64,000 nucleotides of DNA, from NCBI GenBank assembly GCA_963712115.1, contig CAVQGX010000022.1, forward strand, positions 32,001 through 96,000, given 5' to 3'. Position 1 is the stretch's first letter. Each line of letters starts with the position of its first letter. Both the position numbers and the translations under genes were made by a program. The DNA comes from an uncultured delta proteobacterium. Its GTDB lineage: Bacteria; Desulfobacterota; Syntrophobacteria; BM002. The notes below the pieces were generated by a model. The model searched no databases and was not told the DNA's origin. It saw nothing but the letters and a program-made list of their open reading frames with translations. Below, one piece after another: positions 1 through 64,000 of this stretch.

Positions 1-84
1 CAATGCAAGCAAGAGCGCGAGTACAGTCAAAAAGCTTCTCAGTTTCATATCCTGCTCCATCTTTTCTATAATTTAGATTTCTGG

Positions 85-3000
85 TTATTCTTCTAAATTC
101 CAACCCCTCCACAATCCGTATATCGCCGGCACCACTATAAGAGTAAGAATAGTGGCACTAACCATACCGCCAACCATGGGAGCTGCAATACGTTTCATAA
201 CTTCAGAACCGGTGCCGTGGCTCCACATTATGGGCATGAGCCCAGCCATAATGGCGACCACGGTCATCATCTTGGGCCTCACCCTCAAGGCCGCCCCTTC
301 CTCTATGGCCTCGTATAGATGGAGCCGGTTGAAATTTTCTCCATACTGAGCCTTGAATTTTTTATATGCCTGATCCAGGTAGATTAGCATGACAACTCCA
401 GTCTCCGCTGCAACTCCTGCCAGGGCAATGAAGCCTACCCCAACCGCGACGCTCATGTGGTAGCCGAGAAGGTACATTAGCCACAGTCCGCCGGTTAGAG
501 AAAAGGGCACGCTCAGCATGACGATCAAACTCTCTGTGACGTTTTTGAAATTGAAGTAAAGCAAAAGAAAGATGATCAGTAAAGTCATAGGAACCACGAC
601 CATGAGCCGTTTCTTGGCTCGCTGCATGTACTCGTACTGGCCGGACCAGACGATGCTGTAGCCCGAGGGGAGCTTCAGCTTCTCGCTCACTGCCTGCTGC
701 GCCATCTTTACGTAGGTCCCCACGTCAATTCCTCTGAGGTCAATATAAATCCAGGCGTTTTTACGGGCATTTTCACTCTTGATGCTTGGTGGACCTTTAA
801 CAATTTCAATGTCAGCCAATTGGGTAATGGGGACCTGAGCACCATTAGGAGTGGGCACCAGAATGCGCCGGAGTTTCTCGGGGGAATCTCGAAATTCTGC
901 CTTGTAGCGAAGGTTTACCGGGTACCGTTCCAAACCTTCCACCGTTGTGGTGATGTTCATGCCTCCAACGGCGGAAATAATAATGTCCTGGACGTCACCC
1001 ACGGTGAGACCATAGCGTGCCGCCTCCTCGCGATTGATGCGATAGTCGAGGAAATTACCACCGGTGACCCGCTCCGCATAGACGCTCAAAGTGTGAGGCA
1101 CTTCTCTTATGATTGCCTCCACTTGCTCCCCAAGGTTGTTAAGAACCCGGAGATCCTCTCCCATGAGCTTGATACCTACCGGCGTTTTGATCCCGGTAGA
1201 AAGCATGTCTATACGGGTTTTGATGGGCATGGTCCAAGCGTTGGTAAGCCCCGGAAATTGGATGGCGTCATTCAGCTCTTCCACCAGCTTGTCCATGGTC
1301 ATGTCCGGCCGCCATTCAGACTCCGGCTTGAGCGTAATAGTGGTCTCGATCATGGAGAGGGGTGCGGGATCGGTGGCGGTCTCGGCGCGACCGACCTTGC
1401 CGAAGACGTGGTGCACTTCAGGGAAAGAGGCGATGATCCTGTCGGTCTGCTGTAAGAGCTCCTTGGCCTTGGTGATCGAGATGCCCGGCAGCGTCGTGGG
1501 CATATAAAGCAAGTCGCCTTCATTCAGGGGAGGCATGAACTCGGAGCCGATGCCCTTCCAAGGGATATAGCTCACAGACAACGTAATCACTGCCAGGGCA
1601 ATCACCAGGACCTTGGCCTTGAGCACCAACTTGATGACCGGGTGGTAAATCCAGATGAGGAAACGGTTCACCGGGTTCTTTTCCTCAGGTCTTATCTTGC
1701 CGCGGATCAGGTAGCCCATGAGCACCGGCACGATGGTAACAGACAGAAGCGAGGCACCTAACATGGCGTAGGTCTTGGTAAAGGCCAGGGGACGAAACAG
1801 CCGGCCTTCCTGGGCTTCGAGGGTGAACACCGGCAGAAAGCTAACGGCGATAATCAGCAAGGAAAAGAAAAGGGCAGGGCCAACTTCTTTCGAGGCATCC
1901 AAAACCAGTTGCCAGTGCGGCTTGTTACCTCCCTCGTGTTCGATGTGTTTGTGTACGTTTTCAATCATGACGATTGCAGCGTCCACCATGGCACCAACAG
2001 CTATGGCAATGCCCCCCAAGCTCATGATGTTGGCGTTGATGCCCTGCCGTTCCATGATTATAAAACTGATCAGCACCCCTAAGGGCAGAGTGATGATGCC
2101 CACCAAGGCGCTGCGAAAGTGCAGGAGAAAAACAATGCACACCAGGGCAACAATGATGCTCTCTTCGATGAGAGTTCTTTTCAGGTTGTGAATAGCTCTG
2201 AGGATCAGCCCCGAACGATCATACACCGCCTTGATCGTCACCCCTTCGGGTAGTCCGGCCTTGAGCTGTTCAAGCTTGTTTTTGACGTTCTGAATTACCT
2301 GGAGAGCATTTTCTCCATAGCGCATGACAATGATACCGCCTACCACCTCGCCGTTGCCGTTGTAATCGGCAAGGCCTCTCCTGAGTTCCGGACCGACCTT
2401 AACTGTTGCCACGTCTCGCACCAAGGTGGGTGTGCCATCTTTGTCAACCCGGAGGGGAACCATCTCGAGGTCTTTCACGCCCTTGATGTAGCCCAGTCCC
2501 CTTACCATGAACTCGGTCTCCCCCATTTCCACCACCCGGCCCCCAACATCGTTGTTGCTCCGTTGGATTGCCATCCGCAGCTTCTGCAGAGGAATATTAA
2601 AGGCCAAAAGCTTGTTGGGATCTATGGTTACCTGATACTGTTTGACGAAGCCGCCAATGGAAGCGACTTCGGCGACACCAGGCACACTGGTGAGTTCATA
2701 TCGCAGAAACCAGTCCTGAATGGATCTGAGCTGAGCCAGATCGTGCCGGTCGCTCTCAAGGATATACTCATAAACCCAACCGACCCCGGTGGCGTCAGGC
2801 CCCAATGAGGGCGTGACCCCAGGGGGCAGTCTTCCTGCAACGTAATTGATGTATTCCAGCACCCGACTTCGAGCCCAGTACATGTCGGTGCCATCCTCGA
2901 AGATAATGTAGACAAAGGAAAGTCCGAAAAAAGAGTAGCCCCTTACCACCTTGGCATATGGCACAGCAAGCATGGCCGTAGTGAGCGGATAAGTGACCTG

Positions 3001-3189
3001 GTCTTCCACAACCTGAGGTGCCTGGCCTGAATATTCGGTAAAGATGATCACCTGAACGTCCGAGAGGTCGGGGATGGCATCTAGTGGTGTTTTTGTCATG
3101 GCGTAGATGCCGGCAGCGACGACAAACAAGGTCATGAGGATTACCAGAAATTTGTTCTTGATGGAGTATTCGATTATTTTTTCGATCAT
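85..3189 (-). CDS. cusA: CusA/CzcA family heavy-metal efflux RND transporter
   Basis: 1034 aa; PLDAIPDLSDVQV, LGPDATGVGWVY, GAMVDAAIVMIEN, RVRPKMMT motifs; 12-TM RND layout. Confidence 0.96.
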   Translation of the reverse strand: MIEKIIEYSIKNKFLVILMTLFVVAAGIYAMTKTPLDAIPDLSDVQVIIFTEYSGQAPQVVEDQVTYPLTTAMLAVPYAKVVRGYSFFGLSFVYIIFEDGTDMYWARSRVLEYINYVAGRLPPGVTPSLGPDATGVGWVYEYILESDRHDLAQLRSIQDWFLRYELTSVPGVAEVASIGGFVKQYQVTIDPNKLLAFNIPLQKLRMAIQRSNNDVGGRVVEMGETEFMVRGLGYIKGVKDLEMVPLRVDKDGTPTLVRDVATVKVGPELRRGLADYNGNGEVVGGIIVMRYGENALQVIQNVKNKLEQLKAGLPEGVTIKAVYDRSGLILRAIHNLKRTLIEESIIVALVCIVFLLHFRSALVGIITLPLGVLISFIIMERQGINANIMSLGGIAIAVGAMVDAAIVMIENVHKHIEHEGGNKPHWQLVLDASKEVGPALFFSLLIIAVSFLPVFTLEAQEGRLFRPLAFTKTYAMLGASLLSVTIVPVLMGYLIRGKIRPEEKNPVNRFLIWIYHPVIKLVLKAKVLVIALAVITLSVSYIPWKGIGSEFMPPLNEGDLLYMPTTLPGISITKAKELLQQTDRIIASFPEVHHVFGKVGRAETATDPAPLSMIETTITLKPESEWRPDMTMDKLVEELNDAIQFPGLTNAWTMPIKTRIDMLSTGIKTPVGIKLMGEDLRVLNNLGEQVEAIIREVPHTLSVYAERVTGGNFLDYRINREEAARYGLTVGDVQDIIISAVGGMNITTTVEGLERYPVNLRYKAEFRDSPEKLRRILVPTPNGAQVPITQLADIEIVKGPPSIKSENARKNAWIYIDLRGIDVGTYVKMAQQAVSEKLKLPSGYSIVWSGQYEYMQRAKKRLMVVVPMTLLIIFLLLYFNFKNVTESLIVMLSVPFSLTGGLWLMYLLGYHMSVAVGVGFIALAGVAAETGVVMLIYLDQAYKKFKAQYGENFNRLHLYEAIEEGAALRVRPKMMTVVAIMAGLMPIMWSHGTGSEVMKRIAAPMVGGMVSATILTLIVVPAIYGLWRGWNLEE

Positions 3190-3240
3190 TTCAGGCTTTC
3201 AGACTCCAGGTCATTGATTGTTATCTCTTGGGTTCATATA

Positions 3241-3347
3241 AATCCCCCCGACCCCGCTTTACGAAAGGGGGGCTAATACACATAATTCGCGGAAAAGCCC
3301 GCCAGCAGAAAAAGTCCCCCTTTTCTAAAGGGGGATTTAGGGGGATT
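3241..3347. repeat. REP-like paired palindromes (CCCCCTTT..AAAGGGGG family)
   Basis: Two hairpin units in inverted orientation between cusB and cusA; 3311-3347 is the reverse complement of 15276-15312 with one mismatch. Confidence 0.8.
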
Positions 3348-3381
3348 CTTGATCAGTGAAACCAACTATTAGCTTCCAATT

Positions 3382-4881
3382 CTAACGATTACTATTTGCT
3401 TTAGGACTGTCCTCCATTGTCATTCCCGACATATCCAAATCGTCCTTGTTGCTCTCCATAGTTATGCCACTCATGTCCGAGTCGTCAGATGTTGACTGCT
3501 CTTCCCCTTTGGCAATTTTCCCGGCAGCCTGCTTGTCTGGAGAACTGGTCTGTCTGACTTCCAGCATTTTTTGAATGGCCTCATGCAAGCGGCTTTCAGA
3601 ATCGAACATGAACTGAGCCGATGTTACAATCTCTTCACCTTCACTCAACCCTTCCAGTACCTGGTATTCGTTGTCACTTCCTTCCAGACCCAGTTGGACC
3701 TCTCGGGGCTCAAACCTACCCTTACCGAGAGATATAAAGACCAAGTTACGAAAGCCGCTTCTAATCAGCGACTCTTGCGGGATGACCAGGCTCTCTTGTG
3801 ATACGGTGGATTTCAGATAAACGTTGGCATACATATCAAGCTTTAGCTCATAATTTGGATTGGGAAATTCCAACCGTAGCGTTGCCGTCCTGGTCTGAGG
3901 ATTGAGGTATGGATAGATATAGAGAACTTTCCCGTGGAAACGCTTGCCGGGTGCGTAGGGCAACTCCATTTCAGCTGCCATTCCCTGGTGAATCCAGGGC
4001 AGATCGTACTCGTAAATTTCCACATCAACCCAAACAGTGGATAGATCGGCAATTTTGTACATGCGCTTGCCCGGTTTAAAGTAACTACCTTCAGTTGCCT
4101 TCCTTATGACAACCACCCCGGAGGCCGGAGAATGGATTGTTACTGTCTTGCGGGTTTTGCCGGTCCGCTCAATCTCGCGGATCTGCTCGTCGGTGTGATC
4201 CCAGTAAAGGAGACGAGTGCGGGAAGCCTGCAAGAGACGCTCGGCCCCTTCGCGGATGCTCGGGTAACCACTGCTCGAAAGATTCTCATGTTGCCGCAGG
4301 GCCAGAAGGTATTCCTCCTGGGCACTGACCAATTCCGGACTGTAAATGTCAAAAAGGGGTTGCCCCTTCCTCACCACCTCACCCTCAAACTGTACATAGA
4401 GCTTTTCAATCCAGCCTGCAAACTTCGTGTTAATCTCATAAAGCTTGGTCTCGTCAGTCCTGATGTTACCGACTGCCCGGATGTATTTGACCAGGGGTTT
4501 CTTTTGAACTAAGGCTGTACGCACGCCCATATTCTGGACGGTAACGGGATCGATGCGAATGGTTGAAGTTGCCTCTTTTTCCCCGGACTCTTCTTCGTAG
4601 ACAGGCACCAGATCCATGCCCATGGGAGATTTCCCTGGTTCGTCTCGGATGTAGGTGGGATCCATGGGCGCAACCCAATATTTTATTTTCTTGCCGGTTT
4701 TCGGGTCAATCAATCCGGCTTCGAGCCCCTCTGTTGGAGCCGTAGAGCTCTCTTGCCTTGCAACCTCGCCACCGCCCGGTTTACTACTGGTCTGTCGCTG
4801 AGACCAGAGGCTCATACCAATCCAGCCCCCGATTACGCCGGCCAGCAAAACAACAAGAGCTGTAATCACCATTCGTTTCAT
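3382..4881 (-). CDS. cusB: CusB-like RND periplasmic adaptor subunit
   Basis: N-terminal TM; YWVAPMDP...PGKSPMGMDLVP metal-binding motif; YSPELVSAQEEYL; Met/Asp-rich C-terminal tail. Confidence 0.93.
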   Translation of the reverse strand: MKRMVITALVVLLAGVIGGWIGMSLWSQRQTSSKPGGGEVARQESSTAPTEGLEAGLIDPKTGKKIKYWVAPMDPTYIRDEPGKSPMGMDLVPVYEEESGEKEATSTIRIDPVTVQNMGVRTALVQKKPLVKYIRAVGNIRTDETKLYEINTKFAGWIEKLYVQFEGEVVRKGQPLFDIYSPELVSAQEEYLLALRQHENLSSSGYPSIREGAERLLQASRTRLLYWDHTDEQIREIERTGKTRKTVTIHSPASGVVVIRKATEGSYFKPGKRMYKIADLSTVWVDVEIYEYDLPWIHQGMAAEMELPYAPGKRFHGKVLYIYPYLNPQTRTATLRLEFPNPNYELKLDMYANVYLKSTVSQESLVIPQESLIRSGFRNLVFISLGKGRFEPREVQLGLEGSDNEYQVLEGLSEGEEIVTSAQFMFDSESRLHEAIQKMLEVRQTSSPDKQAAGKIAKGEEQSTSDDSDMSGITMESNKDDLDMSGMTMEDSPKANSNR

Positions 4882-4956
4882 ATTTGTTTTACCTCAGTGC
4901 AAATACATTCCCTTTGTTTTGTGTATAAGTTAAGCATTAAAACAAGAAAAATCCCC

Positions 4957-6292
4957 TCATGAAGACTGGTTCACCTTCTCTGAGGTATTGTCTAGGGGCC
5001 CGCCAATTACCTCTTGGAGTTCTGCCAACTTTTGGTAAATGCTGTAGAGATAACGCTTTGCTTGCAGCTCGGCGCGGAGCAACATAATATGCGCGCTAAC
5101 CATGGTGTTGAATTCCACTTTGCCCACTTCGTAAGCTGCGAGAGAGGAGCGAGCCCATTGTTCAGCCTGAACCAAAAGTGCATCCACATAAAGTTTGTAG
5201 TTCTTCTGGGTATTGTTGATCTCGGTGGCCAAGGCGTCCACCTGGTAAGGTAAAGACTCCGCCAAGTTGCGAAAGGATTTTATCGCAGCTTCATGGCTTT
5301 TCTTGGAGGCAGCAAGCTTTTTGTTCTGACGACTCTTGGCCCAGAGGGGAACGTTGATCGTCACCGTACCAGAAAAGAAATCCGGCCGATCGCGCCCGGT
5401 GGGATCATCGTCACGTTGACCGTAGGCCACCTCTAAAGTCCATGTCCGGCCAGTACTCTTTCTTGGCAAGTTTGATCTCCACCTCGGACTGAGCCACCTT
5501 TGCCTGTCGCAGCTGCAGCCAGGGATTCCTGGCCAGGCTCTTTTCTTTCATCTCCTTTAAGGACTGGAAGTCAAATTCCACCTCTGGATAGCTGAGATCC
5601 ATAAGAGGATCGACGGACATAAATTGTTCGCGATTGAGCAGTTCGTTGATTTGATCTCGCAAGGTTCGACGTCGCTTCTCCAAAACGATTTTTTCGTCAA
5701 GGAGTTTGCTCAGTTCTACTTGTGCCTGGAGGACGTCCTGCTGAAGGCCTTCACCAGAGGCATATCTGGTCTCGGCTACTTTGAGGAGTTGAGTCACCAT
5801 ATCGGTCAACTGTTCATTGATCTCATGATTGGTGACGACGAATCCCAGTTCATAATAGGCAATGGCAATTTTGCGAGCCAATTCCAACTTTTTGGCCTCG
5901 AGCATAGCCTGCTGTTCGCTTGCCATGAGAGCCTGTCGCTGAGACTTAAGGCTCAGTTTGCCGAACCAGGGGAACTTCTGAGCCAGGAAAACCGTTTTTT
6001 GGGTCATGGGCTCTTCGTCGAACTCCCAGCTGTCGGTGGGCAGGTTCAGAACACCGAAGCCAAGACGAGGGTCTTCCAGTGAACCGGCGAAAGAAACCTC
6101 TTCCTTAGAGCTCTGGACCTTGGCCTCCAGGCTTTGAATTTCTTTGTTCTGGGCAAGCCCCTCTTCGATCAATTCAACTAGAGGCTGTGGCGCGTTGATG
6201 GGCGCTTGAGCCATAAGGGGTCTGCCAACGACCAGGCCCAGCGCAAATAATGCTGCAGTCAAGATCAGTCGTTTCTTAAAAAGATATTTCAT
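4957..6292 (-). CDS. TolC family outer-membrane efflux protein, frameshifted near 5430
   Basis: ORFs 5411..6340 and 4957..5469 join as ...WPDMDF/VAYGQR...; signal peptide from ATG 6292 with GGAGG RBS; QKFPWFGKL and YEVGKVEF motifs. The frameshift is probably an assembly error. Confidence 0.85.
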
Positions 6293-6319
6293 TTTTGCTC
6301 CTCCCAGATGACAGAATAG

Positions 6320-6334
6320 GCAATTCAGGTGCCA
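6320..6334 (-). promoter_or_regulatory. Sigma-54 (-24/-12) promoter of the tolC-cusBA operon
   Basis: Minus strand reads TGGCACCTGAATTGC (GG-N10-GC), 28 nt upstream of ATG 6292. Confidence 0.85.
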
Positions 6335-6430
6335 AAACATAATCTCTAATATAAATAATTAATTTAACTAAAAATATAGCGACTAAAACTCATTAACCAC
6401 TTCCCGTAGTTTTGAATTGATAGCACAATA

Positions 6431-6480
6431 TGGATACTTTATATCCACATTTATCAATTCTGATGAGTAAAAAGTATCCA
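6431..6480. promoter_or_regulatory. Putative activator binding sites (TGGATACTTT motif)
   Basis: TGGATACTTTATATCCA palindrome at 6431-6447 and an inverted copy AAAGTATCCA at 6471-6480, about 100-150 bp upstream of the sigma-54 promoter across an AT-rich spacer. Confidence 0.55.
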
Positions 6481-6876
6481 GTAGGGATCGATCAACATTC
6501 GAGAATCGCGCCCTTGACAAATTGCTAATGGACTAGCGCGGCCGGACCTAAATCTAGTCTTGGCTTAGCGAAAGAGGCTGAGAATTGAATATAGCGGATC
6601 AGTTCCAACCTTAGCGAAGAGTAAGGCACCATTCTTGAATAGTTCAAGGAACTAAATTCGAAGAGAGATAGCGAGCACCTCAGGATGAACGCCAAATATA
6701 AGATTTGAAGGTCCGAAAGTAGATCTATTTTTCTGATAAGTTAGAGTTGATAGGTATTTTGACATTTAATCATTATATTATATCCAAGTCCATAATGAGT
6801 TAAAGGTTTAAAAACGAATTTTTTTGGTGGGTCGTCTCCTCTGAAAAATTGAGGAGAGATTCATAGGAGTGAATTC

Positions 6877-8685
6877 ATGATTCGGATAAAGAGCTTGCAG
6901 CAACGCTTGATGCTCTTTCTCTTCCTTCCTGTGGCAGCCCTCCTGATAGGCATGGGAATGATAGGATTTGTCTATGCCAGAAACAGCCTGCTAACCCAGT
7001 GGAGAGAAGCTGCCGTTCTAAAATTACAGCGGGCAGCCCACGATGTTGACATGCGGCTGAGCCGCCCACTGAGATGGCTGGAGATGTACAACGATACGGG
7101 AGGCGAGCATTTCGACGAGCACACTCAGGAATGGATTTTAGAACAGTTGCGGCAGCTGGAAGGAGTCGTGAAAGTCGAACTTGACAGAGTTGATGAAGAG
7201 CGCGACGAAGCCATGCTCCATATGCACTTACAACATCATGGAGCCCAGGGGTCTATGATGCGCGGCATGATGCACTTTCACCGGGCCAGAATAGCAGAGA
7301 TAACCCCTCCTCGCTACGACTCTCTTCTTCAGCATGAAACTGTGTCGATCATTTCCGAGCTCAACGATACAAATGGCGCGAAATTAGGGCAGCTCGAGGT
7401 GGTGATCCGCTTTGATTATCTGCTGGAAAATCTGGGAGCCACAGGTTGGTGGCAGAGTCGGCGGGCATTTCTGGTGGACAATGATGGAAAAGTGCTCGTC
7501 TGCACCGATCCCGACCGTAGACAACTGGGTGAGAATAACGACCCACTGGAGTTGGCAACTTTAAAGGCGATCAAGGAACAGACATCAGGGACGATACTTG
7601 GCCAGGGACACCCACCCAAAGAGGTAAGCGGTTTCTACCAACTTGAAGAAGCTCCATGGAGTGTGGTTATGGTCGCCCCCGGAAGGGAGATTCTTGCGCC
7701 TATCGTTAAGTTCCGCAACTATTACATTGTGGGAGGGTCCTTGTTTGTTCTCTCGATCCTGTTGTTGATCCGCTTGGTTACGGGACGGACGGTTTCTTCC
7801 ATAAAAGACGTCTCCAGCGCGGCTGAGAGCATAGCACAGGGCGACTATAGTGCTTTTCTTCCGGTGAAAAGCGAAGACGAAGTGGGCCAACTAATGGAGA
7901 ACTTCAATACCATGGCCTCACAACTCCAGGAGAGAATGAGACTCAAACAAGAGATGAATCTGGCCATGGAAGTGCAGCAGAGTTTGCTTCCCCAGAGACC
8001 TCCTCAAATTGTAGGTTTTGATATAGCCGGCAAAAGTATTTACTGTGAGGAAACCGGCGGAGATTACTACGATTTTATAGAGTTTCCCGAGCTGGGTCAG
8101 GGCCACATGGGAGTGGCAGTGGGTGATGTGGCAGGCCACGGGATAGCTCCGGCTTTGCTGATGACCACGGTCAGAGCCTTCCTGCGAAGTAGGGTTCTTA
8201 CGCAGCCGGAGGATCTGGCAGATGCAATAACAGACGTCAATCGCCTCCTTTGCGCCGACACCGCTGAAACAGGCAATTTTATGACTCTCTTTTTTATGTT
8301 GATCGATTCGGGTAATGGTAAAGTTCGTTGGGTGAGAGCGGGACATGAACCTGCCATGATTTATGATCCGTCTACCGACTCTTTTGATGAATTGCACGGG
8401 AGAGGCATTGCTTTGGGGGTGGACGAGACCTGGTCTTTCGAAGAGCAGATAAGAGAACTTTGGTTCGATTCTCAGATAGTTCTTATTGGCACTGACGGTA
8501 TCTGGGAGACTGAAAATCCCCAGGGGGAAAGCTTCGGCAAAAGGCGACTAAAGGAGATTATTCGGCAACACAAAAATAAATCCAGTGAAGAAATAGTCCA
8601 GGCCATAACGGACGCCTTGGCTGATCACCGGGAGACTGCACCCCAGCAGGATGACGTAACCATGGTAGTAATAAAGAAGGTTTGA
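6877..8685 (+). CDS. Membrane SpoIIE/RsbU-type PP2C phosphatase with Cache-like and HAMP domains
   Basis: Two TM segments, HAMP (SEDEVGQLMENFNTM), GGDYYD, GDVAGHG, RAGH, GTDGIWE and DDVT motifs. Confidence 0.92.
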   Translation: MIRIKSLQQRLMLFLFLPVAALLIGMGMIGFVYARNSLLTQWREAAVLKLQRAAHDVDMRLSRPLRWLEMYNDTGGEHFDEHTQEWILEQLRQLEGVVKVELDRVDEERDEAMLHMHLQHHGAQGSMMRGMMHFHRARIAEITPPRYDSLLQHETVSIISELNDTNGAKLGQLEVVIRFDYLLENLGATGWWQSRRAFLVDNDGKVLVCTDPDRRQLGENNDPLELATLKAIKEQTSGTILGQGHPPKEVSGFYQLEEAPWSVVMVAPGREILAPIVKFRNYYIVGGSLFVLSILLLIRLVTGRTVSSIKDVSSAAESIAQGDYSAFLPVKSEDEVGQLMENFNTMASQLQERMRLKQEMNLAMEVQQSLLPQRPPQIVGFDIAGKSIYCEETGGDYYDFIEFPELGQGHMGVAVGDVAGHGIAPALLMTTVRAFLRSRVLTQPEDLADAITDVNRLLCADTAETGNFMTLFFMLIDSGNGKVRWVRAGHEPAMIYDPSTDSFDELHGRGIALGVDETWSFEEQIRELWFDSQIVLIGTDGIWETENPQGESFGKRRLKEIIRQHKNKSSEEIVQAITDALADHRETAPQQDDVTMVVIKKV

Positions 8686-8717
8686 TTGTAGCGGCAGCAA
8701 TTCATGAAACATCCGGG

Positions 8718-8969
8718 CTAGTGACAAGGCGGACCGGCTCGACCGAAAACCTTCACATTGGCTTTGACCAACCGAGCGAGAAAGCGGCCGAATGGGCCCT
8801 TTGGTTTGAGGTATCTTTCGGGATTTTTTTGAAAAGCCCTTACACAGCATGGCGCACAGAAGTAGTAAGATAGACCCTTATACGTGCTAACCATTGCGTC
8901 CGGGTCTCCCCGGGTTATCTCCATCCCGCATACCGGGTCCACAAGTTTTTTCTGTCTATAAGCTCCCAT
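8718..8969 (-). CDS. YHS domain protein
   Basis: DPVCGM...YYFCAPCC...F..NPERY; C-terminal PPCH; GGA RBS. Confidence 0.88.
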   Translation of the reverse strand: MGAYRQKKLVDPVCGMEITRGDPDAMVSTYKGLSYYFCAPCCVRAFQKNPERYLKPKGPFGRFLARLVKANVKVFGRAGPPCH

Positions 8970-9241
8970 TGGTCTATCCTTAGTAGTCTATTTTATTAGA
9001 TTACTCCAGCACTCCAACACTCCATTACTCCAACCAAATATGAAACTGTGGGAGCGGCTTGAAGCCGCGATTCCGACAGCCTTTATGCCGGGGTACCGCA
9101 ACCGCGGATCATTCCAGCCTTCTATACCTCCTCTTTTTTCAGTGTAACCGATGACAAAGCCGAAAACACAAATTGTCAGAGCAAAAGCTAAGCCGACGAC
9201 AAGATGCTTAGAATAGATGCTCATGGAAAACTCCTTACCAA

Positions 9242-9334
9242 TTACCCCAGCGGTCGCCACCGTAGCCGAATACTGGAGCCGCCAAAAAAGGTCGCCATCA
9301 ATAAGATTCCTACGATCGTAGCCACTCTCTTCAT
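9242..9334 (-). pseudogene. Short signal-peptide-like ORF or gene remnant
   Basis: GGAGG RBS then MKRVATIVGILLMATF..., stopping after 30 codons; removing one T from a T6 run gives ...FLAAPVFGYGGDRWGNW*. Confidence 0.35.
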
Positions 9335-9397
9335 TTTGTCTAACCTCCACTTTTTGTTTCATTTGCTAGTTAGTGCCCATCCGGAAATAGAATACTC

Positions 9398-9526
9398 TCC
9401 TCCCCCTTGACGGGGGAGGATGAAGGTGGGGGTGATCCCCCTCCCCCCGCCCGCCTCGCCTGAGTCAGCCTCAGGCGGACGATGGCGGGCAGGCTTTATC
9501 CCCTCCCGCCAGGGGAGGGGAAGAGG
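9398..9526. repeat. REP-like palindromic element with nested GC-rich insert
   Basis: CTCCCCCTTGACGGGGGAG and CCCTCCCGCCAGGGGAGGG hairpins flanking an inner CCCGCC...GGCGGG segment. Confidence 0.65.
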
Positions 9527-9616
9527 AGTGGTCTGAACCTGGTACATAGGTTACCCATGTCCGTGGTTGCACGAGTTTCCGGATGGACACTAGTTATCTA
9601 TTTACCTTCTCTAATG

Positions 9617-9631
9617 GCAACGACTGTGCCA
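9617..9631 (-). promoter_or_regulatory. Sigma-54 promoter facing the YHS gene
   Basis: Minus strand reads TGGCACAGTCGTTGC; TGGATACTTT copy at 9718-9727. Confidence 0.75.
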
Positions 9632-10246
9632 AAAGAGATCTTATGTGTTAAGTATTTAATTTAACAGGTTTTATATGATTTAATATCGGTGAGGTATAAG
9701 TGGAGAAGAAGGGCAAGTGGATACTTTCTGATTAGCCAAGCCATCCGAGCGGCAGCATGGATTATTCACTATATTGTGAAAACAATCCCATGACAAAACC
9801 AGGATTGTGCTTGATTTTTTGCCCTGATAGGAGTAACAATTCTCATAATGATAATTAGCTAAATTATCACATTGTAGCTCATCCCTCCTCGCTATTGCGA
9901 GAACTGAAGCACGGCAGGTACGATTCAAGGGCGGTTAACAGACGTCTGCCAGAATCAAAAAAATTGTAATTACTGCATGTTGCTGATAATCGCAAATCTC
10001 AAGGGCCTTATAAGACATCCACTCGACCTGGTGAGCCGGCTCGATGCTGCCCCCACATTTCTTAATTACTTGATTGATAATTGCATTCTGTCAGGGTGAG
10101 GAAGGTGACTTCTCCCCTGAGGCTGAATTAATGCAAGAGTGCTTTGAGCCGTGTTTTACCTAGCTCAGGTACTTGGTTGGAAAGGAGGTGAGAAAGAGTT
10201 TTTAGGTTAGGGGTTACTTCAACTCCAAAGACAAGGAGGGCAAGAG

Positions 10247-11705
10247 ATGAAGAGATTTGGGGTATTGTTGGTATTCGCCCTGGTGCTGGGCTTGGCCATG
10301 CCGGCTTTGGGGGCGGAATTTACCTTTAACGGCGATCTCAATAACCGGTTCACTGCCTACACCAATCAATCCGGTTTCTTTCGTGGTGCTGGCGAAACCA
10401 GTAATGATCCACAAAGCCGCCGCTAGCCGACTAAAAGATGACGGCCAGGACAACATGTGGGCCGGCGCCAAGTACCGGCTGTGGACGACGGCAGCCACCA
10501 ACGACGGCGCCGTCAAAGGTGTGTACGGTATTGAGTTGCGGTAACAGGCGTTATGGTCAGGCTGGTGGTGGCGGTTATTCAGGCGACGGAATAACCGTCG
10601 AAACCCGTTGGGCCTACACAGATTTGCAGCTTCCTTTTGTTGAGAGTAAGTCCAGGGTGACATTAGGACTGGCGCCGGTCAATGTAAACTACTACCTGTG
10701 GAACGAGACGGCCATGGGGGTGCAGTGGTACGGCGCCATGGATGAAATGTTCGACTACAGGCTCGCCTGGATCCGCGGCTATCGAGAGGTTTAGGGATAC
10801 TACCACCGGTGGTAATAGTGCGGATTCCTTCTTCGCCCGGGGAGATTTCAAGCCCATCGAGGGCATGACACTCGGCGTTTTCGCCATGTACACCAACAGC
10901 AGGGGAGACTCACGCTTCCGGAGAAATCACTGATTACCAATATGAGAAAAAGTTTATTGCCACCGCAGATGTTGACCTCAAGGTATATGAGCTTGGTGTG
11001 GACGGCGGCTACAAGGCTGATGTGGGCCCGGGCAACCTGTTTGTCAACTGGGACCTTATCTACCAGGGTGGCGAAATTAATGACGCCGAATTGACTATAA
11101 CGAACGCGACGGACGCAATTCTTGGAGGTCCGATCCCCGCCGATGATTATGACGTTAAGGCCTACTTCCTCCACGCTGATGTGGGTTTCGCCTGGGATGA
11201 CTTCAAGCTCACCTATACCTTCTGGTACGCCTCCGGCGACGAGGATCCCACAGATGGCGACCTCGAGGGCTTCTTCTCCACCGACGTTGACATCTTCACC
11301 GGCAGCACCGTTCTCATGGAGAGCTATGACGACGACAACTACTTCACCGAGCGCCCCTACATCCTGGACAAGGGCATGATCATGAACAGGCTGGGTTTGG
11401 ACTACCAGGCCACCGATAAACTAAAAGTCGGGGCAGCCATTGCGTACATGCAGACCGCGGAGGATATCGAGTATTTTGACGGCGCTGGCACACTAGCCGA
11501 CTCGGAGCAGAAAGAAGACGAAATCGGCTATGAAGTTATGGGTTATGTGAGCTACAAGCTCTACCAGAACGTGGAATTTGCCATAAATGCCGGCTACCTC
11601 TGGGCGGGAGACGCCATGGATTACTTCGAGGAGAACTCCATTAGAGACGGAAAAGCCGATGAGGACATTTTCCGCTCCATGGCCAGAGTCCGCTACGGCT
11701 TCTAA
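10247..11705 (+). CDS. Outer-membrane beta-barrel porin-like protein with about 4 frameshifts
   Basis: AAGGAGG RBS; MKRFGVLLVFALVLGLAMPALGA signal peptide; continuous beta-strand sequence across ORF pieces 10257, 10438, 10742 and 10998; C-terminal RVRYGF beta-signal. Confidence 0.8.
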
Positions 11706-11741
11706 ACTTCAGGATTGCAGAATTCTTTGGGTTGTGTTTAC

Positions 11742-11774
11742 AATATGGCCGGGCATCCGCCCGGCCATATTTTC
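11742..11774 (+). terminator. Intrinsic terminator after the porin
   Basis: AATATGGCCGGGC-ATCC-GCCCGGCCATATT 13-bp stem ending in a T run. Confidence 0.75.
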
Positions 11775-11865
11775 ATGGGTGTGTCATTTAGTGGAAAATT
11801 TGCTCCTGACGGTTTATACGGAGCGTCAAGAGTATACGCGTACAGTCGATCAAAAGATCATCAGA

Positions 11866-11942
11866 TGTAGGGGTGGGCTTTATGCCCACCCAATTGGTCG
11901 GCTTCAGCACTTTTTCGGGCGGGAATAAATCCCGCCCCTACG
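11866..11942. repeat. GTAG-type REP doublet
   Basis: TGTAGGGGTGGGCTTTATGCCCACC ... GGGCGGGAATAAATCCCGCCCCTACG, an inverted pair of hairpins with GTAG feet. Confidence 0.75.
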
Positions 11943-12032
11943 AAAACATTCCAAAAAGTATGCGGAATAGTTTGTGGCGCTGAATATAATTGGCCACCCT
12001 TGCTTACAGTACTTTTTCGGGAGGTTAAAAGA

Positions 12033-13790
12033 ATGATTGGCCGACCTTTCCTGAGGGGGATCATACTAGTTCTGGTTTTTTTCCTCGCTCTTTTCTCCGC
12101 ACCAACCCAGGCCGCAGTAATAGATGAAATATCCAGTGATTTCAAACCCATATCTGGCTACGTGATCATGGAGGCAGGGAGTGAATATCTCATCGACCTG
12201 GATGCCAGCAAGGGGGTGTCCGCGGGCGACCTCTTCAGTGTCACAACGCCGGGAGAAAAAATCACCCACCCGGTTACCGGGAAGGTGCTCGGCACCCTGG
12301 AAGAAGTCAAGGGGATTCTCAAGGTGACCCGCTTGCAAGCGGGGTTCTCCTACACCAGGGTCCTGGGTAAAGACGACGGCATCAAACGGGGGGACCAGGT
12401 CCGCCGCTACGAGAACATGCCCGCCCTTTTCTGGGATTACACCGGGAGGGGTGAGTCATTTTTCTATGAGCTGAGAAATACCCTCCCTTCTTTGAAATGG
12501 CTGGAATACAGCGCGATGCAGGGCAGCAAGCCCAAGACGCCGAGCAAGCCTTCAACCGGAGATGCGAGCTTGCTGTTCATTATTGATAAAGAAGGCCTTG
12601 AAGTGAGGGATGCGGAATTCCAGTTGATTCACCAATACGGGGTCCCCGAGTCTTTGGCGGCTGCTGGCTCAGCGGCTGCGGTCACTGTGGCTTCCCGACC
12701 CCCGTCTCCTAATGTAAAAACTGCTTCTCCACCTCCGCAAGTTCCCTACAAACTGGAAAAAGGTGGGGCAAAGCCTGAGAGAGGAATTACCTATGAAGCC
12801 ACTTTCCCAGGTTTCCAGGTTATGGGAACTTTTTCCCAGACAACGTTCATGGCTGATTTTGTCAGGGATGGTGACCGCATTCTGGTGGCGACCGCAGATG
12901 GAGCGGGATTACGTGTCTATCGCCTGGGTGAAAGGTTCGACCTGGTAGCCAAAGGGGACACGAGAAATGGCTCGTGGAACCTGGCGGTGCAATGGTGGCG
13001 CCCCTCCGGGAGTTCACCCCTTTACCTGGTTGTGACCGCCTTGTTCAACCAGCAGGTGGAGGGCACCATCTTCGCCTTGCAAGGGGAGCGGCTGGCGGTG
13101 GTAAAAGAGCGGATTCCCTATTTTCTGGGAGCTTTTGACCGGGATGGTGACGGGAACCCGGAAACCTTGCTGCGGCAGGACTTTGACCGAGACCTCTTTT
13201 GGGGCAGAGGGATACGAAAACTCAGACTGGAGAAGGGAGAGCTCGAGAGTTCGAGACCGGATTTCAAGCTCCCATCCAAGTTCAACGTCCTGGGAAGTTT
13301 GTTTGCTGATGTGACCGGTGACGGAAATCTCGAGACCATCGTGGTGCGGGACAAGGCGCTCTACATTTTCAATGGCAAGAAACAACTCTACCAGTCTCCA
13401 CCGGGGATGGGAGGGAGTCTGTCGGTGGCAAGCTACCGCGTAGACCCTGAGGCCAAGGACTTCCTTACCAGAACTGCTATGGTGGAGGTATCTCCGGTGG
13501 CAGCGGATCTCGATGGTGATGGGGTGGTGGAGATTGTGGTGGTGGCCTCGGAAAGCTTTCTTTTTACCGCCCCAGGGATAGCTCCCACCATCAAGAATCC
13601 CAGACTGGCGGTGGTAAAGTACCGTGATGGGACGTTTGTCAGAGGAACCATAGGAGACGAGGTGGGGGAGCCGATTCAGGGCATGACCGTTGCCGATGGA
13701 AAGTTGTTGTTCATTACCACGAACACCGGATCACTTTTTGGCAAGGGGGCGAGTACCCAACTTCTGGCCTTTCAGTTGGCTCAGCCTTAG
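12033..13790 (+). CDS. Exported FG-GAP/VCBS repeat protein
   Basis: Signal peptide (..APTQA); DRDGDGNPETL, ADVTGDGNLETIV, ADLDGDGVVEIVV repeats; N-terminal GEKITHPVTGKVLG segment. Confidence 0.82.
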   Translation: MIGRPFLRGIILVLVFFLALFSAPTQAAVIDEISSDFKPISGYVIMEAGSEYLIDLDASKGVSAGDLFSVTTPGEKITHPVTGKVLGTLEEVKGILKVTRLQAGFSYTRVLGKDDGIKRGDQVRRYENMPALFWDYTGRGESFFYELRNTLPSLKWLEYSAMQGSKPKTPSKPSTGDASLLFIIDKEGLEVRDAEFQLIHQYGVPESLAAAGSAAAVTVASRPPSPNVKTASPPPQVPYKLEKGGAKPERGITYEATFPGFQVMGTFSQTTFMADFVRDGDRILVATADGAGLRVYRLGERFDLVAKGDTRNGSWNLAVQWWRPSGSSPLYLVVTALFNQQVEGTIFALQGERLAVVKERIPYFLGAFDRDGDGNPETLLRQDFDRDLFWGRGIRKLRLEKGELESSRPDFKLPSKFNVLGSLFADVTGDGNLETIVVRDKALYIFNGKKQLYQSPPGMGGSLSVASYRVDPEAKDFLTRTAMVEVSPVAADLDGDGVVEIVVVASESFLFTAPGIAPTIKNPRLAVVKYRDGTFVRGTIGDEVGEPIQGMTVADGKLLFITTNTGSLFGKGASTQLLAFQLAQP

Positions 13791-13949
13791 CCCAGAAATT
13801 CATGGAATATCTGGTCTAGTGATGTTTGGTATGTCCAAAAGAAAAAAATCTTTTGGTTTAAGTTGTTTGAATTTCATTCCCTCCGTTGTTCTACCCTATT
13901 TGAGACTGTTCAATAATTCAATCTTTGAACGGCTTAAGACTGTGACGTG

Positions 13950-14022
13950 CCTGGATCCCCGCCTACGCGGGGATGACCGGCGATCTCGTATTGTCGTCAT
14001 TCCCGCGAAAGCGGGAATCTAG
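13950..14022. repeat. ATTCCC-N8-GGGAAT (dRS3-like) palindrome pair
   Basis: CTGGATCCCCGCCTACGCGGGGATGAC and GTCATTCCCGCGAAAGCGGGAATCTAG in inverted orientation. Confidence 0.78.
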
Positions 14023-14123
14023 GGTACTAGGAGCCTTTTACTGAGAGTTTCTTGGGGATAAATATCCGTAGCATGATGTCGTAACTAATTGATTTATCTC
14101 GTTAAAAAAATATTAAACAGTCT

Positions 14124-14546
14124 CTATTTTTCTTTAGCGGAGTCACTGTTACATAGTATGGAAAAAGGCTTGATAAGGACATCATAGTCGGGCCCGTACA
14201 CATCCGTGATCCGAATCTTTGCCTCGGAGGTGGGTGTGCAGGGCACTTCCCAATCATAGGATGCGAATGGTTCATCCATCTTCATGCTCTTGACAATTTC
14301 TATCCAGTTCTTGCCATTATCTATCGAGTATTCGATTTTCACATATCGTATGGATCTGGAGATTTGCCATGATATTTTTTGCTTGCTCCCGGCGAGAAAC
14401 TTCTCTCCTCCCAATGGATTAACAATAGTTATCTTTCTGAAATCTCTGTCCTCACCGCGAGAACCAAAACTGTCACTCTCAGGGGCAAAACCCAGCGCCG
14501 TTACAGCGATGATAATCATAATGAGCACATAGAGGTGGTTTTTCAT
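14124..14546 (-). CDS. Exported hypothetical protein with Ig-like beta-sandwich
   Basis: Signal peptide; ITIVNPLGGE...ISW...VKIEYSIDNGKNW...YDWEVP...KIRITD pattern. Confidence 0.75.
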   Translation of the reverse strand: MKNHLYVLIMIIIAVTALGFAPESDSFGSRGEDRDFRKITIVNPLGGEKFLAGSKQKISWQISRSIRYVKIEYSIDNGKNWIEIVKSMKMDEPFASYDWEVPCTPTSEAKIRITDVYGPDYDVLIKPFSILCNSDSAKEK

Positions 14547-14730
14547 CTTCTTCGTTCCTTTCTAAAACAGGCTTTTTAGTTCTTAAACACAAAACTTTAT
14601 CGATAAAAATAATCATTGGCTTGGAAAAATAAAGACAAACGGATGGACTGATCCCTCGTATTTTAGCTATCCTGGTGTACTTTAGCAGCTGAAACCTGAG
14701 GTGTTTGGTCCGAAGGCGAGGGAGAGTGCG

Positions 14731-15286
14731 ATGGTTGAATGCCGAATGAGACAGTTTGTCATTCTGGCTGCAACAATAATTTTCACTGCGGCGATGACTC
14801 TCGGTTGCACTGCAAATAAGTCTGCGACTCCCAGTGAAGTGGATGAGGTGGAGATCAAAATCATCGATCCTCTCAAAGCTTTTGAAGAGGAATACAAGGC
14901 TATAGGCGAGAAGGTGGAGGAAGGTTCCCTTCAGCGCCGAGGTCATGAGCAGCGCAAGTGAAATCCGCATGGGGCTGCAGAAGTACTTAATAAAGACAGA
15001 GGCGCAACTGGAGATTCTCAGACTGGATGTTCTGCACGGTGCCGAGGCCCAGCGGCAAAGGGCGCTGAACCAAATAGTTGAACTGGTTGCGGAGCGAGAG
15101 CAAACCAAGATATCTTACTTGCAACAGTTGCAAGCTCTAAAAACCGGCGGCAAGACATCTGAAGACAAGACAGGTATAAAAGGGACGGCCAAGGATCTGG
15201 ATATTAAAATTAAAATAGCACCAGAGGATATTGGCGATGGTGAAACGGCCTTGACTGTTGCGTCGCTAACCGAAAAATCCCCCTAA
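14731..15286 (+). CDS. Putative lipoprotein, frameshifted near 14930
   Basis: Lipobox MTLG-C in ORF 14701..14961, continuing into helical ORF 14945..15286. Confidence 0.55.
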
Positions 15287-15352
15287 ATCCCCCTTTACAA
15301 AAGGGGGACTTTTATGATCCAGTTCCCTGTAACCCCTCTTTGATAAAGGGGC
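15276..15352. repeat. REP-like palindromes, same family as 3241-3347
   Basis: AATCCCCCTAAATCCCCCTTTACAAAAGGGGGACTTT and CCCCTCTTTGATAAAGGGG. Confidence 0.78.
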
Positions 15353-15362
15353 AAATTCCCCC

Positions 15363-15946
15363 TCACTCCTTCAATTTCTTCAGCAACCATGCCATGTTGA
15401 TACTCCAAGATCGCTCATGGTCTTTATTCCCTCCTCGTCCTTTTCAACCTCACCTGGATCCAAGCCGTAGCCTAAATTCCAATATGTTGAGCCTGGAACT
15501 ATCATCTGGCCGATGAGGAAAAAATAGTTCACCGCTGAAAATGCGGAAACAGCCCCTGCCCTGCGGGCGGCTATAACTGCTGCCCCCACCTTGCGCTTGA
15601 AAAGATCTCCATTCATCCTCGCCACCAAACCGGCGCGGTCGATGAGGGCCTTCGCTTCCGTGGAAATGTTGCTGAAATAGGTGGGTGAGCCAATAATGAT
15701 CCCGTCCGCCTCGATCATTTTCTCGAGACAATCATTGAGAATGTCACCTTCTTTGCCGGCGTGGCACCTGGAGTCCTTTTTCTCCCCGCATTTGTAACAG
15801 GCAATGCATCCCCTGATCTTTTTCTTGCCCACCTGGACCAACTCAGTTGAAATTCCGTCCTTTTCCAGTTCCTCAAGCACTACATTGATCATTCTAGAAG
15901 TATTACCATTCTTTCTGGGACTACAGTTGAAAGCCACAATTCGCAT
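15363..15946 (-). CDS. Iron-sulfur flavoprotein / flavodoxin family (FMN_red)
   Basis: SPRKNGNT, CIACYKC..C, GSPTYF, RRAG motifs; the C-terminus appears frameshifted near 15400 (alternative frame gives NMAWLLKKLKE*). Confidence 0.9.
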
Positions 15947-16019
15947 TCTTCTACCTCCTTCGGATAGGTCCAATAAATTTCCCCCAGCGAACGGTTAAGG
16001 TGGGGGTGAAAATCCGCAT

Positions 16020-16290
16020 GGCGCAGAGGGTTAAAGGCCCAGGGCGCAAGGCTCAAGGCCCAAGGCAAGAATTTAGTAGTCAGTAGCCAGGTAATCAGAA
16101 TCCAGTAGGAAATCTGTAAATTCGCAATCCCAAATCAGCAATCCCAAATTATCAGAGTGCCTAGTGCTTAGTGCCTAGTAAACCTCTGTCCTCCGTCCTC
16201 TTTTCTCTGCTTTGATCGCCGCGTCGCCGTCTCTCCCCTTCACCGCGTCGTCCTCCTGCCTGCTGCATGCTGAGGAATAGCGCTCTGCGA
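16020..16290. repeat. Heptamer-rich intergenic repeat tract
   Basis: Runs such as GCTCAAG/GCCCAAG, TGCCTAG/TGCTTAG and CAATCCCAAAT. Confidence 0.6.
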
Positions 16291-18222
16291 TTAACTTCCC
16301 ATTATTCTCTTCACCGAGGGATAAAGGTCCATGTCGGTGTGGGGTAGGAAAAGGGCCGCTACGAACTCATCGTAAAACTTGGGGTCAACTGAGAGTTCGA
16401 AATAGGTCATCTGCCGTGCCAGGGTGTTGGCTCGCGCCAGAGCATGTCTGGAAAGCAATGCCATTCGAGCCCCGGTGAGGGAGCTGTTGCCGATAAATTT
16501 AATTTTCTCAGGGGGAAGATCGGGGAGGAGGCCGATAAAGATAGCTTTTTCTATATCCAGATAGTTGCCGAAGCCTCCTGCCACCAAGATCCTATCCAAG
16601 TCTTCAAATGACATGCCAACACTGTTCAGTAGTAGCCGCATGGCTGCAAGAATGGCGCCCTTGGATTTAATAAGATTGCTTATATCGCTCTCAGTGATTA
16701 CCACGCTCTTTCCTGTTTCTGTCTCATCTCCATGGGCCAGCACAAATTCCATGTCGCCTTCATTTTGTTGCACTCTGGGATTAGCAGAGTCTCTGGGAAA
16801 TTTGCCACTGGGATCGATGATCCGGTTGCGGAAGAGTTCGGCAATGGCGTCAATCAAGCCGGAGCCGCAGATTCCTCTGGCTTTGGCCCCACCTATGGTG
16901 TCATAATGAATTTTGTCCCCTTCTATCTGCACCTTCTGAATGGCGCCTTTTGTAGCCCGCATGCCGCATTTGGTGCCACTTCCTTCGAAGGCCGGCCCAG
17001 CGGAAGCAGAACAGCAGACCAGCCATTCATTGTTGCCAATGACGATTTCGCCATTGGTGCCAATGTCTATTAAGGCCGAAATCTGCGCACTATTACTTAT
17101 ACCAGAAGCCAAAACTCCGGCAGTGATATCTCCACCCACATAAGAGCTTACCCCTGGCATGCAGGTCACCCTGGCGTTGGGGTGTAAATGGAGATTTAGT
17201 TCGGCAGCGGATGCTGAAGGTAGAAAGTTGGCAGTGGGGATATAAGGTTCCAAGCGAATGGTGCAAGGCTCTAGACCCATGAAAAGATGAGTCATAGTGG
17301 TGTTACCTGCGGCGGTAAAAGCGGTAACGTTGCTGGACTCCACCCCATGTTTTTCCACCAGAGTATCTATGAGAGTATTTACCGGCTCAATGACAGCTGC
17401 ATGGATAGGTGACAAGCCACCACGGCTGCAGGCATAGATCATCCTTGAGATTACATCTTCGCCGTACCTGGCCTGCTGGTTGTGGCTAGCCTCAACTCCC
17501 AAAATGGCGCCACTGCGAAGATCCACCAACTGAGCGACAATGGTAGTGGTGCCGATATCGCAGGCAATGCCGTAATTCTCTGCGCAGGTGTTGCCCGGCT
17601 CAAGGGAGAGAATTTCTATACAGTGCTCATCAAGAGGGTAAATGGTTGCGGTGACCTGCCATTCATTTTCACGAAGCATGCTAGCCATACTTCGGAGTGC
17701 AGGTAGAGAAATCTCAAGAGTAGGCGCCTGGATCTTCTTGCGTATTTCCCTATACACCCGATCAAGATCCGCCAGGTTATCGGTAAGGGAGGGCTTGGGA
17801 AGAGACAGGTAGATTTTCTGAGTCACAGGCATGTATAGAAGTGAAGGGATATCCAGAGTATCCTTTACTTCAAGGTCCTGGGGCGCTTGGTAGCAGACCA
17901 TAGATTCGGTAGTGAGAATCTGCTCCTCTTCCAGACGCGCCTCGGGAGGCACCCAGACTTCTAAATCTTCTCTGACCTCAGTCTGGCAGGCGAGAACAAA
18001 GGCTGCATTGATCTCCTCCCGGCTCAGGAATCTGATGCTCTGACTGGTGGGTTTTGCCTCACCACGGGTAATTTGCACCTTGCATTTTCCGCAGACGCCC
18101 TCGCCACCGCAGAGGCTGTTAATATAAATGCCAGCTTCGGCGGCCGCCTCGAGGATGTTAGATTCTCCCTCCACCTCTATCTTGGCGCCCACCGGTTGAA
18201 AGACCACCTTGTGTTTGGCCAT
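16291..18222 (-). CDS. ASKHA-domain ATPase with N-terminal 2Fe-2S ferredoxin (RACo/DUF4445, corrinoid reductive activator family)
   Basis: CGGEGVCGKC...LACQ; DIGTTT; YGEDVISR; DIGTNGE; SAGPAFEG; GICGSG; AGGFG. Confidence 0.92.
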   Translation of the reverse strand: MAKHKVVFQPVGAKIEVEGESNILEAAAEAGIYINSLCGGEGVCGKCKVQITRGEAKPTSQSIRFLSREEINAAFVLACQTEVREDLEVWVPPEARLEEEQILTTESMVCYQAPQDLEVKDTLDIPSLLYMPVTQKIYLSLPKPSLTDNLADLDRVYREIRKKIQAPTLEISLPALRSMASMLRENEWQVTATIYPLDEHCIEILSLEPGNTCAENYGIACDIGTTTIVAQLVDLRSGAILGVEASHNQQARYGEDVISRMIYACSRGGLSPIHAAVIEPVNTLIDTLVEKHGVESSNVTAFTAAGNTTMTHLFMGLEPCTIRLEPYIPTANFLPSASAAELNLHLHPNARVTCMPGVSSYVGGDITAGVLASGISNSAQISALIDIGTNGEIVIGNNEWLVCCSASAGPAFEGSGTKCGMRATKGAIQKVQIEGDKIHYDTIGGAKARGICGSGLIDAIAELFRNRIIDPSGKFPRDSANPRVQQNEGDMEFVLAHGDETETGKSVVITESDISNLIKSKGAILAAMRLLLNSVGMSFEDLDRILVAGGFGNYLDIEKAIFIGLLPDLPPEKIKFIGNSSLTGARMALLSRHALARANTLARQMTYFELSVDPKFYDEFVAALFLPHTDMDLYPSVKRIMGS

Positions 18223-18224
18223 TC

Positions 18225-19610
18225 TTAACCCCTAACTTTCCTATCGACTTGGATATCAAAAGCCTTGAGTCGCTTCCACAGGGTCACCCTGCTGATGCCG
18301 AGGATTTCGGCCGCCTTCGATTGGTTTCCACCGGTGGTGTCCAAGGCCTCCAGAATCCTCTTTCTCTTCTCCTCATCGCTTTGCCTTTTCGCCGCCCGGA
18401 GCTTTGAGGTCACCCTGGGCTGTTTTCCTGTGACTCGGGCGGGGAGATGGCTTGGCATGATCTCGCCTTCGTGGCAGAGAACAAAGGAGTATTCGATGAC
18501 ATTTATCAATTCACGGACATTACCGGGCCAGTCATAGTGGAAAAGCAGGTCCAAAGCCTCCTTACTCATTCCACTGATGGGTTTGTCAGTCTTGAGGCGG
18601 ATCCTGTTGATGAAGGTTTCTAACAGCAAGGGAATATCTTCCCGCCGCTCCCGCATGGGCGGAAGATAGATTGGAATCACTCCTATACGGTAATAGAGGT
18701 CCTCACGAAAACGGTCCTCTTCCATGAGTCTATTCAGATCTTTGTTGGTAGCGGCTACAATGCGGACATCTATTTTAATGGGGCGGTGGTCCCCAACCTT
18801 TTCGATCTCCTTTTCCTGGAGAACTCTCAAAAGCTTGACCTGGGTGGAGAGGGGAAGGTCGCCAATTTCATCTAAGAAGATGTCGCCGCCGTTGGCTGCC
18901 TCAAATCGCCCCACCCGGGTCCGCTCCGCGCCGGTAAAAGCTCCTTTTACATGACCGAAAAGTTCGCTTTCAAGAAGAGACTCGCTTCAGGCTGCGCAGT
19001 TTACCTTAATATAAGGACCATTTCGCCGAACCCCCAGTTTATGAATTGCCTCAGCCACCAGTTCCTTCCCGGTACCGCTGTCTCCATAAATAATAACTGG
19101 AGCCTCAGATTGGGCCGCACTAGAGATTAAATCAAAAACCTGGCGCATGGCCGGAGATTTTCCAAGGATTCCTTGGAAGCCGTCCTTGCTGCTCAATTCT
19201 CGACGAAGGCGGGTGATGACCCTATCTTTTGATACCACCTCGCTGAGGTCGGTAAGGGTCTCCACACCCCCAATCACCCGGCCATCGACATCTTTCAAAA
19301 CTGCTGCATTCTTGTGTACATAGAGAGGTTCTCCGTCCTTTTTCCGCAGCATGCACTTACGGCGCGTTACCTGGCCCTCCTTGAACAGGGCGCAGTACTT
19401 GTCATGCCCCTCAGCCCTGGTTCCAAAGCAGGTGTCACAATCCAGTATTGCACAAGACTGCCCAACAAGCTCATCCCTGTTGTAGCCGGTAATAGTCTCC
19501 ATGGCCTTGTTGATTGAGATAATCACCCCTTCCAGATCCACCACCATCAGCCCATCGGCCATGGTATCAACGATGGTCTTCCAGTACTGGCTGAACTCCT
19601 CCTGAAACAT
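18225..19610 (-). CDS. PAS-domain sigma-54-dependent activator (Fis HTH), interrupted by an in-frame TGA at 18987-18989
   Basis: ORFs 18987..19643 and 18225..18914 are in one frame: GDSGTGKE...[25 protein letters not shown]...FLDEIGD...WPGNVREL...HTH. Confidence 0.88.
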
Positions 19611-19817
19611 AATCAACCTGACTCCGGGATTTTGTTTTCTCAATCACCTTGAAATAAAGAAGCAGAAGTTCCTAGCAAACAAGTGTTAATTTCAGTCAAA
19701 AGATAAACAGATGTTAAGTGTAAACCATTGACAGTTAACAATCAATAGGCGGACCCAAAAAATATTTTTTTATAAGCAAAACAGCTATATATAGAATAGA
19801 TTGTAGCCAGACCCTAT

Positions 19818-19832
19818 TGGCATGCATATTGC
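19818..19832 (+). promoter_or_regulatory. Sigma-54 promoter of the tusA-hdr-dsrE operon
   Basis: TGGCATGCATATTGC (GG-N10-GC), divergent from the activator gene; TGTAAACCATTGACA-type palindromes near 19684-19740 are candidate enhancers. Confidence 0.85.
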
Positions 19833-19915
19833 CGAAAAAGGATTCGAGCCTGCCTGACAACCCCTTTTTCACCTCCCCTGGCGGGAGGGGAAAAGGGGAG
19901 GGGGGGAAAGGGATT

Positions 19916-20170
19916 GTGGAAAAAAAAGGTGAAGCAAACAAGGTCATCGATCTTCGCGGAATGAGCTGTCCCTGGTCCATTCTCAAAGCCAAAAGCCAAC
20001 TGATCACCATGGAGCCGGGAGAAGTCTTAGAGGTGCTCTCTGGCGATCCCATGTTGATCAAAGATTTCCCCAAAGTGCTGGGCAATAGAGGCCACCAACT
20101 CATTCAGATCAAAGATAAACAAGAGTTTTCGACGGCTTTATGTGCGCAGGGGAAAGAGCGAACAGGGTAA
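19916..20170 (+). CDS. tusA: TusA family sulfurtransferase (copy 1)
   Basis: IDLRGMSCPW...GEVLEVLSGDP; GTG start downstream of the promoter; possible indel near the 3' end. Confidence 0.8.
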   Translation: MEKKGEANKVIDLRGMSCPWSILKAKSQLITMEPGEVLEVLSGDPMLIKDFPKVLGNRGHQLIQIKDKQEFSTALCAQGKERTG

Positions 20171-20234
20171 ATAAAATAATTCTCCGGTTTTCAAACCGGA
20201 TATTGTTCTTAACCGTAACCGACAGGAGGAAGCA

Positions 20235-20489
20235 ATGACAAGCACGGATCTAAACAGTATTGAGGCTGCAAGTGTAGTGGATGCCCGTGGCAGCGCCTGC
20301 CCCGGTCCTTTGCTGGAGGCTAAGAAGGGCATAGGAAAGGTCAAGGTGGGAGAGGTCCTGGAAATACTTTCCAACGATAGCGCCACCAAGAATGACATTC
20401 CGGTGTGGGCCAATAAGGTAGGACACGAGTCTCTTGGCTATCTGCAAGCAGATGGCTACGACCGCATCTTCGTCAGACGGAAAAAATAA
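20235..20489 (+). CDS. tusA: TusA family sulfurtransferase (copy 2)
   Basis: VDARGSACPGPLL...GEVLEILSND..DIPVW; AGGAGG RBS. Confidence 0.92.
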   Translation: MTSTDLNSIEAASVVDARGSACPGPLLEAKKGIGKVKVGEVLEILSNDSATKNDIPVWANKVGHESLGYLQADGYDRIFVRRKK

Positions 20490-20975
20490 ATGGATAGGAC
20501 TATGGCAGCACAGGGTAATCAGCAAAAAATACTGATCCTGGCCACAGAAACCTGTGCCTATCCGGGTGCAAACGCGGTGGGGCAGGCTCACATGACCTAC
20601 CCCAGCAATACTTACATTCTCAGGGTACGCTCACCAGTGCTCTTTCCCGAGAAGTTTTACCTCGACTGTTTCGCTAAAGGTATAGGCGGCATCATCATCA
20701 TGTCCTGCGGAGAGGAGTGCCCATACGAAGGCGCTTATCACGCCTTAGCGGCGAGGATAGACAGGGTCTACAAGATGATGAAAGAGAAAGGGTTCGATAT
20801 AAGGAGGCTTCGCCTCACCGCCATCTGCACCGTGTGCACCCGAGCCTTCATAAATGAAGTTAAGATGATGAACGAAATTGTATCCGAATTGGGACCACCG
20901 GGTCCGCACGACGACTCGGAGACGCGGAGAATCGGGGAATCGGCGAGAAATGCAGCAATTGACGAGGGAGTATAG
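20490..20975 (+). CDS. mvhD: MvhD/FlpD-type 2Fe-2S subunit
   Basis: KILILATETCAYPGANAVG, YPSNTYILRV, MSCGEECPY, ICTVC. Confidence 0.85.
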   Translation: MDRTMAAQGNQQKILILATETCAYPGANAVGQAHMTYPSNTYILRVRSPVLFPEKFYLDCFAKGIGGIIIMSCGEECPYEGAYHALAARIDRVYKMMKEKGFDIRRLRLTAICTVCTRAFINEVKMMNEIVSELGPPGPHDDSETRRIGESARNAAIDEGV

Positions 20976-21002
20976 GTGCAGTTGGTGAATGAGGAAGTGA
21001 AA

Positions 21003-22307
21003 ATGTCGAAAATATTAAAATTCGATGCTTTGGTTGTTGGCGGAGGTATAGCCGGGCTGCAGGCTGCCTTGGACCTGGCTGATCAGGACTTCAAAGTGGC
21101 CATAGTGGAAAAGGATGCTTCCATTGGTGGTAAAATGATCCGACTCTCCAAAGTATTTCCTACCCTCGATTGCTCAAGCTGCATTACCACACCCAAGATG
21201 GCCGCTGCCGCTCACCATGAAAACATCACCATCTTCACCTACTGCGATCTACAATCTCTCCAGAGAAATGGGGATGGCATGGCCGCAAGGGTGAGGCAGA
21301 AACCCCGGTTTGTGGATGAGGCAAAATGCATAGGTTGCAGACAGTGTGAATATGACTGCCCTATCTACGTGCCCGATGCGGACCAGGGAGGGTTCTCTGC
21401 CCGCAAAGCCATCTATATCCCCTTTTCCAATGCCATTCCACAGATTGCCTTACTGGATGTGGAAAACTGCACCCTCTGTGGCAAATGTGAAAAGGTGTGC
21501 CCCACAAAAGCGGTGGATTATTTTCAGGGACCAAAGGAGTTCAGCATCGAGGCTAAGACCGCTATCCTGGCCACAGGTTTCGAGATAACTCCAGCTGAGA
21601 ACAAGCACCAGTATGGTGAGGGTAAGATCCCCAACGTGATAACCGCCCTGCAGATGGAAAGGCTGTTAGCACCACATGGCCCATACAACCGGGTTCTCAG
21701 GCCTTCCGACGGCATGGAACCGGACTCTATTGCCTATATTCAGTGTGCCGGATCACGGGACAAGAGCATGGGAATTCCTTATTGTTCGCGGGTCTGTTGC
21801 ATGTACGCTATCAAACAGGCCATGCTCCTATCAGGTGCCCTGCCGGTGGCAGACATAACCATTTATTACATGGACATACGCGCCTTCGGCAAAGGCTATG
21901 AGGAATTTTTTCAAAACGCTGTGGCAATGGGAATAGAGTTCGTTAAGGGGAAGGTGGCCACCATAAGCGGAGGGGACAATGGGGGAGTGAAAGTCCACTA
22001 CGAGTCCCAAGGAAAGGGGACCGGTGTTACTCGAGCAGAGCATGACCTGGTGGTATTGTCGTTGGGTATGGTTGCCGGCTGGAACCCCGAGGGTTTATGT
22101 GCTGTATCTACTGCAGGCGATGGTTTCATCAAAACAATCAAGCCAAAATCTTCCCCTAGCAAGACCGACATGGAAGGAGTCTTTGTGGCTGGAGCTGCAG
22201 CTGGTCCTAAAGACATTGTGGATACCATCGCAGAGGCTGGGGCCGCGGCCATGGAGGCTGCCAAGTACCTGACGGCTATGAACTCTTCACCAAAGGCAGT
22301 GGCGTGA
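21003..22307 (+). CDS. hdrA: HdrA family flavoprotein, short form with inserted ferredoxin
   Basis: GGGIAG, KVFPTLDCSSC, CIGCRQCEYDCP and CTLCGKCEKVCP, QCAGSRD..YCSRVCC, GPKDI. Confidence 0.92.
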   Translation: MSKILKFDALVVGGGIAGLQAALDLADQDFKVAIVEKDASIGGKMIRLSKVFPTLDCSSCITTPKMAAAAHHENITIFTYCDLQSLQRNGDGMAARVRQKPRFVDEAKCIGCRQCEYDCPIYVPDADQGGFSARKAIYIPFSNAIPQIALLDVENCTLCGKCEKVCPTKAVDYFQGPKEFSIEAKTAILATGFEITPAENKHQYGEGKIPNVITALQMERLLAPHGPYNRVLRPSDGMEPDSIAYIQCAGSRDKSMGIPYCSRVCCMYAIKQAMLLSGALPVADITIYYMDIRAFGKGYEEFFQNAVAMGIEFVKGKVATISGGDNGGVKVHYESQGKGTGVTRAEHDLVVLSLGMVAGWNPEGLCAVSTAGDGFIKTIKPKSSPSKTDMEGVFVAGAAAGPKDIVDTIAEAGAAAMEAAKYLTAMNSSPKAVA

Positions 22308-22350
22308 GGTTTAGTTGATTGGCCTGGATTCTTTACTGGGAAATGCACAG

Positions 22351-24279
22351 ATGGCAAAGAGAACAAAAGAGAGAGAGATGGAAGCGGAACCTAAAATAGG
22401 GGTTTACGTTTGCCAATGCGGGGGCAACATCTCAGACCATGTTAATGTAGAAAAAGTATGCGAGGGAGCGAGCAAGATCCCTGGAGTCGTGGTGGCTCGG
22501 GAGAACATGTTCATGTGCTCCGACCCAGGCCAAGATCTCATAATCGAAGATCTCAAAAGCGGGGCTGTTGACCGGGTGGTAGTGGCATCTTGTGCACCAG
22601 ACCTACACGAGCTGACCTTTCGCAAAGCCGTTTCGCGGGCGGGCAAAAATCCCTATATATACGAACATGCCAATATTCGCGAACAGGTGAGCTGGGTACA
22701 TCATGGCGATGCAGCAACTGAGAAGGCAACCCGGCTGGTGGCGGCAGCCACTGCCAAGGCTAAGCAGCTCCAGCCCCTTGAACCAATTCGGGTAGAGGCC
22801 AAACAACATGCAGTGGTTATTGGGGGTGGCATAGCAGGTATGAAGGGTGCTACGGATCTGGCGGGGCGAGGTATTGCAGTAACATTGCTGGAGAAATCGC
22901 CGTTTCTCGGGGGAAGGGCGGCTCAGCTGGATGGTTTAGCTCCAACCGGGGAAAAAGCCTCTGATCTCATTTCGGAGCTTACCGGCGAGGTTTTGAATGA
23001 TCCGGCGATTGCGGTTTACACCAATGCGGAATTGACGAATTCTGAAGGTTACGTGGGCAAGTTCAAGCTAAGGTTCCAAAGGCGGCCTCCAAATTCACAA
23101 GAAGATCTCGACAAAATTAAGGAAATGGTTGAATCCGGTAAAGAATTTGGAGAGTTCATTCCGCTCGTGGGAATCTGCCCGGAAAAGATAGCAGAAAAGA
23201 GTGAAGAATATACCGTCGAAGCCGGTGTAATTTTACTGGCAACGGGTTTCAGGCCTTATAGTCCCCGTAAAGGTGAATACGGTTTCGGGGAATTTGAGGA
23301 GGTGGTAACACTCCCAGAATTTATAAAACTCATGGCGAAAAACCGGAGAAACGGCGACTTGCTAGAGATCAAGGGCAAGAAAATCAAGAGTGTTGCCATT
23401 ATTCATTGTGTTGGCAGTAGGCAGATTCCAGGCATTCATGAGGAGGATGACACAGGCTACCTTAACGAATACTGTTCTCGGACCTGCTGTACAGCCACAC
23501 TCCATGCTGCCAACACTGTCCGCGAAAATTATCCGGAAACAAGAGTTTTTGACTTTTACCGCGACATAAGGACTTATGGCCGAGGACAAGAGGAGTTGTA
23601 CGAGCGGGCTTCTAAGAACAGAATTCTATTCCTCCGTTATGAACCGGCAGAAGCTCCAATTGTGGAGAGAAACAATGGATCCAATGGTTATCCCCTCTCG
23701 GTCAAAGTAAATGACACCCTGACCTTTGGCGAGGAAGTGGAGGTACCTGTTGATCTGGTGGTTCTAGCTGTGGGCATGGAACCGAACAATGTTTCTAATC
23801 TGGTGGAAATGATGAAGCTTCCAGTGGGAGCCGATCGCTTTCTCCAGGAAGTCCACCCGAAACTACGACCGGTTGAATTGTCAGTGGCGGGCATTTTACT
23901 GGCAGGGACATGCCAATCACCTATGGATACAGGCGAAGCTTGCAATGGTGCTTCTAGCGCGGCAGTTAAGGCTTCGTCCCTGCTAAGCCGCGGCTATGTG
24001 GAACTGGATCCCTTTGTGGCCGAGGTGGATGTGGAAAAGTGCACGGGCACCGGAGCCTGTGTGAAGGCATGTTTGAGAGAAGAGGCCCTTAGTCTGGTGG
24101 AGATGGAGGTCGAGGGCAAAAAAGTCCGACGGGCAGAGGTAAATCCAGCTCGGTGCAATGGCTGTGGCGCCTGCGTGGCAGTGTGCCCTGAAAACGCCAT
24201 CAATGTCAAAGGGTGGACGCTCAAGCAGTATGAGGCCATGGTGGATATGATCGTTACAGATGACATCTCAGCTGGATAA
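22351..24279 (+). CDS. hdrA: HdrA family flavoprotein with N-terminal domain and C-terminal ferredoxin
   Basis: KIGVYVCQCGGNI, FMCSDPGQ, ASCAP, ANIREQ, GGGIAG, HCVGSR..YCSRTCC, EVHPKLRPV, CTGTGACVKAC and CNGCGACVAVCP. Confidence 0.93.
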   Translation: MAKRTKEREMEAEPKIGVYVCQCGGNISDHVNVEKVCEGASKIPGVVVARENMFMCSDPGQDLIIEDLKSGAVDRVVVASCAPDLHELTFRKAVSRAGKNPYIYEHANIREQVSWVHHGDAATEKATRLVAAATAKAKQLQPLEPIRVEAKQHAVVIGGGIAGMKGATDLAGRGIAVTLLEKSPFLGGRAAQLDGLAPTGEKASDLISELTGEVLNDPAIAVYTNAELTNSEGYVGKFKLRFQRRPPNSQEDLDKIKEMVESGKEFGEFIPLVGICPEKIAEKSEEYTVEAGVILLATGFRPYSPRKGEYGFGEFEEVVTLPEFIKLMAKNRRNGDLLEIKGKKIKSVAIIHCVGSRQIPGIHEEDDTGYLNEYCSRTCCTATLHAANTVRENYPETRVFDFYRDIRTYGRGQEELYERASKNRILFLRYEPAEAPIVERNNGSNGYPLSVKVNDTLTFGEEVEVPVDLVVLAVGMEPNNVSNLVEMMKLPVGADRFLQEVHPKLRPVELSVAGILLAGTCQSPMDTGEACNGASSAAVKASSLLSRGYVELDPFVAEVDVEKCTGTGACVKACLREEALSLVEMEVEGKKVRRAEVNPARCNGCGACVAVCPENAINVKGWTLKQYEAMVDMIVTDDISAG

Positions 24280-24414
24280 TGTTTTGGGCAGTATCTCTAC
24301 AGCAGGCCCAAATCCACCGTCTAATTTAGTTATCAGTATTGAAATCAGCTGCTTATGCAGTATTCCTGATCACCATCAAGGCAGGGTGTAGCGGATGCCA
24401 TATGAGGACAAAAA

Positions 24415-24732
24415 ATGACTGAAGCAAGAGAAGAGAATAGAGTCCAGAAAGAGGCAATGAAAAAGCTGCGCCAGGGCAGAAAAGTAAAGATCAAGACGGC
24501 CAAGGCTAGAATGAAGGAGCAGCGGAAAACAATCAAGGCCATCAAAGAGCAGCTCAAGGATAGCCCTCAGACGGTGCCGGAGATTGCCGCGGCCACAGGA
24601 TTTGAACCTTCCCATGTCCTTTGGTTCCTTGCAGCCCTGAAGAAATACGGCCAGATCGTTGAAGGTGAAAAGGACGGTAGCTACTTTAAATTTAGCTTAG
24701 CGAAAAAAACTTCAGATGAGGAGCCACGCTAG
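24415..24732 (+). CDS. Small basic winged-helix protein
   Basis: PQTVPEIAAATG...VLWFLAALKKYGQIVEG..Y pattern. Confidence 0.78.
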   Translation: MTEAREENRVQKEAMKKLRQGRKVKIKTAKARMKEQRKTIKAIKEQLKDSPQTVPEIAAATGFEPSHVLWFLAALKKYGQIVEGEKDGSYFKFSLAKKTSDEEPR

Positions 24733-24775
24733 AGTAATAGGTAGTTAGATTCATTACTCTAAAGGAGAATCGATA

Positions 24776-25087
24776 ATGGCAACGGTGGATCTGGAATTTG
24801 CCGAGCAGTTGGAGCGCTTTGGAGTGGACAACGCCTTAGAATGCTTTAATTGTGGAACCTGTGCGGCGATCTGTCCTCTCATATATGAACACTTCCCGAG
24901 AAAAATCATCCGATACGTTCAGTTGGGTGCCAAGGATGTGATACTCCGAGACGCAGATGAGCTGTGGCGCTGCCTCCACTGTGGGCTTTGCACCTATACC
25001 TGTCCGAGAGAAGCTAATCCCGGTGAACTTATTCTGGGATTAAGGCGATATGTTATCGCCACCTGGAGGGGGACTGCTCATGTATAA
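24776..25087 (+). CDS. HdrC-like 2x[4Fe-4S] protein
   Basis: CFNCGTCAAICP, PRKIIRYVQLG, LWRCLHCGLCTYTCP. Confidence 0.9.
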   Translation: MATVDLEFAEQLERFGVDNALECFNCGTCAAICPLIYEHFPRKIIRYVQLGAKDVILRDADELWRCLHCGLCTYTCPREANPGELILGLRRYVIATWRGTAHV

Positions 25088-26006
25088 ACCTAGGGATATT
25101 ATCGAACTCATCGCTGACAACGTCAAGAAAACGGGAAATCCCTTTGGCGCTTCTAGCAAGGTGATCAACGGATGGTGGAAAAACGTCCCCCTGCCCCGGG
25201 AAGGTGATAGGCTGCTCTTTACAGGTCTAATGTATCAATCCGTACCTTTTATAGAAAAGACAACCACTTACCTTGAGAGCTACGAAGATACAGCTCTTGG
25301 GAAATATGTGAAGTACGGTAGGTTCGTGCCTAAACTTCTGGTGGGATGGGGATTTACCTTGCTCGCTTCCAAGGAAGAGAAAAGGAAGTTCAATGGTATG
25401 CTGCGCAGCATCGTCGAGGTTCTCAAGAAATCGAAGGTCAATTTCTACTACAGACCCGAACTGGACCACTACAGCGGTATCTTACTCTACGACCTGGGAG
25501 ATCTCGATGGGTTCATAAACCACGCTAGGTCTGTGGTAAGTAAGCTCAAAGAAAAGGGGGTCAAAAAGCTCATAACAGTCGACCCCCACACAACATATGC
25601 TTTGAAAATTCTCTACCCAAAATACACGGGTGAAACGTTCGAAGTAAAGACCTACTTCGAGTTAGTCAATTTGACCGGCAACAACGGCAACAGGCAGGTT
25701 ACCCTTCACGATCCATGCATGTACGGAAGATACCTAGAGATGTCGGATGTTCCGAAGAAGGTCTTGGAAAATCTGGGCATCGAATGCTTGGCAGTTCGGA
25801 ACTCCGGCCCCTTCACCATTTGCTGCGGCGGTCCGGCCGAGTCCGTGTCTCCCAAGCTTTCTAGAGAACTGGTTGACAGAAGGATCGAAGAACTGCAGTC
25901 AACCGGTGCTCCCGTGGTGGCAATGTGCCCAATATGCATGGCAAATCTTACAAAGGGCGGTGTGGAGGTGGAGGATCTTTCCACCTTGATTAACCGCTGC
26001 GCCTAA
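25080..26006 (+). CDS. CCG-domain (HdrB/HdrD-like) Fe-S protein
   Basis: KTGNPFG, HDPCMYGR, CCGG, MCPIC; the first CCG half is degenerate. Confidence 0.87.
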   Translation: MYKPRDIIELIADNVKKTGNPFGASSKVINGWWKNVPLPREGDRLLFTGLMYQSVPFIEKTTTYLESYEDTALGKYVKYGRFVPKLLVGWGFTLLASKEEKRKFNGMLRSIVEVLKKSKVNFYYRPELDHYSGILLYDLGDLDGFINHARSVVSKLKEKGVKKLITVDPHTTYALKILYPKYTGETFEVKTYFELVNLTGNNGNRQVTLHDPCMYGRYLEMSDVPKKVLENLGIECLAVRNSGPFTICCGGPAESVSPKLSRELVDRRIEELQSTGAPVVAMCPICMANLTKGGVEVEDLSTLINRCA

Positions 26007-26068
26007 ATGAACCATTAAGAGGCGTCAATGTTAATTCTGTAAAAAACTAAACAACCAAAGAAAGGAGA

Positions 26069-26443
26069 ATGAAGATGGCGGAAGCTGAAAAGATGGTCTA
26101 CATCGTGACCCACGCGGGAGAGGATCCGGAGAGAGCAACCTTTCCATTCATGCTGGCAACTGCGGCCCAGGCCATGGAAGTCGAGGCAGTGGTAGCTTTG
26201 CAGGGAGTATCAGTGTTTCTAGCCAAAAAAGGCTACCTGGATCACGTCGCAGCGGCTGGTTTACCCCCACTCAAGGACTTGGTAGCCAGATTTTTCGAGG
26301 CCGGCGGCAAGCTGCTCATCTGCACACCTTGCATCAGAGAGAGAAACATTGAAGAATCTGACTTGATAGAAGGTGCGGAGTTGATTGCTGCAGCGAGGCT
26401 CAACCAAGAGATTCTCAGTGCAAACGCAACATTAGTTTACTAA
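26069..26443 (+). CDS. DsrE family protein
   Basis: THAGEDPERATFPF...QGVSV...GGKLLICTPCIRER. Confidence 0.88.
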   Translation: MKMAEAEKMVYIVTHAGEDPERATFPFMLATAAQAMEVEAVVALQGVSVFLAKKGYLDHVAAAGLPPLKDLVARFFEAGGKLLICTPCIRERNIEESDLIEGAELIAAARLNQEILSANATLVY

Positions 26444-26479
26444 AAAAGACCAGGAAGAATCCCACCTCTCAATCTACAT

Positions 26480-26523
26480 TTCCCCCTCCCCTCTAATCCT
26501 CAAACGAGGGGCGGGGGATTTTC
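26480..26523 (+). terminator. Possible terminator after dsrE
   Basis: TCCCCCTCCCCTC...GAGGGGCGGGGGA stem followed by TTTT. Confidence 0.5.
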
Positions 26524-26635
26524 ATTATTACAGGGCTTTAGGTGTCAGGTTTCAGGTGTCAGGAAGGAAAGACCAGCTCTGGGGGCATCTCAAAGCCGGG
26601 TCCTCCCGCCGGGCCGTAGGCAGGGCCCGGATTCT

Positions 26636-27253
26636 TTATTGGCCTCTACCAGGTGGAGGCAACGTTTGAAAAAAAGGATCTCCCTGTTGACCGGGAAGGC
26701 TTAGAGTCTCGAGCAGGGGCAAGAGACCGCCACTTTCTGTGAAACTGAGGTAATTGCGATAATGGTGGCCACCAGCCAGCCGTTCTATGAATCGGCAAAT
26801 AGTAGAAACAAAGTTCACTGGTGGAGGTACTCGGTAGTCTACCAAGATGAGGGTCCGCGCCAGCCGCTGCATCTCCCTCAGTACTGGCAGACGTTGCTTT
26901 GACTCCATCTCATGCAGAACCATGCAGGCAGTGGCGTAGTCAAAGTAACCACTGGGGAAAGCAGCCAATTTTTCCCCAGAGGCAAAGATGAACTGGACGT
27001 TCGTAAGCCCCAAGTCTCGAAGTCGCTGATGGGCGTATGCCCACATGCGATGGGAAGCTTCGACTCCCACCAATTCCGTACACGAATCGGTAAGGAAAAA
27101 AACAAGCTCACCGGTGCCGCAACCGATATCAATGAGGGAACTTCCCGGCTTTATTTGTCGGCGCACCAGCTTTCGCGCCTTGCGCAGAGCTGGATCCACA
27201 AATAAATGATAGAGCCAACCGTCGTAGAAGTTCTCTTGGCGTTTTTGAGACAT
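26636..27253 (-). CDS. Class I SAM-dependent methyltransferase
   Basis: LIDIGCGTG, FDYA..MVLHE, LILVDY; the 3' end may be frameshifted. Confidence 0.88.
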   Translation of the reverse strand: MSQKRQENFYDGWLYHLFVDPALRKARKLVRRQIKPGSSLIDIGCGTGELVFFLTDSCTELVGVEASHRMWAYAHQRLRDLGLTNVQFIFASGEKLAAFPSGYFDYATACMVLHEMESKQRLPVLREMQRLARTLILVDYRVPPPVNFVSTICRFIERLAGGHHYRNYLSFTESGGLLPLLETLSLPGQQGDPFFQTLPPPGRGQ

Positions 27254-27404
27254 ATAGGTGTCTTAAGTCGCATAGCGGTTAGCGTTAAAGGCTCAGGGCG
27301 CAAAGCTACCTGGGTCATTAGGCTTCGCCGTCATTAGGTCATTACGCTACGCTGTCATTTATTGTAAGAGGTAGAGGACCAGAAAATTGCGAAATTCGAA
27401 ATTA

Positions 27405-27484
27405 AGAATCCGCAATGCGAAACCGGAAACCCACCCGAAGGGTGGGAGTCCGAAAAACAAATTCCCAAAGTGCCTAGTGCCTAG
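27405..27484 (+). repeat. About 80-bp dispersed repeat within a heptamer tract (copy 1)
   Basis: AATCCGCAATGCGAAACCGGAAACCCACCCGAAGGGTGGGAGTCCGAA...AAAGTGCCTAGTGCCTAG; near-identical to 62480-62557. Confidence 0.8.
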
Positions 27485-27772
27485 TTGGTTTCCCCATGCT
27501 CCATGCTCTATGCCTGTTTCAAATCCGCAATCCGAAATCCCAAATTGCTCCATGCTCTATGCCCGCTGGATTCTGACTCCTGGCTACTGGATTCTTAAGA
27601 TGATAAAGTCATCAGCCTGTGACCCATAAGGCTAGTACCATAAATAAATTTTAGAAGAAAGCAATCGGTTTTTTGTTCTATTTTAAGCTTGATGGTCTTA
27701 CCAGCGGTATGATAGGGAAACGTTGATAATGACCATTTCGTCAAAGTTGATCTGATTCTCACACCTGAAGAG

Positions 27773-29185
27773 TTGAGCGTGCCGGTTTTCGACAAAAAAG
27801 ACTTTGCTAAAATTCTTGAGCAAATAGAGCAGGGGAGTATTGCCCCCATCTATCTCCTCCACGGAGAGGATTACCTGGTGAAATCAGCCCTTGAAGAGCT
27901 CACAGAGCTGCTTGTTCCGGAATCACAGCGAAGCACAAATCTCCAGGTGGTTGACGGGGGGGAAGCTGACTTTCGACAAATCTTGGACAGCGTCAACACT
28001 TTCGCCCTCTTTGGGGGGCGCAAGGTGATTGTGGTGCGCAATAGCCGCATTTTTTACTCCCGCGCCAACCTCCCTGCTCTTGTTGCCAAGAGCAAAGAGG
28101 GTTATGAAGCTGGAGATCTGAAAACTGCAGCTCGTCTTCTGCTCGAGGTGCTAGGGCACGCTGAATGGTCCCTTGCCGATGTGGCCGCAGGAGCCTGGCG
28201 AGAAATACCTGCCGATCTATGGAAACAAACCATGGGGGTGGAGCAGGGACAGTCTGAGTTGGGGTGGCTGGAGCAAGTTGTAGAGTACGCCAGCAGCGCG
28301 GAAATGGAGATACCGGTCAAGACCGATGAGGGTTCTTTACTGGAAGAGGCTCTTCAGCAGGGGTTTCCTTCGGAGCAATGTTTACTCATTACCACTGACA
28401 CCATAGACCGACGGAGAAGCCTTTACCGGCTCATGGAAGAAAAGGGGATTGTAGCCGATTTCAGTGTGACTTCAGGTACGGGCCGAAAAGCTCGCTCCCA
28501 GCAAGAGGCAGTCTTGCGAAGCTTGGCTGAGGAAATTTTGTCTGCAGCTGGCAAGAAAATTGAGCCTGAGGCGCTATCCCTGCTCCTGGAGAGAACCGGA
28601 TTTAATCTCTGGGCCCTCAAGACTCAGCTGGAGAAGATTATTTCTTTTGTGGGAGAAGAGTCCTTGGTCACCCTAGAGCAAGCAGAAAGTATGAGCGACC
28701 AGTTTCGGGAGGAAGCCCTGTATGAGTTAAACAACGCAGTGACTGAGAGAAACTGTGAAGCTGCTTTGCAGGTTTTGAACCGCCTTTTGGATCAGAACTA
28801 CCACCCGCTCCAGGTTCTCGCCTCTCTGGCCACGGAGGTGCGGCGATTGCTTTTAGCGCGAGAATTTATCGAAGAGCATCTGGCAGGAAGTCTGGACCCA
28901 AGCATCTCCTACGGCAGTTTCCAAAAGACCGTGCTGCCCATTGTAAAAGAGAAGACCGAGAAAGGATCCCCCCTGGGCAGTATGCATCCCTTTGCTTTGC
29001 ATAAGACCCTGGTCCGCTCCCGTGCTTATCAGACCGCGGACCTGATCAATGCTCTGCAGCATCTTTTTCAAACCGATCTCACCCTAAAGAGCAGTGGCAT
29101 TACTGGGCGCGCTGTTATGGAGAGTCTGATTATGAGGCTCTGCCGATTGACTCCGCGCCCCATGCCCCAGTCTTCACGACAGTGA
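27773..29185 (+). CDS. holA: DNA polymerase III delta subunit
   Basis: PIYLLHGEDYL, FALFGGRKVIVVR, LKTQLEKI, HPLQVL, DLTLKSS; carries an internal insertion. Confidence 0.88.
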   Translation: MSVPVFDKKDFAKILEQIEQGSIAPIYLLHGEDYLVKSALEELTELLVPESQRSTNLQVVDGGEADFRQILDSVNTFALFGGRKVIVVRNSRIFYSRANLPALVAKSKEGYEAGDLKTAARLLLEVLGHAEWSLADVAAGAWREIPADLWKQTMGVEQGQSELGWLEQVVEYASSAEMEIPVKTDEGSLLEEALQQGFPSEQCLLITTDTIDRRRSLYRLMEEKGIVADFSVTSGTGRKARSQQEAVLRSLAEEILSAAGKKIEPEALSLLLERTGFNLWALKTQLEKIISFVGEESLVTLEQAESMSDQFREEALYELNNAVTERNCEAALQVLNRLLDQNYHPLQVLASLATEVRRLLLAREFIEEHLAGSLDPSISYGSFQKTVLPIVKEKTEKGSPLGSMHPFALHKTLVRSRAYQTADLINALQHLFQTDLTLKSSGITGRAVMESLIMRLCRLTPRPMPQSSRQ

Positions 29186-30304
29186 TATCTCCTCATGAAT
29201 GACAGCAAGACGTTGCACAACCTCTTCATTAATGCTTATGCCAAGTCCATATCCTGCCAGTGGCCGGGCCACCCCACCCGGTCCGAATTCCACAGGCTCG
29301 TTTACAATGTCCTCCTTGAGTATATAGTTGGAGTAGGACCCCTCTAGATAGAGCAGTTTTCGGCTCAAGGCAAACTGTCGCCCGGCTGCAGAGAGAATAC
29401 CCGTTTCCCCTACTTGGCAGCCCAGCTGTGCGGCAATTCCTTGCTCTTGGCCTATTTGGTGCATTCGGGCTGCAGCGAGGATGCCACCGCACTTGGACAA
29501 TCTCAGGTTGAATACCTTGCAGGCGTGCAAGGATGCCAAGTCTTTCGCATCACGCTCAAAACACAAGGATTCATCAGCTATCACTGGAATGTCCACTTGA
29601 TCTGCCACCCGCTTTAGCCCGATTAAATCCTCTTTGGAGACCGGCTGCTCCACAGCGGTAATGCCATAAGCCATCATGGCATCAATGCGTTGTTCCGCTT
29701 CATCGGCACTCCAGGCACCGTTGGCATCTACCCTAAGGTCTACCTCGTGCCCGAGAATTTCCCGGACCAGAGACAAAACCGCCAGATCTTGGTCATTTCC
29801 TACTTTAATCTTTACAAAAGACATCTGCATCTCACGTATCACGTGAAGAAGACGATGGAAACTGGGCTGATTCATCATGGGTATTACCGCGCTGTAAACC
29901 AGCTGAAACTCTTCTCCTCCTAGGAATTGAGCCACAGACTGCCCCCAGGTTTTGCCTGCTGCGTCAAGTATGGCAAGTTCCAGGGCACAGCACGCGGCCG
30001 GGGCGCGAGCTCGATTGGGCTCTGAGATCAATTCGCTGAGTTTTTCCAACAAATCTTCTGGGTCATTCCAATGGAGTCCATTGATCTTGGGGATCAAATG
30101 GTCTCGTAGGAAGGTCAGACTGGTAGCAGTTGTCTCACCAGTAACGTACTGCCTAGCAATACCCTCGCCGAATCCCACCACACCAGAATCTGTAACCACC
30201 TTGACTACAAGGTTTTCACTGTGGCTTCGTTCAGCTAGGTAGTGTTTGATAGGCATGCACAGCTCTATCTGCAGGAGATAGAGATGGATCTTCTTCAGCC
30301 GCAT
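29174..30304 (-). CDS. Enolase superfamily (MLE subgroup) enzyme
   Basis: GFGEG, ALELAILD, KIKVG, RVDANGAW, VEQP, IADES, NLRLSKCGG, GCQVGET; likely start MRLKKI at 30304. Confidence 0.88.
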   Translation of the reverse strand: MRLKKIHLYLLQIELCMPIKHYLAERSHSENLVVKVVTDSGVVGFGEGIARQYVTGETTATSLTFLRDHLIPKINGLHWNDPEDLLEKLSELISEPNRARAPAACCALELAILDAAGKTWGQSVAQFLGGEEFQLVYSAVIPMMNQPSFHRLLHVIREMQMSFVKIKVGNDQDLAVLSLVREILGHEVDLRVDANGAWSADEAEQRIDAMMAYGITAVEQPVSKEDLIGLKRVADQVDIPVIADESLCFERDAKDLASLHACKVFNLRLSKCGGILAAARMHQIGQEQGIAAQLGCQVGETGILSAAGRQFALSRKLLYLEGSYSNYILKEDIVNEPVEFGPGGVARPLAGYGLGISINEEVVQRLAVIHEEISLS

Positions 30305-31253
30305 GTATAGGTCCCGTTTCCTCAAAAAGATTATTTCCCAGAGCGGTGCGTACTTCCTTCCACTGGTACCACTGTTCTGGAAACATATAGATGTATCGTT
30401 CCAAAACCTGAAGAGCGCTCTGGGAAACGCTTTCGTTTTCAAGATTCTGCTGCATTCCGTTCAAAGAATGAAGATTGAGCCCGTAATGATCTTTCCCCTT
30501 TCTTTGGACAACCCCCATTATCACCGGGGACGAATAGCGACGGCGAAGGAGGTCCAGGGTGCGATCTACTGGACAGGAGCAGCCGAGAAATTGAGTTGAC
30601 CTATTCCGATGAGGTCGATAAGCCTTAAACTCGTCACATTCAGTGATTAATATCTGATTTGATTTCAGGGCTTGGAGGGCGCTGAAGATGACATGCTCGC
30701 CACTATTGGCGTCCAACAGCGTTATACCTTTACTTGCTCCTCGCTCTACAAGGGCCCGCTTCAGACGGGGTGTCTTGAAACGGACAACCATAGTAACTGG
30801 ATACCCCTTGAGAGCCAAAAACAGAGGCAAAAATTCAACGGCTCCGAAGTGGGCTGTAACCAGAATAACTCCCCTGCCTTGGGCGAGAGATTCATCTATG
30901 AGGTCTTGCCCCTCTAATTCAACGCGTTCCAGGAGGAAGCGACACACTCTACCGAAGTGGGCATAGGCGATGATCAGTTTTTCGTGGTAATGATGATAGA
31001 TGCCATGGAAGGTCCGGCGGACGATCAGATCCGTAGGTTTTCTTTCGGGAAAGTGACGAAGAATAGCTGTGAGGTTTTTCCTGATCTGTTCCTTTTCTTC
31101 GCCCTTGAAGAAGTGGTAGATGCGACCCATTAGACCAAGATAAGGCCGCACTACAATTCTAGGCAACCAGCGAATCAAGATAGTGTTGAACCGCCATTGC
31201 AGAAAACGGCTGAGTCCAATTCTCCCCACAAGGTGCGCACATATTCGTTTCAT
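30231..31253 (-). CDS. Lysophospholipid acyltransferase (LpxL/HtrB-like) family protein
   Basis: GRGVILVTAHFGAVE, ALKSNQILITECD, PEQWYQW. Confidence 0.87.
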   Translation of the reverse strand: MKRICAHLVGRIGLSRFLQWRFNTILIRWLPRIVVRPYLGLMGRIYHFFKGEEKEQIRKNLTAILRHFPERKPTDLIVRRTFHGIYHHYHEKLIIAYAHFGRVCRFLLERVELEGQDLIDESLAQGRGVILVTAHFGAVEFLPLFLALKGYPVTMVVRFKTPRLKRALVERGASKGITLLDANSGEHVIFSALQALKSNQILITECDEFKAYRPHRNRSTQFLGCSCPVDRTLDLLRRRYSSPVIMGVVQRKGKDHYGLNLHSLNGMQQNLENESVSQSALQVLERYIYMFPEQWYQWKEVRTALGNNLFEETGPIHAAEEDPSLSPADRAVHAYQTLPS

Positions 31254-31304
31254 ACCATTTCCCCTTAATTACGCCCTGGTTGGAGTATTTTAGATTTTTT
31301 AGGT

Positions 31305-34115
31305 CTATCGCCGGAAGGCAATTACCTTCCTAGTCCCCCTTGACCTCCCACTAGTGTCACTGTCTGTGTCTCCACCAATGTCAAGAATTTTTCTTACAGC
31401 ATAAACCAGTTCTTCAGGCTTGAATGGCTTGTGCACCAACGGTGTTTGCCGATCTCCTGCTAGCAGTTGTGAGTCAGGTTCCCTGGCCCCGTAGCCACTG
31501 CAGATTAATATCTTTAAAGTAGAGTCAAGTTGCCTGAGCCTCTCTAAAGTCTCTTTGCCACTCAGCTTGGGCATGAGGAGATCCAGGATTACCAGGTCAA
31601 TCTCAGCTCTCTTATGGTGGAAGATCTCCAGTGCTTCCACCCCATCAGCAGCCTCAATAACCTGGTAGCCGTAACCTCGCAAAATCTCAGTACCTAGATC
31701 CCTAACCATTGGCTCGTCGTCCACTAGCAAAATAGTCTCATTGCCTTCCAAGCCAGGCTTCAACTGGCCCAGTGTTGGCTCTTGTTCTTTGCCACTGGCC
31801 ACACGAAAGAAAAGATTGAACTCAGTGCCCTTTTCCTCTTCACTTTGCACCTGTACGTAGCCGCGAGCGTTCTGAACGATACCGTAAACCATGGCCAACC
31901 CAAGACCTGAACCCTTTCCAACTTCTTTGGTGGTAAAAAATGGATCGAAAATCTTATCCAGATTTTCCTCTGGAATTCCACTTCCATCGTCAGCCACCCG
32001 AATGCGGATATACTTCCCCGGTTCTGCTGCCAAATCTTGGTAAGCAGAGGCAAGGTCTCCATCTAAATCAACATCAGCTGTCGAAATCGATATTTTGCCG
32101 CCGTTAGGCATAGCATCACGAGCATTGAGGCAGAGATTGAGTATTGCCTGCTGCACCTGGGTAGCGTTTGCCGCTATAGGAGGTATGTGGGGGTTTAAAT
32201 CAAGCTCCAGCACCACATCTTTACCGACTGAACTTTCGAGCAATCGGGCAGTCTCCCGAATAACGCGATTGGGATAAACTACCTGCAGGTCCTCAGGTTG
32301 GGTTCCGCGGCTGAATGCTAGCAGTTGTCTCACCAGATCGGCAGCCCTTAAGCTGGAACTTTCGATAATCTCAACAAAGCGCTGGGTTTCCGGCTCTTCT
32401 TGGAGTCGGTGTTTCAACAGGCTGGCGTAACCTAGAACTCCAGTGAGGATGTTATTGAAATCGTGGGCGATGCCTCCTGCCATGGTGCCGATGCTTTCCA
32501 TCTTCTGTTGATGTAGAAGTTTGGTTTCCATCCGCTTCTTATCAGTGATGTCAGTAACCATGGCAAAGCTGCCCTTATAGCGATCCCCCTCAATAACGGG
32601 AACACTACTTATAATTGCTGAGACAAGCTTACCGTCATTACAGAGCATCTCGATCTCTTCCTGAGCCACCAAACCTCTCATGTTTTGCACAAGAAGATTC
32701 AACAGTACCCTTTTCTTGTCAGAGGGTACGAGCTCATTTATATTTCGACCTAACATCTCATCATAGCCAAGAATCGCGGACAGCCGCTGATTAGCAAAAG
32801 TGATGAGGCCATTTTCATCCACAACCCATATGCCCTCGTGGGCGTTTTCCACGAGTTCACGGTACTGGCGTTCTGATTCTTCAAGTTTTCGGTATAGATT
32901 GGCGTTGTGGATGGCAATGGCTATTTGGTTGGAAAAGCTTATAAGAAAATCCTTCTCCGTTGAAATAACTTTACCGCCCGACTTTTCTTGGTCGCCAACT
33001 AGAACCCCCAAAACTTTGCCTCGGACCTTGAGGGGCAGAGCTATGAAGGCCTCTGGCTGAAATCGTTTGATTAGAGGGTTCTCTTTATTAATCTTCGAGG
33101 CGGCCACATCATCCACCAGTTCAGGCTCCCCGGTTTGAACCACCCGGGCCAAGATATTTGTGTCCTTTGTCAGGGGAACACTGTATGACCTCACATCTTC
33201 CACATAAGAAGGATTAGTACCCACCGCATGTGCGAAAAAAAGTTCTTCTCTTTCTTCGTCCACCAGAAAAATGGCCGCCCGATCCAAAACCGAGACATCG
33301 ACCAACCCTTGGAGAATTAGGGTCAAAAGCTCATCGATGTCTAAGGTTGAGAGAATCGCTTTGCTAGCTTCCTGGAGACTAACAAGTCTGTCCAGTTGGG
33401 ACTTGAGTTGAATGTTGAGCCCGCGAACTTCTGCGTATTTTTCCCGCAGAAGTTCTTTGTCCTGCTCCAACTCTTGAATGGTGGCCTTGGCTAGTCTCCA
33501 GGGAGCGATTACCTGTAGTAAAAGCCGTTTGATCGACGGCTTCCGCTTCCAACTTAGATGATACTCACAGTAATCGTCGCCCTGGAAGTAACATTTGCGC
33601 TCCTCCAAGTGTAGGGGCGGTTCATTCCATACTACCGGAACCGCTGTGTATACTCCCCGGTTCATTAAGCAAAAGTCGCGAGTCATGGGGATATCCCTGA
33701 ACCACTTGAGACGGACCACAGCCCCATCCCGGTTGAGCTCCGCCAGTTCGACCTCTTTGCTGCGGTTAAATTTGTCGTTGAGACTCTGAATTCTCCTGAG
33801 TGTACGAGCGTGGCTGCGGAAAGCGAAAAAGAGGACACGTTGAATATAGCCGAGTCGCTTTTTGGCCACGGACTCGAAGCCGATGTGGAAGACCACATCT
33901 TCCTTGCCAAGAAGCTCTTTAGTTCTCTCGTAAAGAAGAATTAGTATATCACTGGAGACCCAATTGTTAGGGTCACAAAGAAACTCTTTGGAATTCGTCA
34001 CCCCATCCAGTTGCTGACTCAACCCCTTGAGCAGAGGCTCTACGAGGGAAGGATCGCGCTCCTCAACATAGTCAATGACGGCTTTGGTGTTTATACAGCT
34101 ATTGTGTCTTTCCAT
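31305..34115 (-). CDS. Hybrid histidine kinase: V4R-like, GAF, PAS, HisKA, HATPase, REC
   Basis: C...[15 protein letters not shown]; [11 protein letters not shown]; [10 protein letters not shown]; [17 protein letters not shown]; ILLVDDE..ILDLLMP. Confidence 0.94.
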
Positions 34116-34357
34116 GGGCTATAAGCTCAGAAAACAAAAACCACATCGCCTTAGACGTACGATCTCGTCTCTCGTGGACTCAGTTGAATCCCGAGACCGG
34201 TAACCTAAAACGTGTGGTTGATTGGTGCGGGAGCGGATGGTTGGTCAGCGGACCGGTAAGTCCGAAATACTTGCCCGCTGGCCTACATCTCTAGCCTCTC
34301 TTATACTTTTTATTGCCTTGAAATGTCAAGAAAAAAAACAGTGTAAAAGACAAAAGC

Positions 34358-37300
34358 TCACTTTCCACCAAGCTTTTCGAACTGTTGGTCGAAGCGAGCT
34401 GTTACCAGACCTTCGAACTCCTTACCCAGGTGGCGACGGTTGCTAAGCAGTTCAGCCCGTACTTTTTTCCAGAGTCTTAATAGCTCTCCAGTATTGGTGC
34501 AGCTAAGAATTTTCCGGTGAATGGCCTCGAGTCTGGAACTGCGCAAGCGATCCCGGTTGAATTCAAACATGTCCTTTGCCAGTTGTATTTGTTCTTCTGA
34601 GAAACTGTTTTCTTGAGCCAGCACCATCAGTTCATCAAGGACACGCTCAATGCCGGCAAAGGTCCTTTGCTGTCGCATTTTTTTTTGGGCCTTGTGCATA
34701 GAACGTTCTATTAGTTCGTGTAAACGCTTATGGAAAGAGTCGCTGAGGATCTTTTGGTAGTCTTCCGTATGGTAAGGATGGTTTTTGAGTTTTTTTAACT
34801 GACGATGATAGAGGTGCTTAAGTCGTAAAATATCCTCCTCCCCCCTGATTTGTTTGAGAATGCCTTCAATCTCAAGACGATCTTGAAAAAGAACCTTTAA
34901 TATCGCTTTGTCTGAATTGACCTGGAGAATAATCCCTAGCCTAGACCTATTGAGGCTGGAGAGCAACCGGCCGTCCTTGAATAAGCGATCAGCGGGCAGC
35001 TTGGCCAACTCTTCGGCAATGGCCTGGTAGCGTCGGTCAATGATTAGACTGAGGTCATGAAAATCGAGTACCCTGGGGTTGTCATTGTCAGGGCAAAACC
35101 GATCCAGAGCACGGAAGCCAAGAATCAACAGTTTTAGCCAGGTCCCAGGCTCCAAGTGTTGAGCTACGTATTCCAAGCCATAGATGCGGACAAAGTCGTG
35201 GGCGGGGCTAAGCTTGTCCAGCAACTGTTGCCTGATTTCCTCATCGAACCTGATGAGCGCTTGGTAGACCACAATGGCTTGCTGAAGATCTTTTTCGAAT
35301 TTAGCCAAGCCAGTGCTTTTTAAACCCTTCTTGTGGTAAATGAAGCTGACCGGCATATCCAAAATCTTCATTTGAATGTCGACGAAACTAATCTCAGGTA
35401 TCCCAACGAGTCGGAAGAGTCGTTCAATGGCAGCTGCATCCTCTCCCTTGCGGAGGTGACCTTGCTCATCCTTTAAGCTATCCCAGTGGGAGAAAAGGGC
35501 AAACTGACTCTGACCTTTTTTCACTGTATCCATTTCAGGCAATAGACTCCTGCCCATTGCCCTGAACTCATTATCGATATAGGTTTGCCATGAAATCTCA
35601 CCACGCATGATACTCAAGGCCAACTGTCGTAGATCTAAAAAGCGATCTAGTAAATCTTCAACCATAATGCCTTCACGATAAGCCGCAGCAGCAAGGACGG
35701 AGTGGAGGAAGAAGGCTTCAAACAGTAGCTCGTCACCACAAGAAGTGACCAGATCTAAGGCTGGCAGGGCTACTTCTCCCTTAAGCACATGTCCCATTAA
35801 TCCATGGACCTCCACGAGGAAATCCGTCAGTTTGCTTTTTTTATCGTCCATGCCAAGATGCTCAAGCAGATCGTGGCGCCTAAGGATTTCAGCTCCTGCC
35901 TCGCCGTGAATATTACTCTGGGAGAGAGATCTATACTCTTCCAGATACAATGGAAGTTTGCCAATCTCTTGGAAAATCAACGCTGCGCTTAGGGATTCCA
36001 TCAATTCCGCACGAGTGTTGATGCGGTTAACGATCTCCTCTAGCATCTCAATCTGTACATTGCTAATGCCGATGGACTCACCCGTCATTGCCCCAAATTG
36101 CTGTTGAGCAAGCTGGTAGAAGATCTCAATATTTTGCAGGGCTTCGCGATCCCCAGTGACAAGGGCTTGGAACTTCTTCAGGCAGCGCAGAACGTATCTG
36201 GGGATCGTCTCCCCAGAGTGAATTTTCTTGCTCGGTTTTATCTTATCAAGCTCCCAGAACTCGGTAAGGATGCGGCGGCCGATTGTGGGGCAATGTTCGT
36301 GGATTATCTCCAAGGTGTCAAAAACTCGGTCGGGGATCAGGAGCTTTTGGGCGAACAGTTTCTCGAGACGTGAACAGCAGCGGTCAATCTTGGCTTTCTG
36401 CCTGGCCAGGGAGTCAGTGCCAACGCCGGTTACCGGGATGAACCGCTGTAGATGGTCGTGGTAGGTGTGTAATTCTCCAAAGAGTCGATCGGTCTCTCTT
36501 AGCTCTGATACAGCTATGTCAGGAATCAACTGGTCACGAGCCGACTGCAGGATTAGTTCAACCTTTCTGAGGTTGTCCTCCACGTCAATGAAGACGACCT
36601 CGGTAGCCTGACTCACCGGATTGTGCCGCAGCTGAATACCACTGTCAAAGATAAAGGCCGGTCGACCCTGAGACAACGTCTGTTGTATCCCAATCAGGTA
36701 GTCGAAATGAAGCTGCTCCGGTGCCAATGATTCCAGAGCCTTCTTTACCCTTGCCAGCCTTTCGTCGCTGTCCTGGTGCTCGTAGCTGATAAGCGGATTG
36801 AAGTTAATGACACTTCCCGGCGAACCACTTATGGTAATCCACAGGAGGATAAATCCCGCCCGAGTACCAAGAATCGGAAAGATGTGACCTGTGCCGTGGA
36901 ACTGGCAGTTAAGGAGTTTGCGAAAGAAGTATGGGCGGCTCAAAAGTTCACGTTCGTAGAAACGCTCCTTGAATTGATTAGTAATCCTAATAAGTTCTAT
37001 AACTTGATCAATCTGCTCCAGTTTTTCCAGGCGATAGTCCGCCAGGGCTTCTTTTTGAAAAGGACCCTTCTTGGCAATATGGGTCCATGAGTCCAGGTAC
37101 TCGAAAAGATTGAAGAGCTTCAGCATTTGGCGCACGGCCACATTCTGCGCCCCGCCCAAAGCTGCTATCTTCTGATCATGGAGAGTCTCCCACTCCAGGT
37201 GGGGATCAGCAGCTATCCAGATGGCCTCGTCATAGAGGCTGAAAAGCTCGCTTCCCTGTTCCTTGGTGAGTTTGTCGCCCAAAGATGCGGCAATTTCTGC

Positions 37301-39076
37301 CATGCTGATTAAGCGAATTGTTCGAAGAAGATCAGCCACTTCTTCGAGGCTCTTGCGCCTGGCCTGGTCAGTAATGGATTTCAGAGTTTTCTCCGGAAGC
37401 TTTCCAAAGGTGATTCGCCCCATAGTGGTATGGCCCACCACAATTAGATACATCTCTCTAAGTAGCGCTGGCGATAAGCCCAGAAGTGACAGCTTTTCGA
37501 TGTTTTCCAGAACCCTGGTGCTGGGTCCCTCCAACTCCGCAGGGTTGAGGAGGGATTTAAATCGGCTCAACTGGACGGACTTCTTCATCAGTTGCTTCAT
37601 ATGGTTAAAAGCGCGATAGCGGTTTTTGGGAGCTGCAAATGGATTGTGTAAACGGTTTAGCTCAAGCTCGGACAAGCGGTCGAATGTCTTCTCGCGAATT
37701 TCCGCCAAATCTCGCAGAACCGTGAGAACATAGTTGAAAGTATTTTTATAGCCCGCAACCAGAGCCAGGGAACATCCGGCCATGCCACTTGCCCGCTCTT
37801 CTTGCTCCAATTGAGTCAACCGCACTACGGGTTCACGTTTGCGGCCAAGGTAGATCTGCAAATTGTCAGGGAGTTCTCCCTCGACTATGTAGTTTTTCTC
37901 CCAATTTTTCTTGAGTGATTGAGCGATTTTGCTGTGGGAGGTGATTTTCTCAAAGAAAGGATTGAGTACCAAGGCCCAGCGGGTTTCCAGATCAACGGGT
38001 TTGCTGCTAGAGATCTTCAAGTTTAGGCGAGGCAAGCGGTCAATTTCCTCTAAGGCAAGCTGCATGGGATCCTGTTCGCCAACTACTTTCTTCAAGTCCT
38101 TACGATAGACGAAGATACCGCTGAGGTAGTTATAGAAATCGGCAAGATGGACTCGGAGGAGGCTGCCTCCCTTTCCGCGGTAGCTTTTTCTTGAACGGAA
38201 AACGTGAGTAAAAAGCAGGAAATTTCGCAAATCGGCTTGATCCCGAAATTCCACCCAAACCTCTTGGTTAGTAGGGGGAAAGGGTTTGCTTGAAATAACG
38301 CAGAGCTCACCTCCTTTCCCGAGAAGATCATATATCTTCCCCGCCACATATGTGCCGTATGTTGCGAAGGTTTCCTGACTGAGGGTCGAGCCAGCCAATC
38401 CTTTGATTCCCATTGACAAGAGGAGATCATCCATGTCTTTCGGGATCACCATGAGATCGAAAGGGCCGCTGATTTCAAGGAGCTTGTCAATGGAATCGAT
38501 GACCACAAATTTCTGAGTAGGCATTCTGCCGGTAAGCTCGTGGACGAAGAGTTCGTTAGGGGCAGCTAGTAAGCCAATGTTGAGCCGTTCTTTCTTCTGC
38601 TGGTAAACTTGTTTAACAAGCACTCGCTCGATCTCGTCTACCTTGTCCTTTATGTCTGCCAACGAATGGCTCACCCAGTTTATGGGAATGAGGAAGTAAC
38701 GCTTACCCTCTTGGCTAAAACGCATCAGTAAACCTAGTTTGCGGTAGATGCTATTGAGCCGGCGGTAATTCTTCCTCAGAGTTGCTGGGTCGCTGAAATC
38801 GAGTCCTTCCAGGAAGTCAAGCTCACTGCCCCCAAGCTTGTCCCGCTGTTCAACTATACCCATACCATAGGCGTTACCGCCAAAGCGGCTGGCGAGAAAA
38901 GGAGGATGGTCTTTGGCCACGAAGGTGCCCACCGGCACATCCTGGGGATCAATCCCCAAAGAAGCGAATTCCTCAGGGCGGACAATTTGGTAGGAGATAT
39001 CAACGGTGCGAATCCGATCGGGCAGCGGCAGACCTGATGGTAAGCTAGTGGTGTGTGTTTCGCTCTTGGAGCTCAT
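34358..39076 (-). CDS. Large hypothetical protein (1572 aa) with two degenerate HD-like segments
   Basis: Uninterrupted 4.7-kb ORF; AALIFQEIGK..HGEAGAE..FLVEVHGLM resembles the GlnD-type HD domain. Confidence 0.85.
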   Translation of the reverse strand: MSSKSETHTTSLPSGLPLPDRIRTVDISYQIVRPEEFASLGIDPQDVPVGTFVAKDHPPFLASRFGGNAYGMGIVEQRDKLGGSELDFLEGLDFSDPATLRKNYRRLNSIYRKLGLLMRFSQEGKRYFLIPINWVSHSLADIKDKVDEIERVLVKQVYQQKKERLNIGLLAAPNELFVHELTGRMPTQKFVVIDSIDKLLEISGPFDLMVIPKDMDDLLLSMGIKGLAGSTLSQETFATYGTYVAGKIYDLLGKGGELCVISSKPFPPTNQEVWVEFRDQADLRNFLLFTHVFRSRKSYRGKGGSLLRVHLADFYNYLSGIFVYRKDLKKVVGEQDPMQLALEEIDRLPRLNLKISSSKPVDLETRWALVLNPFFEKITSHSKIAQSLKKNWEKNYIVEGELPDNLQIYLGRKREPVVRLTQLEQEERASGMAGCSLALVAGYKNTFNYVLTVLRDLAEIREKTFDRLSELELNRLHNPFAAPKNRYRAFNHMKQLMKKSVQLSRFKSLLNPAELEGPSTRVLENIEKLSLLGLSPALLREMYLIVVGHTTMGRITFGKLPEKTLKSITDQARRKSLEEVADLLRTIRLISMAEIAASLGDKLTKEQGSELFSLYDEAIWIAADPHLEWETLHDQKIAALGGAQNVAVRQMLKLFNLFEYLDSWTHIAKKGPFQKEALADYRLEKLEQIDQVIELIRITNQFKERFYERELLSRPYFFRKLLNCQFHGTGHIFPILGTRAGFILLWITISGSPGSVINFNPLISYEHQDSDERLARVKKALESLAPEQLHFDYLIGIQQTLSQGRPAFIFDSGIQLRHNPVSQATEVVFIDVEDNLRKVELILQSARDQLIPDIAVSELRETDRLFGELHTYHDHLQRFIPVTGVGTDSLARQKAKIDRCCSRLEKLFAQKLLIPDRVFDTLEIIHEHCPTIGRRILTEFWELDKIKPSKKIHSGETIPRYVLRCLKKFQALVTGDREALQNIEIFYQLAQQQFGAMTGESIGISNVQIEMLEEIVNRINTRAELMESLSAALIFQEIGKLPLYLEEYRSLSQSNIHGEAGAEILRRHDLLEHLGMDDKKSKLTDFLVEVHGLMGHVLKGEVALPALDLVTSCGDELLFEAFFLHSVLAAAAYREGIMVEDLLDRFLDLRQLALSIMRGEISWQTYIDNEFRAMGRSLLPEMDTVKKGQSQFALFSHWDSLKDEQGHLRKGEDAAAIERLFRLVGIPEISFVDIQMKILDMPVSFIYHKKGLKSTGLAKFEKDLQQAIVVYQALIRFDEEIRQQLLDKLSPAHDFVRIYGLEYVAQHLEPGTWLKLLILGFRALDRFCPDNDNPRVLDFHDLSLIIDRRYQAIAEELAKLPADRLFKDGRLLSSLNRSRLGIILQVNSDKAILKVLFQDRLEIEGILKQIRGEEDILRLKHLYHRQLKKLKNHPYHTEDYQKILSDSFHKRLHELIERSMHKAQKKMRQQRTFAGIERVLDELMVLAQENSFSEEQIQLAKDMFEFNRDRLRSSRLEAIHRKILSCTNTGELLRLWKKVRAELLSNRRHLGKEFEGLVTARFDQQFEKLGGK

Positions 39077-39146
39077 TTTTTAACCAGTTTGAAAAGCCAA
39101 TTTTTTTACCAAGCGTTGAGTATCTGTTTGGTTTAATACCCTAGCC

Positions 39147-39356
39147 AAATCCGAAATCCGAATATCGAAATCCGAAACGAATCCAAATTCTCAAAATCCA
39201 AATTATCAAAACCTAAAACTTCTACGAAATTAGATGACCTGGATGAGTTCCAGTTTCACGGCACCCATTTCAAAATCTTGATTAACATCGTTTTGGTCAT
39301 TGAAAAATTTGAATTTTGAATTTGTTTCGTGCTTCGTGCTTAGAATTTCGAATTTG
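39147..39356. repeat. Heptamer-built imperfect inverted repeat (MITE-like)
   Basis: AAATCCGAAATCCGAATATCGAAATCCGAAAC...CAAAAC left arm; GTTTTG...GTTTCGTGCTTCGTGCTTAGAATTTCGAATTT right arm. Confidence 0.65.
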
Positions 39357-39387
39357 AAGTGGCATATAAGAAAACAAAGCCCTAATT

Positions 39388-40038
39388 TTACCCTTGACGA
39401 ACTTTCAAGGATTGCTTTCGGCCCAGGGCACGTTTAGCTTTGAGGCGGAGCAAGCCGGGACTCTTATGGAGATACATCAAAGGGCTGTCAAAGCCTCCAT
39501 TAAGAAAAAAACCCTCGAACTCATCAAAGAGTATCGGCCGAGTTGGCCAGGTATACATACGTTCTCGTCGACGAAATCCTGCCCATTGCGAGGCCAGACT
39601 TTCGCTGTTGGCCAGCACCGAGTTTTTGGCAGCGTCGCACAAGAACATCTCACAGACGATGGGTTTACAGAGCCAAAGACAGCCATTCTCATTCAAATAA
39701 ACACAATTGAACCCACCGGTGTCACGCTCAAGGATCTCCAATAATGTGTCGTTTTGTTTGTTAGTCGAAAGGAGCACATTGATCACCACATCGGCGAAAA
39801 AGGTGATAATACCTTCGCGACCACAACAACCGCTCGTGCGGCTGCTGAAGCATTTCTGTGAACAAATATCAGAAAAATGTTCTTCTTGAAAGGAGTTGAC
39901 AGCTTTTCTAAATTGCACATATGACTTGATTCTTTGTTTAAGCCAGCGCAGCTTTGAGGCTGGAAGATGCGAAAGGTACTGACGCACCATGAGGATTGCG
40001 TCCTTCTGCTGCTGATTGTATTCACTCATCTCAAACAT
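39388..40038 (-). CDS. Conserved hypothetical Cys-rich protein (YkgJ-like cluster)
   Basis: CSQKC..SGCC..CVYL...GCLW..KPIVCEMFLC pattern. Confidence 0.75.
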   Translation of the reverse strand: MFEMSEYNQQQKDAILMVRQYLSHLPASKLRWLKQRIKSYVQFRKAVNSFQEEHFSDICSQKCFSSRTSGCCGREGIITFFADVVINVLLSTNKQNDTLLEILERDTGGFNCVYLNENGCLWLCKPIVCEMFLCDAAKNSVLANSESLASQWAGFRRRERMYTWPTRPILFDEFEGFFLNGGFDSPLMYLHKSPGLLRLKAKRALGRKQSLKVRQG

Positions 40039-40195
40039 CTGGTTTCTTAAAGGCGGTGACCTTATTTAGTGGGGCGCACCCACTTTACACCTTATACTAG
40101 GCACTAGGGACTATGCACTAAGCACCTAAAAGATTAATTTTGAGGTTATACTGGTAGTGCCTACTGCCTACTGCCTAGTGCATAGTGCCTAGTGA

Positions 40196-40684
40196 TTAGA
40201 GTTCATAGAGCTTTTCATCTTTCCGGGGTGGCCTCTTCTGCAAAGATGCCTTTTTTTGTCCTTGAAAAACCAAAGGATCTTCTTCCTCTAGCAAATCACC
40301 CATTTCTGCTTCAATCTGTTCTGGGTCTTCGCCGGCCTCCATTCTCCGCAACGCCTCCTCCATGCCAGTGCCGAGCTCCAGGCCGGTCATATGAGTCAAT
40401 TTTCGCATCAACTGGGCCGCCTGTTTTGGGTCGTCCTCATTAATACGCTCAGCTTCGCTAGCGAGAGCGGTCATGGCCTTCTCCAGTTTTGACTCATCAA
40501 TGTCGGGGAGGCCATCGTCCTGATCCTCCTTGACGCCGCGAAGTACTGCAAAAGAGGACATCTGTCGCTCGAGTTTTAAACGATTGCACTTGGGACAGGG
40601 AGGTATCTTTTCAGTGTTGATTGTACGGGAGAAAAAGTTAAAAATGATGTGGCATTGCGGGCAATAGAATTCATAAATCGGCAT
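40196..40684 (-). CDS. FmdB family zinc-ribbon protein
   Basis: MPIYEFYCPQC...CPKC...LERQMSSF; GGAGG RBS. Confidence 0.88.
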   Translation of the reverse strand: MPIYEFYCPQCHIIFNFFSRTINTEKIPPCPKCNRLKLERQMSSFAVLRGVKEDQDDGLPDIDESKLEKAMTALASEAERINEDDPKQAAQLMRKLTHMTGLELGTGMEEALRRMEAGEDPEQIEAEMGDLLEEEDPLVFQGQKKASLQKRPPRKDEKLYEL

Positions 40685-40982
40685 GATTAGTCACCTCCGG
40701 TTCGCTAAACCAAGATCCCAAAGAGTTTTACATCTTAGTTATCTGCAATTGTTAAAAAATTTCGACCCAAAAGTCAACGGTAACGAGTCAAAAGATGGAG
40801 TAATGGAGCCATGGCCATTTCAAATTGCAGATTGTAGATTGCAGATTGCATCAATCTAAAATCTCGAATCTGAGATCAAAAATCGCTGAAACTCCAATAC
40901 TCCGAGGATGCTGCATTGACTCGATGAACGATGTGGCTTAGGATAGCTCCTTCCGGTGGACATAAATTTACGCGAGGTTCAT

Positions 40983-41627
40983 ATGATCCGAATACCATTG
41001 GTTCTAGCAACGAGAAACGAGGGGAAAACTGAGGAGATAAGAGCACTGCTTGCCGAGTTCCCGGTGGACATCAAAAATCTTACTGAGTTTGGGCCCACGC
41101 CGGCAATCGAAGAAGATGGTGAGACCTTTGAAGACAACGCGGTCAAAAAAGCTCGCTTCATCGCGAAGATATTAGGCTTCCCTGCACTGGCCGACGATTC
41201 AGGCCTAATGGTGGAGGCCTTAGGAAACGGACCGGGAGTACGATCTGCTCGCTATGCGGGAGAAGAAGCCACGGATGAGGATAATAACGCCAAGCTGCTT
41301 AGAGAGCTTGAAAATACTGAAAATCGTAATGCTGCCTTCGCTTGTGTTATTGCGATTGCTGTACCTTGGGGGCCAGCTCTGATTTACGACGGGCGCTGCG
41401 AGGGTGTAATCGCCAACGAGCAGGTAGGCACCAAAGGCTTTGGCTATGACCCGGTATTTTACTATCCGCCGCTGCAAAAAACCTTCGCCCAACTCAGCAC
41501 TGAGGAAAAAAATCAGGTAAGTCATCGGGGACAGGCTTTGCACCAGTTACGAGATGAATTTGACAAGGTGCTCATCTGGTTGCGGCAGAGGTTGGTAGAT
41601 TCGGGTTGGCAGTGGTTAGAGGAGTAA
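40983..41627 (+). CDS. rdgB: XTP/dITP diphosphatase (RdgB/HAM1)
   Basis: LATRNEGK, EEDGETFEDNA, ADDSGL, GFGYDPVF, KNQVSHRG. Confidence 0.95.
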   Translation: MIRIPLVLATRNEGKTEEIRALLAEFPVDIKNLTEFGPTPAIEEDGETFEDNAVKKARFIAKILGFPALADDSGLMVEALGNGPGVRSARYAGEEATDEDNNAKLLRELENTENRNAAFACVIAIAVPWGPALIYDGRCEGVIANEQVGTKGFGYDPVFYYPPLQKTFAQLSTEEKNQVSHRGQALHQLRDEFDKVLIWLRQRLVDSGWQWLEE

Positions 41628-41629
41628 AA

Positions 41630-41661
41630 AAAGCCGACTCTCTTGCATGAGAGTCGGCTTT
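41630..41661. terminator. Bidirectional intrinsic terminator
   Basis: AAAGCCGACTCTC-TTGCAT-GAGAGTCGGCTTT between convergent genes. Confidence 0.85.
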
Positions 41662-41677
41662 CAAGGCTAGGAAAGAT

Positions 41678-41989
41678 CTAGCAACTACAAGAGCCGCAGT
41701 TGTCTGGTTTTGACAAGGTGGAAGTGATGGCAAAGCCAGAACAGTTTGAATCTTCTACGAAATCTACCTTGATGGGGCGAGCCTGATTAAAAAGGGCTGA
41801 ATCGACAAGGTAGGTAACACCCTCAAGTTCGATTACCTGATCCTGTTCGTTTGGCTCATCCAGAGCCATTCCCAGAGAGGGTCCCCCTCAGCCAATTTGG
41901 GAAACAAAGATCCTAATGGCTGATTCGAGTTCGCGCTCTTCTAGGTACTCCTTCAATTTCTCTGTTGCCTTCTCAGTGACTTCAAGCAT
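41678..41989 (-). CDS. HesB/IscA-like selenoprotein (Sec34)
   Basis: ATG 41989 gives MLEVTEKATEKLKEYL...IRIFVSQIG-TGA(41888-41890)-GGPSLGMALDEP..., in frame with ORF 41678..41869; downstream hairpin TGGCTC-TGGAT-GAGCCA. Confidence 0.92.
41852..41868 (-). promoter_or_regulatory. Candidate bacterial SECIS element
   Basis: 6-bp stem with UGGAU loop starting 25 nt after the UGA. Confidence 0.7.
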
Positions 41990-42651
41990 GCTTGTATCCT
42001 CTCTTCATTTATTATCTTAAACTCTCACACCATGGCAAAATCTAAACGAGCCTATATAGTAAGGACAGTGCTAAACAGTGTCAAGACAATATTGGTCTAC
42101 GATTAGTAACATGGGTCTCAAGCAAAGATTGCGCCAGCGTGAGCCGGCTCAGACTAAAGCCGCGCAAGTTGGTCAAAAAATCTAGAGCGACACAAGCAAA
42201 CCACCACTAATCCGAAATAAGGTGAGGGGCCACCTAAAAGAATCCAAGCACTTAGAGTTGCAATCGCCGGAATGCCGCTGTTGGAGACCGCTCCACTGCC
42301 ATTGGGGATTTTACTGAGTCCAGAGTTATTGCAAAGTAAGGCGGGAAGAGTGGCAAAATGGTTGGATATAGTAGAGCTCCAAAGGGAATCCCTTAATGTG
42401 AGATCAAGGGAACTTTGGTAGCCCAACAATGAATGGCAGATCGTTTAGGGGCAGAAAGATGTAATTGTTTTTTAGGGAATCCACATCTCCAGGTACAAAA
42501 GTTGCATTTTCTTAAGCAGAGTTTGCGCTTTAATAGATTTTTGATCCGACAAAAAGGAGCCAAACAATTACTCCTACATTTTGAGACAACAAAGGTGGCG
42601 TTTAACTCAACAGCTTAGCTCACGAAATAATAAATCAGGCAGTCTATCCAC

Positions 42652-43650
42652 ATGAAAAAATTGCAAATTACTATTCTTTGTGCAGTTTTATTTTTCCTAG
42701 TCGTTCTGGCCACGGTTGCTTTGATTTTGGGCCAAATTGCAGCTTTCACCTTATTGGCTGTTGCCGGAATTGCATTGGCGAGTTTTCCTCTAATTTTAGA
42801 GCCTGAGAAGACCAGTCTCTCTCACGAGATGAGATCGCACGCGCCTGGAAAGTTTGTCCATTTACCAGAAGGGTTTGTGCATTATGAGATAGGTGGTCCA
42901 GAAAACACTCAGGTTGTCGTTCTAATTCACGGTTTTTCAATCCCATACTATGTATGGGATCCAATTTTCGAGGCTTTGAAGATTAGCGGTTTTCGTGTTT
43001 TGCGCTACGATTTGTTTGGCAGGGGACATTCAGACCGGCCCAAAGCTAAATATGAACGTAAGTTTTTCGTACAGCAGCTGGACGACCTTTTAAATGGTCT
43101 AGAAATTGCGGAGCCGGTCAATCTCGTTGGCTTATCCACTGGGGCTGCCGTTGCTTCAGACTTCACCACTGTTTGGCCAACAAGGGTGGATAAACTAGTG
43201 TGCATTGCTCCACATCACGCTGCAACGAATATCTCCCTGCTCGATGTTCCAATTTTGGGTGAATATCTAGCTGCAGTTTTCTTTGGCCCGTCCCTTCCGC
43301 AGAGACAGATTGAATATTTTTATAGGCCGGAAAGATTTCCAGAAATGCCAGTACGTTTTCGCGAGCAAATGAAATATAAAGGTTTCCGCCGTGCTCTACT
43401 CTCTACCCTGCGTAATTTTGTCAACCAAGATCAGCTGGAGATCTTCAAGCAGGTGAGCAAACTGAATAAGCCGGTTCTTCTTATCTGGGGAAAGGAAGAT
43501 AAAATAGTACCGTTCTCGGGTAATGAAAGGCTACTAAGTGTTCTAGAGGCTGAATTTCTTGAGGTAGACAAGGCTGGTCATCTCGCCTATTATGAACGGC
43601 CAGAGGTCGTTAGTCCCAGGTTAGTTGATTTTTTGCGTCATGACAGCTAA
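42652..43650 (+). CDS. Membrane-anchored alpha/beta hydrolase
   Basis: LIHGFS, YDLFGRGHSD, GLSTG nucleophile elbow, WGKED, GHL. Confidence 0.9.
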   Translation: MKKLQITILCAVLFFLVVLATVALILGQIAAFTLLAVAGIALASFPLILEPEKTSLSHEMRSHAPGKFVHLPEGFVHYEIGGPENTQVVVLIHGFSIPYYVWDPIFEALKISGFRVLRYDLFGRGHSDRPKAKYERKFFVQQLDDLLNGLEIAEPVNLVGLSTGAAVASDFTTVWPTRVDKLVCIAPHHAATNISLLDVPILGEYLAAVFFGPSLPQRQIEYFYRPERFPEMPVRFREQMKYKGFRRALLSTLRNFVNQDQLEIFKQVSKLNKPVLLIWGKEDKIVPFSGNERLLSVLEAEFLEVDKAGHLAYYERPEVVSPRLVDFLRHDS

Positions 43651-43958
43651 TGCGGTGAGTTTCTAAACAATAATAAACAGACCAGGGGCGGAGCTTTCCT
43701 TTCCATGGTTAGCCATTAAATTAGAGCAGTCAACTTTTTGAACCCTCCACACAGCCATTTAGCGAAGTACTATGTCGCAGAGCTAATTGTCCCCGTTTTA
43801 GATTGAGTACGTAGCCCGTTCTTTCGACACAAAGTAACCAATAGGCTGGGATCTACAATTATCCTCTTTTTTGTATTTGACTAAAAATTGAAATCTCATC
43901 TTCAAGAGTTACGTCTAAATAGCTCGGAGAAAAGGTTGCCACAAGTGAGAGTGTAGCC

Positions 43959-45785
43959 ATGGCAGCGATAGCCAGTATGGTGGATCGTGTAATCGAAACC
44001 GATGTATTGGTAGTGGGAGGCGGTGGAGGGGGGTCAAGTGCGGCAGTTGCTGCACGACGTGCCGATACCGAAGTGACCTTGGTTACTAAAGGACAGTTGG
44101 GCAAAAGCGGCAACACTATTATGGCAAGTGCTGCGCTAGGCATGGATGGTGAAAGTGCCTACCGCCTAGGTGAAAAGAAGGCTGACCGTACATTTACTAA
44201 AGACGTTTTGTTTGAGAGGATAGTCAGGAGTGGTTTCTACCTAAGCGAGCAGGATTTGGTACAGCAGTATGTGGAGGAAGCCGAACCTTGTGTTTGGGAT
44301 TTTATTCAACTCGGTAGGCGAGCTAAGCAGCGTTTTATGTTTTTGCCTCCTGGATCCTGGTTCACTTCAGGCAAGGCCATAGGTTTGACCTGCCGCCAGG
44401 CTGTGCACGAGACACCAGGAATTCAAGTCATAGAAGACGTGGTGATCTGTGATTTGTTGACATGTGGCGAAAGGGTAGTTGGTTCATTAGGCGTAGATGT
44501 CTATACGGGCGAGCTTATCGCTTTTAATGCCAGAGCCGTAGTGCTTTGCACTGGAGGCTATCAACCATTCTCTTTCAAATGCACACACAGCGGCACAACT
44601 GGGGACGGGATGGCTGTGGCTTATCGGGCAGGGGCTAAACTTGCAGATATGGAGTTTCTCTTATTTCTGCCAGGAGTGCTTCTATCACCGCAATTCCACC
44701 GTGGGTCTATATTCCCCTTTATCTGGTATGTGGCAGGATTGGCTCGGCCGGACGTGCTAAATAGCAATGGTGAAAAAATTACTGATCATCTGTCGCCCGA
44801 GCTCCTCGAAATGGCTGAAGGCAGCGAGTGGGTTAAATTAATCTATACCTATTATTGGGGCAAGGAGATAGTTGCTGGCAGAGGCACACAGAACGGCGGT
44901 GTCTACTTTAGCTTTTCAAACCTTCCGAAGTGGAGGTACATCAGAGGTGCATTGAAGGCACTCGTGATGCTCAAACAATGGTATCGCAAAAATTGGTGGT
45001 ACCAGGGCGAAGACATGGCTGACTTAAACAGAATGGCTTTAAGGGGGGTTCCGTGGGAAGTCGGTCTGTCGAGCGAATATACTATGGGGGGTATCATTGT
45101 TGATACCGAAATGTGGACCGGCGTGCCGGGACTATTCGCTGGTGGTGAGGTCACAAGCGGTGTGTTCGGTGCTGGTCGTGCGGCCAGGGCACTCACAGAG
45201 ATGCTAGTTCAGGGTCACCGGGCCGGTGTATCAGCGGCCTCATACGCTCGACAAGTTGACACCAGTGCAATTGAAGCCGATCAACTAGCGGAGATAAAAG
45301 AACGTATATTGCGTCCGTTTATACAAAATGGTGGCCCCAGCCCATCGAAGGTAAATAGGGTAATTGAAGAGGTCGCCGATGCTGGTCTTGGCTTTGTGCG
45401 CGAAGAATCTAGCTTGCGTTCATCTCTAAAAAATTTTGAAACCATCCGCCACGAGGATATACCAGCAATGAGTCTTTCGAGCCATTCAAGGGCTTACAAT
45501 TTGGAATGGATTCAAGCCATACAGGCAGAAAATCTGGCTACCTGCGTTGAGATCGGCCTCCGAGCGGCTTTAATGCGTAAAGAAAGTCGGGGTTACCACA
45601 TCCGCACTGACCACCCCGAGGTCGACCATGACACTTGGCTGGAACGTATTGTTGCGAAAAACGCTGGGGGAAGGATGAGTCTCACCACACGCAAACCCCT
45701 CTCTACTACTCTCCCGTTTCCCGGTGGTAAAAGAGAAAACATTATGACTTACGCGATTGAGTGCGAAAGGGAAATGAAAAAATAA
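43959..45785 (+). CDS. SdhA/FrdA-family FAD flavoprotein (atypical active site)
   Basis: DVLVVGGGGGG, LCTGG, TGDG..AYRAGA..DMEF, YTMGG, GLFAGGE, RKESRGYHIRTDHP. Confidence 0.88.
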   Translation: MAAIASMVDRVIETDVLVVGGGGGGSSAAVAARRADTEVTLVTKGQLGKSGNTIMASAALGMDGESAYRLGEKKADRTFTKDVLFERIVRSGFYLSEQDLVQQYVEEAEPCVWDFIQLGRRAKQRFMFLPPGSWFTSGKAIGLTCRQAVHETPGIQVIEDVVICDLLTCGERVVGSLGVDVYTGELIAFNARAVVLCTGGYQPFSFKCTHSGTTGDGMAVAYRAGAKLADMEFLLFLPGVLLSPQFHRGSIFPFIWYVAGLARPDVLNSNGEKITDHLSPELLEMAEGSEWVKLIYTYYWGKEIVAGRGTQNGGVYFSFSNLPKWRYIRGALKALVMLKQWYRKNWWYQGEDMADLNRMALRGVPWEVGLSSEYTMGGIIVDTEMWTGVPGLFAGGEVTSGVFGAGRAARALTEMLVQGHRAGVSAASYARQVDTSAIEADQLAEIKERILRPFIQNGGPSPSKVNRVIEEVADAGLGFVREESSLRSSLKNFETIRHEDIPAMSLSSHSRAYNLEWIQAIQAENLATCVEIGLRAALMRKESRGYHIRTDHPEVDHDTWLERIVAKNAGGRMSLTTRKPLSTTLPFPGGKRENIMTYAIECEREMKK

Positions 45786-45832
45786 CGACTCCAGGAGTCT
45801 TTCAAGTGCACAAAAAAACCTAGGTATCACCG

Positions 45833-46150
45833 ATGTCTCTCAAAGTTAGAGTGCATAGATTCGATCCGTCTGTGGAAGAAACTGCTCATTTTGAGACTTT
45901 CCATATCCCCATACCTTTCGGGGAGAAATGGAGTGTTCTTGATGCTCTTGACTACATATACTTTCATTTGGACAGCTCGCTAAGTTATTATCGGCATAGC
46001 GCTTGCAACCGCGGTGTCTGCGCAAGGTGTGTTGCACAAATTAATGGTAAAGCTGGCCTACTCTGTGAGTATATAGTCCCTGTGGACGGGGAAATCGTAC
46101 TGGAACCACCACCCGGCAAGAAGGTTGTCAAGGACCTGGTAGGGAAATAA
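45833..46150 (+). CDS. Stand-alone SdhB/FrdB N-terminal 2Fe-2S domain
   Basis: RFDP, SVLDAL, SACNRGVCARC..ING..LLC, VVKDLV; ends before any 4Fe-4S domain. Confidence 0.85.
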   Translation: MSLKVRVHRFDPSVEETAHFETFHIPIPFGEKWSVLDALDYIYFHLDSSLSYYRHSACNRGVCARCVAQINGKAGLLCEYIVPVDGEIVLEPPPGKKVVKDLVGK

Positions 46151-46427
46151 AGAAAAATAGAGGTTTTCCTTCTGGGAATTTATGTAGAGGTAGCCGACCG
46201 AATTAGATACCACCGTGGTCTAAAGCTGGTACGTGCAGAAAATGTAACTTGAATATCAGACACTTATACCACTCTACTGCCAGGCAATAAAGGCAACAAA
46301 ATCCTCGCCTTCCAAGATTTCTTCAACTTGACAGAAAAATGAAAAACCCTTCAATGAGAACTTTTTCCATGATGATTTAGCGCTTCGCCCGTAGAAACAC
46401 CAAGCGAACCATGTTAAAAAACCAACT

Positions 46428-47579
46428 ATGAGCCTTTTTCTTCTAACTTTCCTTTCCATTTATGGCGCTATCCACCTCTACCTGTTTGTCAAGGCAAGGT
46501 CTGCCTTGGCTTCAGGCCTTGGGGTGAGTGTGGCCATGGCCTTATTCTTGGCGGCCATGGTGGTCGCACCAATAGCGGTGCGTTTGCTAGATCGACATGG
46601 GATGCATCTGGCCGGTCGATATCTTGCTTACGTTGCTTATACCTGGATGGGGCTGCTGTTCTTTTTCTTTTGGCTAAGTCTTTGCCTGGATGTGTACAAT
46701 TTGTCTATGAGGGTCTTGGCTCTGCTGCCGGGATCGTCTACTGGCAGCTTGGTATGGAAAGGCAGGGATAGCTTCACATTTATAACCCTGGGGGTCCTTT
46801 TTCTGGGAGGTTTGTCTGGTTACAGTGCCTGGCAAATAAGGCTAGAGCGGGTGGTGTTGCAAACCATGAAATTACCCCCTCAAGTGGAGAAAATAACCAT
46901 AGCGCAGATCTCTGATGTGCACCTCGGGCCCATGGTAGGTGAAAGGAGGCTGGCCCGCATTGTTAGGCTGTTGGAGAGAGTCAAGCCCGACTTAGTGGTT
47001 GCCACTGGGGATCTGGTGGACGCGCAGATGGACCGGTTGAATAACCTGGCGACCATGTTGGCCACCCTGAATCCTCCTCTGGGCAAGTTTGCCATCGCCG
47101 GGAATCATGAGTTCTATGCGGGTATTGGTCAGAGTGGACGCTTCCTGAGCGCAGCGGGTTTTAATTTCCTGCGCAATGAAGGTTTTAAGCTTAACGGTTT
47201 AATTAACATCGTGGGAGTGGACGATCCCGCTGGGAAAAGCAGGTATCCGCAGAATGGTCAGGTGGGAAAAGAGGAAAAAATTTTGCTTGCAGATTCAGAC
47301 TCAGAGAGATTCACCCTGCTGCTCAAACACCGCCCTACGGTAGAGATGGAATCTATAGGCCAATTCGATCTCCAGTTGAGCGGCCATACTCACGGTGGGC
47401 AGATCTTTCCTTTCAATCTGATCACCCGACTCTATTATTCCAGGCAAAGAGGGCTCCACCGTTTGGATAAGGGAAGTGTGCTATATGTGAGCCGCGGAAC
47501 CGGTACCTGGGGTCCCCCCATGAGATTTCTCTCACCTCCAGAGGTGACGGTAATTGAACTTAAGAGACTGGGAAATTGA
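46428..47579 (+). CDS. Membrane-bound metallophosphoesterase (YkuE-like)
   Basis: N-terminal TMs; SDVHLG, TGDLVD, GNHE, SGHTHGGQ, SRGTG. Confidence 0.92.
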   Translation: MSLFLLTFLSIYGAIHLYLFVKARSALASGLGVSVAMALFLAAMVVAPIAVRLLDRHGMHLAGRYLAYVAYTWMGLLFFFFWLSLCLDVYNLSMRVLALLPGSSTGSLVWKGRDSFTFITLGVLFLGGLSGYSAWQIRLERVVLQTMKLPPQVEKITIAQISDVHLGPMVGERRLARIVRLLERVKPDLVVATGDLVDAQMDRLNNLATMLATLNPPLGKFAIAGNHEFYAGIGQSGRFLSAAGFNFLRNEGFKLNGLINIVGVDDPAGKSRYPQNGQVGKEEKILLADSDSERFTLLLKHRPTVEMESIGQFDLQLSGHTHGGQIFPFNLITRLYYSRQRGLHRLDKGSVLYVSRGTGTWGPPMRFLSPPEVTVIELKRLGN

Positions 47580-47594
47580 TTGGGAGGGGTGTGA

Positions 47595-48632
47595 TTAACG
47601 GATGATTTCTGCGATATCTTTTCTATTTACCTTAAAGCTGTACCTTCCACCAAAACGGAAACTCTCAAGAGTAAGAGAGCTGTCGTCTTCAGCAATGACC
47701 ACACCTTTGTGAACGGCGCCGTTTTTCATTTTGAGGTAGACTGTGCTGCCCACCAAATATTCTGTCTTCTTTTCGATACTCTTCTCGAGTTGCTGTTCCA
47801 ATTTCTCGATAGAAACCACCGAGGTCGATGGTGTGGTGGAATCACCATAGCTGTTCACAATGGCGCTATAAAATGGTTGCAGTTTGGTGAGTTCTTGTTT
47901 TGAAGCGATGAGGCTGACGATGAAATACCTGTCGGCCTGGGACTCAAAAATGTTAAAAACCATGTTTTTGTCAGCAAAAGCTCCACTTATCTGGGAGACA
48001 TCCTGTTGGTTTATTTTCTTGGTTTCTTTTTTGATATTAGTGTAGCCTCCTCTTTTCATGGTCTCTTTCACAGAATCGGCATAATTATCCCCGAGTTTTC
48101 TAGTGCGGCCGTAGCATTTCAAACTTGCTTCACTGCCAGGGGCTTGCAAACGAATCCCATAAAGAATGCTGTTTTCAGCATCTACAGCGCTCCTGCTCCA
48201 GTCAGGGGGATAAGAGATATGGGAGCCGTCCGGAAATTCGACGCTCTTCCATTGGTTCATGTCAGGCTTATCTGCAGCAGTCTCAACCTTTTCCGCAACC
48301 TCTTTTGTTTCCGCTTCCTTTTGTAATGGTTTCTCCTCCTCAGGAGTATCTTGCTCTTCTGAGGGAGAAACTGTTTCTTGCTCCACAGGAGCCTGTTTCT
48401 TCGCTGCCGGAGGTTTCCTCACCTGTGCCACTTTGGGCCCGGCAGCAACCTTTTCCTTGCCGGTACCGGTGAGATCTTTATACATCACCGCTGCAAAATA
48501 GATACCGTAGCCCAGAACCATCACCCCTATGACCAGATAAAGCCCGAGTATGGGGTTTTTTCGGACATCGTGGGTGACAAACTTTTTTAGCCTCTGTGGG
48601 ATCTCATTGAGCTTGCCTGTCCGAGCTCCCAT
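47595..48632 (-). CDS. Membrane-anchored hypothetical protein
   Basis: Single TM, acidic linker, ISYPPDW (PsbP-like) domain, short C-terminal beta domain. Confidence 0.75.
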   Translation of the reverse strand: MGARTGKLNEIPQRLKKFVTHDVRKNPILGLYLVIGVMVLGYGIYFAAVMYKDLTGTGKEKVAAGPKVAQVRKPPAAKKQAPVEQETVSPSEEQDTPEEEKPLQKEAETKEVAEKVETAADKPDMNQWKSVEFPDGSHISYPPDWSRSAVDAENSILYGIRLQAPGSEASLKCYGRTRKLGDNYADSVKETMKRGGYTNIKKETKKINQQDVSQISGAFADKNMVFNIFESQADRYFIVSLIASKQELTKLQPFYSAIVNSYGDSTTPSTSVVSIEKLEQQLEKSIEKKTEYLVGSTVYLKMKNGAVHKGVVIAEDDSSLTLESFRFGGRYSFKVNRKDIAEIIR

Positions 48633-48751
48633 GGTCGCAACCTTCCTATTTGACCTTTAATAACGTTACTTTGAATGATGGAGGTCAGTGTAAATTATTA
48701 GTTTCTTCAGTTGGGCTCAGCTCATGCCAATCTAACCATTGATGGAAACAA

Positions 48752-48766
48752 GCAAAGAACATGCCA
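48752..48766 (-). promoter_or_regulatory. Sigma-54 promoter
   Basis: Minus strand reads TGGCATGTTCTTTGC upstream of 47595..48632. Confidence 0.7.
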
Positions 48767-48791
48767 GCCATAAGGCAAAATCCTGTGGTTG

Positions 48792-51068
48792 TTAAAGCTC
48801 TGATAAAGAGGATACCTCCCTACTCCTACCAGTATTAGAAATCCAATGTCGTAGCACTCTAACGCAGTTCTCCACCTCTGGGTCTTGCCGAAGTTCCTCC
48901 AAGGAATAACTCATCTTTGTTGACCAGTTGGGATACTCTGATACTGTTCCAGGCACATTCTGTTGCCTGGCATCCCTGAAAAGATCCTCCTGACTCAATA
49001 GGACCAGTTTGGCTGAAGTTGATAAGATAAAGCCAATGATCGCACTATGGAGGTCCCCGGTCAGTGCTGTGTAGATCTCCGGGTTATTTGCCAAATGCTC
49101 CGCTAGAAAACCTGAGATTACCAGTCTCTCAACAATCTTGTCCTTTTCGTGTTTTCTATTTTGCCAGGCAGCTTGAAATTGGCTTTCACTGGGGAATAGC
49201 CCCAAGCTCTTGCGCAAGTAAAGATCTTCTCCTGTCCAAAATCCTGCCAGAGTGGGAAGGTCATGAGTACCTATGGAAGCCAGGGCCAATTCCGGATACG
49301 ATCCCCCATCCTTAAATCCCCATTCGTCTCTTTCAAAGTAGAAAAGTCGATAAGAGAGAATGCGGAAATGAGCGAGGGCCTCTCTTACTTGGGGGGGAAC
49401 CGTGCCAAGGTCTTCTCCAATAATCAGGGTTTTGGAGCGCTCACTTTCCAAGGCTAGAATCTTCAGAAGATCGTGGTAATTGTACTCCACATAAGTCCCA
49501 TTCTTGGCAGGCCGTCCAGCAATAATCCAAAAGAGCCGAAAAAACCGCATGACGTGATCAATTCTCAGAGCCCCGCCTGCCTGACAATTTCTGTTGATCT
49601 CCTTGCTAAACAGGCTGTAGCCGTCATTGCGGTATTTTTCCCCATGGGGCGGGTGGAAGCCCCAGTTTTGGCCCTCAAGAGCAAAATCATCGGGTGGCGC
49701 TCCCACTGTAACCCCTTCGACAAAGAAATCCTGGTAGGCCCAATAGTCAGCACCCCCGGGGTCAATACCCAATGCCAAATCGTGATAAAGGCCAATGGAG
49801 GCTCCCAATGACTTGGCAAGGTCCTGTGCCTCTTGTAGCTGTTCCTCTAGTTGCCACTGCAGGTACTTGTAGAAAAGTATACTTTCCTGGTGTTTTTGGC
49901 GAAATTCTCCTACTTCCACAGAGTGGGGCTCCCGGTAAGGTTGTGGCCACCGCCGCCAGGTCCACGCCCCATGATATGTCTGGTGAAAAAAAGCTTCCAA
50001 GGCGCAAAAAGTGGCAAAATTATCCAGCAGAAATCCTTCCCTGTTAACATAGGCCTCAAGCTGCCTGCCCCGTTCGCTCAACCCTTCCTCTTTCCAATGG
50101 TCTCTTAGAAAACTTTGGAACACCATCTTAAGGACTTTAAGCTTAAAAGTGGCCACCTGCTCGTATTGCACCAACTGGGAATGGCGAAGATCAGCCAAGA
50201 GATTTTGGCTTGTCTCTTCCCGGACAAATTCCTTTGCTTCTATAGAGGAGCGATAGTCTTCCATCTTTTCAATGTCTAGGTAGATGAAGTTGCGATAATA
50301 TCTGCTTGAGGGAAAATATGGGCTGATGTTGTAGGGTTGTCGGTTGGAGATGGCGTGCAATGGATTTAGACCAACCACATCCAGGTGGAGATTCCCAACC
50401 GCCCAGCGAATGAATTCCTTAAGGTCACCCAAGTCTCCAATACCCCAGTTAGCCTGTGATCTGAGGCCGTATAGGGAAATAGCTATGCCGGCTTTCTTGC
50501 CCTTTCCCTGCAAAGCTGGGGGCAGATAACTTTTCTCCGGGCAGAGAATGACCAGGATTTTTTGCTCGAGTTTTTCTTTGTCGCGTTCTACACAGAGGTT
50601 GAATTGGTAGTAGCCAATGGAAAGACCCCCTGGAAAGGGAAGGGACCAACGCTCGTAGTAAGAACCATTAAGCTCCCTGGCCTCTACGAAAGTTAACTGT
50701 TCAAAGTTGAAGGAGTGGTTGACAGGGGGAATGTTTTCGCCGGAAATTTCCAGCCGAACTTGGAGAACCCTTTCCGATTTTTCTTCTGGAGATCGGGAGG
50801 CAGGTATTTGAAAAAGCAACTCGGCGGGCAATGGTTCAGTGGTTGCGACCAAAACCGGCTGAGCCAGTTGAGTCCAAGAAAGATTTTCGCAGTGCTTCAA
50901 AGCCTCTTGCGGGCTGGTGACATCCACACCGGCTGCGACAAGCAAGGTTTCGAGGTTCTCAGGTGAAATCTCATGGGACTGACCCCAGATGTCAAAGTAA
51001 GAGGTAAGGACGCCATAAGCTGCTGACAATTGCGCTAAGCTTTCTCTTCTCTGTTCTTCTGTTTCCAT
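48792..51068 (-). CDS. malQ: 4-alpha-glucanotransferase (GH77)
   Basis: WGIGDLGDL, SPYFPSSR, GAPPDDF..GQNWG, LRIDH, IGEDLG, THD, NVPGT. Confidence 0.95.
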   Translation of the reverse strand: METEEQRRESLAQLSAAYGVLTSYFDIWGQSHEISPENLETLLVAAGVDVTSPQEALKHCENLSWTQLAQPVLVATTEPLPAELLFQIPASRSPEEKSERVLQVRLEISGENIPPVNHSFNFEQLTFVEARELNGSYYERWSLPFPGGLSIGYYQFNLCVERDKEKLEQKILVILCPEKSYLPPALQGKGKKAGIAISLYGLRSQANWGIGDLGDLKEFIRWAVGNLHLDVVGLNPLHAISNRQPYNISPYFPSSRYYRNFIYLDIEKMEDYRSSIEAKEFVREETSQNLLADLRHSQLVQYEQVATFKLKVLKMVFQSFLRDHWKEEGLSERGRQLEAYVNREGFLLDNFATFCALEAFFHQTYHGAWTWRRWPQPYREPHSVEVGEFRQKHQESILFYKYLQWQLEEQLQEAQDLAKSLGASIGLYHDLALGIDPGGADYWAYQDFFVEGVTVGAPPDDFALEGQNWGFHPPHGEKYRNDGYSLFSKEINRNCQAGGALRIDHVMRFFRLFWIIAGRPAKNGTYVEYNYHDLLKILALESERSKTLIIGEDLGTVPPQVREALAHFRILSYRLFYFERDEWGFKDGGSYPELALASIGTHDLPTLAGFWTGEDLYLRKSLGLFPSESQFQAAWQNRKHEKDKIVERLVISGFLAEHLANNPEIYTALTGDLHSAIIGFILSTSAKLVLLSQEDLFRDARQQNVPGTVSEYPNWSTKMSYSLEELRQDPEVENCVRVLRHWISNTGRSREVSSLSEL

Positions 51069-51080
51069 GGAATTGCCTAG

Positions 51081-52727
51081 TTAGCTTTCAAATTTTGCCG
51101 CGATTGGCATTCTCCTGCCAGAGCCAAAAGCCTTAGATGTAACCTTTAATCCAGGCGGCCCTTGTCGACGTTTATACTCGTTTCGATCAACTGCCCGAAT
51201 CACCCAGCTTACTGTCTCGGGTTGGAAGTCAAGACGAAGAATATCATCAATTGAGTAATGCTCGTCCAAGTAGTAATGGAGAATCTGATCAAGGACCTCA
51301 TAGGGGGGCAGAGTGTCTTGATCGGTCTGATTCTCTTTCAATTCAGCTGTTGGAGCCTTGTTGATGATATCTTGGGGTATGACAGGGGATCGCCTGTTAA
51401 TGTATCCCGCCAGTTCATAAACCATGGTCTTAGGTACATCGGATATGACACTGAGACCGCCGCTCATATCGCCATAAAGTGTGCAATAGCCTACTGCCAG
51501 TTCACTTTTGTTACCAGTGGAGAGCACCAGATGGCCGAATTTGTTTGACAGTGCCATGAGAATGTTGCCCCGAATCCTGGCCTGAATATTCTCCTCAGTA
51601 ATATCAGCCTCTCTTCCTTTTAAATGAGGCCGGAGAGATTTAATGTAAGCTTCATAGATGGGAGAAATAACCACTGTCTCGAATTTGATGCCAAGGTTGC
51701 CAGCGAGTTTCTTGGAATCTTCAACGCTTCCAGGTGAAGAATAAGGTCCCGGCATAGTGACGGCCACAACGTTGTCACCACCCAGGGCCTCCGCAGCAAT
51801 ACAGCAAGTGACCGCAGAGTCGATGCCACCTGAAAGACCTAGAATAGCACTATTAAAACCGCACTTGATCATATAGTCTTTTACGCCCAGAACCAAGGCC
51901 TGGTAAACAGATTCAATTTCTTCTTGCGGTTCATAGGTAGTTGTTACTTCAGCTTGGTCGAGGGAAATAGTCTGTATGTGCTCCTGGAAGGGGGGGAAAA
52001 CCGCAATGGGGTCGCCAGCTCCGTCTACGCAAATGGACCTACCATCAAAGATTAGCTCATCATTGGCTCCCACTTGATTGACGAAAACAAATGGGATTCG
52101 GTGCCTGCGGGCATGACTTTGAACGATATTGTACCTGAGTCTTTCTTTGCCGCGATAAAAAGGGGATGCAGCAAGGTTAATTATCAGGTTGGCGCCCCTC
52201 TTTGCCATAGCTTCGATGGGATCACGATGGTAGGTCCGCCGGGGCCATAAGGCCGGATCGTTCCAGGCGTCCTCACAAACGGATATGCCCAGGACGCTAT
52301 CTTTGAATTTCACCACGGGATCCTCAAGCCCTGGTTCGAAGTACCTTGGTTCGTCGAAGACATCGTAGGTGGGCAACAAAGATTTGTGGTGGGTGAAAAG
52401 GAGTCCTCCTTGATAGATCAGTAGGGCAGAGTTATGGATACCCTTTCCGGTTGGCTGCTGGCTGGGTTGAGGCGCGCCAACAATGATTCCCGTTTGGTTA
52501 AAATTTTGGGAGATTTTTAATAGTTCTTCAATTGCCGCCTGAGTTCTGGCGATAAATGAGGGTCTCTCCAAGAGGTCTCTGGGTGGATAGCCAACGAGAA
52601 AAAGCTCTGGGAAAATAACCAGGTCAGGCGAATCTTTGCTGCACTCAGACAGGGTCTTCTCAACCTTGGCCAGGTTGCCCTGAATGTCGCCAATAGTCGG
52701 ATTCAATTGTGCCAGGGTCAATTTCAT
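51081..52727 (-). CDS. nadE: Glutamine-dependent NAD+ synthetase
   Basis: FPEL..GYPP, K.LLPTYDVFDE, CED, GLSGGIDS, ENIQAR, TGNKSE, EYKRRQ. Confidence 0.96.
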   Translation of the reverse strand: MKLTLAQLNPTIGDIQGNLAKVEKTLSECSKDSPDLVIFPELFLVGYPPRDLLERPSFIARTQAAIEELLKISQNFNQTGIIVGAPQPSQQPTGKGIHNSALLIYQGGLLFTHHKSLLPTYDVFDEPRYFEPGLEDPVVKFKDSVLGISVCEDAWNDPALWPRRTYHRDPIEAMAKRGANLIINLAASPFYRGKERLRYNIVQSHARRHRIPFVFVNQVGANDELIFDGRSICVDGAGDPIAVFPPFQEHIQTISLDQAEVTTTYEPQEEIESVYQALVLGVKDYMIKCGFNSAILGLSGGIDSAVTCCIAAEALGGDNVVAVTMPGPYSSPGSVEDSKKLAGNLGIKFETVVISPIYEAYIKSLRPHLKGREADITEENIQARIRGNILMALSNKFGHLVLSTGNKSELAVGYCTLYGDMSGGLSVISDVPKTMVYELAGYINRRSPVIPQDIINKAPTAELKENQTDQDTLPPYEVLDQILHYYLDEHYSIDDILRLDFQPETVSWVIRAVDRNEYKRRQGPPGLKVTSKAFGSGRRMPIAAKFES

Positions 52728-52781
52728 TTTACCCACCCATCCATTGTTCAATTATCTAGTCTTTATTCGGAAACCCTACAT

Positions 52782-52854
52782 TGTCATCCTGAGCACAGCG
52801 AAGGATCTCGAGATTCTTCGTCGTCCCGCCACGGCGGGACTCCTCAGAATGACA
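52782..52854. repeat. TGTCATCCTGAG...CTCAGAATGACA palindromic element
   Basis: Terminal inverted repeats with an inner GTCCCGCCACGGCGGGAC hairpin. Confidence 0.75.
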
Positions 52855-52886
52855 ATCAAAAAGAGGGGTTTCCAGATGGACACTAT

Positions 52887-53345
52887 CTAGTAACCGGATT
52901 TCTTTGCTGTCATGCTTTCGATTTCAACCTTTATAACTAAAGTATTATTGATTGCGGCCTCAGAATAATCGTAGGTTCCGCCGGAATAGTGTTCCATAAT
53001 TGCATTTAAGCCCGCTTTTTTCTCTTGGATGTCCTCAACAATCGAGGCTTTGCCAAATCCTATGACGCTCCGGTATTTCATCCCCCACTTGCACCCTTCC
53101 TCGTCTGCGACAACTTCATGATCCAAGTCGAATTCGAAACACACCTTGCTATTTTTCCTCAGTATTTCGATCTTTTTACCCTCGGGGGCGGAATGGAAAT
53201 ACAAGGTGCTATCCTTAAAGCCAAAGCTGAGCGGCACAATATATGGCCGGTTTTCTTCTGACAAGCCGAGCCGACAGACAAGAGATCTGCGGACGATCTG
53301 CTCAATTTCAGCAAGCTCGTCTATTGCTTTGTCTTTCCTTCTCAT
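52887..53345 (-). CDS. Pyridoxamine 5'-phosphate oxidase / NimA family protein
   Basis: MRRKDK, PYIVPL, YFHSAPEGKK, VCFE, YRSVIGFG. Confidence 0.9.
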   Translation of the reverse strand: MRRKDKAIDELAEIEQIVRRSLVCRLGLSEENRPYIVPLSFGFKDSTLYFHSAPEGKKIEILRKNSKVCFEFDLDHEVVADEEGCKWGMKYRSVIGFGKASIVEDIQEKKAGLNAIMEHYSGGTYDYSEAAINNTLVIKVEIESMTAKKSGY

Positions 53346-53397
53346 GCCATGCTTTTTGTTCAAAGCTTTAATCCCCTTACCCGATCCCCTACACGGA

Positions 53398-54399
53398 TCA
53401 ACTGGCCAAGTCCACAATTACCCTACCTTTTTGTTTGCCGGCTAAGATGCGATCAATTTCACCATCCAACTCCTCAAGGGAACACAGGGAAGTCTGTCGA
53501 TCCAGATCAGGCAGTTTCCATTCATTGGCAATTTTTTCCCAAGTCCTCTGCCGAATGCTCATTGAACAGCTCTGTGAATCAATCCCCACAAGAGAGATGC
53601 CCCTCAAGATGAAAGGGTAGACATTAATTGGTAAATCAGGCGATGCTACATTGCCGCAGCAAGTAACTGCTCCGTGCAGCTTGGTGGATCTGATGGCTGT
53701 TGATAGGATCTCACCCCCAACCGAGTCTACTACCCCGGCCCAGCGACCTTTCAAAAGGGGTTTGCCCGTGGTGTCGGTTGCCTCTGCCCTGGAGATGACT
53801 AGTTTGGCGCCAAGATCGATCAGGAACTGCTTTTCATCCATCTTGCCGGTAACTGCAACCACTTGATATCCGCTTTGGGCCAGCATGGCCACGGCAAAAC
53901 TGCCAACGCCACCAGTGGCGCCGGTAACTAATATCTCTCCTCGATCAGGGGTTATGCCATGCTCCTGCAGTTTAAGCAGGCAGAAACCGGCAGTAAGACC
54001 GGCTGAACCATAGGCCATGCTTGCCTTTAGTGACAGGTTCTCGGGAAGTGGCACCACCCAGGCAGCCGGCACTCTGATGTATTGTCCGAAGCCCCCGGGA
54101 GTGTTCATGCCAAGATCGTAGCTGGTGACAATCACTTCATCCCCAGGGTGAAATGCATCACTAAGGCTCTCTTCTACGACACCTGCGGCATCTACTCCCG
54201 GGGTGTGAGGATAATTCTTGGTCACTCCCCTGTGACCAGTGGCTGAAAGTCCATCCTTGTAATTTAAGGATGAATAGTGAACCTTGACCAATACCTCACC
54301 TTCAGGCAAGTCATCCAGAGATCTATGGGTTACCTTCCTGAGAAATTTTCCTTTCTCTGCTTCCTCCACTAACATTGCTCTAAAGGTCTTGACAGCCAT
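53398..54399 (-). CDS. YhdH/YhfP family quinone oxidoreductase (AcuI-like)
   Basis: YSSLNYKDGL, TPGVD, TGATGGVGS, PFILRG..L.GIDS. Confidence 0.92.
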   Translation of the reverse strand: MAVKTFRAMLVEEAEKGKFLRKVTHRSLDDLPEGEVLVKVHYSSLNYKDGLSATGHRGVTKNYPHTPGVDAAGVVEESLSDAFHPGDEVIVTSYDLGMNTPGGFGQYIRVPAAWVVPLPENLSLKASMAYGSAGLTAGFCLLKLQEHGITPDRGEILVTGATGGVGSFAVAMLAQSGYQVVAVTGKMDEKQFLIDLGAKLVISRAEATDTTGKPLLKGRWAGVVDSVGGEILSTAIRSTKLHGAVTCCGNVASPDLPINVYPFILRGISLVGIDSQSCSMSIRQRTWEKIANEWKLPDLDRQTSLCSLEELDGEIDRILAGKQKGRVIVDLAS

Positions 54400-54653
54400 A
54401 ATTTCTACCTATCTCAGAAAATAATGAACAGATAATTTGTCTAAAAATACCTTTGTTTCCAGATCAGTAGTTTTTCCCTGAGGCTGGCCCTCATGGGTGG
54501 AGCTTATTCTTGCAAAACCATACAGTCAAGAAATAGTTTCTCAGGCTTTAACTGCAGAGCAGATTATTGCAACCAGGTGAAAAAACTGGCATCATGACAA
54601 ATGGTCGTGAGTCAGAACCGAAGATAACTCATCCTCCAGCCAGCAAACTGATC

Positions 54654-55556
54654 ATGGATAATACTCTAAAGGAAGTAATATTCGGACCCATGCGGTTACC
54701 CTTTCTCATTTTGACTCCCGCCTGTGTTATGTTGGGTGCGGCTACGGCTGACTGGTCTGGAAGCCCCCTGAACTTCTATTACCTAGCTTTGGCATTAATC
54801 GGAGCGGTTGGCGCACACATAGGCGTGAACGCCCTTAATGAATATCACGATTTCGAAAGCGGTCTGGACTTCAACACTGCACCAACTCCCTTTAGTGGTG
54901 GCAGCGGCACCCTTCCAAAAAACCCCAATAAGTCTCACGTGGCATTAATTACGGGAATCGTCAGTATGGCTGTTACGGTTTTAGTAGGTATATATTTCCT
55001 CCGTGTTAGAGGCTTGTTGCTTCTGCCTGTTGGATTGTTAGGTCTTGTAACTATTGTCACCTATACAAAGTGGATTACAAGAAACGCTTTTCTATGTTTA
55101 ATTGCCCCAGGACTAGGTTTCGGTCCATTTATGGTGATGGGAACCGACTTCGTTCTAACAGGCACCTATTCCTGGACATCCTTTATTGCTTCCCTAGTTC
55201 CCTTCTTTCTAGTTAGTGACTTATTACTGCTCAACCAGTTTCCGGATATCGAAGCTGACAGAGGAGTGGGCAGACACCATTTTCCCATCGCCATAGGCAG
55301 AAAGGCCAGTGTGAGCCTTTACGCAGCATTCCTGGGATGCGCTTATGCCACAGTAATTATAGGGTATGCTGCCGGGAAGTTGCCCTCGGAGGGTTTTTTG
55401 GCCTTCGGCTCAACTATCTTCGCCATTCCCACGGTAAGAGGTGTTGCCAGGTTCGCAAATGATGTGCCTGAATTGATTCCCTATATGGGCCGGAATGTAG
55501 TAGTGATAATTTTGACGCCAGTGTTGCTGGCCATGGGTCTATTTATTGGACATTGA
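54654..55556 (+). CDS. UbiA/MenA family prenyltransferase
   Basis: MRLPFL, NALNEYHDFESGLD, FSGGSG, NQFPDIEAD; multi-TM; start uncertain (54567-54654). Confidence 0.88.
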   Translation: MDNTLKEVIFGPMRLPFLILTPACVMLGAATADWSGSPLNFYYLALALIGAVGAHIGVNALNEYHDFESGLDFNTAPTPFSGGSGTLPKNPNKSHVALITGIVSMAVTVLVGIYFLRVRGLLLLPVGLLGLVTIVTYTKWITRNAFLCLIAPGLGFGPFMVMGTDFVLTGTYSWTSFIASLVPFFLVSDLLLLNQFPDIEADRGVGRHHFPIAIGRKASVSLYAAFLGCAYATVIIGYAAGKLPSEGFLAFGSTIFAIPTVRGVARFANDVPELIPYMGRNVVVIILTPVLLAMGLFIGH

Positions 55557-55561
55557 GCATG

Positions 55562-56419
55562 TCATTTTTCTGGCGGGGTCAGCTCAATTTCAAATAGAAT
55601 GGGCCACAGTTTGCCAGTTACGAAAAGCCGATCATTCCTCTGGTCGTAGGCAATGCCGTTAAGCACATCTACAGGGTGAACAAGGTCCTCGGGCCTCAAG
55701 AGACCCCTCAGGTCTATCCAGCCCACAACTTCCCCCGTATCAGGAGAAATCTGCGCAATTTTGTCTGTTTGCCAAACATTTGCAAAGATCAGTCCTTGAA
55801 CATATTCCAATTCATTGAGATTAGACACGGGACCCTTCCGGTCATGGACTTTAATCAGGCCCATTTCTTTGTAGGTTTTGGGATGTAAGCAGTACAAAGT
55901 CGATGTACCATCACTCATAATTAGATGCTCACCGTCATGGGTGATGCCCCAACCTTCTGTGGGATAGTGAAATGTTTCAATTAACTGGAAGGTGTCTTTG
56001 TCGTAAACAAATCCAAGATTGGCTCTCCAGGTCAACTGGATCACCTTGTTGTGATAAACGGTTACGCCCTCCCCGAAAAAGTGTGCTGGCAGGTTCCTGA
56101 ACTGCAAAATACTGCCTGTGGCCAGATCAACTTTGCGCAAGCTGGACCGACCGCGAAGACCTGTTCCTTCAAATAAAAAACCATCCACAAAAACCAGTCC
56201 TTGGGTGAAGCCTTTAGGATCGTGCGGATAACGGTTAACGATCCTGTAGCCATGAGTGGGAGTCTGATCGACTGTCTTTTGCTCCAGGCGAATCTGTGAA
56301 GTTAGATTCTTTCGGCTGTTTTTCTCATTCCATTCCGGTGAAGCTGGGGAAAGTGGCATTAACCCTCCTAAGAGGAGAAGGATAAAAAAGGCACAAATGG
56401 CGATTAGAAAGCGATTCAT
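55562..56419 (-). CDS. Glutaminyl-peptide cyclotransferase
   Basis: YPHDP..FTQGL, FGEG, QLTW, EGWG, SDG, LNELE, VLNGIA, TGKLW; signal peptide. Confidence 0.94.
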   Translation of the reverse strand: MNRFLIAICAFFILLLLGGLMPLSPASPEWNEKNSRKNLTSQIRLEQKTVDQTPTHGYRIVNRYPHDPKGFTQGLVFVDGFLFEGTGLRGRSSLRKVDLATGSILQFRNLPAHFFGEGVTVYHNKVIQLTWRANLGFVYDKDTFQLIETFHYPTEGWGITHDGEHLIMSDGTSTLYCLHPKTYKEMGLIKVHDRKGPVSNLNELEYVQGLIFANVWQTDKIAQISPDTGEVVGWIDLRGLLRPEDLVHPVDVLNGIAYDQRNDRLFVTGKLWPILFEIELTPPEK

Positions 56420-56579
56420 TAGGTTCCCGGAAACCTGGTCCTTCCCCATAAAGCGGGATCTTCGATGGGCAAGGTCAGAGTTCACTGAGGTTTCAGTGTT
56501 CAGGTTTCAGCTTTTGTGTTATTCCTCCCTGACACCAGACACCTAAGACCCAGAGAATTAGTGCTTGTGTTTTGGGATT

Positions 56580-56915
56580 TCATAGCCCGGTCTGTTTAAA
56601 ACGATACACATAAATGGGATCGTTGTGCAAGGAATTACCTGGGCGTAAAACCCGCTCAGGACTGAAACCGGGTAAGTGGAAGTTGCATGAGACCACCAAA
56701 GCTCCGGGTTTGAGGTCTGCTTTCAGTTTAGCTGGGAGGTCTCTCATTACATCCGGAAAAAGGTAGCAAAACACAAGATCAGCGTCTGATAGATCTACAG
56801 TCCAGAAACTGCGCCACTTGATCTGAATGTTTTTGCGGCCAAAGCAAAGAAGTTTGGCTTTGACATAGGCTATTAAATTTAATTCGTATCCTACTGCTCT
56901 AACCCCATTTGACAA
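56580..56915 (-). pseudogene. C-terminal fragment of a SAM-dependent methyltransferase
   Basis: AVGYELN..DLSDADLVFCYLFP..LKPGALVVSCNF but no motif I glycine loop; the upstream gene ends only 12 nt away. Confidence 0.65.
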
Positions 56916-56927
56916 TAGGAATAGTGG

Positions 56928-57998
56928 TCAAGGTATCCGGCTCTTCCAATTTTGTTTGCGGGCGTAGAATTGGTAGAGTGCAACAGACCTGGGATCCAGG
57001 TTAGTCAAGCCCTCAACTACAGCCCAATCCATTGCTTCCAAGTATTCTTCAGCGGTAATGGCGCGCCAGATCTCTGGATGCTCATAGGCTTTATATTCCA
57101 CCCTGTACTGATGCATTATGTTGACATAGGTAGATTTTGGTAAAGCCTTGCCTACCCACTTCACAAACTTATCTGTTCCTGCCACTCGGTTGGGCATTAC
57201 TAAGTGACGTATCATGAGTCCGCGAAGGGCGATCCCGCGCTGGTCAACCAGGTGCTGTTTAACCTGACGGTTCATTTCGATAATAGCTTCTTTAGCTACT
57301 TCCGGGTAGTCAGATGCCCCGGCTGAATATTTTGCCGCTTTCTCACCGTCCATATATTTCAGGTCCGGCAGATAGATGTCCACAATACCGTCAAGGATTT
57401 TCAATATCTCCACCCGTTCGTAGCCACTTGTGTTGTAGACCAAAGGGATGCGGAGACCTTTTTTGTAAGCAATTCTCGTAGCATTGATAATGTTAGGCAT
57501 TACGTGAGTGGGGGTGACCAGGTTAATGTTATGGCAGCCGAGCTTCTGCAGATAGAGCATCATCTTCGCCAGGTCTTCGTCCTCTAATTCGCTACCCTGT
57601 CCCTCATGGGCGATGGGCCAGTTCTGACAGAACACACAGCGGAGGTTGCAGTTGGAGAAAAAAATAGTGCCGGAACCGCGTTCGCCAACCAAAGAAATCT
57701 CTTCGCCGAAGTGAGGCTGGGCAATGTAAACTACAACTTTCGCAGGGGCCCGACAAAAGCCGCGCTCGCCTTCCAGTCTATTTGCCCCACACTTACGAGG
57801 ACAGAGCTCGCACTCCTTGAAGAGTGAATAGGCCTGATCGATCCTCGGAGCCAATTGGCCTTCGCTTTCTAATTTGGCGTAGGCTGGATGGTAGCCTTGT
57901 TTTTCTCGGGACGAGGCAGAGAGAATGGTTCGGGGCAGGAAAAGCGAGCCGCCGAGCACTAGAGAGGTTTTAATGAATTCCCGGCGCGTGATCTTCAT
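56928..57998 (-). CDS. PflX-like radical SAM protein with a twin-arginine leader
   Basis: CELCPRKC, HFGEE, GSGTIFF, CNLRCVFCQN, NINLVTPTH, RHLVMP; N-terminal TRREFIK. Confidence 0.9.
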   Translation of the reverse strand: MKITRREFIKTSLVLGGSLFLPRTILSASSREKQGYHPAYAKLESEGQLAPRIDQAYSLFKECELCPRKCGANRLEGERGFCRAPAKVVVYIAQPHFGEEISLVGERGSGTIFFSNCNLRCVFCQNWPIAHEGQGSELEDEDLAKMMLYLQKLGCHNINLVTPTHVMPNIINATRIAYKKGLRIPLVYNTSGYERVEILKILDGIVDIYLPDLKYMDGEKAAKYSAGASDYPEVAKEAIIEMNRQVKQHLVDQRGIALRGLMIRHLVMPNRVAGTDKFVKWVGKALPKSTYVNIMHQYRVEYKAYEHPEIWRAITAEEYLEAMDWAVVEGLTNLDPRSVALYQFYARKQNWKSRIP

Positions 57999-58100
57999 AA
58001 ACAAAACTCTACCATCTTAGAATCATAACCGGAAGAGTTTTAACCCGGATGTTTGATGAATGGCCGTCGCGGGGTTGTAGGTAAAAAGAGTGAGCTGTTT

Positions 58101-58280
58101 TGGAGTACTGCAGTGAGTAAAAATTCCAAATAACAAATGACAAATTCCAAACAAATCACAATGACCAAAATTCAAAATTCGAAACTTGTTTCGGTCATTT
58201 GGTATTGTAATTTGAGATTTGTTTGTAATTTGGTGCTTGGAGTTTGGGATTTCATTACGCCATCATTCCAGTACTCCAGC
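58101..58280. repeat. Heptamer-built imperfect inverted repeat (MITE-like)
   Basis: TGGAGTACTG...CAGTACTCCA ends enclosing AAATTCCAAATAACAAATGAC... and its complement ...TTTGGTGCTTGGAGTTTGGGATTT. Confidence 0.7.
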
Positions 58281-58351
58281 ATACAGCCGCCCTAGAAAAA
58301 TACCATTGAAAACGGCTCTGAGGGTGGCTGAGTCCTTCGGGTCTGGAGTGT

Positions 58352-58582
58352 TTACTCTTCCCTTTGGTCCTGTTTTGAAATCTTTCGAGCTTTCTCGACC
58401 TCACCGGCGAGATCAATTGTTCCGCAGTCCAAACACATGCTTGCAACCACGGGTACGTATCCCGGGTACATGGTAAGAAAACGCGGATCTTCAAAGTGAA
58501 AGTGTATCCGACCTGTAGATTGAACCCGTCCAGACTCTAACTTGGAACCTCCACAACGGGAACAAGTATTCTCATCAGCCAT
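58352..58582 (-). CDS. Small zinc-ribbon protein
   Basis: CSRCG...CLDCG; GGGG RBS. Confidence 0.75.
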   Translation of the reverse strand: MADENTCSRCGGSKLESGRVQSTGRIHFHFEDPRFLTMYPGYVPVVASMCLDCGTIDLAGEVEKARKISKQDQREE

Positions 58583-58758
58583 AGTCCAACCCCTTTCTGT
58601 TAGCCCGGGTATTTAATGATGCAATTCATGAATGTCCGGGCTAGATAATTTTACTAATTGCTGCTTAACATCCTCACACATGAGATCCATGCAAAATTCA
58701 TCCCAAAGCGAGAGGGGGGGTGGGGGGTGGTGGATAGATTTTTTCACTGAGGTTGAGA

Positions 58759-59481
58759 TCATTGTTCCAACAACCAGACCCACTGTGCAGAGCTCCTGTG
58801 AATGAGATCGGGCCATATTTCCGAAGCGGACTTATCGAAGACAGTCTCTGCATCCGCCCTTAGCACATGCCAACCGCCGGTGGCAATCTCATTATCCAAT
58901 TGTCCAGGGGCCCAACCGGCATAACCGGCGTAAACCCGAAATCTCTCTTCGCCCTCAGGATTCTTGATCATCCGCTGGATCACCGCCTGAGATGAGCTGA
59001 GGTGTATGTCCTTAAATACAAGGCGAGACCCTTCAGGGGGACTGGAGGTTCTTATGATAAGCAGTAACTGATTCTTGGCCACTGGCCCTCCGAGGTAAAT
59101 AGTATCTGGTCGCTGCCGCAACACCTCTATTTCCGGTAGTACTGCCGAGAGCTTTAGCTCAGAAGGTCGATTGATTATTACCCCCATGGCGCCGTGTTGA
59201 TTGTATTCAATCAAGAGGACTACAGTTTCAGCGAACTGTGGGTCCAAAAGTTGTCTACTAGCTATAAGAAATCTCCCCTTTGACGGCTTGACCATAGGCC
59301 GAGACTGATTAGAAAGGTCGAAAATAATGGGGATCTGGAAAGGCAGAAACTGCGATCCAGCTCGCCCAAGAGAAGGCAAACCCATCCCGGCAGCGATCAA
59401 AAGGAAAACAGTGGCAAGTGAAATGGTAGCAAGTTGTGTTAGGATTTTACCGCTCTTATCAAAGGCAAGGTTTCTTCTCAC
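58759..59481 (-). CDS. YqgE/AlgH family protein with an N-terminal extension
   Basis: LIAS..DPQF..TVVL, GAMGVIINRP, YLGGPV, GYAGWAPGQL..EI..GGW. Confidence 0.9.
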   Translation of the reverse strand: MRRNLAFDKSGKILTQLATISLATVFLLIAAGMGLPSLGRAGSQFLPFQIPIIFDLSNQSRPMVKPSKGRFLIASRQLLDPQFAETVVLLIEYNQHGAMGVIINRPSELKLSAVLPEIEVLRQRPDTIYLGGPVAKNQLLLIIRTSSPPEGSRLVFKDIHLSSSQAVIQRMIKNPEGEERFRVYAGYAGWAPGQLDNEIATGGWHVLRADAETVFDKSASEIWPDLIHRSSAQWVWLLEQ

Positions 59482-59536
59482 AAGTTCCCCTAGATCGTTT
59501 GGCTGATTATAGGTAAAGCGGTGGCGTGCAACCCTA

Positions 59537-59956
59537 CTAATTGTCAGGTACTGGGGGTGGAGTGCTGCCTGATTTACCAGGGTCCCTTTCAGCTGTGATG
59601 GGACCTTTTATATCAAATGATTTTGCGTAGGCCTTGATAACATCAAACACTTGAATGGGGCCATAGAGGTTGAAAAGAGAATATATTACTGCAGGAAGAA
59701 TAGATTCTTCGCCGGTACTGAAAACCGAACTGAACAAGTCTATCATTTCTGCTCCAGTAAATGGACGCTCGTTAGTAATAAGCCCGGCGGCGGCCTTATC
59801 CATATAAAAGCACATGAAAATTACTTCTTCGCCGAGATTCTTTCTAAAGGACCTCATAATATCCTGACGGATTCTTACTTTTGTATCTTCCACAATTACC
59901 TCCCTAAAATCTGCTTTGAGAGCCTGCTGCTCACTTGTAATTAATAATTTTAACAC
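59537..59956 (-). CDS. Hypothetical protein
   Basis: 139-aa ORF in a minus-strand gene run; start uncertain. Confidence 0.55.
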   Translation of the reverse strand: MLKLLITSEQQALKADFREVIVEDTKVRIRQDIMRSFRKNLGEEVIFMCFYMDKAAAGLITNERPFTGAEMIDLFSSVFSTGEESILPAVIYSLFNLYGPIQVFDVIKAYAKSFDIKGPITAERDPGKSGSTPPPVPDN

Positions 59957-60065
59957 AGCAGTCTTATCCGGTCACAGTACCCACCAGTTCACCCCATATT
60001 ATTCTGGCAAGTAATCTTCCCGACGACTCCTTTTGCCCGGGGGCAATTCCCTTAAATGAAGCATC

Positions 60066-60581
60066 TTATTGGGCACTCTCTGACTTTTCCCAAGGTCTTA
60101 ATCGCGGTATCCATCGGGGAACGCGGGCTTTATATTTTAAGTACTCGTCTCCGAACCTTCTTTCGAGGCCTTTTTCCTCAACAAGGGGAAAATAAATTGC
60201 ATTACCAACAAAAAAAATAATCATCCATGCGGCTATTGGCCAGGAATGAAACAATAATGCCTCAGCCAAGAGCAGAAGTAGTGCTCCGGTTATCATGGGA
60301 TTTCTGCTGTAACGATATGGTCCAATAATAACCAGCTTTCTCGGGGGGTCCCAGGGAGCGGGAGTGCCGTCACCACACTTGGTGAAGAGATTTAAAGTCC
60401 AGACACACAAGGCAAACCCAATACTGGCTGCCAACAGAGCCAACCAAAATGAAATTTGACTGGGAGTTATTAACTTGGGAGGAAACCTCGAGTCTTTGGT
60501 AAGGAGCAGGATGATAGCGGGGATAAAAACGAGTACTGTGCCAGGCAACACGATAATAGTTCTCAGAAGTCCCCAGTTCAT
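60066..60581 (-). CDS. Isoprenylcysteine carboxylmethyltransferase / PEMT family protein
   Basis: GTPAPWDPP, GPYRYSRNPM, EE..L..RFG.EY..Y...VPRW. Confidence 0.9.
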   Translation of the reverse strand: MNWGLLRTIIVLPGTVLVFIPAIILLLTKDSRFPPKLITPSQISFWLALLAASIGFALCVWTLNLFTKCGDGTPAPWDPPRKLVIIGPYRYSRNPMITGALLLLLAEALLFHSWPIAAWMIIFFVGNAIYFPLVEEKGLERRFGDEYLKYKARVPRWIPRLRPWEKSESAQ

Positions 60582-60722
60582 ATTTGGACTCCTTGTCTAG
60601 TTAGAGCTGTCTTGACTAAGCCCTGTGAAGATGGGTCTGTCTCAGCGCCCCAAATTACACCCATTGATATTTCCGAGCATAGATCTCGGTGGTGCTTTTT
60701 TGTCGAATAACAAATTGATCAG

Positions 60723-61097
60723 CTATTTTTTATCCTTTAGCAAGGACGAGAGATCAGCGAAGGGTTTGTACTTAGGGGGTGTTTTTTCCTCAGCGGACGG
60801 AGTCTCGTCCTCATACCATTCCTGATCCAGATAGCGCGAGTGCTCATTGTCGTGACAGTAAAGACAGAGAAGCTCCCAGTTGCTTCCGTCAGGTGGGTTG
60901 TTATCGTGGTTGTGATCCTTATGGTGGACGGTGAGCTCACGAAGTTTCCTGCCAGAGAATTCACGCCCGCATCGGGCACAGATCCACGGGAAAATCTTCA
61001 GCGCTTGCTCCCGATAACCCTGCTCCCGCTTGCGCCGGGCCTCAGCGATGATCCGATCTAACCTGTCTTTTTCTGATTGCTTCTTCTTCGATTCCAT
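60723..61097 (-). CDS. yajD: YajD family HNH nuclease
   Basis: YREQALKIFPWICARCGREF...LTVHHKDHNHDNNPPDGSNWELLCLYCHDNEH. Confidence 0.93.
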   Translation of the reverse strand: MESKKKQSEKDRLDRIIAEARRKREQGYREQALKIFPWICARCGREFSGRKLRELTVHHKDHNHDNNPPDGSNWELLCLYCHDNEHSRYLDQEWYEDETPSAEEKTPPKYKPFADLSSLLKDKK

Positions 61098-61188
61098 GTG
61101 CTCACCTGTAAATTAGATTAAGCCTGCCTGCCGAGTTGAAGAGCAGTGAGTGGCTGTGCGCTAATGATCTCCCTTGTAAACAAATGGA

Positions 61189-61590
61189 TTACGCCGATGT
61201 CAAATTGAGCGAACCTCGTCGATCAACCCACAAACCTGTGACTGGAAAGATCAACCAGGGGAGAATATAGTAAACGGTTAAGTACCAGTATTCCCAAAGA
61301 AAGCTGATGCCGTAGCCAAGATGGATACCACAGTAAATCAAGTCATAGATGAAGAGCGGGACAGTAATGTAGAAAGACAACCACAAAGAGACCGCGAGAC
61401 CTCTGCCCTTCCTCGCATTTTTCGCAGTCAAATAAACCACGAGCCATAGAGGTGGTAGGATAGCTGCGTCGAAGAGCACCATGAATCTGTGGGAATACTG
61501 TCTGTAGTAATCGGGCAGTCCTACAAGCCAAAAAATCAACCAGGCTAGGGTGACAATAATCAAGAGACGCAAGTGCTTAGGCGCTGGCAT
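61189..61590 (-). CDS. Hypothetical membrane protein (about 4 TM)
   Basis: GGAGG RBS; four hydrophobic segments. Confidence 0.75.
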   Translation of the reverse strand: MPAPKHLRLLIIVTLAWLIFWLVGLPDYYRQYSHRFMVLFDAAILPPLWLVVYLTAKNARKGRGLAVSLWLSFYITVPLFIYDLIYCGIHLGYGISFLWEYWYLTVYYILPWLIFPVTGLWVDRRGSLNLTSA

Positions 61591-61848
61591 TATTGTTTCC
61601 TCCGCGGTTAGCGGTGGGGATCGGGTGGCCTGGTTGTCCTTGGGCCTCTGTGAAGCGAACCCGAGGTCGTTGAAGTAACCAAATTCATGCTAATCATAAT
61701 AATTGGTTATTCTTTATGTTACCATTCTAATATGGCAAAGGCTGCGAGGATAGAGTACATTTTCATTCGCATCAAAATTTGAGTAACTCAGACACTCTAA
61801 CCTGCAAGGCTGTGTGATTAGCCCCCAGCTCGGTGAGGAGATCAAAGA

Positions 61849-62265
61849 ATGAAAAGAATTATTTCAGCGGTGTTGAAAATATCCATTGCACTAACTTTGG
61901 TTGCCGCTCTTTCCTTAAATGCAGTGGCCGGTAGCGCGCCCAGGATTACCAAAGAAGAACTCAAATCGATGCTGGGTGATGCAAAACTGGTTATTGTTGA
62001 TCTTAGAAGAAGTAAGGACTGGAACTCCAGTGAATATAAAATAAAGGGTGCTGTCCGGGCCGATCCTGATCCAAGGAAGGTTGAATCCTGGGCCAGGAGC
62101 TATGGTAAAGACAAGACCTTCGTTGTTTATTGAGCCTGACCCAACGAACACACCAGTGCCCGTGCGGTACTGAAGCTGATAGATGATGGATATCCCAAGG
62201 CCTATGCCTTAAAGGGCGGTTGGTACGAGTGGTTTCGGGCTAAATACCCAGTTGAAAAGAGGTAA
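61849..62265 (+). CDS. Exported rhodanese-like selenoprotein with a U-A-U motif (Sec95, Sec97)
   Basis: Read-through of TGA 62131-62133 and TGA 62137-62139 gives ...FVVY-U-A-U-PNEHTSARAVLKLIDDGYPKAYALKGGWYEWFRAKYPVEKR*, completing a rhodanese domain. Confidence 0.9.
62154..62172 (+). promoter_or_regulatory. Candidate bacterial SECIS element
   Basis: CAGTGCC-CGTGC-GGTACTG 7-bp stem (one G-U); loop starts 21 and 27 nt after the two UGAs. Confidence 0.7.
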
Positions 62266-62479
62266 CCGTTTCATCCAACAGAGCACCATTGGGCAACATC
62301 TCCTCAGCGGACAACCGTTTCAACTAGGCACTAAGAACTAAGCACTAGGCACCACACAGGATTATTCAGTAACGAGTAGTTGAGAAGTACTCATTTTTGG
62401 ATGCTTTTGTGTTAAATTCTGGATTATGACTCCTGGCTCCTTGCTCTATGCTCCATGCCCTATGCTTTTTCAAATGCGA

Positions 62480-62557
62480 AATCCGCATTCCGAAACCGGG
62501 AACCCGCCCGAAGGGTGGGAGTCCGAAGGACAAATTATCAAAGTGCATAGTGCCTAG
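62480..62557 (+). repeat. About 80-bp dispersed repeat (copy 2)
   Basis: Near-identical to 27405-27484; a partial inverted third copy lies at about 63055-63090. Confidence 0.8.
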
Positions 62558-62943
62558 TAGACAACATCGTGTCCTGCCTCTTGCAATTTCAATACAGCCC
62601 TCTTCAGATTGTCTGCCTTAACCAGTAAGTAGTCGGTATCGAAGGTAGATAATGCAAAAACACTAATACCGACCTCAGTCAGAGAAGCGGTCAAGGAAGC
62701 CAAGATTCCAGTCAAGGAAAAGTCCAGGGGACCTACCACCATGATGCAGCGCCAGCCTTTCTCACACTTGACACCATCAGGCACAACTTCCTGAGAGCAG
62801 ACAAGCGAGAGTTCTGCTTCTGTCCGGGTAATGGAGAAAAAGTCCCCTGCCAGGGCCCAGGGAGGAATATCTGCCGCAGGTCCAAGTCGACAAATAGAAT
62901 AGTTATCCGGCAGCAATGAGAGAGTTAGGTTGGTGGGGTTCAT
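62554..62943 (-). CDS. ACT domain protein (ACT_7/CASTOR-like)
   Basis: FFSITRT..ELSLVC, GPLDFSLTGILA, ISVFALSTFDTDYLLV. Confidence 0.92.
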   Translation of the reverse strand: MNPTNLTLSLLPDNYSICRLGPAADIPPWALAGDFFSITRTEAELSLVCSQEVVPDGVKCEKGWRCIMVVGPLDFSLTGILASLTASLTEVGISVFALSTFDTDYLLVKADNLKRAVLKLQEAGHDVVY

Positions 62944-63199
62944 GGTTAATGTTTACCATTTACCTTTAAATCCACAAAACATTAATTTGATCATTAAAAT
63001 ATAGATTGGTAAGATCGAAGTGACTATAAATCCGAAATCCGCATTCCGCAATTGCCCTTCGGGCGGGTTCCCGGTTTCGAAATGCAAAATCGCTCTTTGT
63101 TCCATCTTTGAATAGGAGTTGGAAAGCATAATATCCTGTGCTAAGTTGAGTTTTGGGTCATTTGGAGATCAGCTTTCCTAGCGAAGATGAGGAGAAATT

Positions 63200-63646
63200 G
63201 TGATCACCATAGAGGAACTTAAAAGGTACGAAATTTTCGCCGAAATGGACCTTACGGAACTCAAGCTCCTTTCCGCCATGGCTGAGGAAAGGAATGCACG
63301 GGAGGGTGAGGAACTAATAAGAGCAGGATCCCCAGCCCGGACCCTATATATACTCGAAAAAGGCGGTCTGATGGTCGTCTTTCCAGATGGCCGAGCCATC
63401 ACTTTGCACAAGCCGGGGAGAGTGGTGGGCTGGTCAGCTTTGGTAAGTCCCACTCATTATACGGCATCGGTCACATGCCTTACTGATGCTACCTTGATCG
63501 CCTTTCCCGGAAGCGAGCTGTTGCGGTTAGTCCAGAGGAACGTTTCATTTGGAACAAAGATAATGAGGAAAATTTCAGAAGTGCTGAGCAAGCGACTTCC
63601 CTTTTTGCAGGAAAAGGACAAGCGGGTGCTAAAACAAAGGAGTTGA
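63200..63646 (+). CDS. Cyclic nucleotide-binding domain protein
   Basis: IFAEM, GEELIRAGSPARTLYILEKG, PGRVVGWSALV..YTASV. Confidence 0.87.
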   Translation: MITIEELKRYEIFAEMDLTELKLLSAMAEERNAREGEELIRAGSPARTLYILEKGGLMVVFPDGRAITLHKPGRVVGWSALVSPTHYTASVTCLTDATLIAFPGSELLRLVQRNVSFGTKIMRKISEVLSKRLPFLQEKDKRVLKQRS

Positions 63647-63650
63647 ACCC

Positions 63651-64000
63651 ATGGGCGGGTTTTCTGCAATAAGCGCTGGCAATGGCTGGCTAATTTCTGC
63701 ACTGGGAATTTCGGTGGTTTTTTTCGGGTTGGCCTCTTTGGCTCTTGTCATCACCTATTTCCCCCGCGCAATCAGCTGGTGGAATGATCACTCTCATACC
63801 CCCAGGTATGTTTTCCCTCTACTCAGGAGTCTTTTCGGAAAGGGCAGGAGAAAGGTGCCGGTCCTTTTAGGTAACGGGGAAATCCAAGAGCCCGGAGACA
63901 TCGATGACGCGGAAGAAGCCCTGAGGTTACTTACTTCTCATATGGGTGACCCATTTAAGCTGCCACGGCTTATCGAGATGGCAGAACAGAGAGGCCTGTC
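63651..64000 (+). CDS. OadG-like protein, truncated by the window end
   Basis: AAGGAG RBS; open frame MGGFSAISAGNGWLISALGISVVFFGLASLALVI...PFKLPRLIEMAEQRGL with one N-terminal TM. Confidence 0.6.
   Translation, partial: MGGFSAISAGNGWLISALGISVVFFGLASLALVITYFPRAISWWNDHSHTPRYVFPLLRSLFGKGRRKVPVLLGNGEIQEPGDIDDAEEALRLLTSHMGDPFKLPRLIEMAEQRGL

Follow-up and report, generated by a model that had tools for sequence, protein, structure and literature searches.

The operon and its regulator

The window that we analyzed is a stretch of 64,000 nucleotides from an uncultured delta proteobacterium. At positions 19818..19833, on the + strand, it contains a sigma-54 (-24/-12) promoter (TGGCATgcataTTGC / TGGCATgcataTTGCC, read from the sequence). 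This promoter is followed by a tusA-like gene, tusA, mvhD, a short hdrA, a long hdrA, a small wHTH gene, an hdrC-like gene, a gene for a CCG protein, and dsrE. An earlier note had described this gene order and the promoter, and comparisons to Pfam and NCBIfam found all of the named genes in their places. We infer that these genes form a single sigma-54-dependent unit that encodes a soluble multi-subunit flavo-iron-sulfur complex. A consensus scan, and only that, points to a possible attenuator between the two tusA genes (20183..20200, + strand), namely a small hairpin with a T-run after it. The same kind of scan identified a GC-rich terminator-like hairpin after dsrE (26609..26630, + strand), with 7 GC pairs and then a T-rich tail.

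Of 28 related loci, 19 have a strict form of the promoter (TGGCAY-N5-TTGC[A/T/C]) between the activator gene and tusA. These are 19 of the 22 loci without an HdrL-type short HdrA and none of the 6 HdrL-type loci, which are mostly from Chloroflexota. A count on both strands of all the locus sequence (1.26 Mb) gives 37 occurrences of the strict pattern.

Upstream of the promoter, on the - strand, is a gene for a sigma-54 enhancer-binding activator (18225..19643; PAS, AAA+, and HTH_8 domains, with Pfam matches on both halves). The earlier note recognized this divergent activator but missed that it is interrupted by an in-frame TGA codon at 18987-18989, which we identified from the translation and by reading the codon. 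All 20 orthologs that are also divergent activators have leucine at this position, and the closest relative (L002) has a CTA codon there. Because the activator is cut by this codon, the operon may be silent in its host, unless the TGA is an assembly error. Five cysteines in the PAS domain (C64, C69, C72, C84, and C97) are invariant in 21/21 sequences. We propose that the activator switches the operon on and that its PAS domain, with these five cysteines, probably senses the redox state or sulfane sulfur. There is a precedent in OrpR, a sigma-54 activator with a PAS sensor of the Fe-S type (PMC8359166).

Conservation and distribution

To quantify linkage, we used the 80 best related loci, and the denominators are the loci that have enough flank for each gene. 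The cluster is a conserved unit: the hdrC-like gene is linked in 76/76 loci, the wHTH gene in 73/73, the long hdrA in 63/64, the short hdrA in 55/57, and mvhD in 52/55. The proposal in the earlier note depended on tusA and dsrE being found beside these hdr genes in other genomes as well, and they are: tusA is linked in 52/54 loci, and dsrE is downstream of the CCG gene in 66/70. Loci from Chloroflexota have the same gene order as the window. In a locus from Archaeoglobaceae (L033), the redox genes are in the same order, and there is no match to tusA or dsrE.

The distribution of the cluster is patchy. Of 400 other genomes in the phylum, 21 have it, and a search of the single other genome from the same genus did not find it. 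The operon is widely conserved yet apparently unstudied: full-text literature searches found no paper that describes the cluster. Metatranscriptome contigs from two libraries, from two studies, match the stretch at 90-99% likeness in 30/30 and 27/30 bins, which is not proof of transcription.

The host has dsrA and aprA and is a sulfate reducer; its real aprA-qmoABC and dsrK genes are elsewhere in the genome. In this genome, which is 94% complete, the only Pfam matches to TusA are the two copies in the cluster, and no DsrE match other than the cluster's own exceeds the family cut-off. Among five cluster-carrying genomes from outside the Desulfobacterota, three have no dsrA match, which argues against a role that is tied to the Dsr pathway, but not against the reduction of sulfane sulfur.

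A domain scan of the ORFs in 12000-30442 found no hydrogenase, Fdh, Flx, Apr, or lipoate-carrier domains, in agreement with the earlier note. That note also counted an ASKHA gene as part of the cluster. This gene (16291..18222, on the divergent (-) strand) encodes a RACo-type 2Fe-2S/ASKHA protein according to NCBIfam, that is, a RACo/AcsV-like corrinoid activase, and it is linked to the cluster in just 1 of the 80 loci. Its position in the window could still hint that the cluster belongs to the Wood-Ljungdahl pathway, as an Hdr module for a MetFV-type methylene-THF reductase, in which case the sulfur carriers would be incidental. A MetFV-HdrABC-MvhD complex from Moorella is described as known in a passage of PMC10553843, and genes for MetV and MetF are downstream of the cluster in 6/61 and 8/61 loci, respectively. 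However, MetVF is missing from the window and from most of the loci, the linkage of RACo is as rare as stated above, and the linkage of metVF is far looser than that of tusA and dsrE. We consider a role in the Wood-Ljungdahl pathway to be very improbable.

Sulfur carriers and the split HdrA

The first tusA-like gene (TusA1; 19916..20170, + strand; Pfam TusA, 59.6 bits) has a GTG start within an ORF that is open from 19817. TusA1 is a degenerate paralog, which the earlier note overlooked: Cys18 is kept in 7 of 19 sequences, and tblastn detects the protein in 20 of 54 loci. In contrast, TusA2 (20235..20489, + strand; Pfam TusA, 71 bits) has an invariant Cys22 (29/29 sequences) in the motif D-A-R-G-x-x-C-P-G-P, and invariant residues fill 22 of its 84 columns. 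DsrE (26069..26443, + strand; Pfam DsrE) appears to be a DsrE3-like sulfur carrier. All 40 of the sequences and 78 of the 79 tblastn hits have its Cys85, and its best match in the PDB is 3mc3 (E = 1.9e-8).

The resemblance to 3mc3 (SSO1125), which a passage of PMC11094781 treats as DsrE3A-type, suggests another potential substrate. DsrE3A from Metallosphaera cuprina brings thiosulfonate to TusA (PMC4175335, PMC11094781). By analogy to these archaeal proteins, DsrE and TusA might hold an -S-SO3 group derived from thiosulfate or tetrathionate, and the complex would cut it reductively to sulfite and a carrier thiol or persulfide. One cluster would be sufficient for this reaction if just one of its products is a thiolate. 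If so, the operon would encode a cytoplasmic thiosulfate- or tetrathionate-reducing system that feeds DsrAB. On the other hand, the three carrier genomes without a dsrA match have no obvious sink for sulfite, the cluster contains no sulfite-handling gene, and the placement of DsrE in a subgroup is provisional. Thiosulfonate cleavage therefore seems quite improbable to us.

Another potential role for the carriers is in trafficking selenium, with carrier-bound selenopersulfide being converted to selenide for SelD. Models for YedF, from selenium metabolism, match both copies of TusA about as well as TusA models do. Also, in relatives, a peroxiredoxin ORF adjoins the cluster and is interrupted where its active-site motif should be, by what may be a selenocysteine codon. 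But the YedF scores (39 and 31.6 bits) are far under the cut-off of 79, there is no selenocysteine at position 85 of DsrE among the 79 hits, and neither selD nor yedE is conserved nearby. We give this idea the least credence of those considered here. The split peroxiredoxin, together with two other neighbors in relatives, DrsE_2 proteins (11/61 loci) and a CoA-disulfide-reductase-like flavoprotein (6/61), instead places the cluster among sulfur-related genes, which favors the reduction of sulfane sulfur proposed below.

The MvhD-like protein (MvhD/FlpD; 20490..20975, + strand, with a TAG stop; Pfam FlpD) is a [2Fe-2S] electron-transfer subunit whose C77, C113, and C116 are invariant in 29/29 sequences. 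The short HdrA (21003..22307, + strand; Pfam and NCBIfam; the ORF is open from a GTG at 20976) contains the FAD/thioredoxin-reductase-like core with an inserted 2x[4Fe-4S] ferredoxin, and it is without the N- and C-terminal domains of HdrA. It spans positions 138-561 of the HdrA2 profile and scores 465 bits, as against a cut-off of 1100. The long HdrA (22315..24279, + strand; Pfam; 654 amino acids, with some uncertainty as to the exact start) has the N-terminal domain, the FAD core, and a C-terminal 2x[4Fe-4S] ferredoxin; in its insert region (about residues 240-310), we found no match to an Fe-S domain and no cysteine motif. Furthermore, the host and L002 also have paralogs in which a short-type half and, after it, a long-type half are joined in one polypeptide, a Rosetta-stone fusion. 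The division of domains between the short and long proteins, and these fused paralogs, suggest that the two proteins form a lopsided heterodimer and jointly make up the domain set of a single methanogen-type HdrA. The Chloroflexota version of the short HdrA is longer (~908 amino acids) and includes Fer4_20 and Pyr_redox_2, which correspond to a GltD-like NAD(P)H module.

In a phylogenetic tree, the short HdrA and the long HdrA each fall in a well-supported clade of their own (100/97 for the long HdrA, 11 rows), apart from the QmoA of the same genome and from other HdrA paralogs. None of the cluster's proteins passes the curated equivalog cut-offs for HdrA, HdrA2, HdrC, QmoC, or GlcF. Together with the location of aprA-qmoABC and dsrK, these results support the earlier view that the cluster is distinct from the characterized Hdr and Qmo systems.

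The cluster could also be an oxidative system, like sHdr, that converts carrier-bound sulfane sulfur to sulfite. TusA and a DsrE3-type carrier are common to both, and they make up the accessory set of sHdr (as given in part of PMC11094781). But sHdr has a lipoate-binding protein and the gene order hdrC1B1AHC2B2, and both of these are absent from this cluster, as had been claimed. Moreover, the long HdrA is much closer to the bifurcating HdrA of methanogens (5odc_A; 410 bits, E = 1.3e-121) than to sHdrA (6tjr; 107 bits), MvhD is present, and the host, with its dsrA and aprA, is a sulfate reducer. An oxidative role is highly unlikely.

The CCG protein and the proposed reaction

The HdrC-like subunit (24776..25087, + strand; Pfam Fer4_8) is a 2x[4Fe-4S] ferredoxin whose 8 cysteines are invariant in 45/45 sequences. 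It matches the QmoC profile only at positions 2-94 of 360. Its gene overlaps the CCG gene by 8 nucleotides in the window. In the wider family, the CCG part of many representatives with at least 380 amino acids is preceded by a fused N-terminal CxxCxxCxxxCP ferredoxin segment (as read by eye). The CCG protein (25080..26006, + strand) resembles HdrB and EtfD and has a Pfam CCG match at residues 217-300 of the 318-amino-acid ORF. It has one cluster site, comprising C213, C248, C249, C283, C286, and His170, and its N-terminal CCG half has no cysteine. All 45 close sequences retain His170, as do 96 of the 116 rows that represent the wider family.

With this single site, the CCG protein differs from a canonical HdrB. 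Among solved structures, the nearest to its predicted fold (AF2, pLDDT 88.3) is mycobacterial EtfD, in its CCG region (VIA Z 25.9, rmsd 2.2 Å over 255 residues), ahead of HdrB (Z 19.3), and Foldseek also ranks EtfD over HdrB. The five cysteines and His170 correspond to the ligands of the His-ligated noncubane cluster D2 of EtfD (five cysteines and His583). In a profile alignment, DPHT of the CCG protein lies against C581-P-H583-C584 of EtfD, and the ligands of cluster D1 are absent.

These similarities raise the possibility that the complex is a hub for electron transfer. In that case, HdrC and the CCG protein would be a GlcF/EtfD-type wire, rather than a reductase of S-S bonds, and would connect the two HdrA proteins with a dehydrogenase or flavoprotein encoded elsewhere. 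TusA and DsrE would be redox partners, regulators, or sulfur donors for cluster assembly, instead of presenting a substrate at the CCG site. In a passage of PMC13083937, the authors of the EtfD study link the histidine ligand of D2 to electron transfer, call this cluster non-catalytic, and describe the D1-less homologs FadF and DgcB as acceptors of electrons from ETF. The best partial matches in NCBIfam are to LdhH, TfrB, and GlcF. Distant archaeal relatives of HdrC and the CCG protein adjoin a GlcD-like FAD oxidase and, by tblastn, blastp, and Pfam analysis of flanking ORFs, have no TusA or DsrE match beside them, so the ancestral role of the family looks like electron transfer.

However, the cluster has no conserved gene for a partner dehydrogenase or for ETF, and the only non-redox genes that are kept in the bacterial phyla sampled are tusA and dsrE. 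The 22 invariant columns of TusA2 fit a specific protein interface. Also, CCG proteins with a single cluster can be catalytic; an example is DsrK. Overall, we consider a pure electron-transfer role to be unlikely, though it deserves some weight.

We tentatively prefer, at somewhat less than even chances, that the soluble complex of split HdrA, MvhD, HdrC, and the CCG protein reduces sulfane sulfur that is borne by TusA and DsrE. The earlier note had proposed a persulfide reductase: the gene set is indeed a conserved unit with tusA and dsrE, but the CCG protein is non-canonical, with an EtfD-like histidine ligand. From gene linkage, "persulfide reductase" is the best description of the putative function, with respiration, disproportionation, and detoxification all as candidate roles. 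Beside the gene content, conservation, cofactor motifs, and folds that we observed, we propose the following subunit contacts, substrate, and direction of electron flow. DsrE would take up sulfane sulfur and pass it to TusA, as DsrE3-type proteins from sulfur oxidizers do in vitro (in the part of PMC11094781 that covers them). MvhD would be an adaptor on the side where electrons enter, with reduced ferredoxin and/or a partner bound to MvhD as the source; in the Chloroflexota version, the source might be NAD(P)H, via the GltD/NfnB-like module that is inserted in the short HdrA. From the flavin, electrons would pass via the C-terminal ferredoxin of the long HdrA to the two [4Fe-4S] clusters of the HdrC-like protein and then to the CCG protein, with its predicted single noncubane [4Fe-4S] site. 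At or near that cluster, the S-S bond of a carrier persulfide, polysulfide, or thiosulfonate would be reductively cleaved to yield H2S and the carrier thiol. Flavin-based bifurcation or confurcation is possible.

The operon also encodes the small basic wHTH protein (24415..24732, + strand; AF2 pLDDT 90.7), which has a long helix (residues 2-47), an ArsR/SmtB-like winged helix, and no cysteine. Its best match from Foldseek is SmtB (E = 3e-3, rmsd 1.3 Å over 53 residues), and the corresponding atlas clusters carry the automatic name "ArsR family."

Gene content and control of the cluster

The nine genes lie on the + strand. In order, they encode a TusA-like protein (TusA1; 19916-20170, with a GTG start and 59.6 bits to Pfam's TusA), a second TusA (TusA2; 20235-20489, 71 bits to PF01206), MvhD/FlpD (20490-20975, ending in TAG), a short HdrA of 443 amino acids (an open reading frame from 20976 to 22307, with the likely ATG start at 21003), a long HdrA of 654 amino acids (22315-24279), a 105-amino-acid winged-helix (wHTH) protein (24415-24732), a 103-amino-acid HdrC-like ferredoxin (24776-25087), an HdrB/EtfD-like subunit of 308 amino acids that we call the CCG protein (25080-26006, an 8-nt overlap with hdrC), and DsrE (26069-26443, 54.2 bits to Pfam's DsrE). 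A GC-rich terminator-like hairpin (26609-26630) lies 3' of dsrE. This gene list comes from the ORF listing plus domain scans of the window, and it bears out the gene list of an earlier note, which described a sigma-54-controlled Hdr-like system linked to TusA and DsrE and proposed it as a candidate persulfide reductase. The note also reported that hydrogenase, Fdh, Flx, Apr, and lipoate carrier genes were absent, and we saw none among the ORFs scanned from 12000 to 30442. Specifically, neither an MvhAG hydrogenase nor an Fdh donor was found in that range, and neither recurs in 61 related loci.

On the other hand, the ASKHA gene that the note counted as part of the cluster does not belong to it. 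This gene (16291-18222, - strand) encodes a 2Fe-2S protein that matches the model for AcsV/RACo corrinoid activases over its full length (680 bits, with a model cut-off of 800), and it is beside the cluster in just 1 of the best 80 related loci. The gene is an accessory to the Wood-Ljungdahl pathway, without linkage to the Hdr cluster in relatives.

The sigma-54 promoter, TGGCATgcataTTGC, is at 19818-19833. Of the 22 loci whose short HdrA is not of the HdrL type, 19 have a match to the strict promoter pattern; none of the 6 HdrL-type loci, which have an enlarged short HdrA and are mostly from Chloroflexota, has one. The total is 37 matches in 1.26 Mb. Three more matches to the strict pattern lie elsewhere in the window (15235, 54370, and 57667; - strand). 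The leader between the promoter and the start of the TusA-like gene (GGGAGGGGAAAAGGGGAGGGGGGGAAAGGGA, 19860-19915) is unusually rich in purines.

The divergent gene (18225-19643, - strand) corresponds to an NtrC-type sigma-54 activator. All of the expected domains are present (a PAS sensor, AAA+, and HTH_8), but they are not in one frame: the reading frame is split by a TGA at 18987-18989 (- strand). At this position, 20/20 orthologous divergent activators have leucine, and the closest relative reads CTA. The activators of the relatives are single ORFs of 455-494 amino acids. Among the contigs of four runs, no listed piece bridges 18987. The TGA reflects either an error in the assembly or a true nonsense mutation, which could then silence the operon. 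The PAS domain has five cysteines that are invariant in 21/21 sequences, with the spacing C64-x4-C69-x2-C72-x11-C84-x12-C97. In Desulfovibrio vulgaris, the PAS domain of the sigma-54 activator OrpR binds a redox-sensing [4Fe-4S] cluster via three cysteines (PMC8359166). We view OrpR as a precedent only; it does not imply what signal this cluster's activator might respond to.

Within the operon, the contigs of three runs (two RNA libraries and one of DNA) differ from the window in the spacer between hdrA and the wHTH gene (24306-24414), where 107 nt are swapped for about 28 other letters. This is strain variation in the spacer. Further downstream, a 1572-amino-acid ORF (34358-39076, - strand) has no Pfam match at E up to 0.001 and adjoins a 936-amino-acid GAF/PAS hybrid histidine kinase (31305-34115).

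Conservation and spread

With the CCG protein as the query, a pattern scan identified 49 loci, and an alignment-based scan of species-representative genomes found at least 583 relatives among 598 candidate stretches, possibly including paralogues. We counted genes in the best 80 of these relatives, considering only the loci with enough flanking sequence. The earlier note had made the conservation of tusA and dsrE beside the hdr genes one of the tests of its proposal, and this linkage held: tusA is present in 52/54 loci and dsrE is downstream in 66/70. (In a few of the best 80 loci, dsrE is upstream of tusA instead.) The other genes are similarly frequent, with mvhD in 52/55 loci, the short hdrA in 55/57, the long hdrA in 63/64, the wHTH gene in 73/73, hdrC in 76/76, and the divergent activator in 42/51.

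The two loci that lack tusA are from complete MAG chromosomes (L004/L059 and L006/L061) that retain only a 3' remnant of the cluster, which suggests that the module has decayed in their lineage. Both remnants contain the wHTH gene, hdrC, the CCG gene (73-75% identical), and dsrE, and both are without tusA, mvhD, and the short hdrA; a partial long hdrA is found in L004/L059 only. Both share the window's convergent methyltransferase after dsrE.

The gene order in the six HdrL-type, mostly Chloroflexota loci is the same as in the window. In a locus from Archaeoglobaceae (L033), the redox genes are in the same order, and we found no match to tusA or dsrE in that locus. Among the named carriers are Desulfosarcina variabilis Montpellier, Desulfococcaceae HSG8, and the delta proteobacterium NaphS2. 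In an even sample of the phylum, the CCG protein has an orthologue in 21 of 400 other genomes, and the one other genome from the same genus (95% complete) has no match, so the module is accessory and patchy. Across 1.84 billion representatives at 50% identity, 104 protein clusters match with an E value no higher than 1e-30, and 457 match with one no higher than 1e-10.

The host genome (4.9 Mb in 70 contigs, 94.4% complete) encodes a match to dsrA above the cut-off, aprA with adjoining qmoABC on contig C31, apart from the cluster, and a bona fide dsrK on contig C1 (C1:14608-16035, 724 bits to NF045796). Among five cluster-carrying genomes from outside Desulfobacterota, whose completeness is not given, three have no match to dsrA, so the module does not seem to be bound to the Dsr pathway.

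The stretch's DNA was found, in whole or in part, in 20 runs, with 15 studies of metagenomes from estuaries, mangroves, and (marine) sediments. In 14 runs the DNA is near-identical, with about half of the words that were sampled. Contigs from two metatranscriptome libraries, each of a different study, extend over 30/30 and 27/30 bins of the stretch, which as RNA-library contigs are not proof of transcription; the pieces are 605-1266 nt long, with about 2% differences from the window.

The redox proteins and their known relatives

Like HdrABC-MvhAGD from methanogens (e.g., 5ODC), the cluster encodes an FAD-containing HdrA with N- and C-terminal Fe-S domains (the long HdrA matches 5odc_A with E = 1.3e-121), MvhD, and an HdrC with two [4Fe-4S] clusters. 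In contrast to the methanogen complex, the domains of HdrA are split over two complementary polypeptides (443 and 654 amino acids), there is one CCG cluster site with a histidine ligand instead of two noncubane clusters, MvhAG genes are absent from the cluster, and TusA/DsrE take the place of CoM-S-S-CoB metabolism. The scores against NCBIfam's equivalog models are well below the cut-offs for HdrA2 (512.7 vs. 1100), HdrA (375.6 vs. 1400), and HdrC (51.9 vs. 160).

The two HdrA proteins are complementary in their domains. In the short HdrA, a double-cluster ferredoxin is inserted in the FAD core and the end domains are lacking; the long HdrA contains both the N-terminal domain and a C-terminal ferredoxin, and its insert region has no Fe-S domain match and no cysteine motif. 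In some HdrA paralogues, a short-type and a long-type half are joined in one protein, as in the host's C26:3087-6116 (1009 amino acids) and in the related locus L002 (998 amino acids), and these fusions support an HdrA heterodimer. The host has many large HdrA fusions, and others that join the two types of half are at C25:13679-16480, C20:40837-45294, C11:3894-8072, and C24:3348-6794. Some of these fusions contain an inserted NAD(P)H module, and a six-frame search found in-frame TGA codons in two of them.

We built a tree with IQ-TREE from 44 C-terminal FAD-core segments (195 columns); its references did not include HdrA from methanogens, sHdrA, type II Qmo, or the host's QmoB. Orthologues of the long HdrA from three phyla form one clade (11 rows, 100/97 support), and orthologues of the short HdrA group together at 91/99 (13 rows). 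Both clades are distinct from the host's QmoA, from either half of the fusion paralogues, and from a second, Qmo-like cluster that is found in some of the loci. The Chloroflexota version of the short HdrA is longer, at about 908 amino acids, and carries Fer4_20 and Pyr_redox_2, which together are a GltD/NfnB-like NAD(P)H module.

The cysteines of the smaller redox proteins are conserved: C77, C113, and C116 of MvhD in 29/29 sequences, and all eight cysteines of HdrC in 45/45. The wHTH protein has a confidently predicted fold (pLDDT 90.7), with a 46-residue helix and an ArsR/SmtB-like winged helix, and has no cysteine. As to its function, Pfam gave E values of 0.007-0.009 only, NCBIfam gave nothing, and Foldseek gave no match at E up to 0.001. 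The model is consistent with a generic ArsR-like winged helix without sensor cysteines.

The predicted fold of the CCG protein is also confident (pLDDT 88.3, pTM 0.89). The CCG region of EtfD from Mycobacterium smegmatis ranks first in the structure searches (Foldseek E = 3.8e-10 and TM 0.68; VIA Z 25.9, with 255 residues aligned at 2.2 Å rmsd and 23% identity). HdrB is second (Z 19.3 to 8rvu_B, for the two-domain fold), followed by 3kwl, a Helicobacter protein of unknown function (Z 14.6); Foldseek's third match is a LutA-LutB model. In EtfD, site D1 is a linear [3Fe-4S] cluster with the ligands Cys503, 538, 581, and 584, and site D2 is a noncubane [4Fe-4S] cluster with the ligands Cys637, 672, 673, 709, and 712 and His583 (PMC13083937). 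In its treatment of these sites, the same paper considers D2 to be non-catalytic because histidine completes the coordination, and it states that FadF and DgcB are without the cysteines of D1 (PMC13083937).

The only invariant cysteines in the CCG protein are C213, C248, C249, C283, and C286, and its N-terminal CCG half has no cysteine in 45/45 sequences. HMMER aligns C213 to Cys637 of EtfD, C248 and C249 to Cys672 and Cys673, and C283 and C286 to Cys709 and Cys712; also, the invariant D168-P-H170-T171 aligns to C581-P-H583-C584. Among close sequences, 45/45 have His170, as do 96 of the 116 rows for the wider family. This mapping implies that the CCG protein has only D2, with a histidine ligand. 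So, while the CCG gene is present as the note described, its product has a single D2-type site and ranks closer to EtfD than to HdrB, and a direct equation of this protein with the disulfide-cleaving HdrB is weakened.

These similarities to EtfD are the basis of the main alternative, in which the CCG protein and its partners form an electron-transfer hub. EtfD, FadF, DgcB, and GlcF share with the CCG protein the D2 ligand set of five cysteines and histidine, as well as the paired ferredoxin module with 2x[4Fe-4S]. Also, HdrC/CCG pairs from Geothermarchaeota and Nitrososphaeria (34-36% identical) adjoin a GlcD-like FAD oxidase, with no match to TusA or DsrE beside them. However, unlike the EtfD-type proteins, this CCG protein is wired to HdrA and MvhD and is linked to sulfur carriers, with no membrane/haem b domain and no gene for ETF or GlcD in the operon or in the conserved cluster; a GlcD-like partner is found only beside the distant archaeal relatives. 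We consider the hub rather unlikely. Two loci from Thermoproteota (L044:3934-6624 and L045:6235-8936) contain three-gene units of HdrC/CCG relatives and the GlcD-like FAD-linked oxidase, each followed by a class-V aminotransferase. Many representatives of the wider CCG family are at least 380 amino acids long and appear by eye to have an HdrC-like ferredoxin fused at the N terminus.

DsrK from the DsrMK(JOP) complex is an HdrD-like protein with a single CCG-type cluster that acts on a protein-bound trisulfide (DsrC). DsrK (NF045796) is not among the NCBIfam hits of the CCG protein, and the cluster has no DsrM partner. With hhalign and hmmsearch, only the C-terminal CCG domain aligns to DsrK (residues 199-270, 93% hhalign probability). 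By eye, the host's DsrK has GECGHM upstream of its C-terminal CCG domain, with a histidine that may correspond to His170.

The cluster shares with QmoABC, QmoAB-HdrCB, and type II QmoAB a tandem of two different HdrA-derived flavoproteins and an HdrC-type ferredoxin. Unlike QmoABC, it lacks the membrane domain of QmoC (the HdrC-like protein matches positions 2-94 of the 360-position QmoC profile, with 82 bits vs. a cut-off of 300), it is not beside aprAB, and the host's QmoA is outside of both HdrA clades. The passage on type II qmoAB by Neukirchen et al. 2023, with which we compared the cluster by its description only, places these genes closer to hdrA, with or without Dsr/Apr, and states that their function is unclear and that experiments are needed (PMC10504309). 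Similarly, locus VIII of Desulfobacterium autotrophicum HRM2 has hdrL and hdrA4 in tandem with hdrC and hdrB (PMC2702500), and by this description it resembles the Chloroflexota form of the cluster, as both have HdrL or HdrA in tandem with HdrA, plus HdrCB. In its account of locus VIII, that paper names neither tusA nor dsrE, and it assigns no specific function (PMC2702500). A full-text search of the literature found no description of the cluster, which might be mentioned in supplements or in a 2021 review of HdrA modules; the nearest printed statements are the drawing of locus VIII (PMC2702500) and the remark about type II qmoAB (PMC10504309).

The sHdr systems of Hyphomicrobium, Aquifex, and Sulfolobales also couple an Hdr-type Fe-S flavoprotein to carrier genes, and the coupling to TusA and a DsrE3-type carrier is a genetic one (PMC11094781). 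By analogy, the cluster could be an oxidative, sHdr-like system. Against this, the marks of sHdr (a gene for LbpA and the order hdrC1B1AHC2B2) are found neither in the window nor among the recurrent neighbours in relatives, hdrB and hdrC are not duplicated, a large bifurcating-type HdrA with MvhD takes the place of the small sHdrA, and the host is a sulfate reducer. We consider oxidation by an sHdr-like route to be very unlikely. Equally improbable, in our judgement, is a module linked to MetFV, as in MetFV-HdrABC-MvhD: metF and metV are absent from the window, and among 61 related loci MetV is found in 6 and MetF in 8.

Sulfur carriers and candidate functions

TusA1 is degenerate: its cysteine is kept in 7/19 sequences, and tblastn detected it in 20/54 of the best 80 loci with enough flank. 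TusA2 is a TusA sulfur carrier (PF01206) by its Pfam score and its Cys-Pro motif. Its active-site Cys22 is kept in 29/29 sequences, and 22 of its 84 columns do not vary, among them D16, R18, G19, C22, P23, G24, and P25. Cys85 of DsrE is present in 40/40 sequences and in 78 of 79 tblastn hits. The best match to DsrE in the PDB, and hence its closest solved relative, is 3mc3, a Saccharolobus protein that the Dahl group, in its discussion of these carriers, treats as DsrE3A-like (PMC11094781). The genes of this operon are the only TusA (by Pfam) and the only DsrE above the family cut-off in the whole host genome. A complex prediction for the CCG protein, HdrC, and TusA2 (with alignments, and TusA2 as the partner) scored 0.00 in both runs, which counts neither for nor against binding.

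Given the gene linkage, sulfur bound to TusA/DsrE is the most likely substrate, and the Hdr-type wire is the likely supply of electrons. We tentatively propose that the complex cleaves carrier-bound sulfane sulfur reductively, to which we give somewhat less than an even chance. Cleavage of a thiosulfonate by the same proteins seems improbable, and selenium trafficking is the least probable of the functions that we considered.

Reductive cleavage could also be tied to energy conservation. The complex might be a cytoplasmic reductase that bifurcates or confurcates electrons, with a protein-bound persulfide or trisulfide on TusA/DsrE as its "heterodisulfide"; we view this more specific proposal as doubtful. 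If it is true, then sulfate reducers, Dehalococcoidia, and some Archaeoglobi could conserve energy from intracellular zero-valent sulfur, and S-S chemistry would be carried out by a lopsided HdrA heterodimer together with one His-ligated noncubane cluster. To our knowledge, none of the solved Hdr or EtfD structures shows such chemistry.

The handling of intracellular sulfur by anaerobes, whether zero-valent or protein-bound, is poorly understood. Three cytoplasmic routes are known: DsrC/DsrK, the NAD(P)H persulfide reductases, and sHdr, which is oxidative. This operon is a candidate for a fourth, widespread route. Because Desulfosarcina variabilis Montpellier and strain NaphS2, which both have the full cluster, are cultured, the question is directly testable. 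Studying the operon would also show how a heterodimeric, domain-complementary HdrA works, and whether catalysis is possible at a noncubane cluster of the EtfD type, with its histidine ligand.

Other genes recur near the cluster in its relatives. In 31 of 61 loci (for instance L062:8523-9227, L016:9633-10337, and L030:9427-10128), dsrE is followed by a Cys/His-rich protein of 234 amino acids that belongs to no Pfam family and is absent from the window. DrsE_2 proteins are found in 11/61 loci and a flavoprotein similar to CoA-disulfide reductase in 6/61. Several loci contain a second cluster with DrsE_2, DsrE, a split peroxiredoxin, a QmoA-like protein, a QmoB-like protein fused to MvhD, HdrC, and HdrB. 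The AhpC/peroxiredoxin appears as two ORFs with the break at the active-site motif (L016:11386-12108, and also in L018, L032, and L034), and the break is probably a selenocysteine codon. Finally, two related loci, L002 and L003, have a second activator and a second tusA, followed in L002 by an ABC transporter, a fused HdrA-HdrA, and mvhD.

Follow-up and report, generated by a model that had tools for sequence, protein, structure and literature searches.

Can two UGA codons that are separated by a single sense codon both be read as selenocysteine (Sec) under the direction of one RNA hairpin? This question is raised by a gene near the end of the window, by which we mean the whole stretch of 64,000 nucleotides from an uncultured delta proteobacterium that was analysed. 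Under translation table 11, the ORF that starts with the ATG at 61849 comprises 94 aa and has the C-terminal end FVVY. It is followed in frame by TGA-GCC-TGA, in which GCC at 62134-62136 separates both TGAs, and then by 41 in-frame sense codons between the second TGA and a TAA (62263-62265), so that the read-through product has 138 aa. The same arrangement had been described in an earlier reading made from the sequence alone (here called the original prediction), and our coordinates agree with its extent of 61849-62265. The gene and its surroundings contain the following features:

61835-61840, plus strand: GAGGAG, a Shine-Dalgarno-like sequence with the ATG 8 nt downstream (direct sequence inspection)
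61849-62265, plus strand: whole gene of a predicted exported rhodanese-related di-selenoprotein (U95, U97), 138 codons plus TAA (Pfam, NCBIfam)
61849-61929, plus strand: predicted Sec-type signal peptide, residues 1-27, with MKR, a hydrophobic core and A-V-A before G28 (similar in relatives)
61948-62238, plus strand: rhodanese domain, residues 34-130 (Pfam PF00581, AlphaFold model, Foldseek)
62131-62133, plus strand: UGA1, codon 95, which replaces the Cys of the NF041203 C-A-U motif (sequence, family comparison)
62137-62139, plus strand: UGA2, codon 97, the usual Sec of NF041203, at the rhodanese catalytic Cys position (sequence, alignment)
62154-62172, plus strand: SECIS-like hairpin of 7 bp with the loop CGUGC and a conserved 5-bp core, 62156-62160 with 62166-62170 (covariation, folding)
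62263-62265, plus strand: TAA stop (direct sequence inspection)

The gene probably encodes a periplasmic rhodanese of the NF041203 family in which the upstream Cys has become Sec and both UGAs are read as Sec via one hairpin. The upstream Cys of C-A-U would have turned into Sec, giving Y-U-A-U, by a single TGC/TGT-to-TGA change beside an existing Sec codon, and the new codon would be decoded without a new RNA element, with SelB and Sec-tRNA(Sec) guided to both UGAs by the hairpin at 62154-62172. U97 would take up a sulfane sulfur (or selenium) atom and U95 would resolve it, with formation of a diselenide or, in CxU relatives, a selenenylsulfide. A periplasmic electron donor would then re-reduce the diselenide, and in many relatives this donor would be a fused octaheme cytochrome c.

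The protein matches Pfam PF00581 (Rhodanese; 2e-15, 57.5 bits vs a cut-off of 22.2) as well as NCBIfam NF041203, 'rhodanese_LYCAU (seleno)protein' (172.4 bits vs a cut-off of 115, profile positions 5-126 of 126), and these two matches bear out the rhodanese identity that had been proposed. In a six-frame search of the genome with NF041203 the gene scores 158 bits. The usual motif of this family is L-Y-C-A-U, and the window protein has V-Y-U-A-U. An AlphaFold model of the mature domain, made with 82 aligned family sequences, has a pLDDT of 95.1, and its best PDB match in Foldseek is the single-domain rhodanese 3nhv (TM 0.82), among 153 PDB matches at E <= 0.001. In the model, a strand ends at Y94 with U95 at its end, U97 stands at the start of a six-residue active-site loop (U97-T102), and a helix runs from H101. 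In the PDB alignment, residue 97, the second U, is matched with the Cys of 6mxv YFYCGGGFRS, which we take to be the catalytic rhodanese Cys. The 94-aa ORF thus ends two residues before the catalytic position and not exactly at the active-site position, as had been claimed. Judged from this alignment, the catalytic position is U97, not U95, and U95 is the replaced upstream Cys of NF041203.

Gene callers end the gene at UGA1, and the most conservative explanation would be that UGA1 is a true stop, in a pseudogene or through an assembly error, and that a 94-aa fragment or nothing useful is made. The protein collection seems to agree with this, since 61 of 104 relatives are likewise short and cover 68% of the query, as expected for an end at codon 94; the named ones among them are called 'hypothetical protein', and the three that were fetched all end in FVVY. 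The comparison at the DNA level points in the opposite direction. A survey of 61 related genomes at the NF041203 cut-off gave 28 matches above the cut-off, and two in-frame TGAs are present in four of these, namely in the window genome and in three other species of the same genus. All four copies read YUAUPNEHTS; a fifth species (G002) has YCAUPNEHTS. Furthermore, each species was represented by one genome in a scan with a DNA pattern for Y-U-A-U-P-x-E-x-T-[ST]-A, which gave 68 loci, with about one expected by chance (rough arithmetic). Every one of them is an in-frame rhodanese homologue (phmmer E <= 1.9e-9; 65 below 1e-10) and carries the hairpin. According to the record labels, the 68 loci comprise many Desulfobacterota, Nitrospirota and Chloroflexota, and also a Nitrospinaceae MAG, an Olavius-associated Delta 3 genome and one Sphingomonadaceae MAG. 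Since the same TGA-GCN-TGA occurs in the same frame and context in three species of the genus and in 68/68 pattern matches, the motif is, on this comparative evidence, more than chance. The tabulation of CxC, CxU and UxU in homologues that had been proposed as a check therefore shows UxU to recur, in three sister species and 68 species-level genomes. Because the short relatives are cut at the UGA1 position and the named ones among them are annotated as 'hypothetical protein', selenoproteome counts overlook the UxU form.

Selection on the sequence behind the motif was estimated from the five genus orthologues. The tail of 41 codons after the motif has a dN/dS of 0.12-0.31 (dS 0.30-0.73), and the 94 codons 5' of the motif have a dN/dS of 0.14-0.32. 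By these ratios the tail is under purifying selection, like the 5' part. A sequence behind a real stop would not be expected to stay so constrained, which argues for translation past UGA1. Moreover, a fragment without the active-site loop and two helices would, according to the model, be unlikely to fold. Translation through both UGAs is supported by UxU conservation, by selection on the tail and by the covarying hairpin described below.

The site is also covered by contigs from public sequencing runs: a 685-nt DNA contig spans 61700-62292, and contigs from RNA libraries span 62037-62313 and 62063-62174. Among the differences listed, none lies in either TGA, and the nearby ones are synonymous (62130 T>C, 62136 C>A). 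These contigs were assembled from mixed communities and have at least 85% likeness, and coverage by an RNA library is no proof of transcription. The proposed read mapping over 62131-62139 is in this way answered in part, by assembled contigs with both TGAs unaltered among the differences listed. In the sequencing-run search, no run exceeded 0.49 of the sampled words. Just 3' of the gene, at 62315-62355, lies a short interspersed repeat with 66 BLAST hits on many contigs of the same genome, and at this point the metagenome contigs increase in depth from tens to thousands.

A true stop would also be consistent with the lack of a selC gene in the assembly. The genome carries selA (SelA, 518 bits), selB (SelB wing domain, 75 bits) and selD (382 bits; G000:C22:26789-27709, about 5 kb before the window start). 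The selD gene itself has one in-frame TGA, so that it appears to be a selenoprotein gene too. The proposed check of selA, selB, selC and selD thus found three of the four, and tRNA-Sec (selC) is absent among the 43 tRNAs predicted by ARAGORN and gave no Rfam match over the cut-off in this 94.4% complete genome of 70 contigs. Two sister genomes with UAU have a tRNA-Sec at 75 bits, and in both of them the stretch that corresponds to the terminus of contig C31 is followed, after about 270-320 nt, by selC; the interval contains short repeats that resemble the type of repeat found at 62315-62355. Since the sister selC sits just past the end of contig C31, the missing selC is likely an assembly gap. 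This is not proven, as the flank of selC in G002 matches the interior of contig C45, where selC is absent. Since four species of the genus and 68 species-level genomes retain the TGA, in every case followed by an intact in-frame tail, and since this tail is as constrained as it is, we consider it highly improbable that UGA1 is a true stop.

If UGA1 is translated, which amino acid is inserted? We sampled the phylum with 401 genomes drawn evenly, which gave 94 matches above the NF041203 cut-off, the window included. These comprise 75 CxU, 13 UxU, 3 CxC and 2 CxS proteins and one protein (L211) that has lost two residues and has a single U. Between the two U of the UxU motifs stands A, T, S or D. 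TGA occupies the third motif position in 89/94, and the first position is Sec in 13 and Cys in 80 of the 94. The statement that relatives usually have C-x-U or C-x-C was accordingly right as to CxU, the commonest form, and three CxC proteins do occur; it left out UxU, which accounts for 13/94. At position 95, apart from the deletion case, solely TGC/TGT or TGA codons are present (n=94). Homologues with non-Cys residues at the two positions had been named as counter-evidence to the original prediction: position 95 is Cys or Sec with the exception of the one deletion, and position 97 is Ser or Gln in a few relatives.

This codon pattern bears on the possibility that UGA1 is read as something other than Sec, either by a near-cognate Trp or Cys tRNA or by Cys carried on tRNA-Sec, to give W/C-A-U. 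The ancestral residue is Cys, hence Cys should be tolerable, and SelB delivery could suffer because the hairpin is 6 nt farther from UGA1. However, the restriction of position 95 to TGC/TGT or TGA is the pattern of a Cys/Sec exchange, the distance of 27 nt falls inside the range of 16-37 nt given in the available parts of a 2026 review (PMC13188914), and leakiness would yield little of a conserved protein. Non-Sec read-through of UGA1 is in our view unlikely.

In the course of these searches, two CAU genes were found with an extra in-frame TAA inside the domain (L024 in G030, and G299:C7:3729-4214); they are possibly pseudogenes or errors. In four family members (L139, L141, P0002 and P0004) the catalytic position is taken by Ser or Gln and the upstream Cys is retained (C-A-S, C-A-Q). 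Since these proteins do without Sec or Cys at 97, position 95 would not be merely a helper and may be harder to dispense with than position 97, and the assignment of catalytic and resolving residues may then be wrong.

We next consider the RNA element. The original prediction had postulated a single 7-bp hairpin with a G in its loop, 27 and 21 nt from the two UGAs, and this is what the sequence contains at 62154-62172. The stem arms CAGTGCC (62154-62160) and GGTACTG (62166-62172) enclose the loop CGTGC (62161-62165); the hairpin of 19 nt has 7 bp including one G-U pair and a folding energy of -8.6 kcal/mol, and the loop is 27 nt from UGA1 and 21 nt from UGA2. The fold of the whole region is unremarkable compared with shuffled sequences (z -0.46; 58/200 shuffles as stable), so that the suggested RNA folding supports the hairpin itself and not the region, and the case for the hairpin is comparative rather than energetic. 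The 5-bp core is paired in 22/22 family sequences (columns 26-30/36-40), with compensatory changes in four of the five pairs. The covariation of the 7-bp version is 0.403 vs 0.196 in shuffles, a value reached by 0/500, and when the partners were slid by 1-3 columns the pairing dropped from 84% to 25-51%. In the phylum sample the core is paired in 85/91 sequences, and a loop of 5 nt with G at the second position is present in 88/91.

The consensus bacterial SECIS, as quoted in the available parts of the review (PMC13188914), has a loop of 3-9 nt, a stem of 4-16 bp, a G in the first two loop positions, a UGA-to-loop distance of 16-37 nt and an MFE <= -7.5 kcal/mol. The window hairpin agrees with all of these values as quoted there, including the spacing for both UGAs. 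With the fdhF SECIS of E. coli and the consensus SECIS it shares a small apical loop containing G and a short helix just 3' of the UGA. The E. coli fdhF SECIS carries a bulged U, which is not evident in the window hairpin, and the window element must, unlike that of fdhF, serve two codons 6 nt apart. Altered SECIS-UGA spacing in E. coli fdhF lowers Sec insertion, and in view of this sensitivity a 6-nt tolerance on the part of the SelB of the window organism is an assumption. The same caution follows from the fdhF hairpin being located 11 nt from its UGA, as given in the part of PMC8659212 that was available.

Instead of sharing one SECIS, the two UGAs could have separate ones, with UGA1 served by a second structure that overlaps the first or is an alternative to it, and the fold of the single sequence does offer other pairings that involve the UGA region. 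Yet RNAalifold predicted one helix only on the 22 family sequences, and on 64 UAU sequences (18 nt before to 72 nt after UGA1) it returned the hairpin helix and no other. Moreover, the CAU orthologue of G002 shares every nucleotide with the window between the Ala codon and a point past the hairpin (alignment columns 4-43), and the hairpins of UxU and CxU genes are indistinguishable: the core is paired in 16/16 UxU vs 69/75 CxU sequences, the MFE is -9.27 vs -8.94 kcal/mol (Mann-Whitney p 0.51), and the register is alike. A separate element for UGA1 is therefore most improbable, and we infer that one hairpin serves both UGAs. Since the CAU and UAU hairpins are alike and both spacings are in range, a TGY-to-TGA change at codon 95 would be decodable without a new RNA element.

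Such changes seem to have occurred repeatedly. Both the C and the U state are found in four well-supported clades of the phylum tree and in the window clade, which has 99/99 support and comprises four UAU and one CAU sequence with one change. This suggests at least five separate C/U switches at position 95. The whole tree, built from 110 columns and with many open forks, has 14 changes vs a shuffled-label mean of 15.2, with 38/200 shuffles as low; as this count is indistinguishable from that of shuffled labels, only a minimum is given, taken from the well-supported mixed clades. In the phylum sample (L122-L214), the second UGA is followed by C, of a Pro codon, in 16/16 UxU vs 51/75 CxU sequences. 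This comparison is post hoc and was made on related sequences, so that it is only a hint that the 3' context matters when two UGAs are read.

From these data we consider it rather likely that the decoding window of this SECIS is at least 6 nt wide and permits two successive SelB deliveries, that the upstream Cys has repeatedly been converted to Sec, and that the result is a periplasmic diselenide with a lower redox potential than the selenenylsulfide of C-x-U proteins. The Cys/Sec swaps at position 95 with an unchanged hairpin provide natural evidence on one bacterial SECIS and two codons 6 nt apart, and the reading with one SECIS is a claim about SelB geometry. If it is true, any Cys codon two residues before a Sec codon is one mutation away from a working second Sec, and the gene would be a compact natural system in which to study tolerance of SECIS spacing and SelB recycling.

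The two UGAs might also act chiefly as a selenium-sensing gate, with regulation rather than chemistry as their main role: at low selenium, translation would stop at UGA1 and nothing would be exported. Each UGA competes with RF2, and two of them would make the yield depend more steeply on the supply of Sec-tRNA; the recoding efficiency of one E. coli SECIS in vivo is 30-40% according to the available text of PMC4513850, and the frequent C/U switching at position 95 would fit such a gate as well. A gate is, however, compatible with a chemical role, and position 95 being invariably Cys or Sec, with one exception by a two-residue deletion, speaks for chemistry at the site. As the principal role of the two codons, we regard a gate as improbable, slightly more so than non-Sec read-through.

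The window gene is thus a well-supported member, with two Sec, of a known selenoprotein family, and it is not new in kind, as UxU has been in print since 2007. The novelty of the form was overrated in the original prediction. Zhang and Gladyshev (2007; PMC1976440) described, in the parts of the paper available, a rhodanese-related sulfurtransferase of Olavius algarvensis symbionts in which 'a second Sec evolved', with a UxU motif. Like the window protein, this is a deltaproteobacterial rhodanese selenoprotein with UxU, and the Olavius-associated Delta 3 genome of our scan (L082) carries YUAUPNEETSA in an NF041203 protein. We infer from this, within what the available text allows, that the UxU family of that paper is NF041203. 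The 12 of its 13 passages on SECIS, the 'second Sec' and the sulfurtransferase that were covered contain nothing on the decoding of two UGAs, the frequency of UxU or the number of origins. The available parts of the 2026 review (PMC13188914) list NF041203 as rhodanese form 3 with CxU and one Sec. The window protein corresponds to this family in length, signal peptide, Sec at the catalytic position and register of the hairpin; the Cys of C-A-U is Sec in the window protein, whereas the table of the review, as available, has one Sec. Our literature search found no further report of the UxU form and no experiment on the NF041203 family, and a 2022 preprint by Haft and papers on octaheme and rhodanese proteins contained nothing on this family. 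By our counts the UxU form is common: it is present in 68 species-level genomes from several phyla (record labels), and in the phylum sample roughly one family member in seven has it.

Two or three Sec occur in further bacterial families named in the available parts of the same review (PMC13188914), for example in TsoB with UxxxxU. TsoB (NF045694) resembles the window protein as a rhodanese-domain selenoprotein with two nearby Sec. In contrast, the window protein reaches 29 bits vs the TsoB cut-off of 805, and TsoB, as far as described in these sources, is a fusion of 572 positions with its Sec five apart. Three weak family matches with two TGAs (G049:C307:2589-2954, G043:C10:38663-39025 and G042:C217:10687-11052) are located inside open frames of 577-607 aa and may be TsoB-like double selenoproteins.

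The protein encoded by the window gene is, judging by its N-terminus and its relatives, probably exported to the periplasm. Inspection of the sequence shows MKR, a 20-residue hydrophobic stretch and A-V-A/G, and relatives have similar leaders at their N-termini; a cleavable signal peptide, as noticed in the original prediction, is the likely reading. Three UAU orthologues (L029, L035 and L037) have leaders with a lipobox-like LAAC/VAAC, and the window protein and that of G002 have L or F in place of this Cys. As the lipobox Cys is present in these orthologues and not in the window protein or G002, the status as lipoprotein or soluble protein may differ between close species.

Attachment of c-type heme takes place outside the cytoplasm, and fusions of the family to a multiheme part therefore support export. 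Such fusions are frequent among the 68 UAU loci: 39 are of standalone size, 26 are fused N-terminally to an octaheme part, and 3 have longer tails without CxxCH motifs. The 26 fusions have about 540-560 residues (three examined in full), with a leader and eight CxxCH; three that are cut by contig ends show 6-8 motifs. Examples are L039:304-1926 (minus strand), L057:520-2127 (minus strand) and L064:1249-2895 (plus strand), with 23 more within L054-L121. Two fusions were scanned, one with CAU and the other with UAU; they gave matches to Pfam Multi-haem_cyto and partial ones to the hydrazine dehydrogenase family, so that the LYCAU/UAU-octaheme fusions appear to be distantly related to hydrazine dehydrogenase/HAO-type proteins. 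We found no name for this rhodanese-octaheme architecture. As a possible identity of the cytochrome fusions we considered MccSep, a multiheme polysulfide reductase selenoprotein (PMC13510729), and rejected it, since five hemes and another Sec motif are described for it. The presence of the octaheme fusions in many sulfur-cycle anaerobes points to an uncharacterised periplasmic selenium-dependent redox enzyme.

As to its function, we tentatively propose, at rather less than even chances, that the window protein is a periplasmic sulfane-sulfur carrier or reductase in which the atom is accepted by U97, with U95 as the resolving residue and a diselenide as the product. The diselenide or selenopersulfide chemistry put forward in the original prediction is likewise putative. 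Sud of Wolinella succinogenes is a periplasmic polysulfide-sulfur transferase, an exported single-domain rhodanese-like protein with one Cys and no Sec which feeds a respiratory reductase. Likened from descriptions, it is a carrier akin to the window protein, but free of Sec. A natural Sec pair akin to U95/U97 is found, again by description, in SelL, a eukaryotic UxxU protein whose Sec pair forms a diselenide, but SelL has a thioredoxin-like fold and a eukaryotic SECIS in the 3'-UTR. Three observations count against a role in sulfane-sulfur transfer. Relatives with C-A-S or C-A-Q exist; the active-site loop contains a Glu that is invariant in the aligned family sequences and would be odd for a rhodanese which binds anions such as thiosulfate; and the standalone genes have no conserved gene partner. 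Synteny is limited to close kin, where the neighbourhood comprises genes for an HNH protein, a membrane protein, the rhodanese, an ACT-domain protein and a cNMP-binding protein. At eight loci (L018-L021, L025, L027, L028 and L103), a gene for a membrane protein of about 420-436 aa, which is absent from the window, is located directly upstream of the rhodanese gene; this protein has no Pfam hit and a faint likeness to amino-acid permeases.
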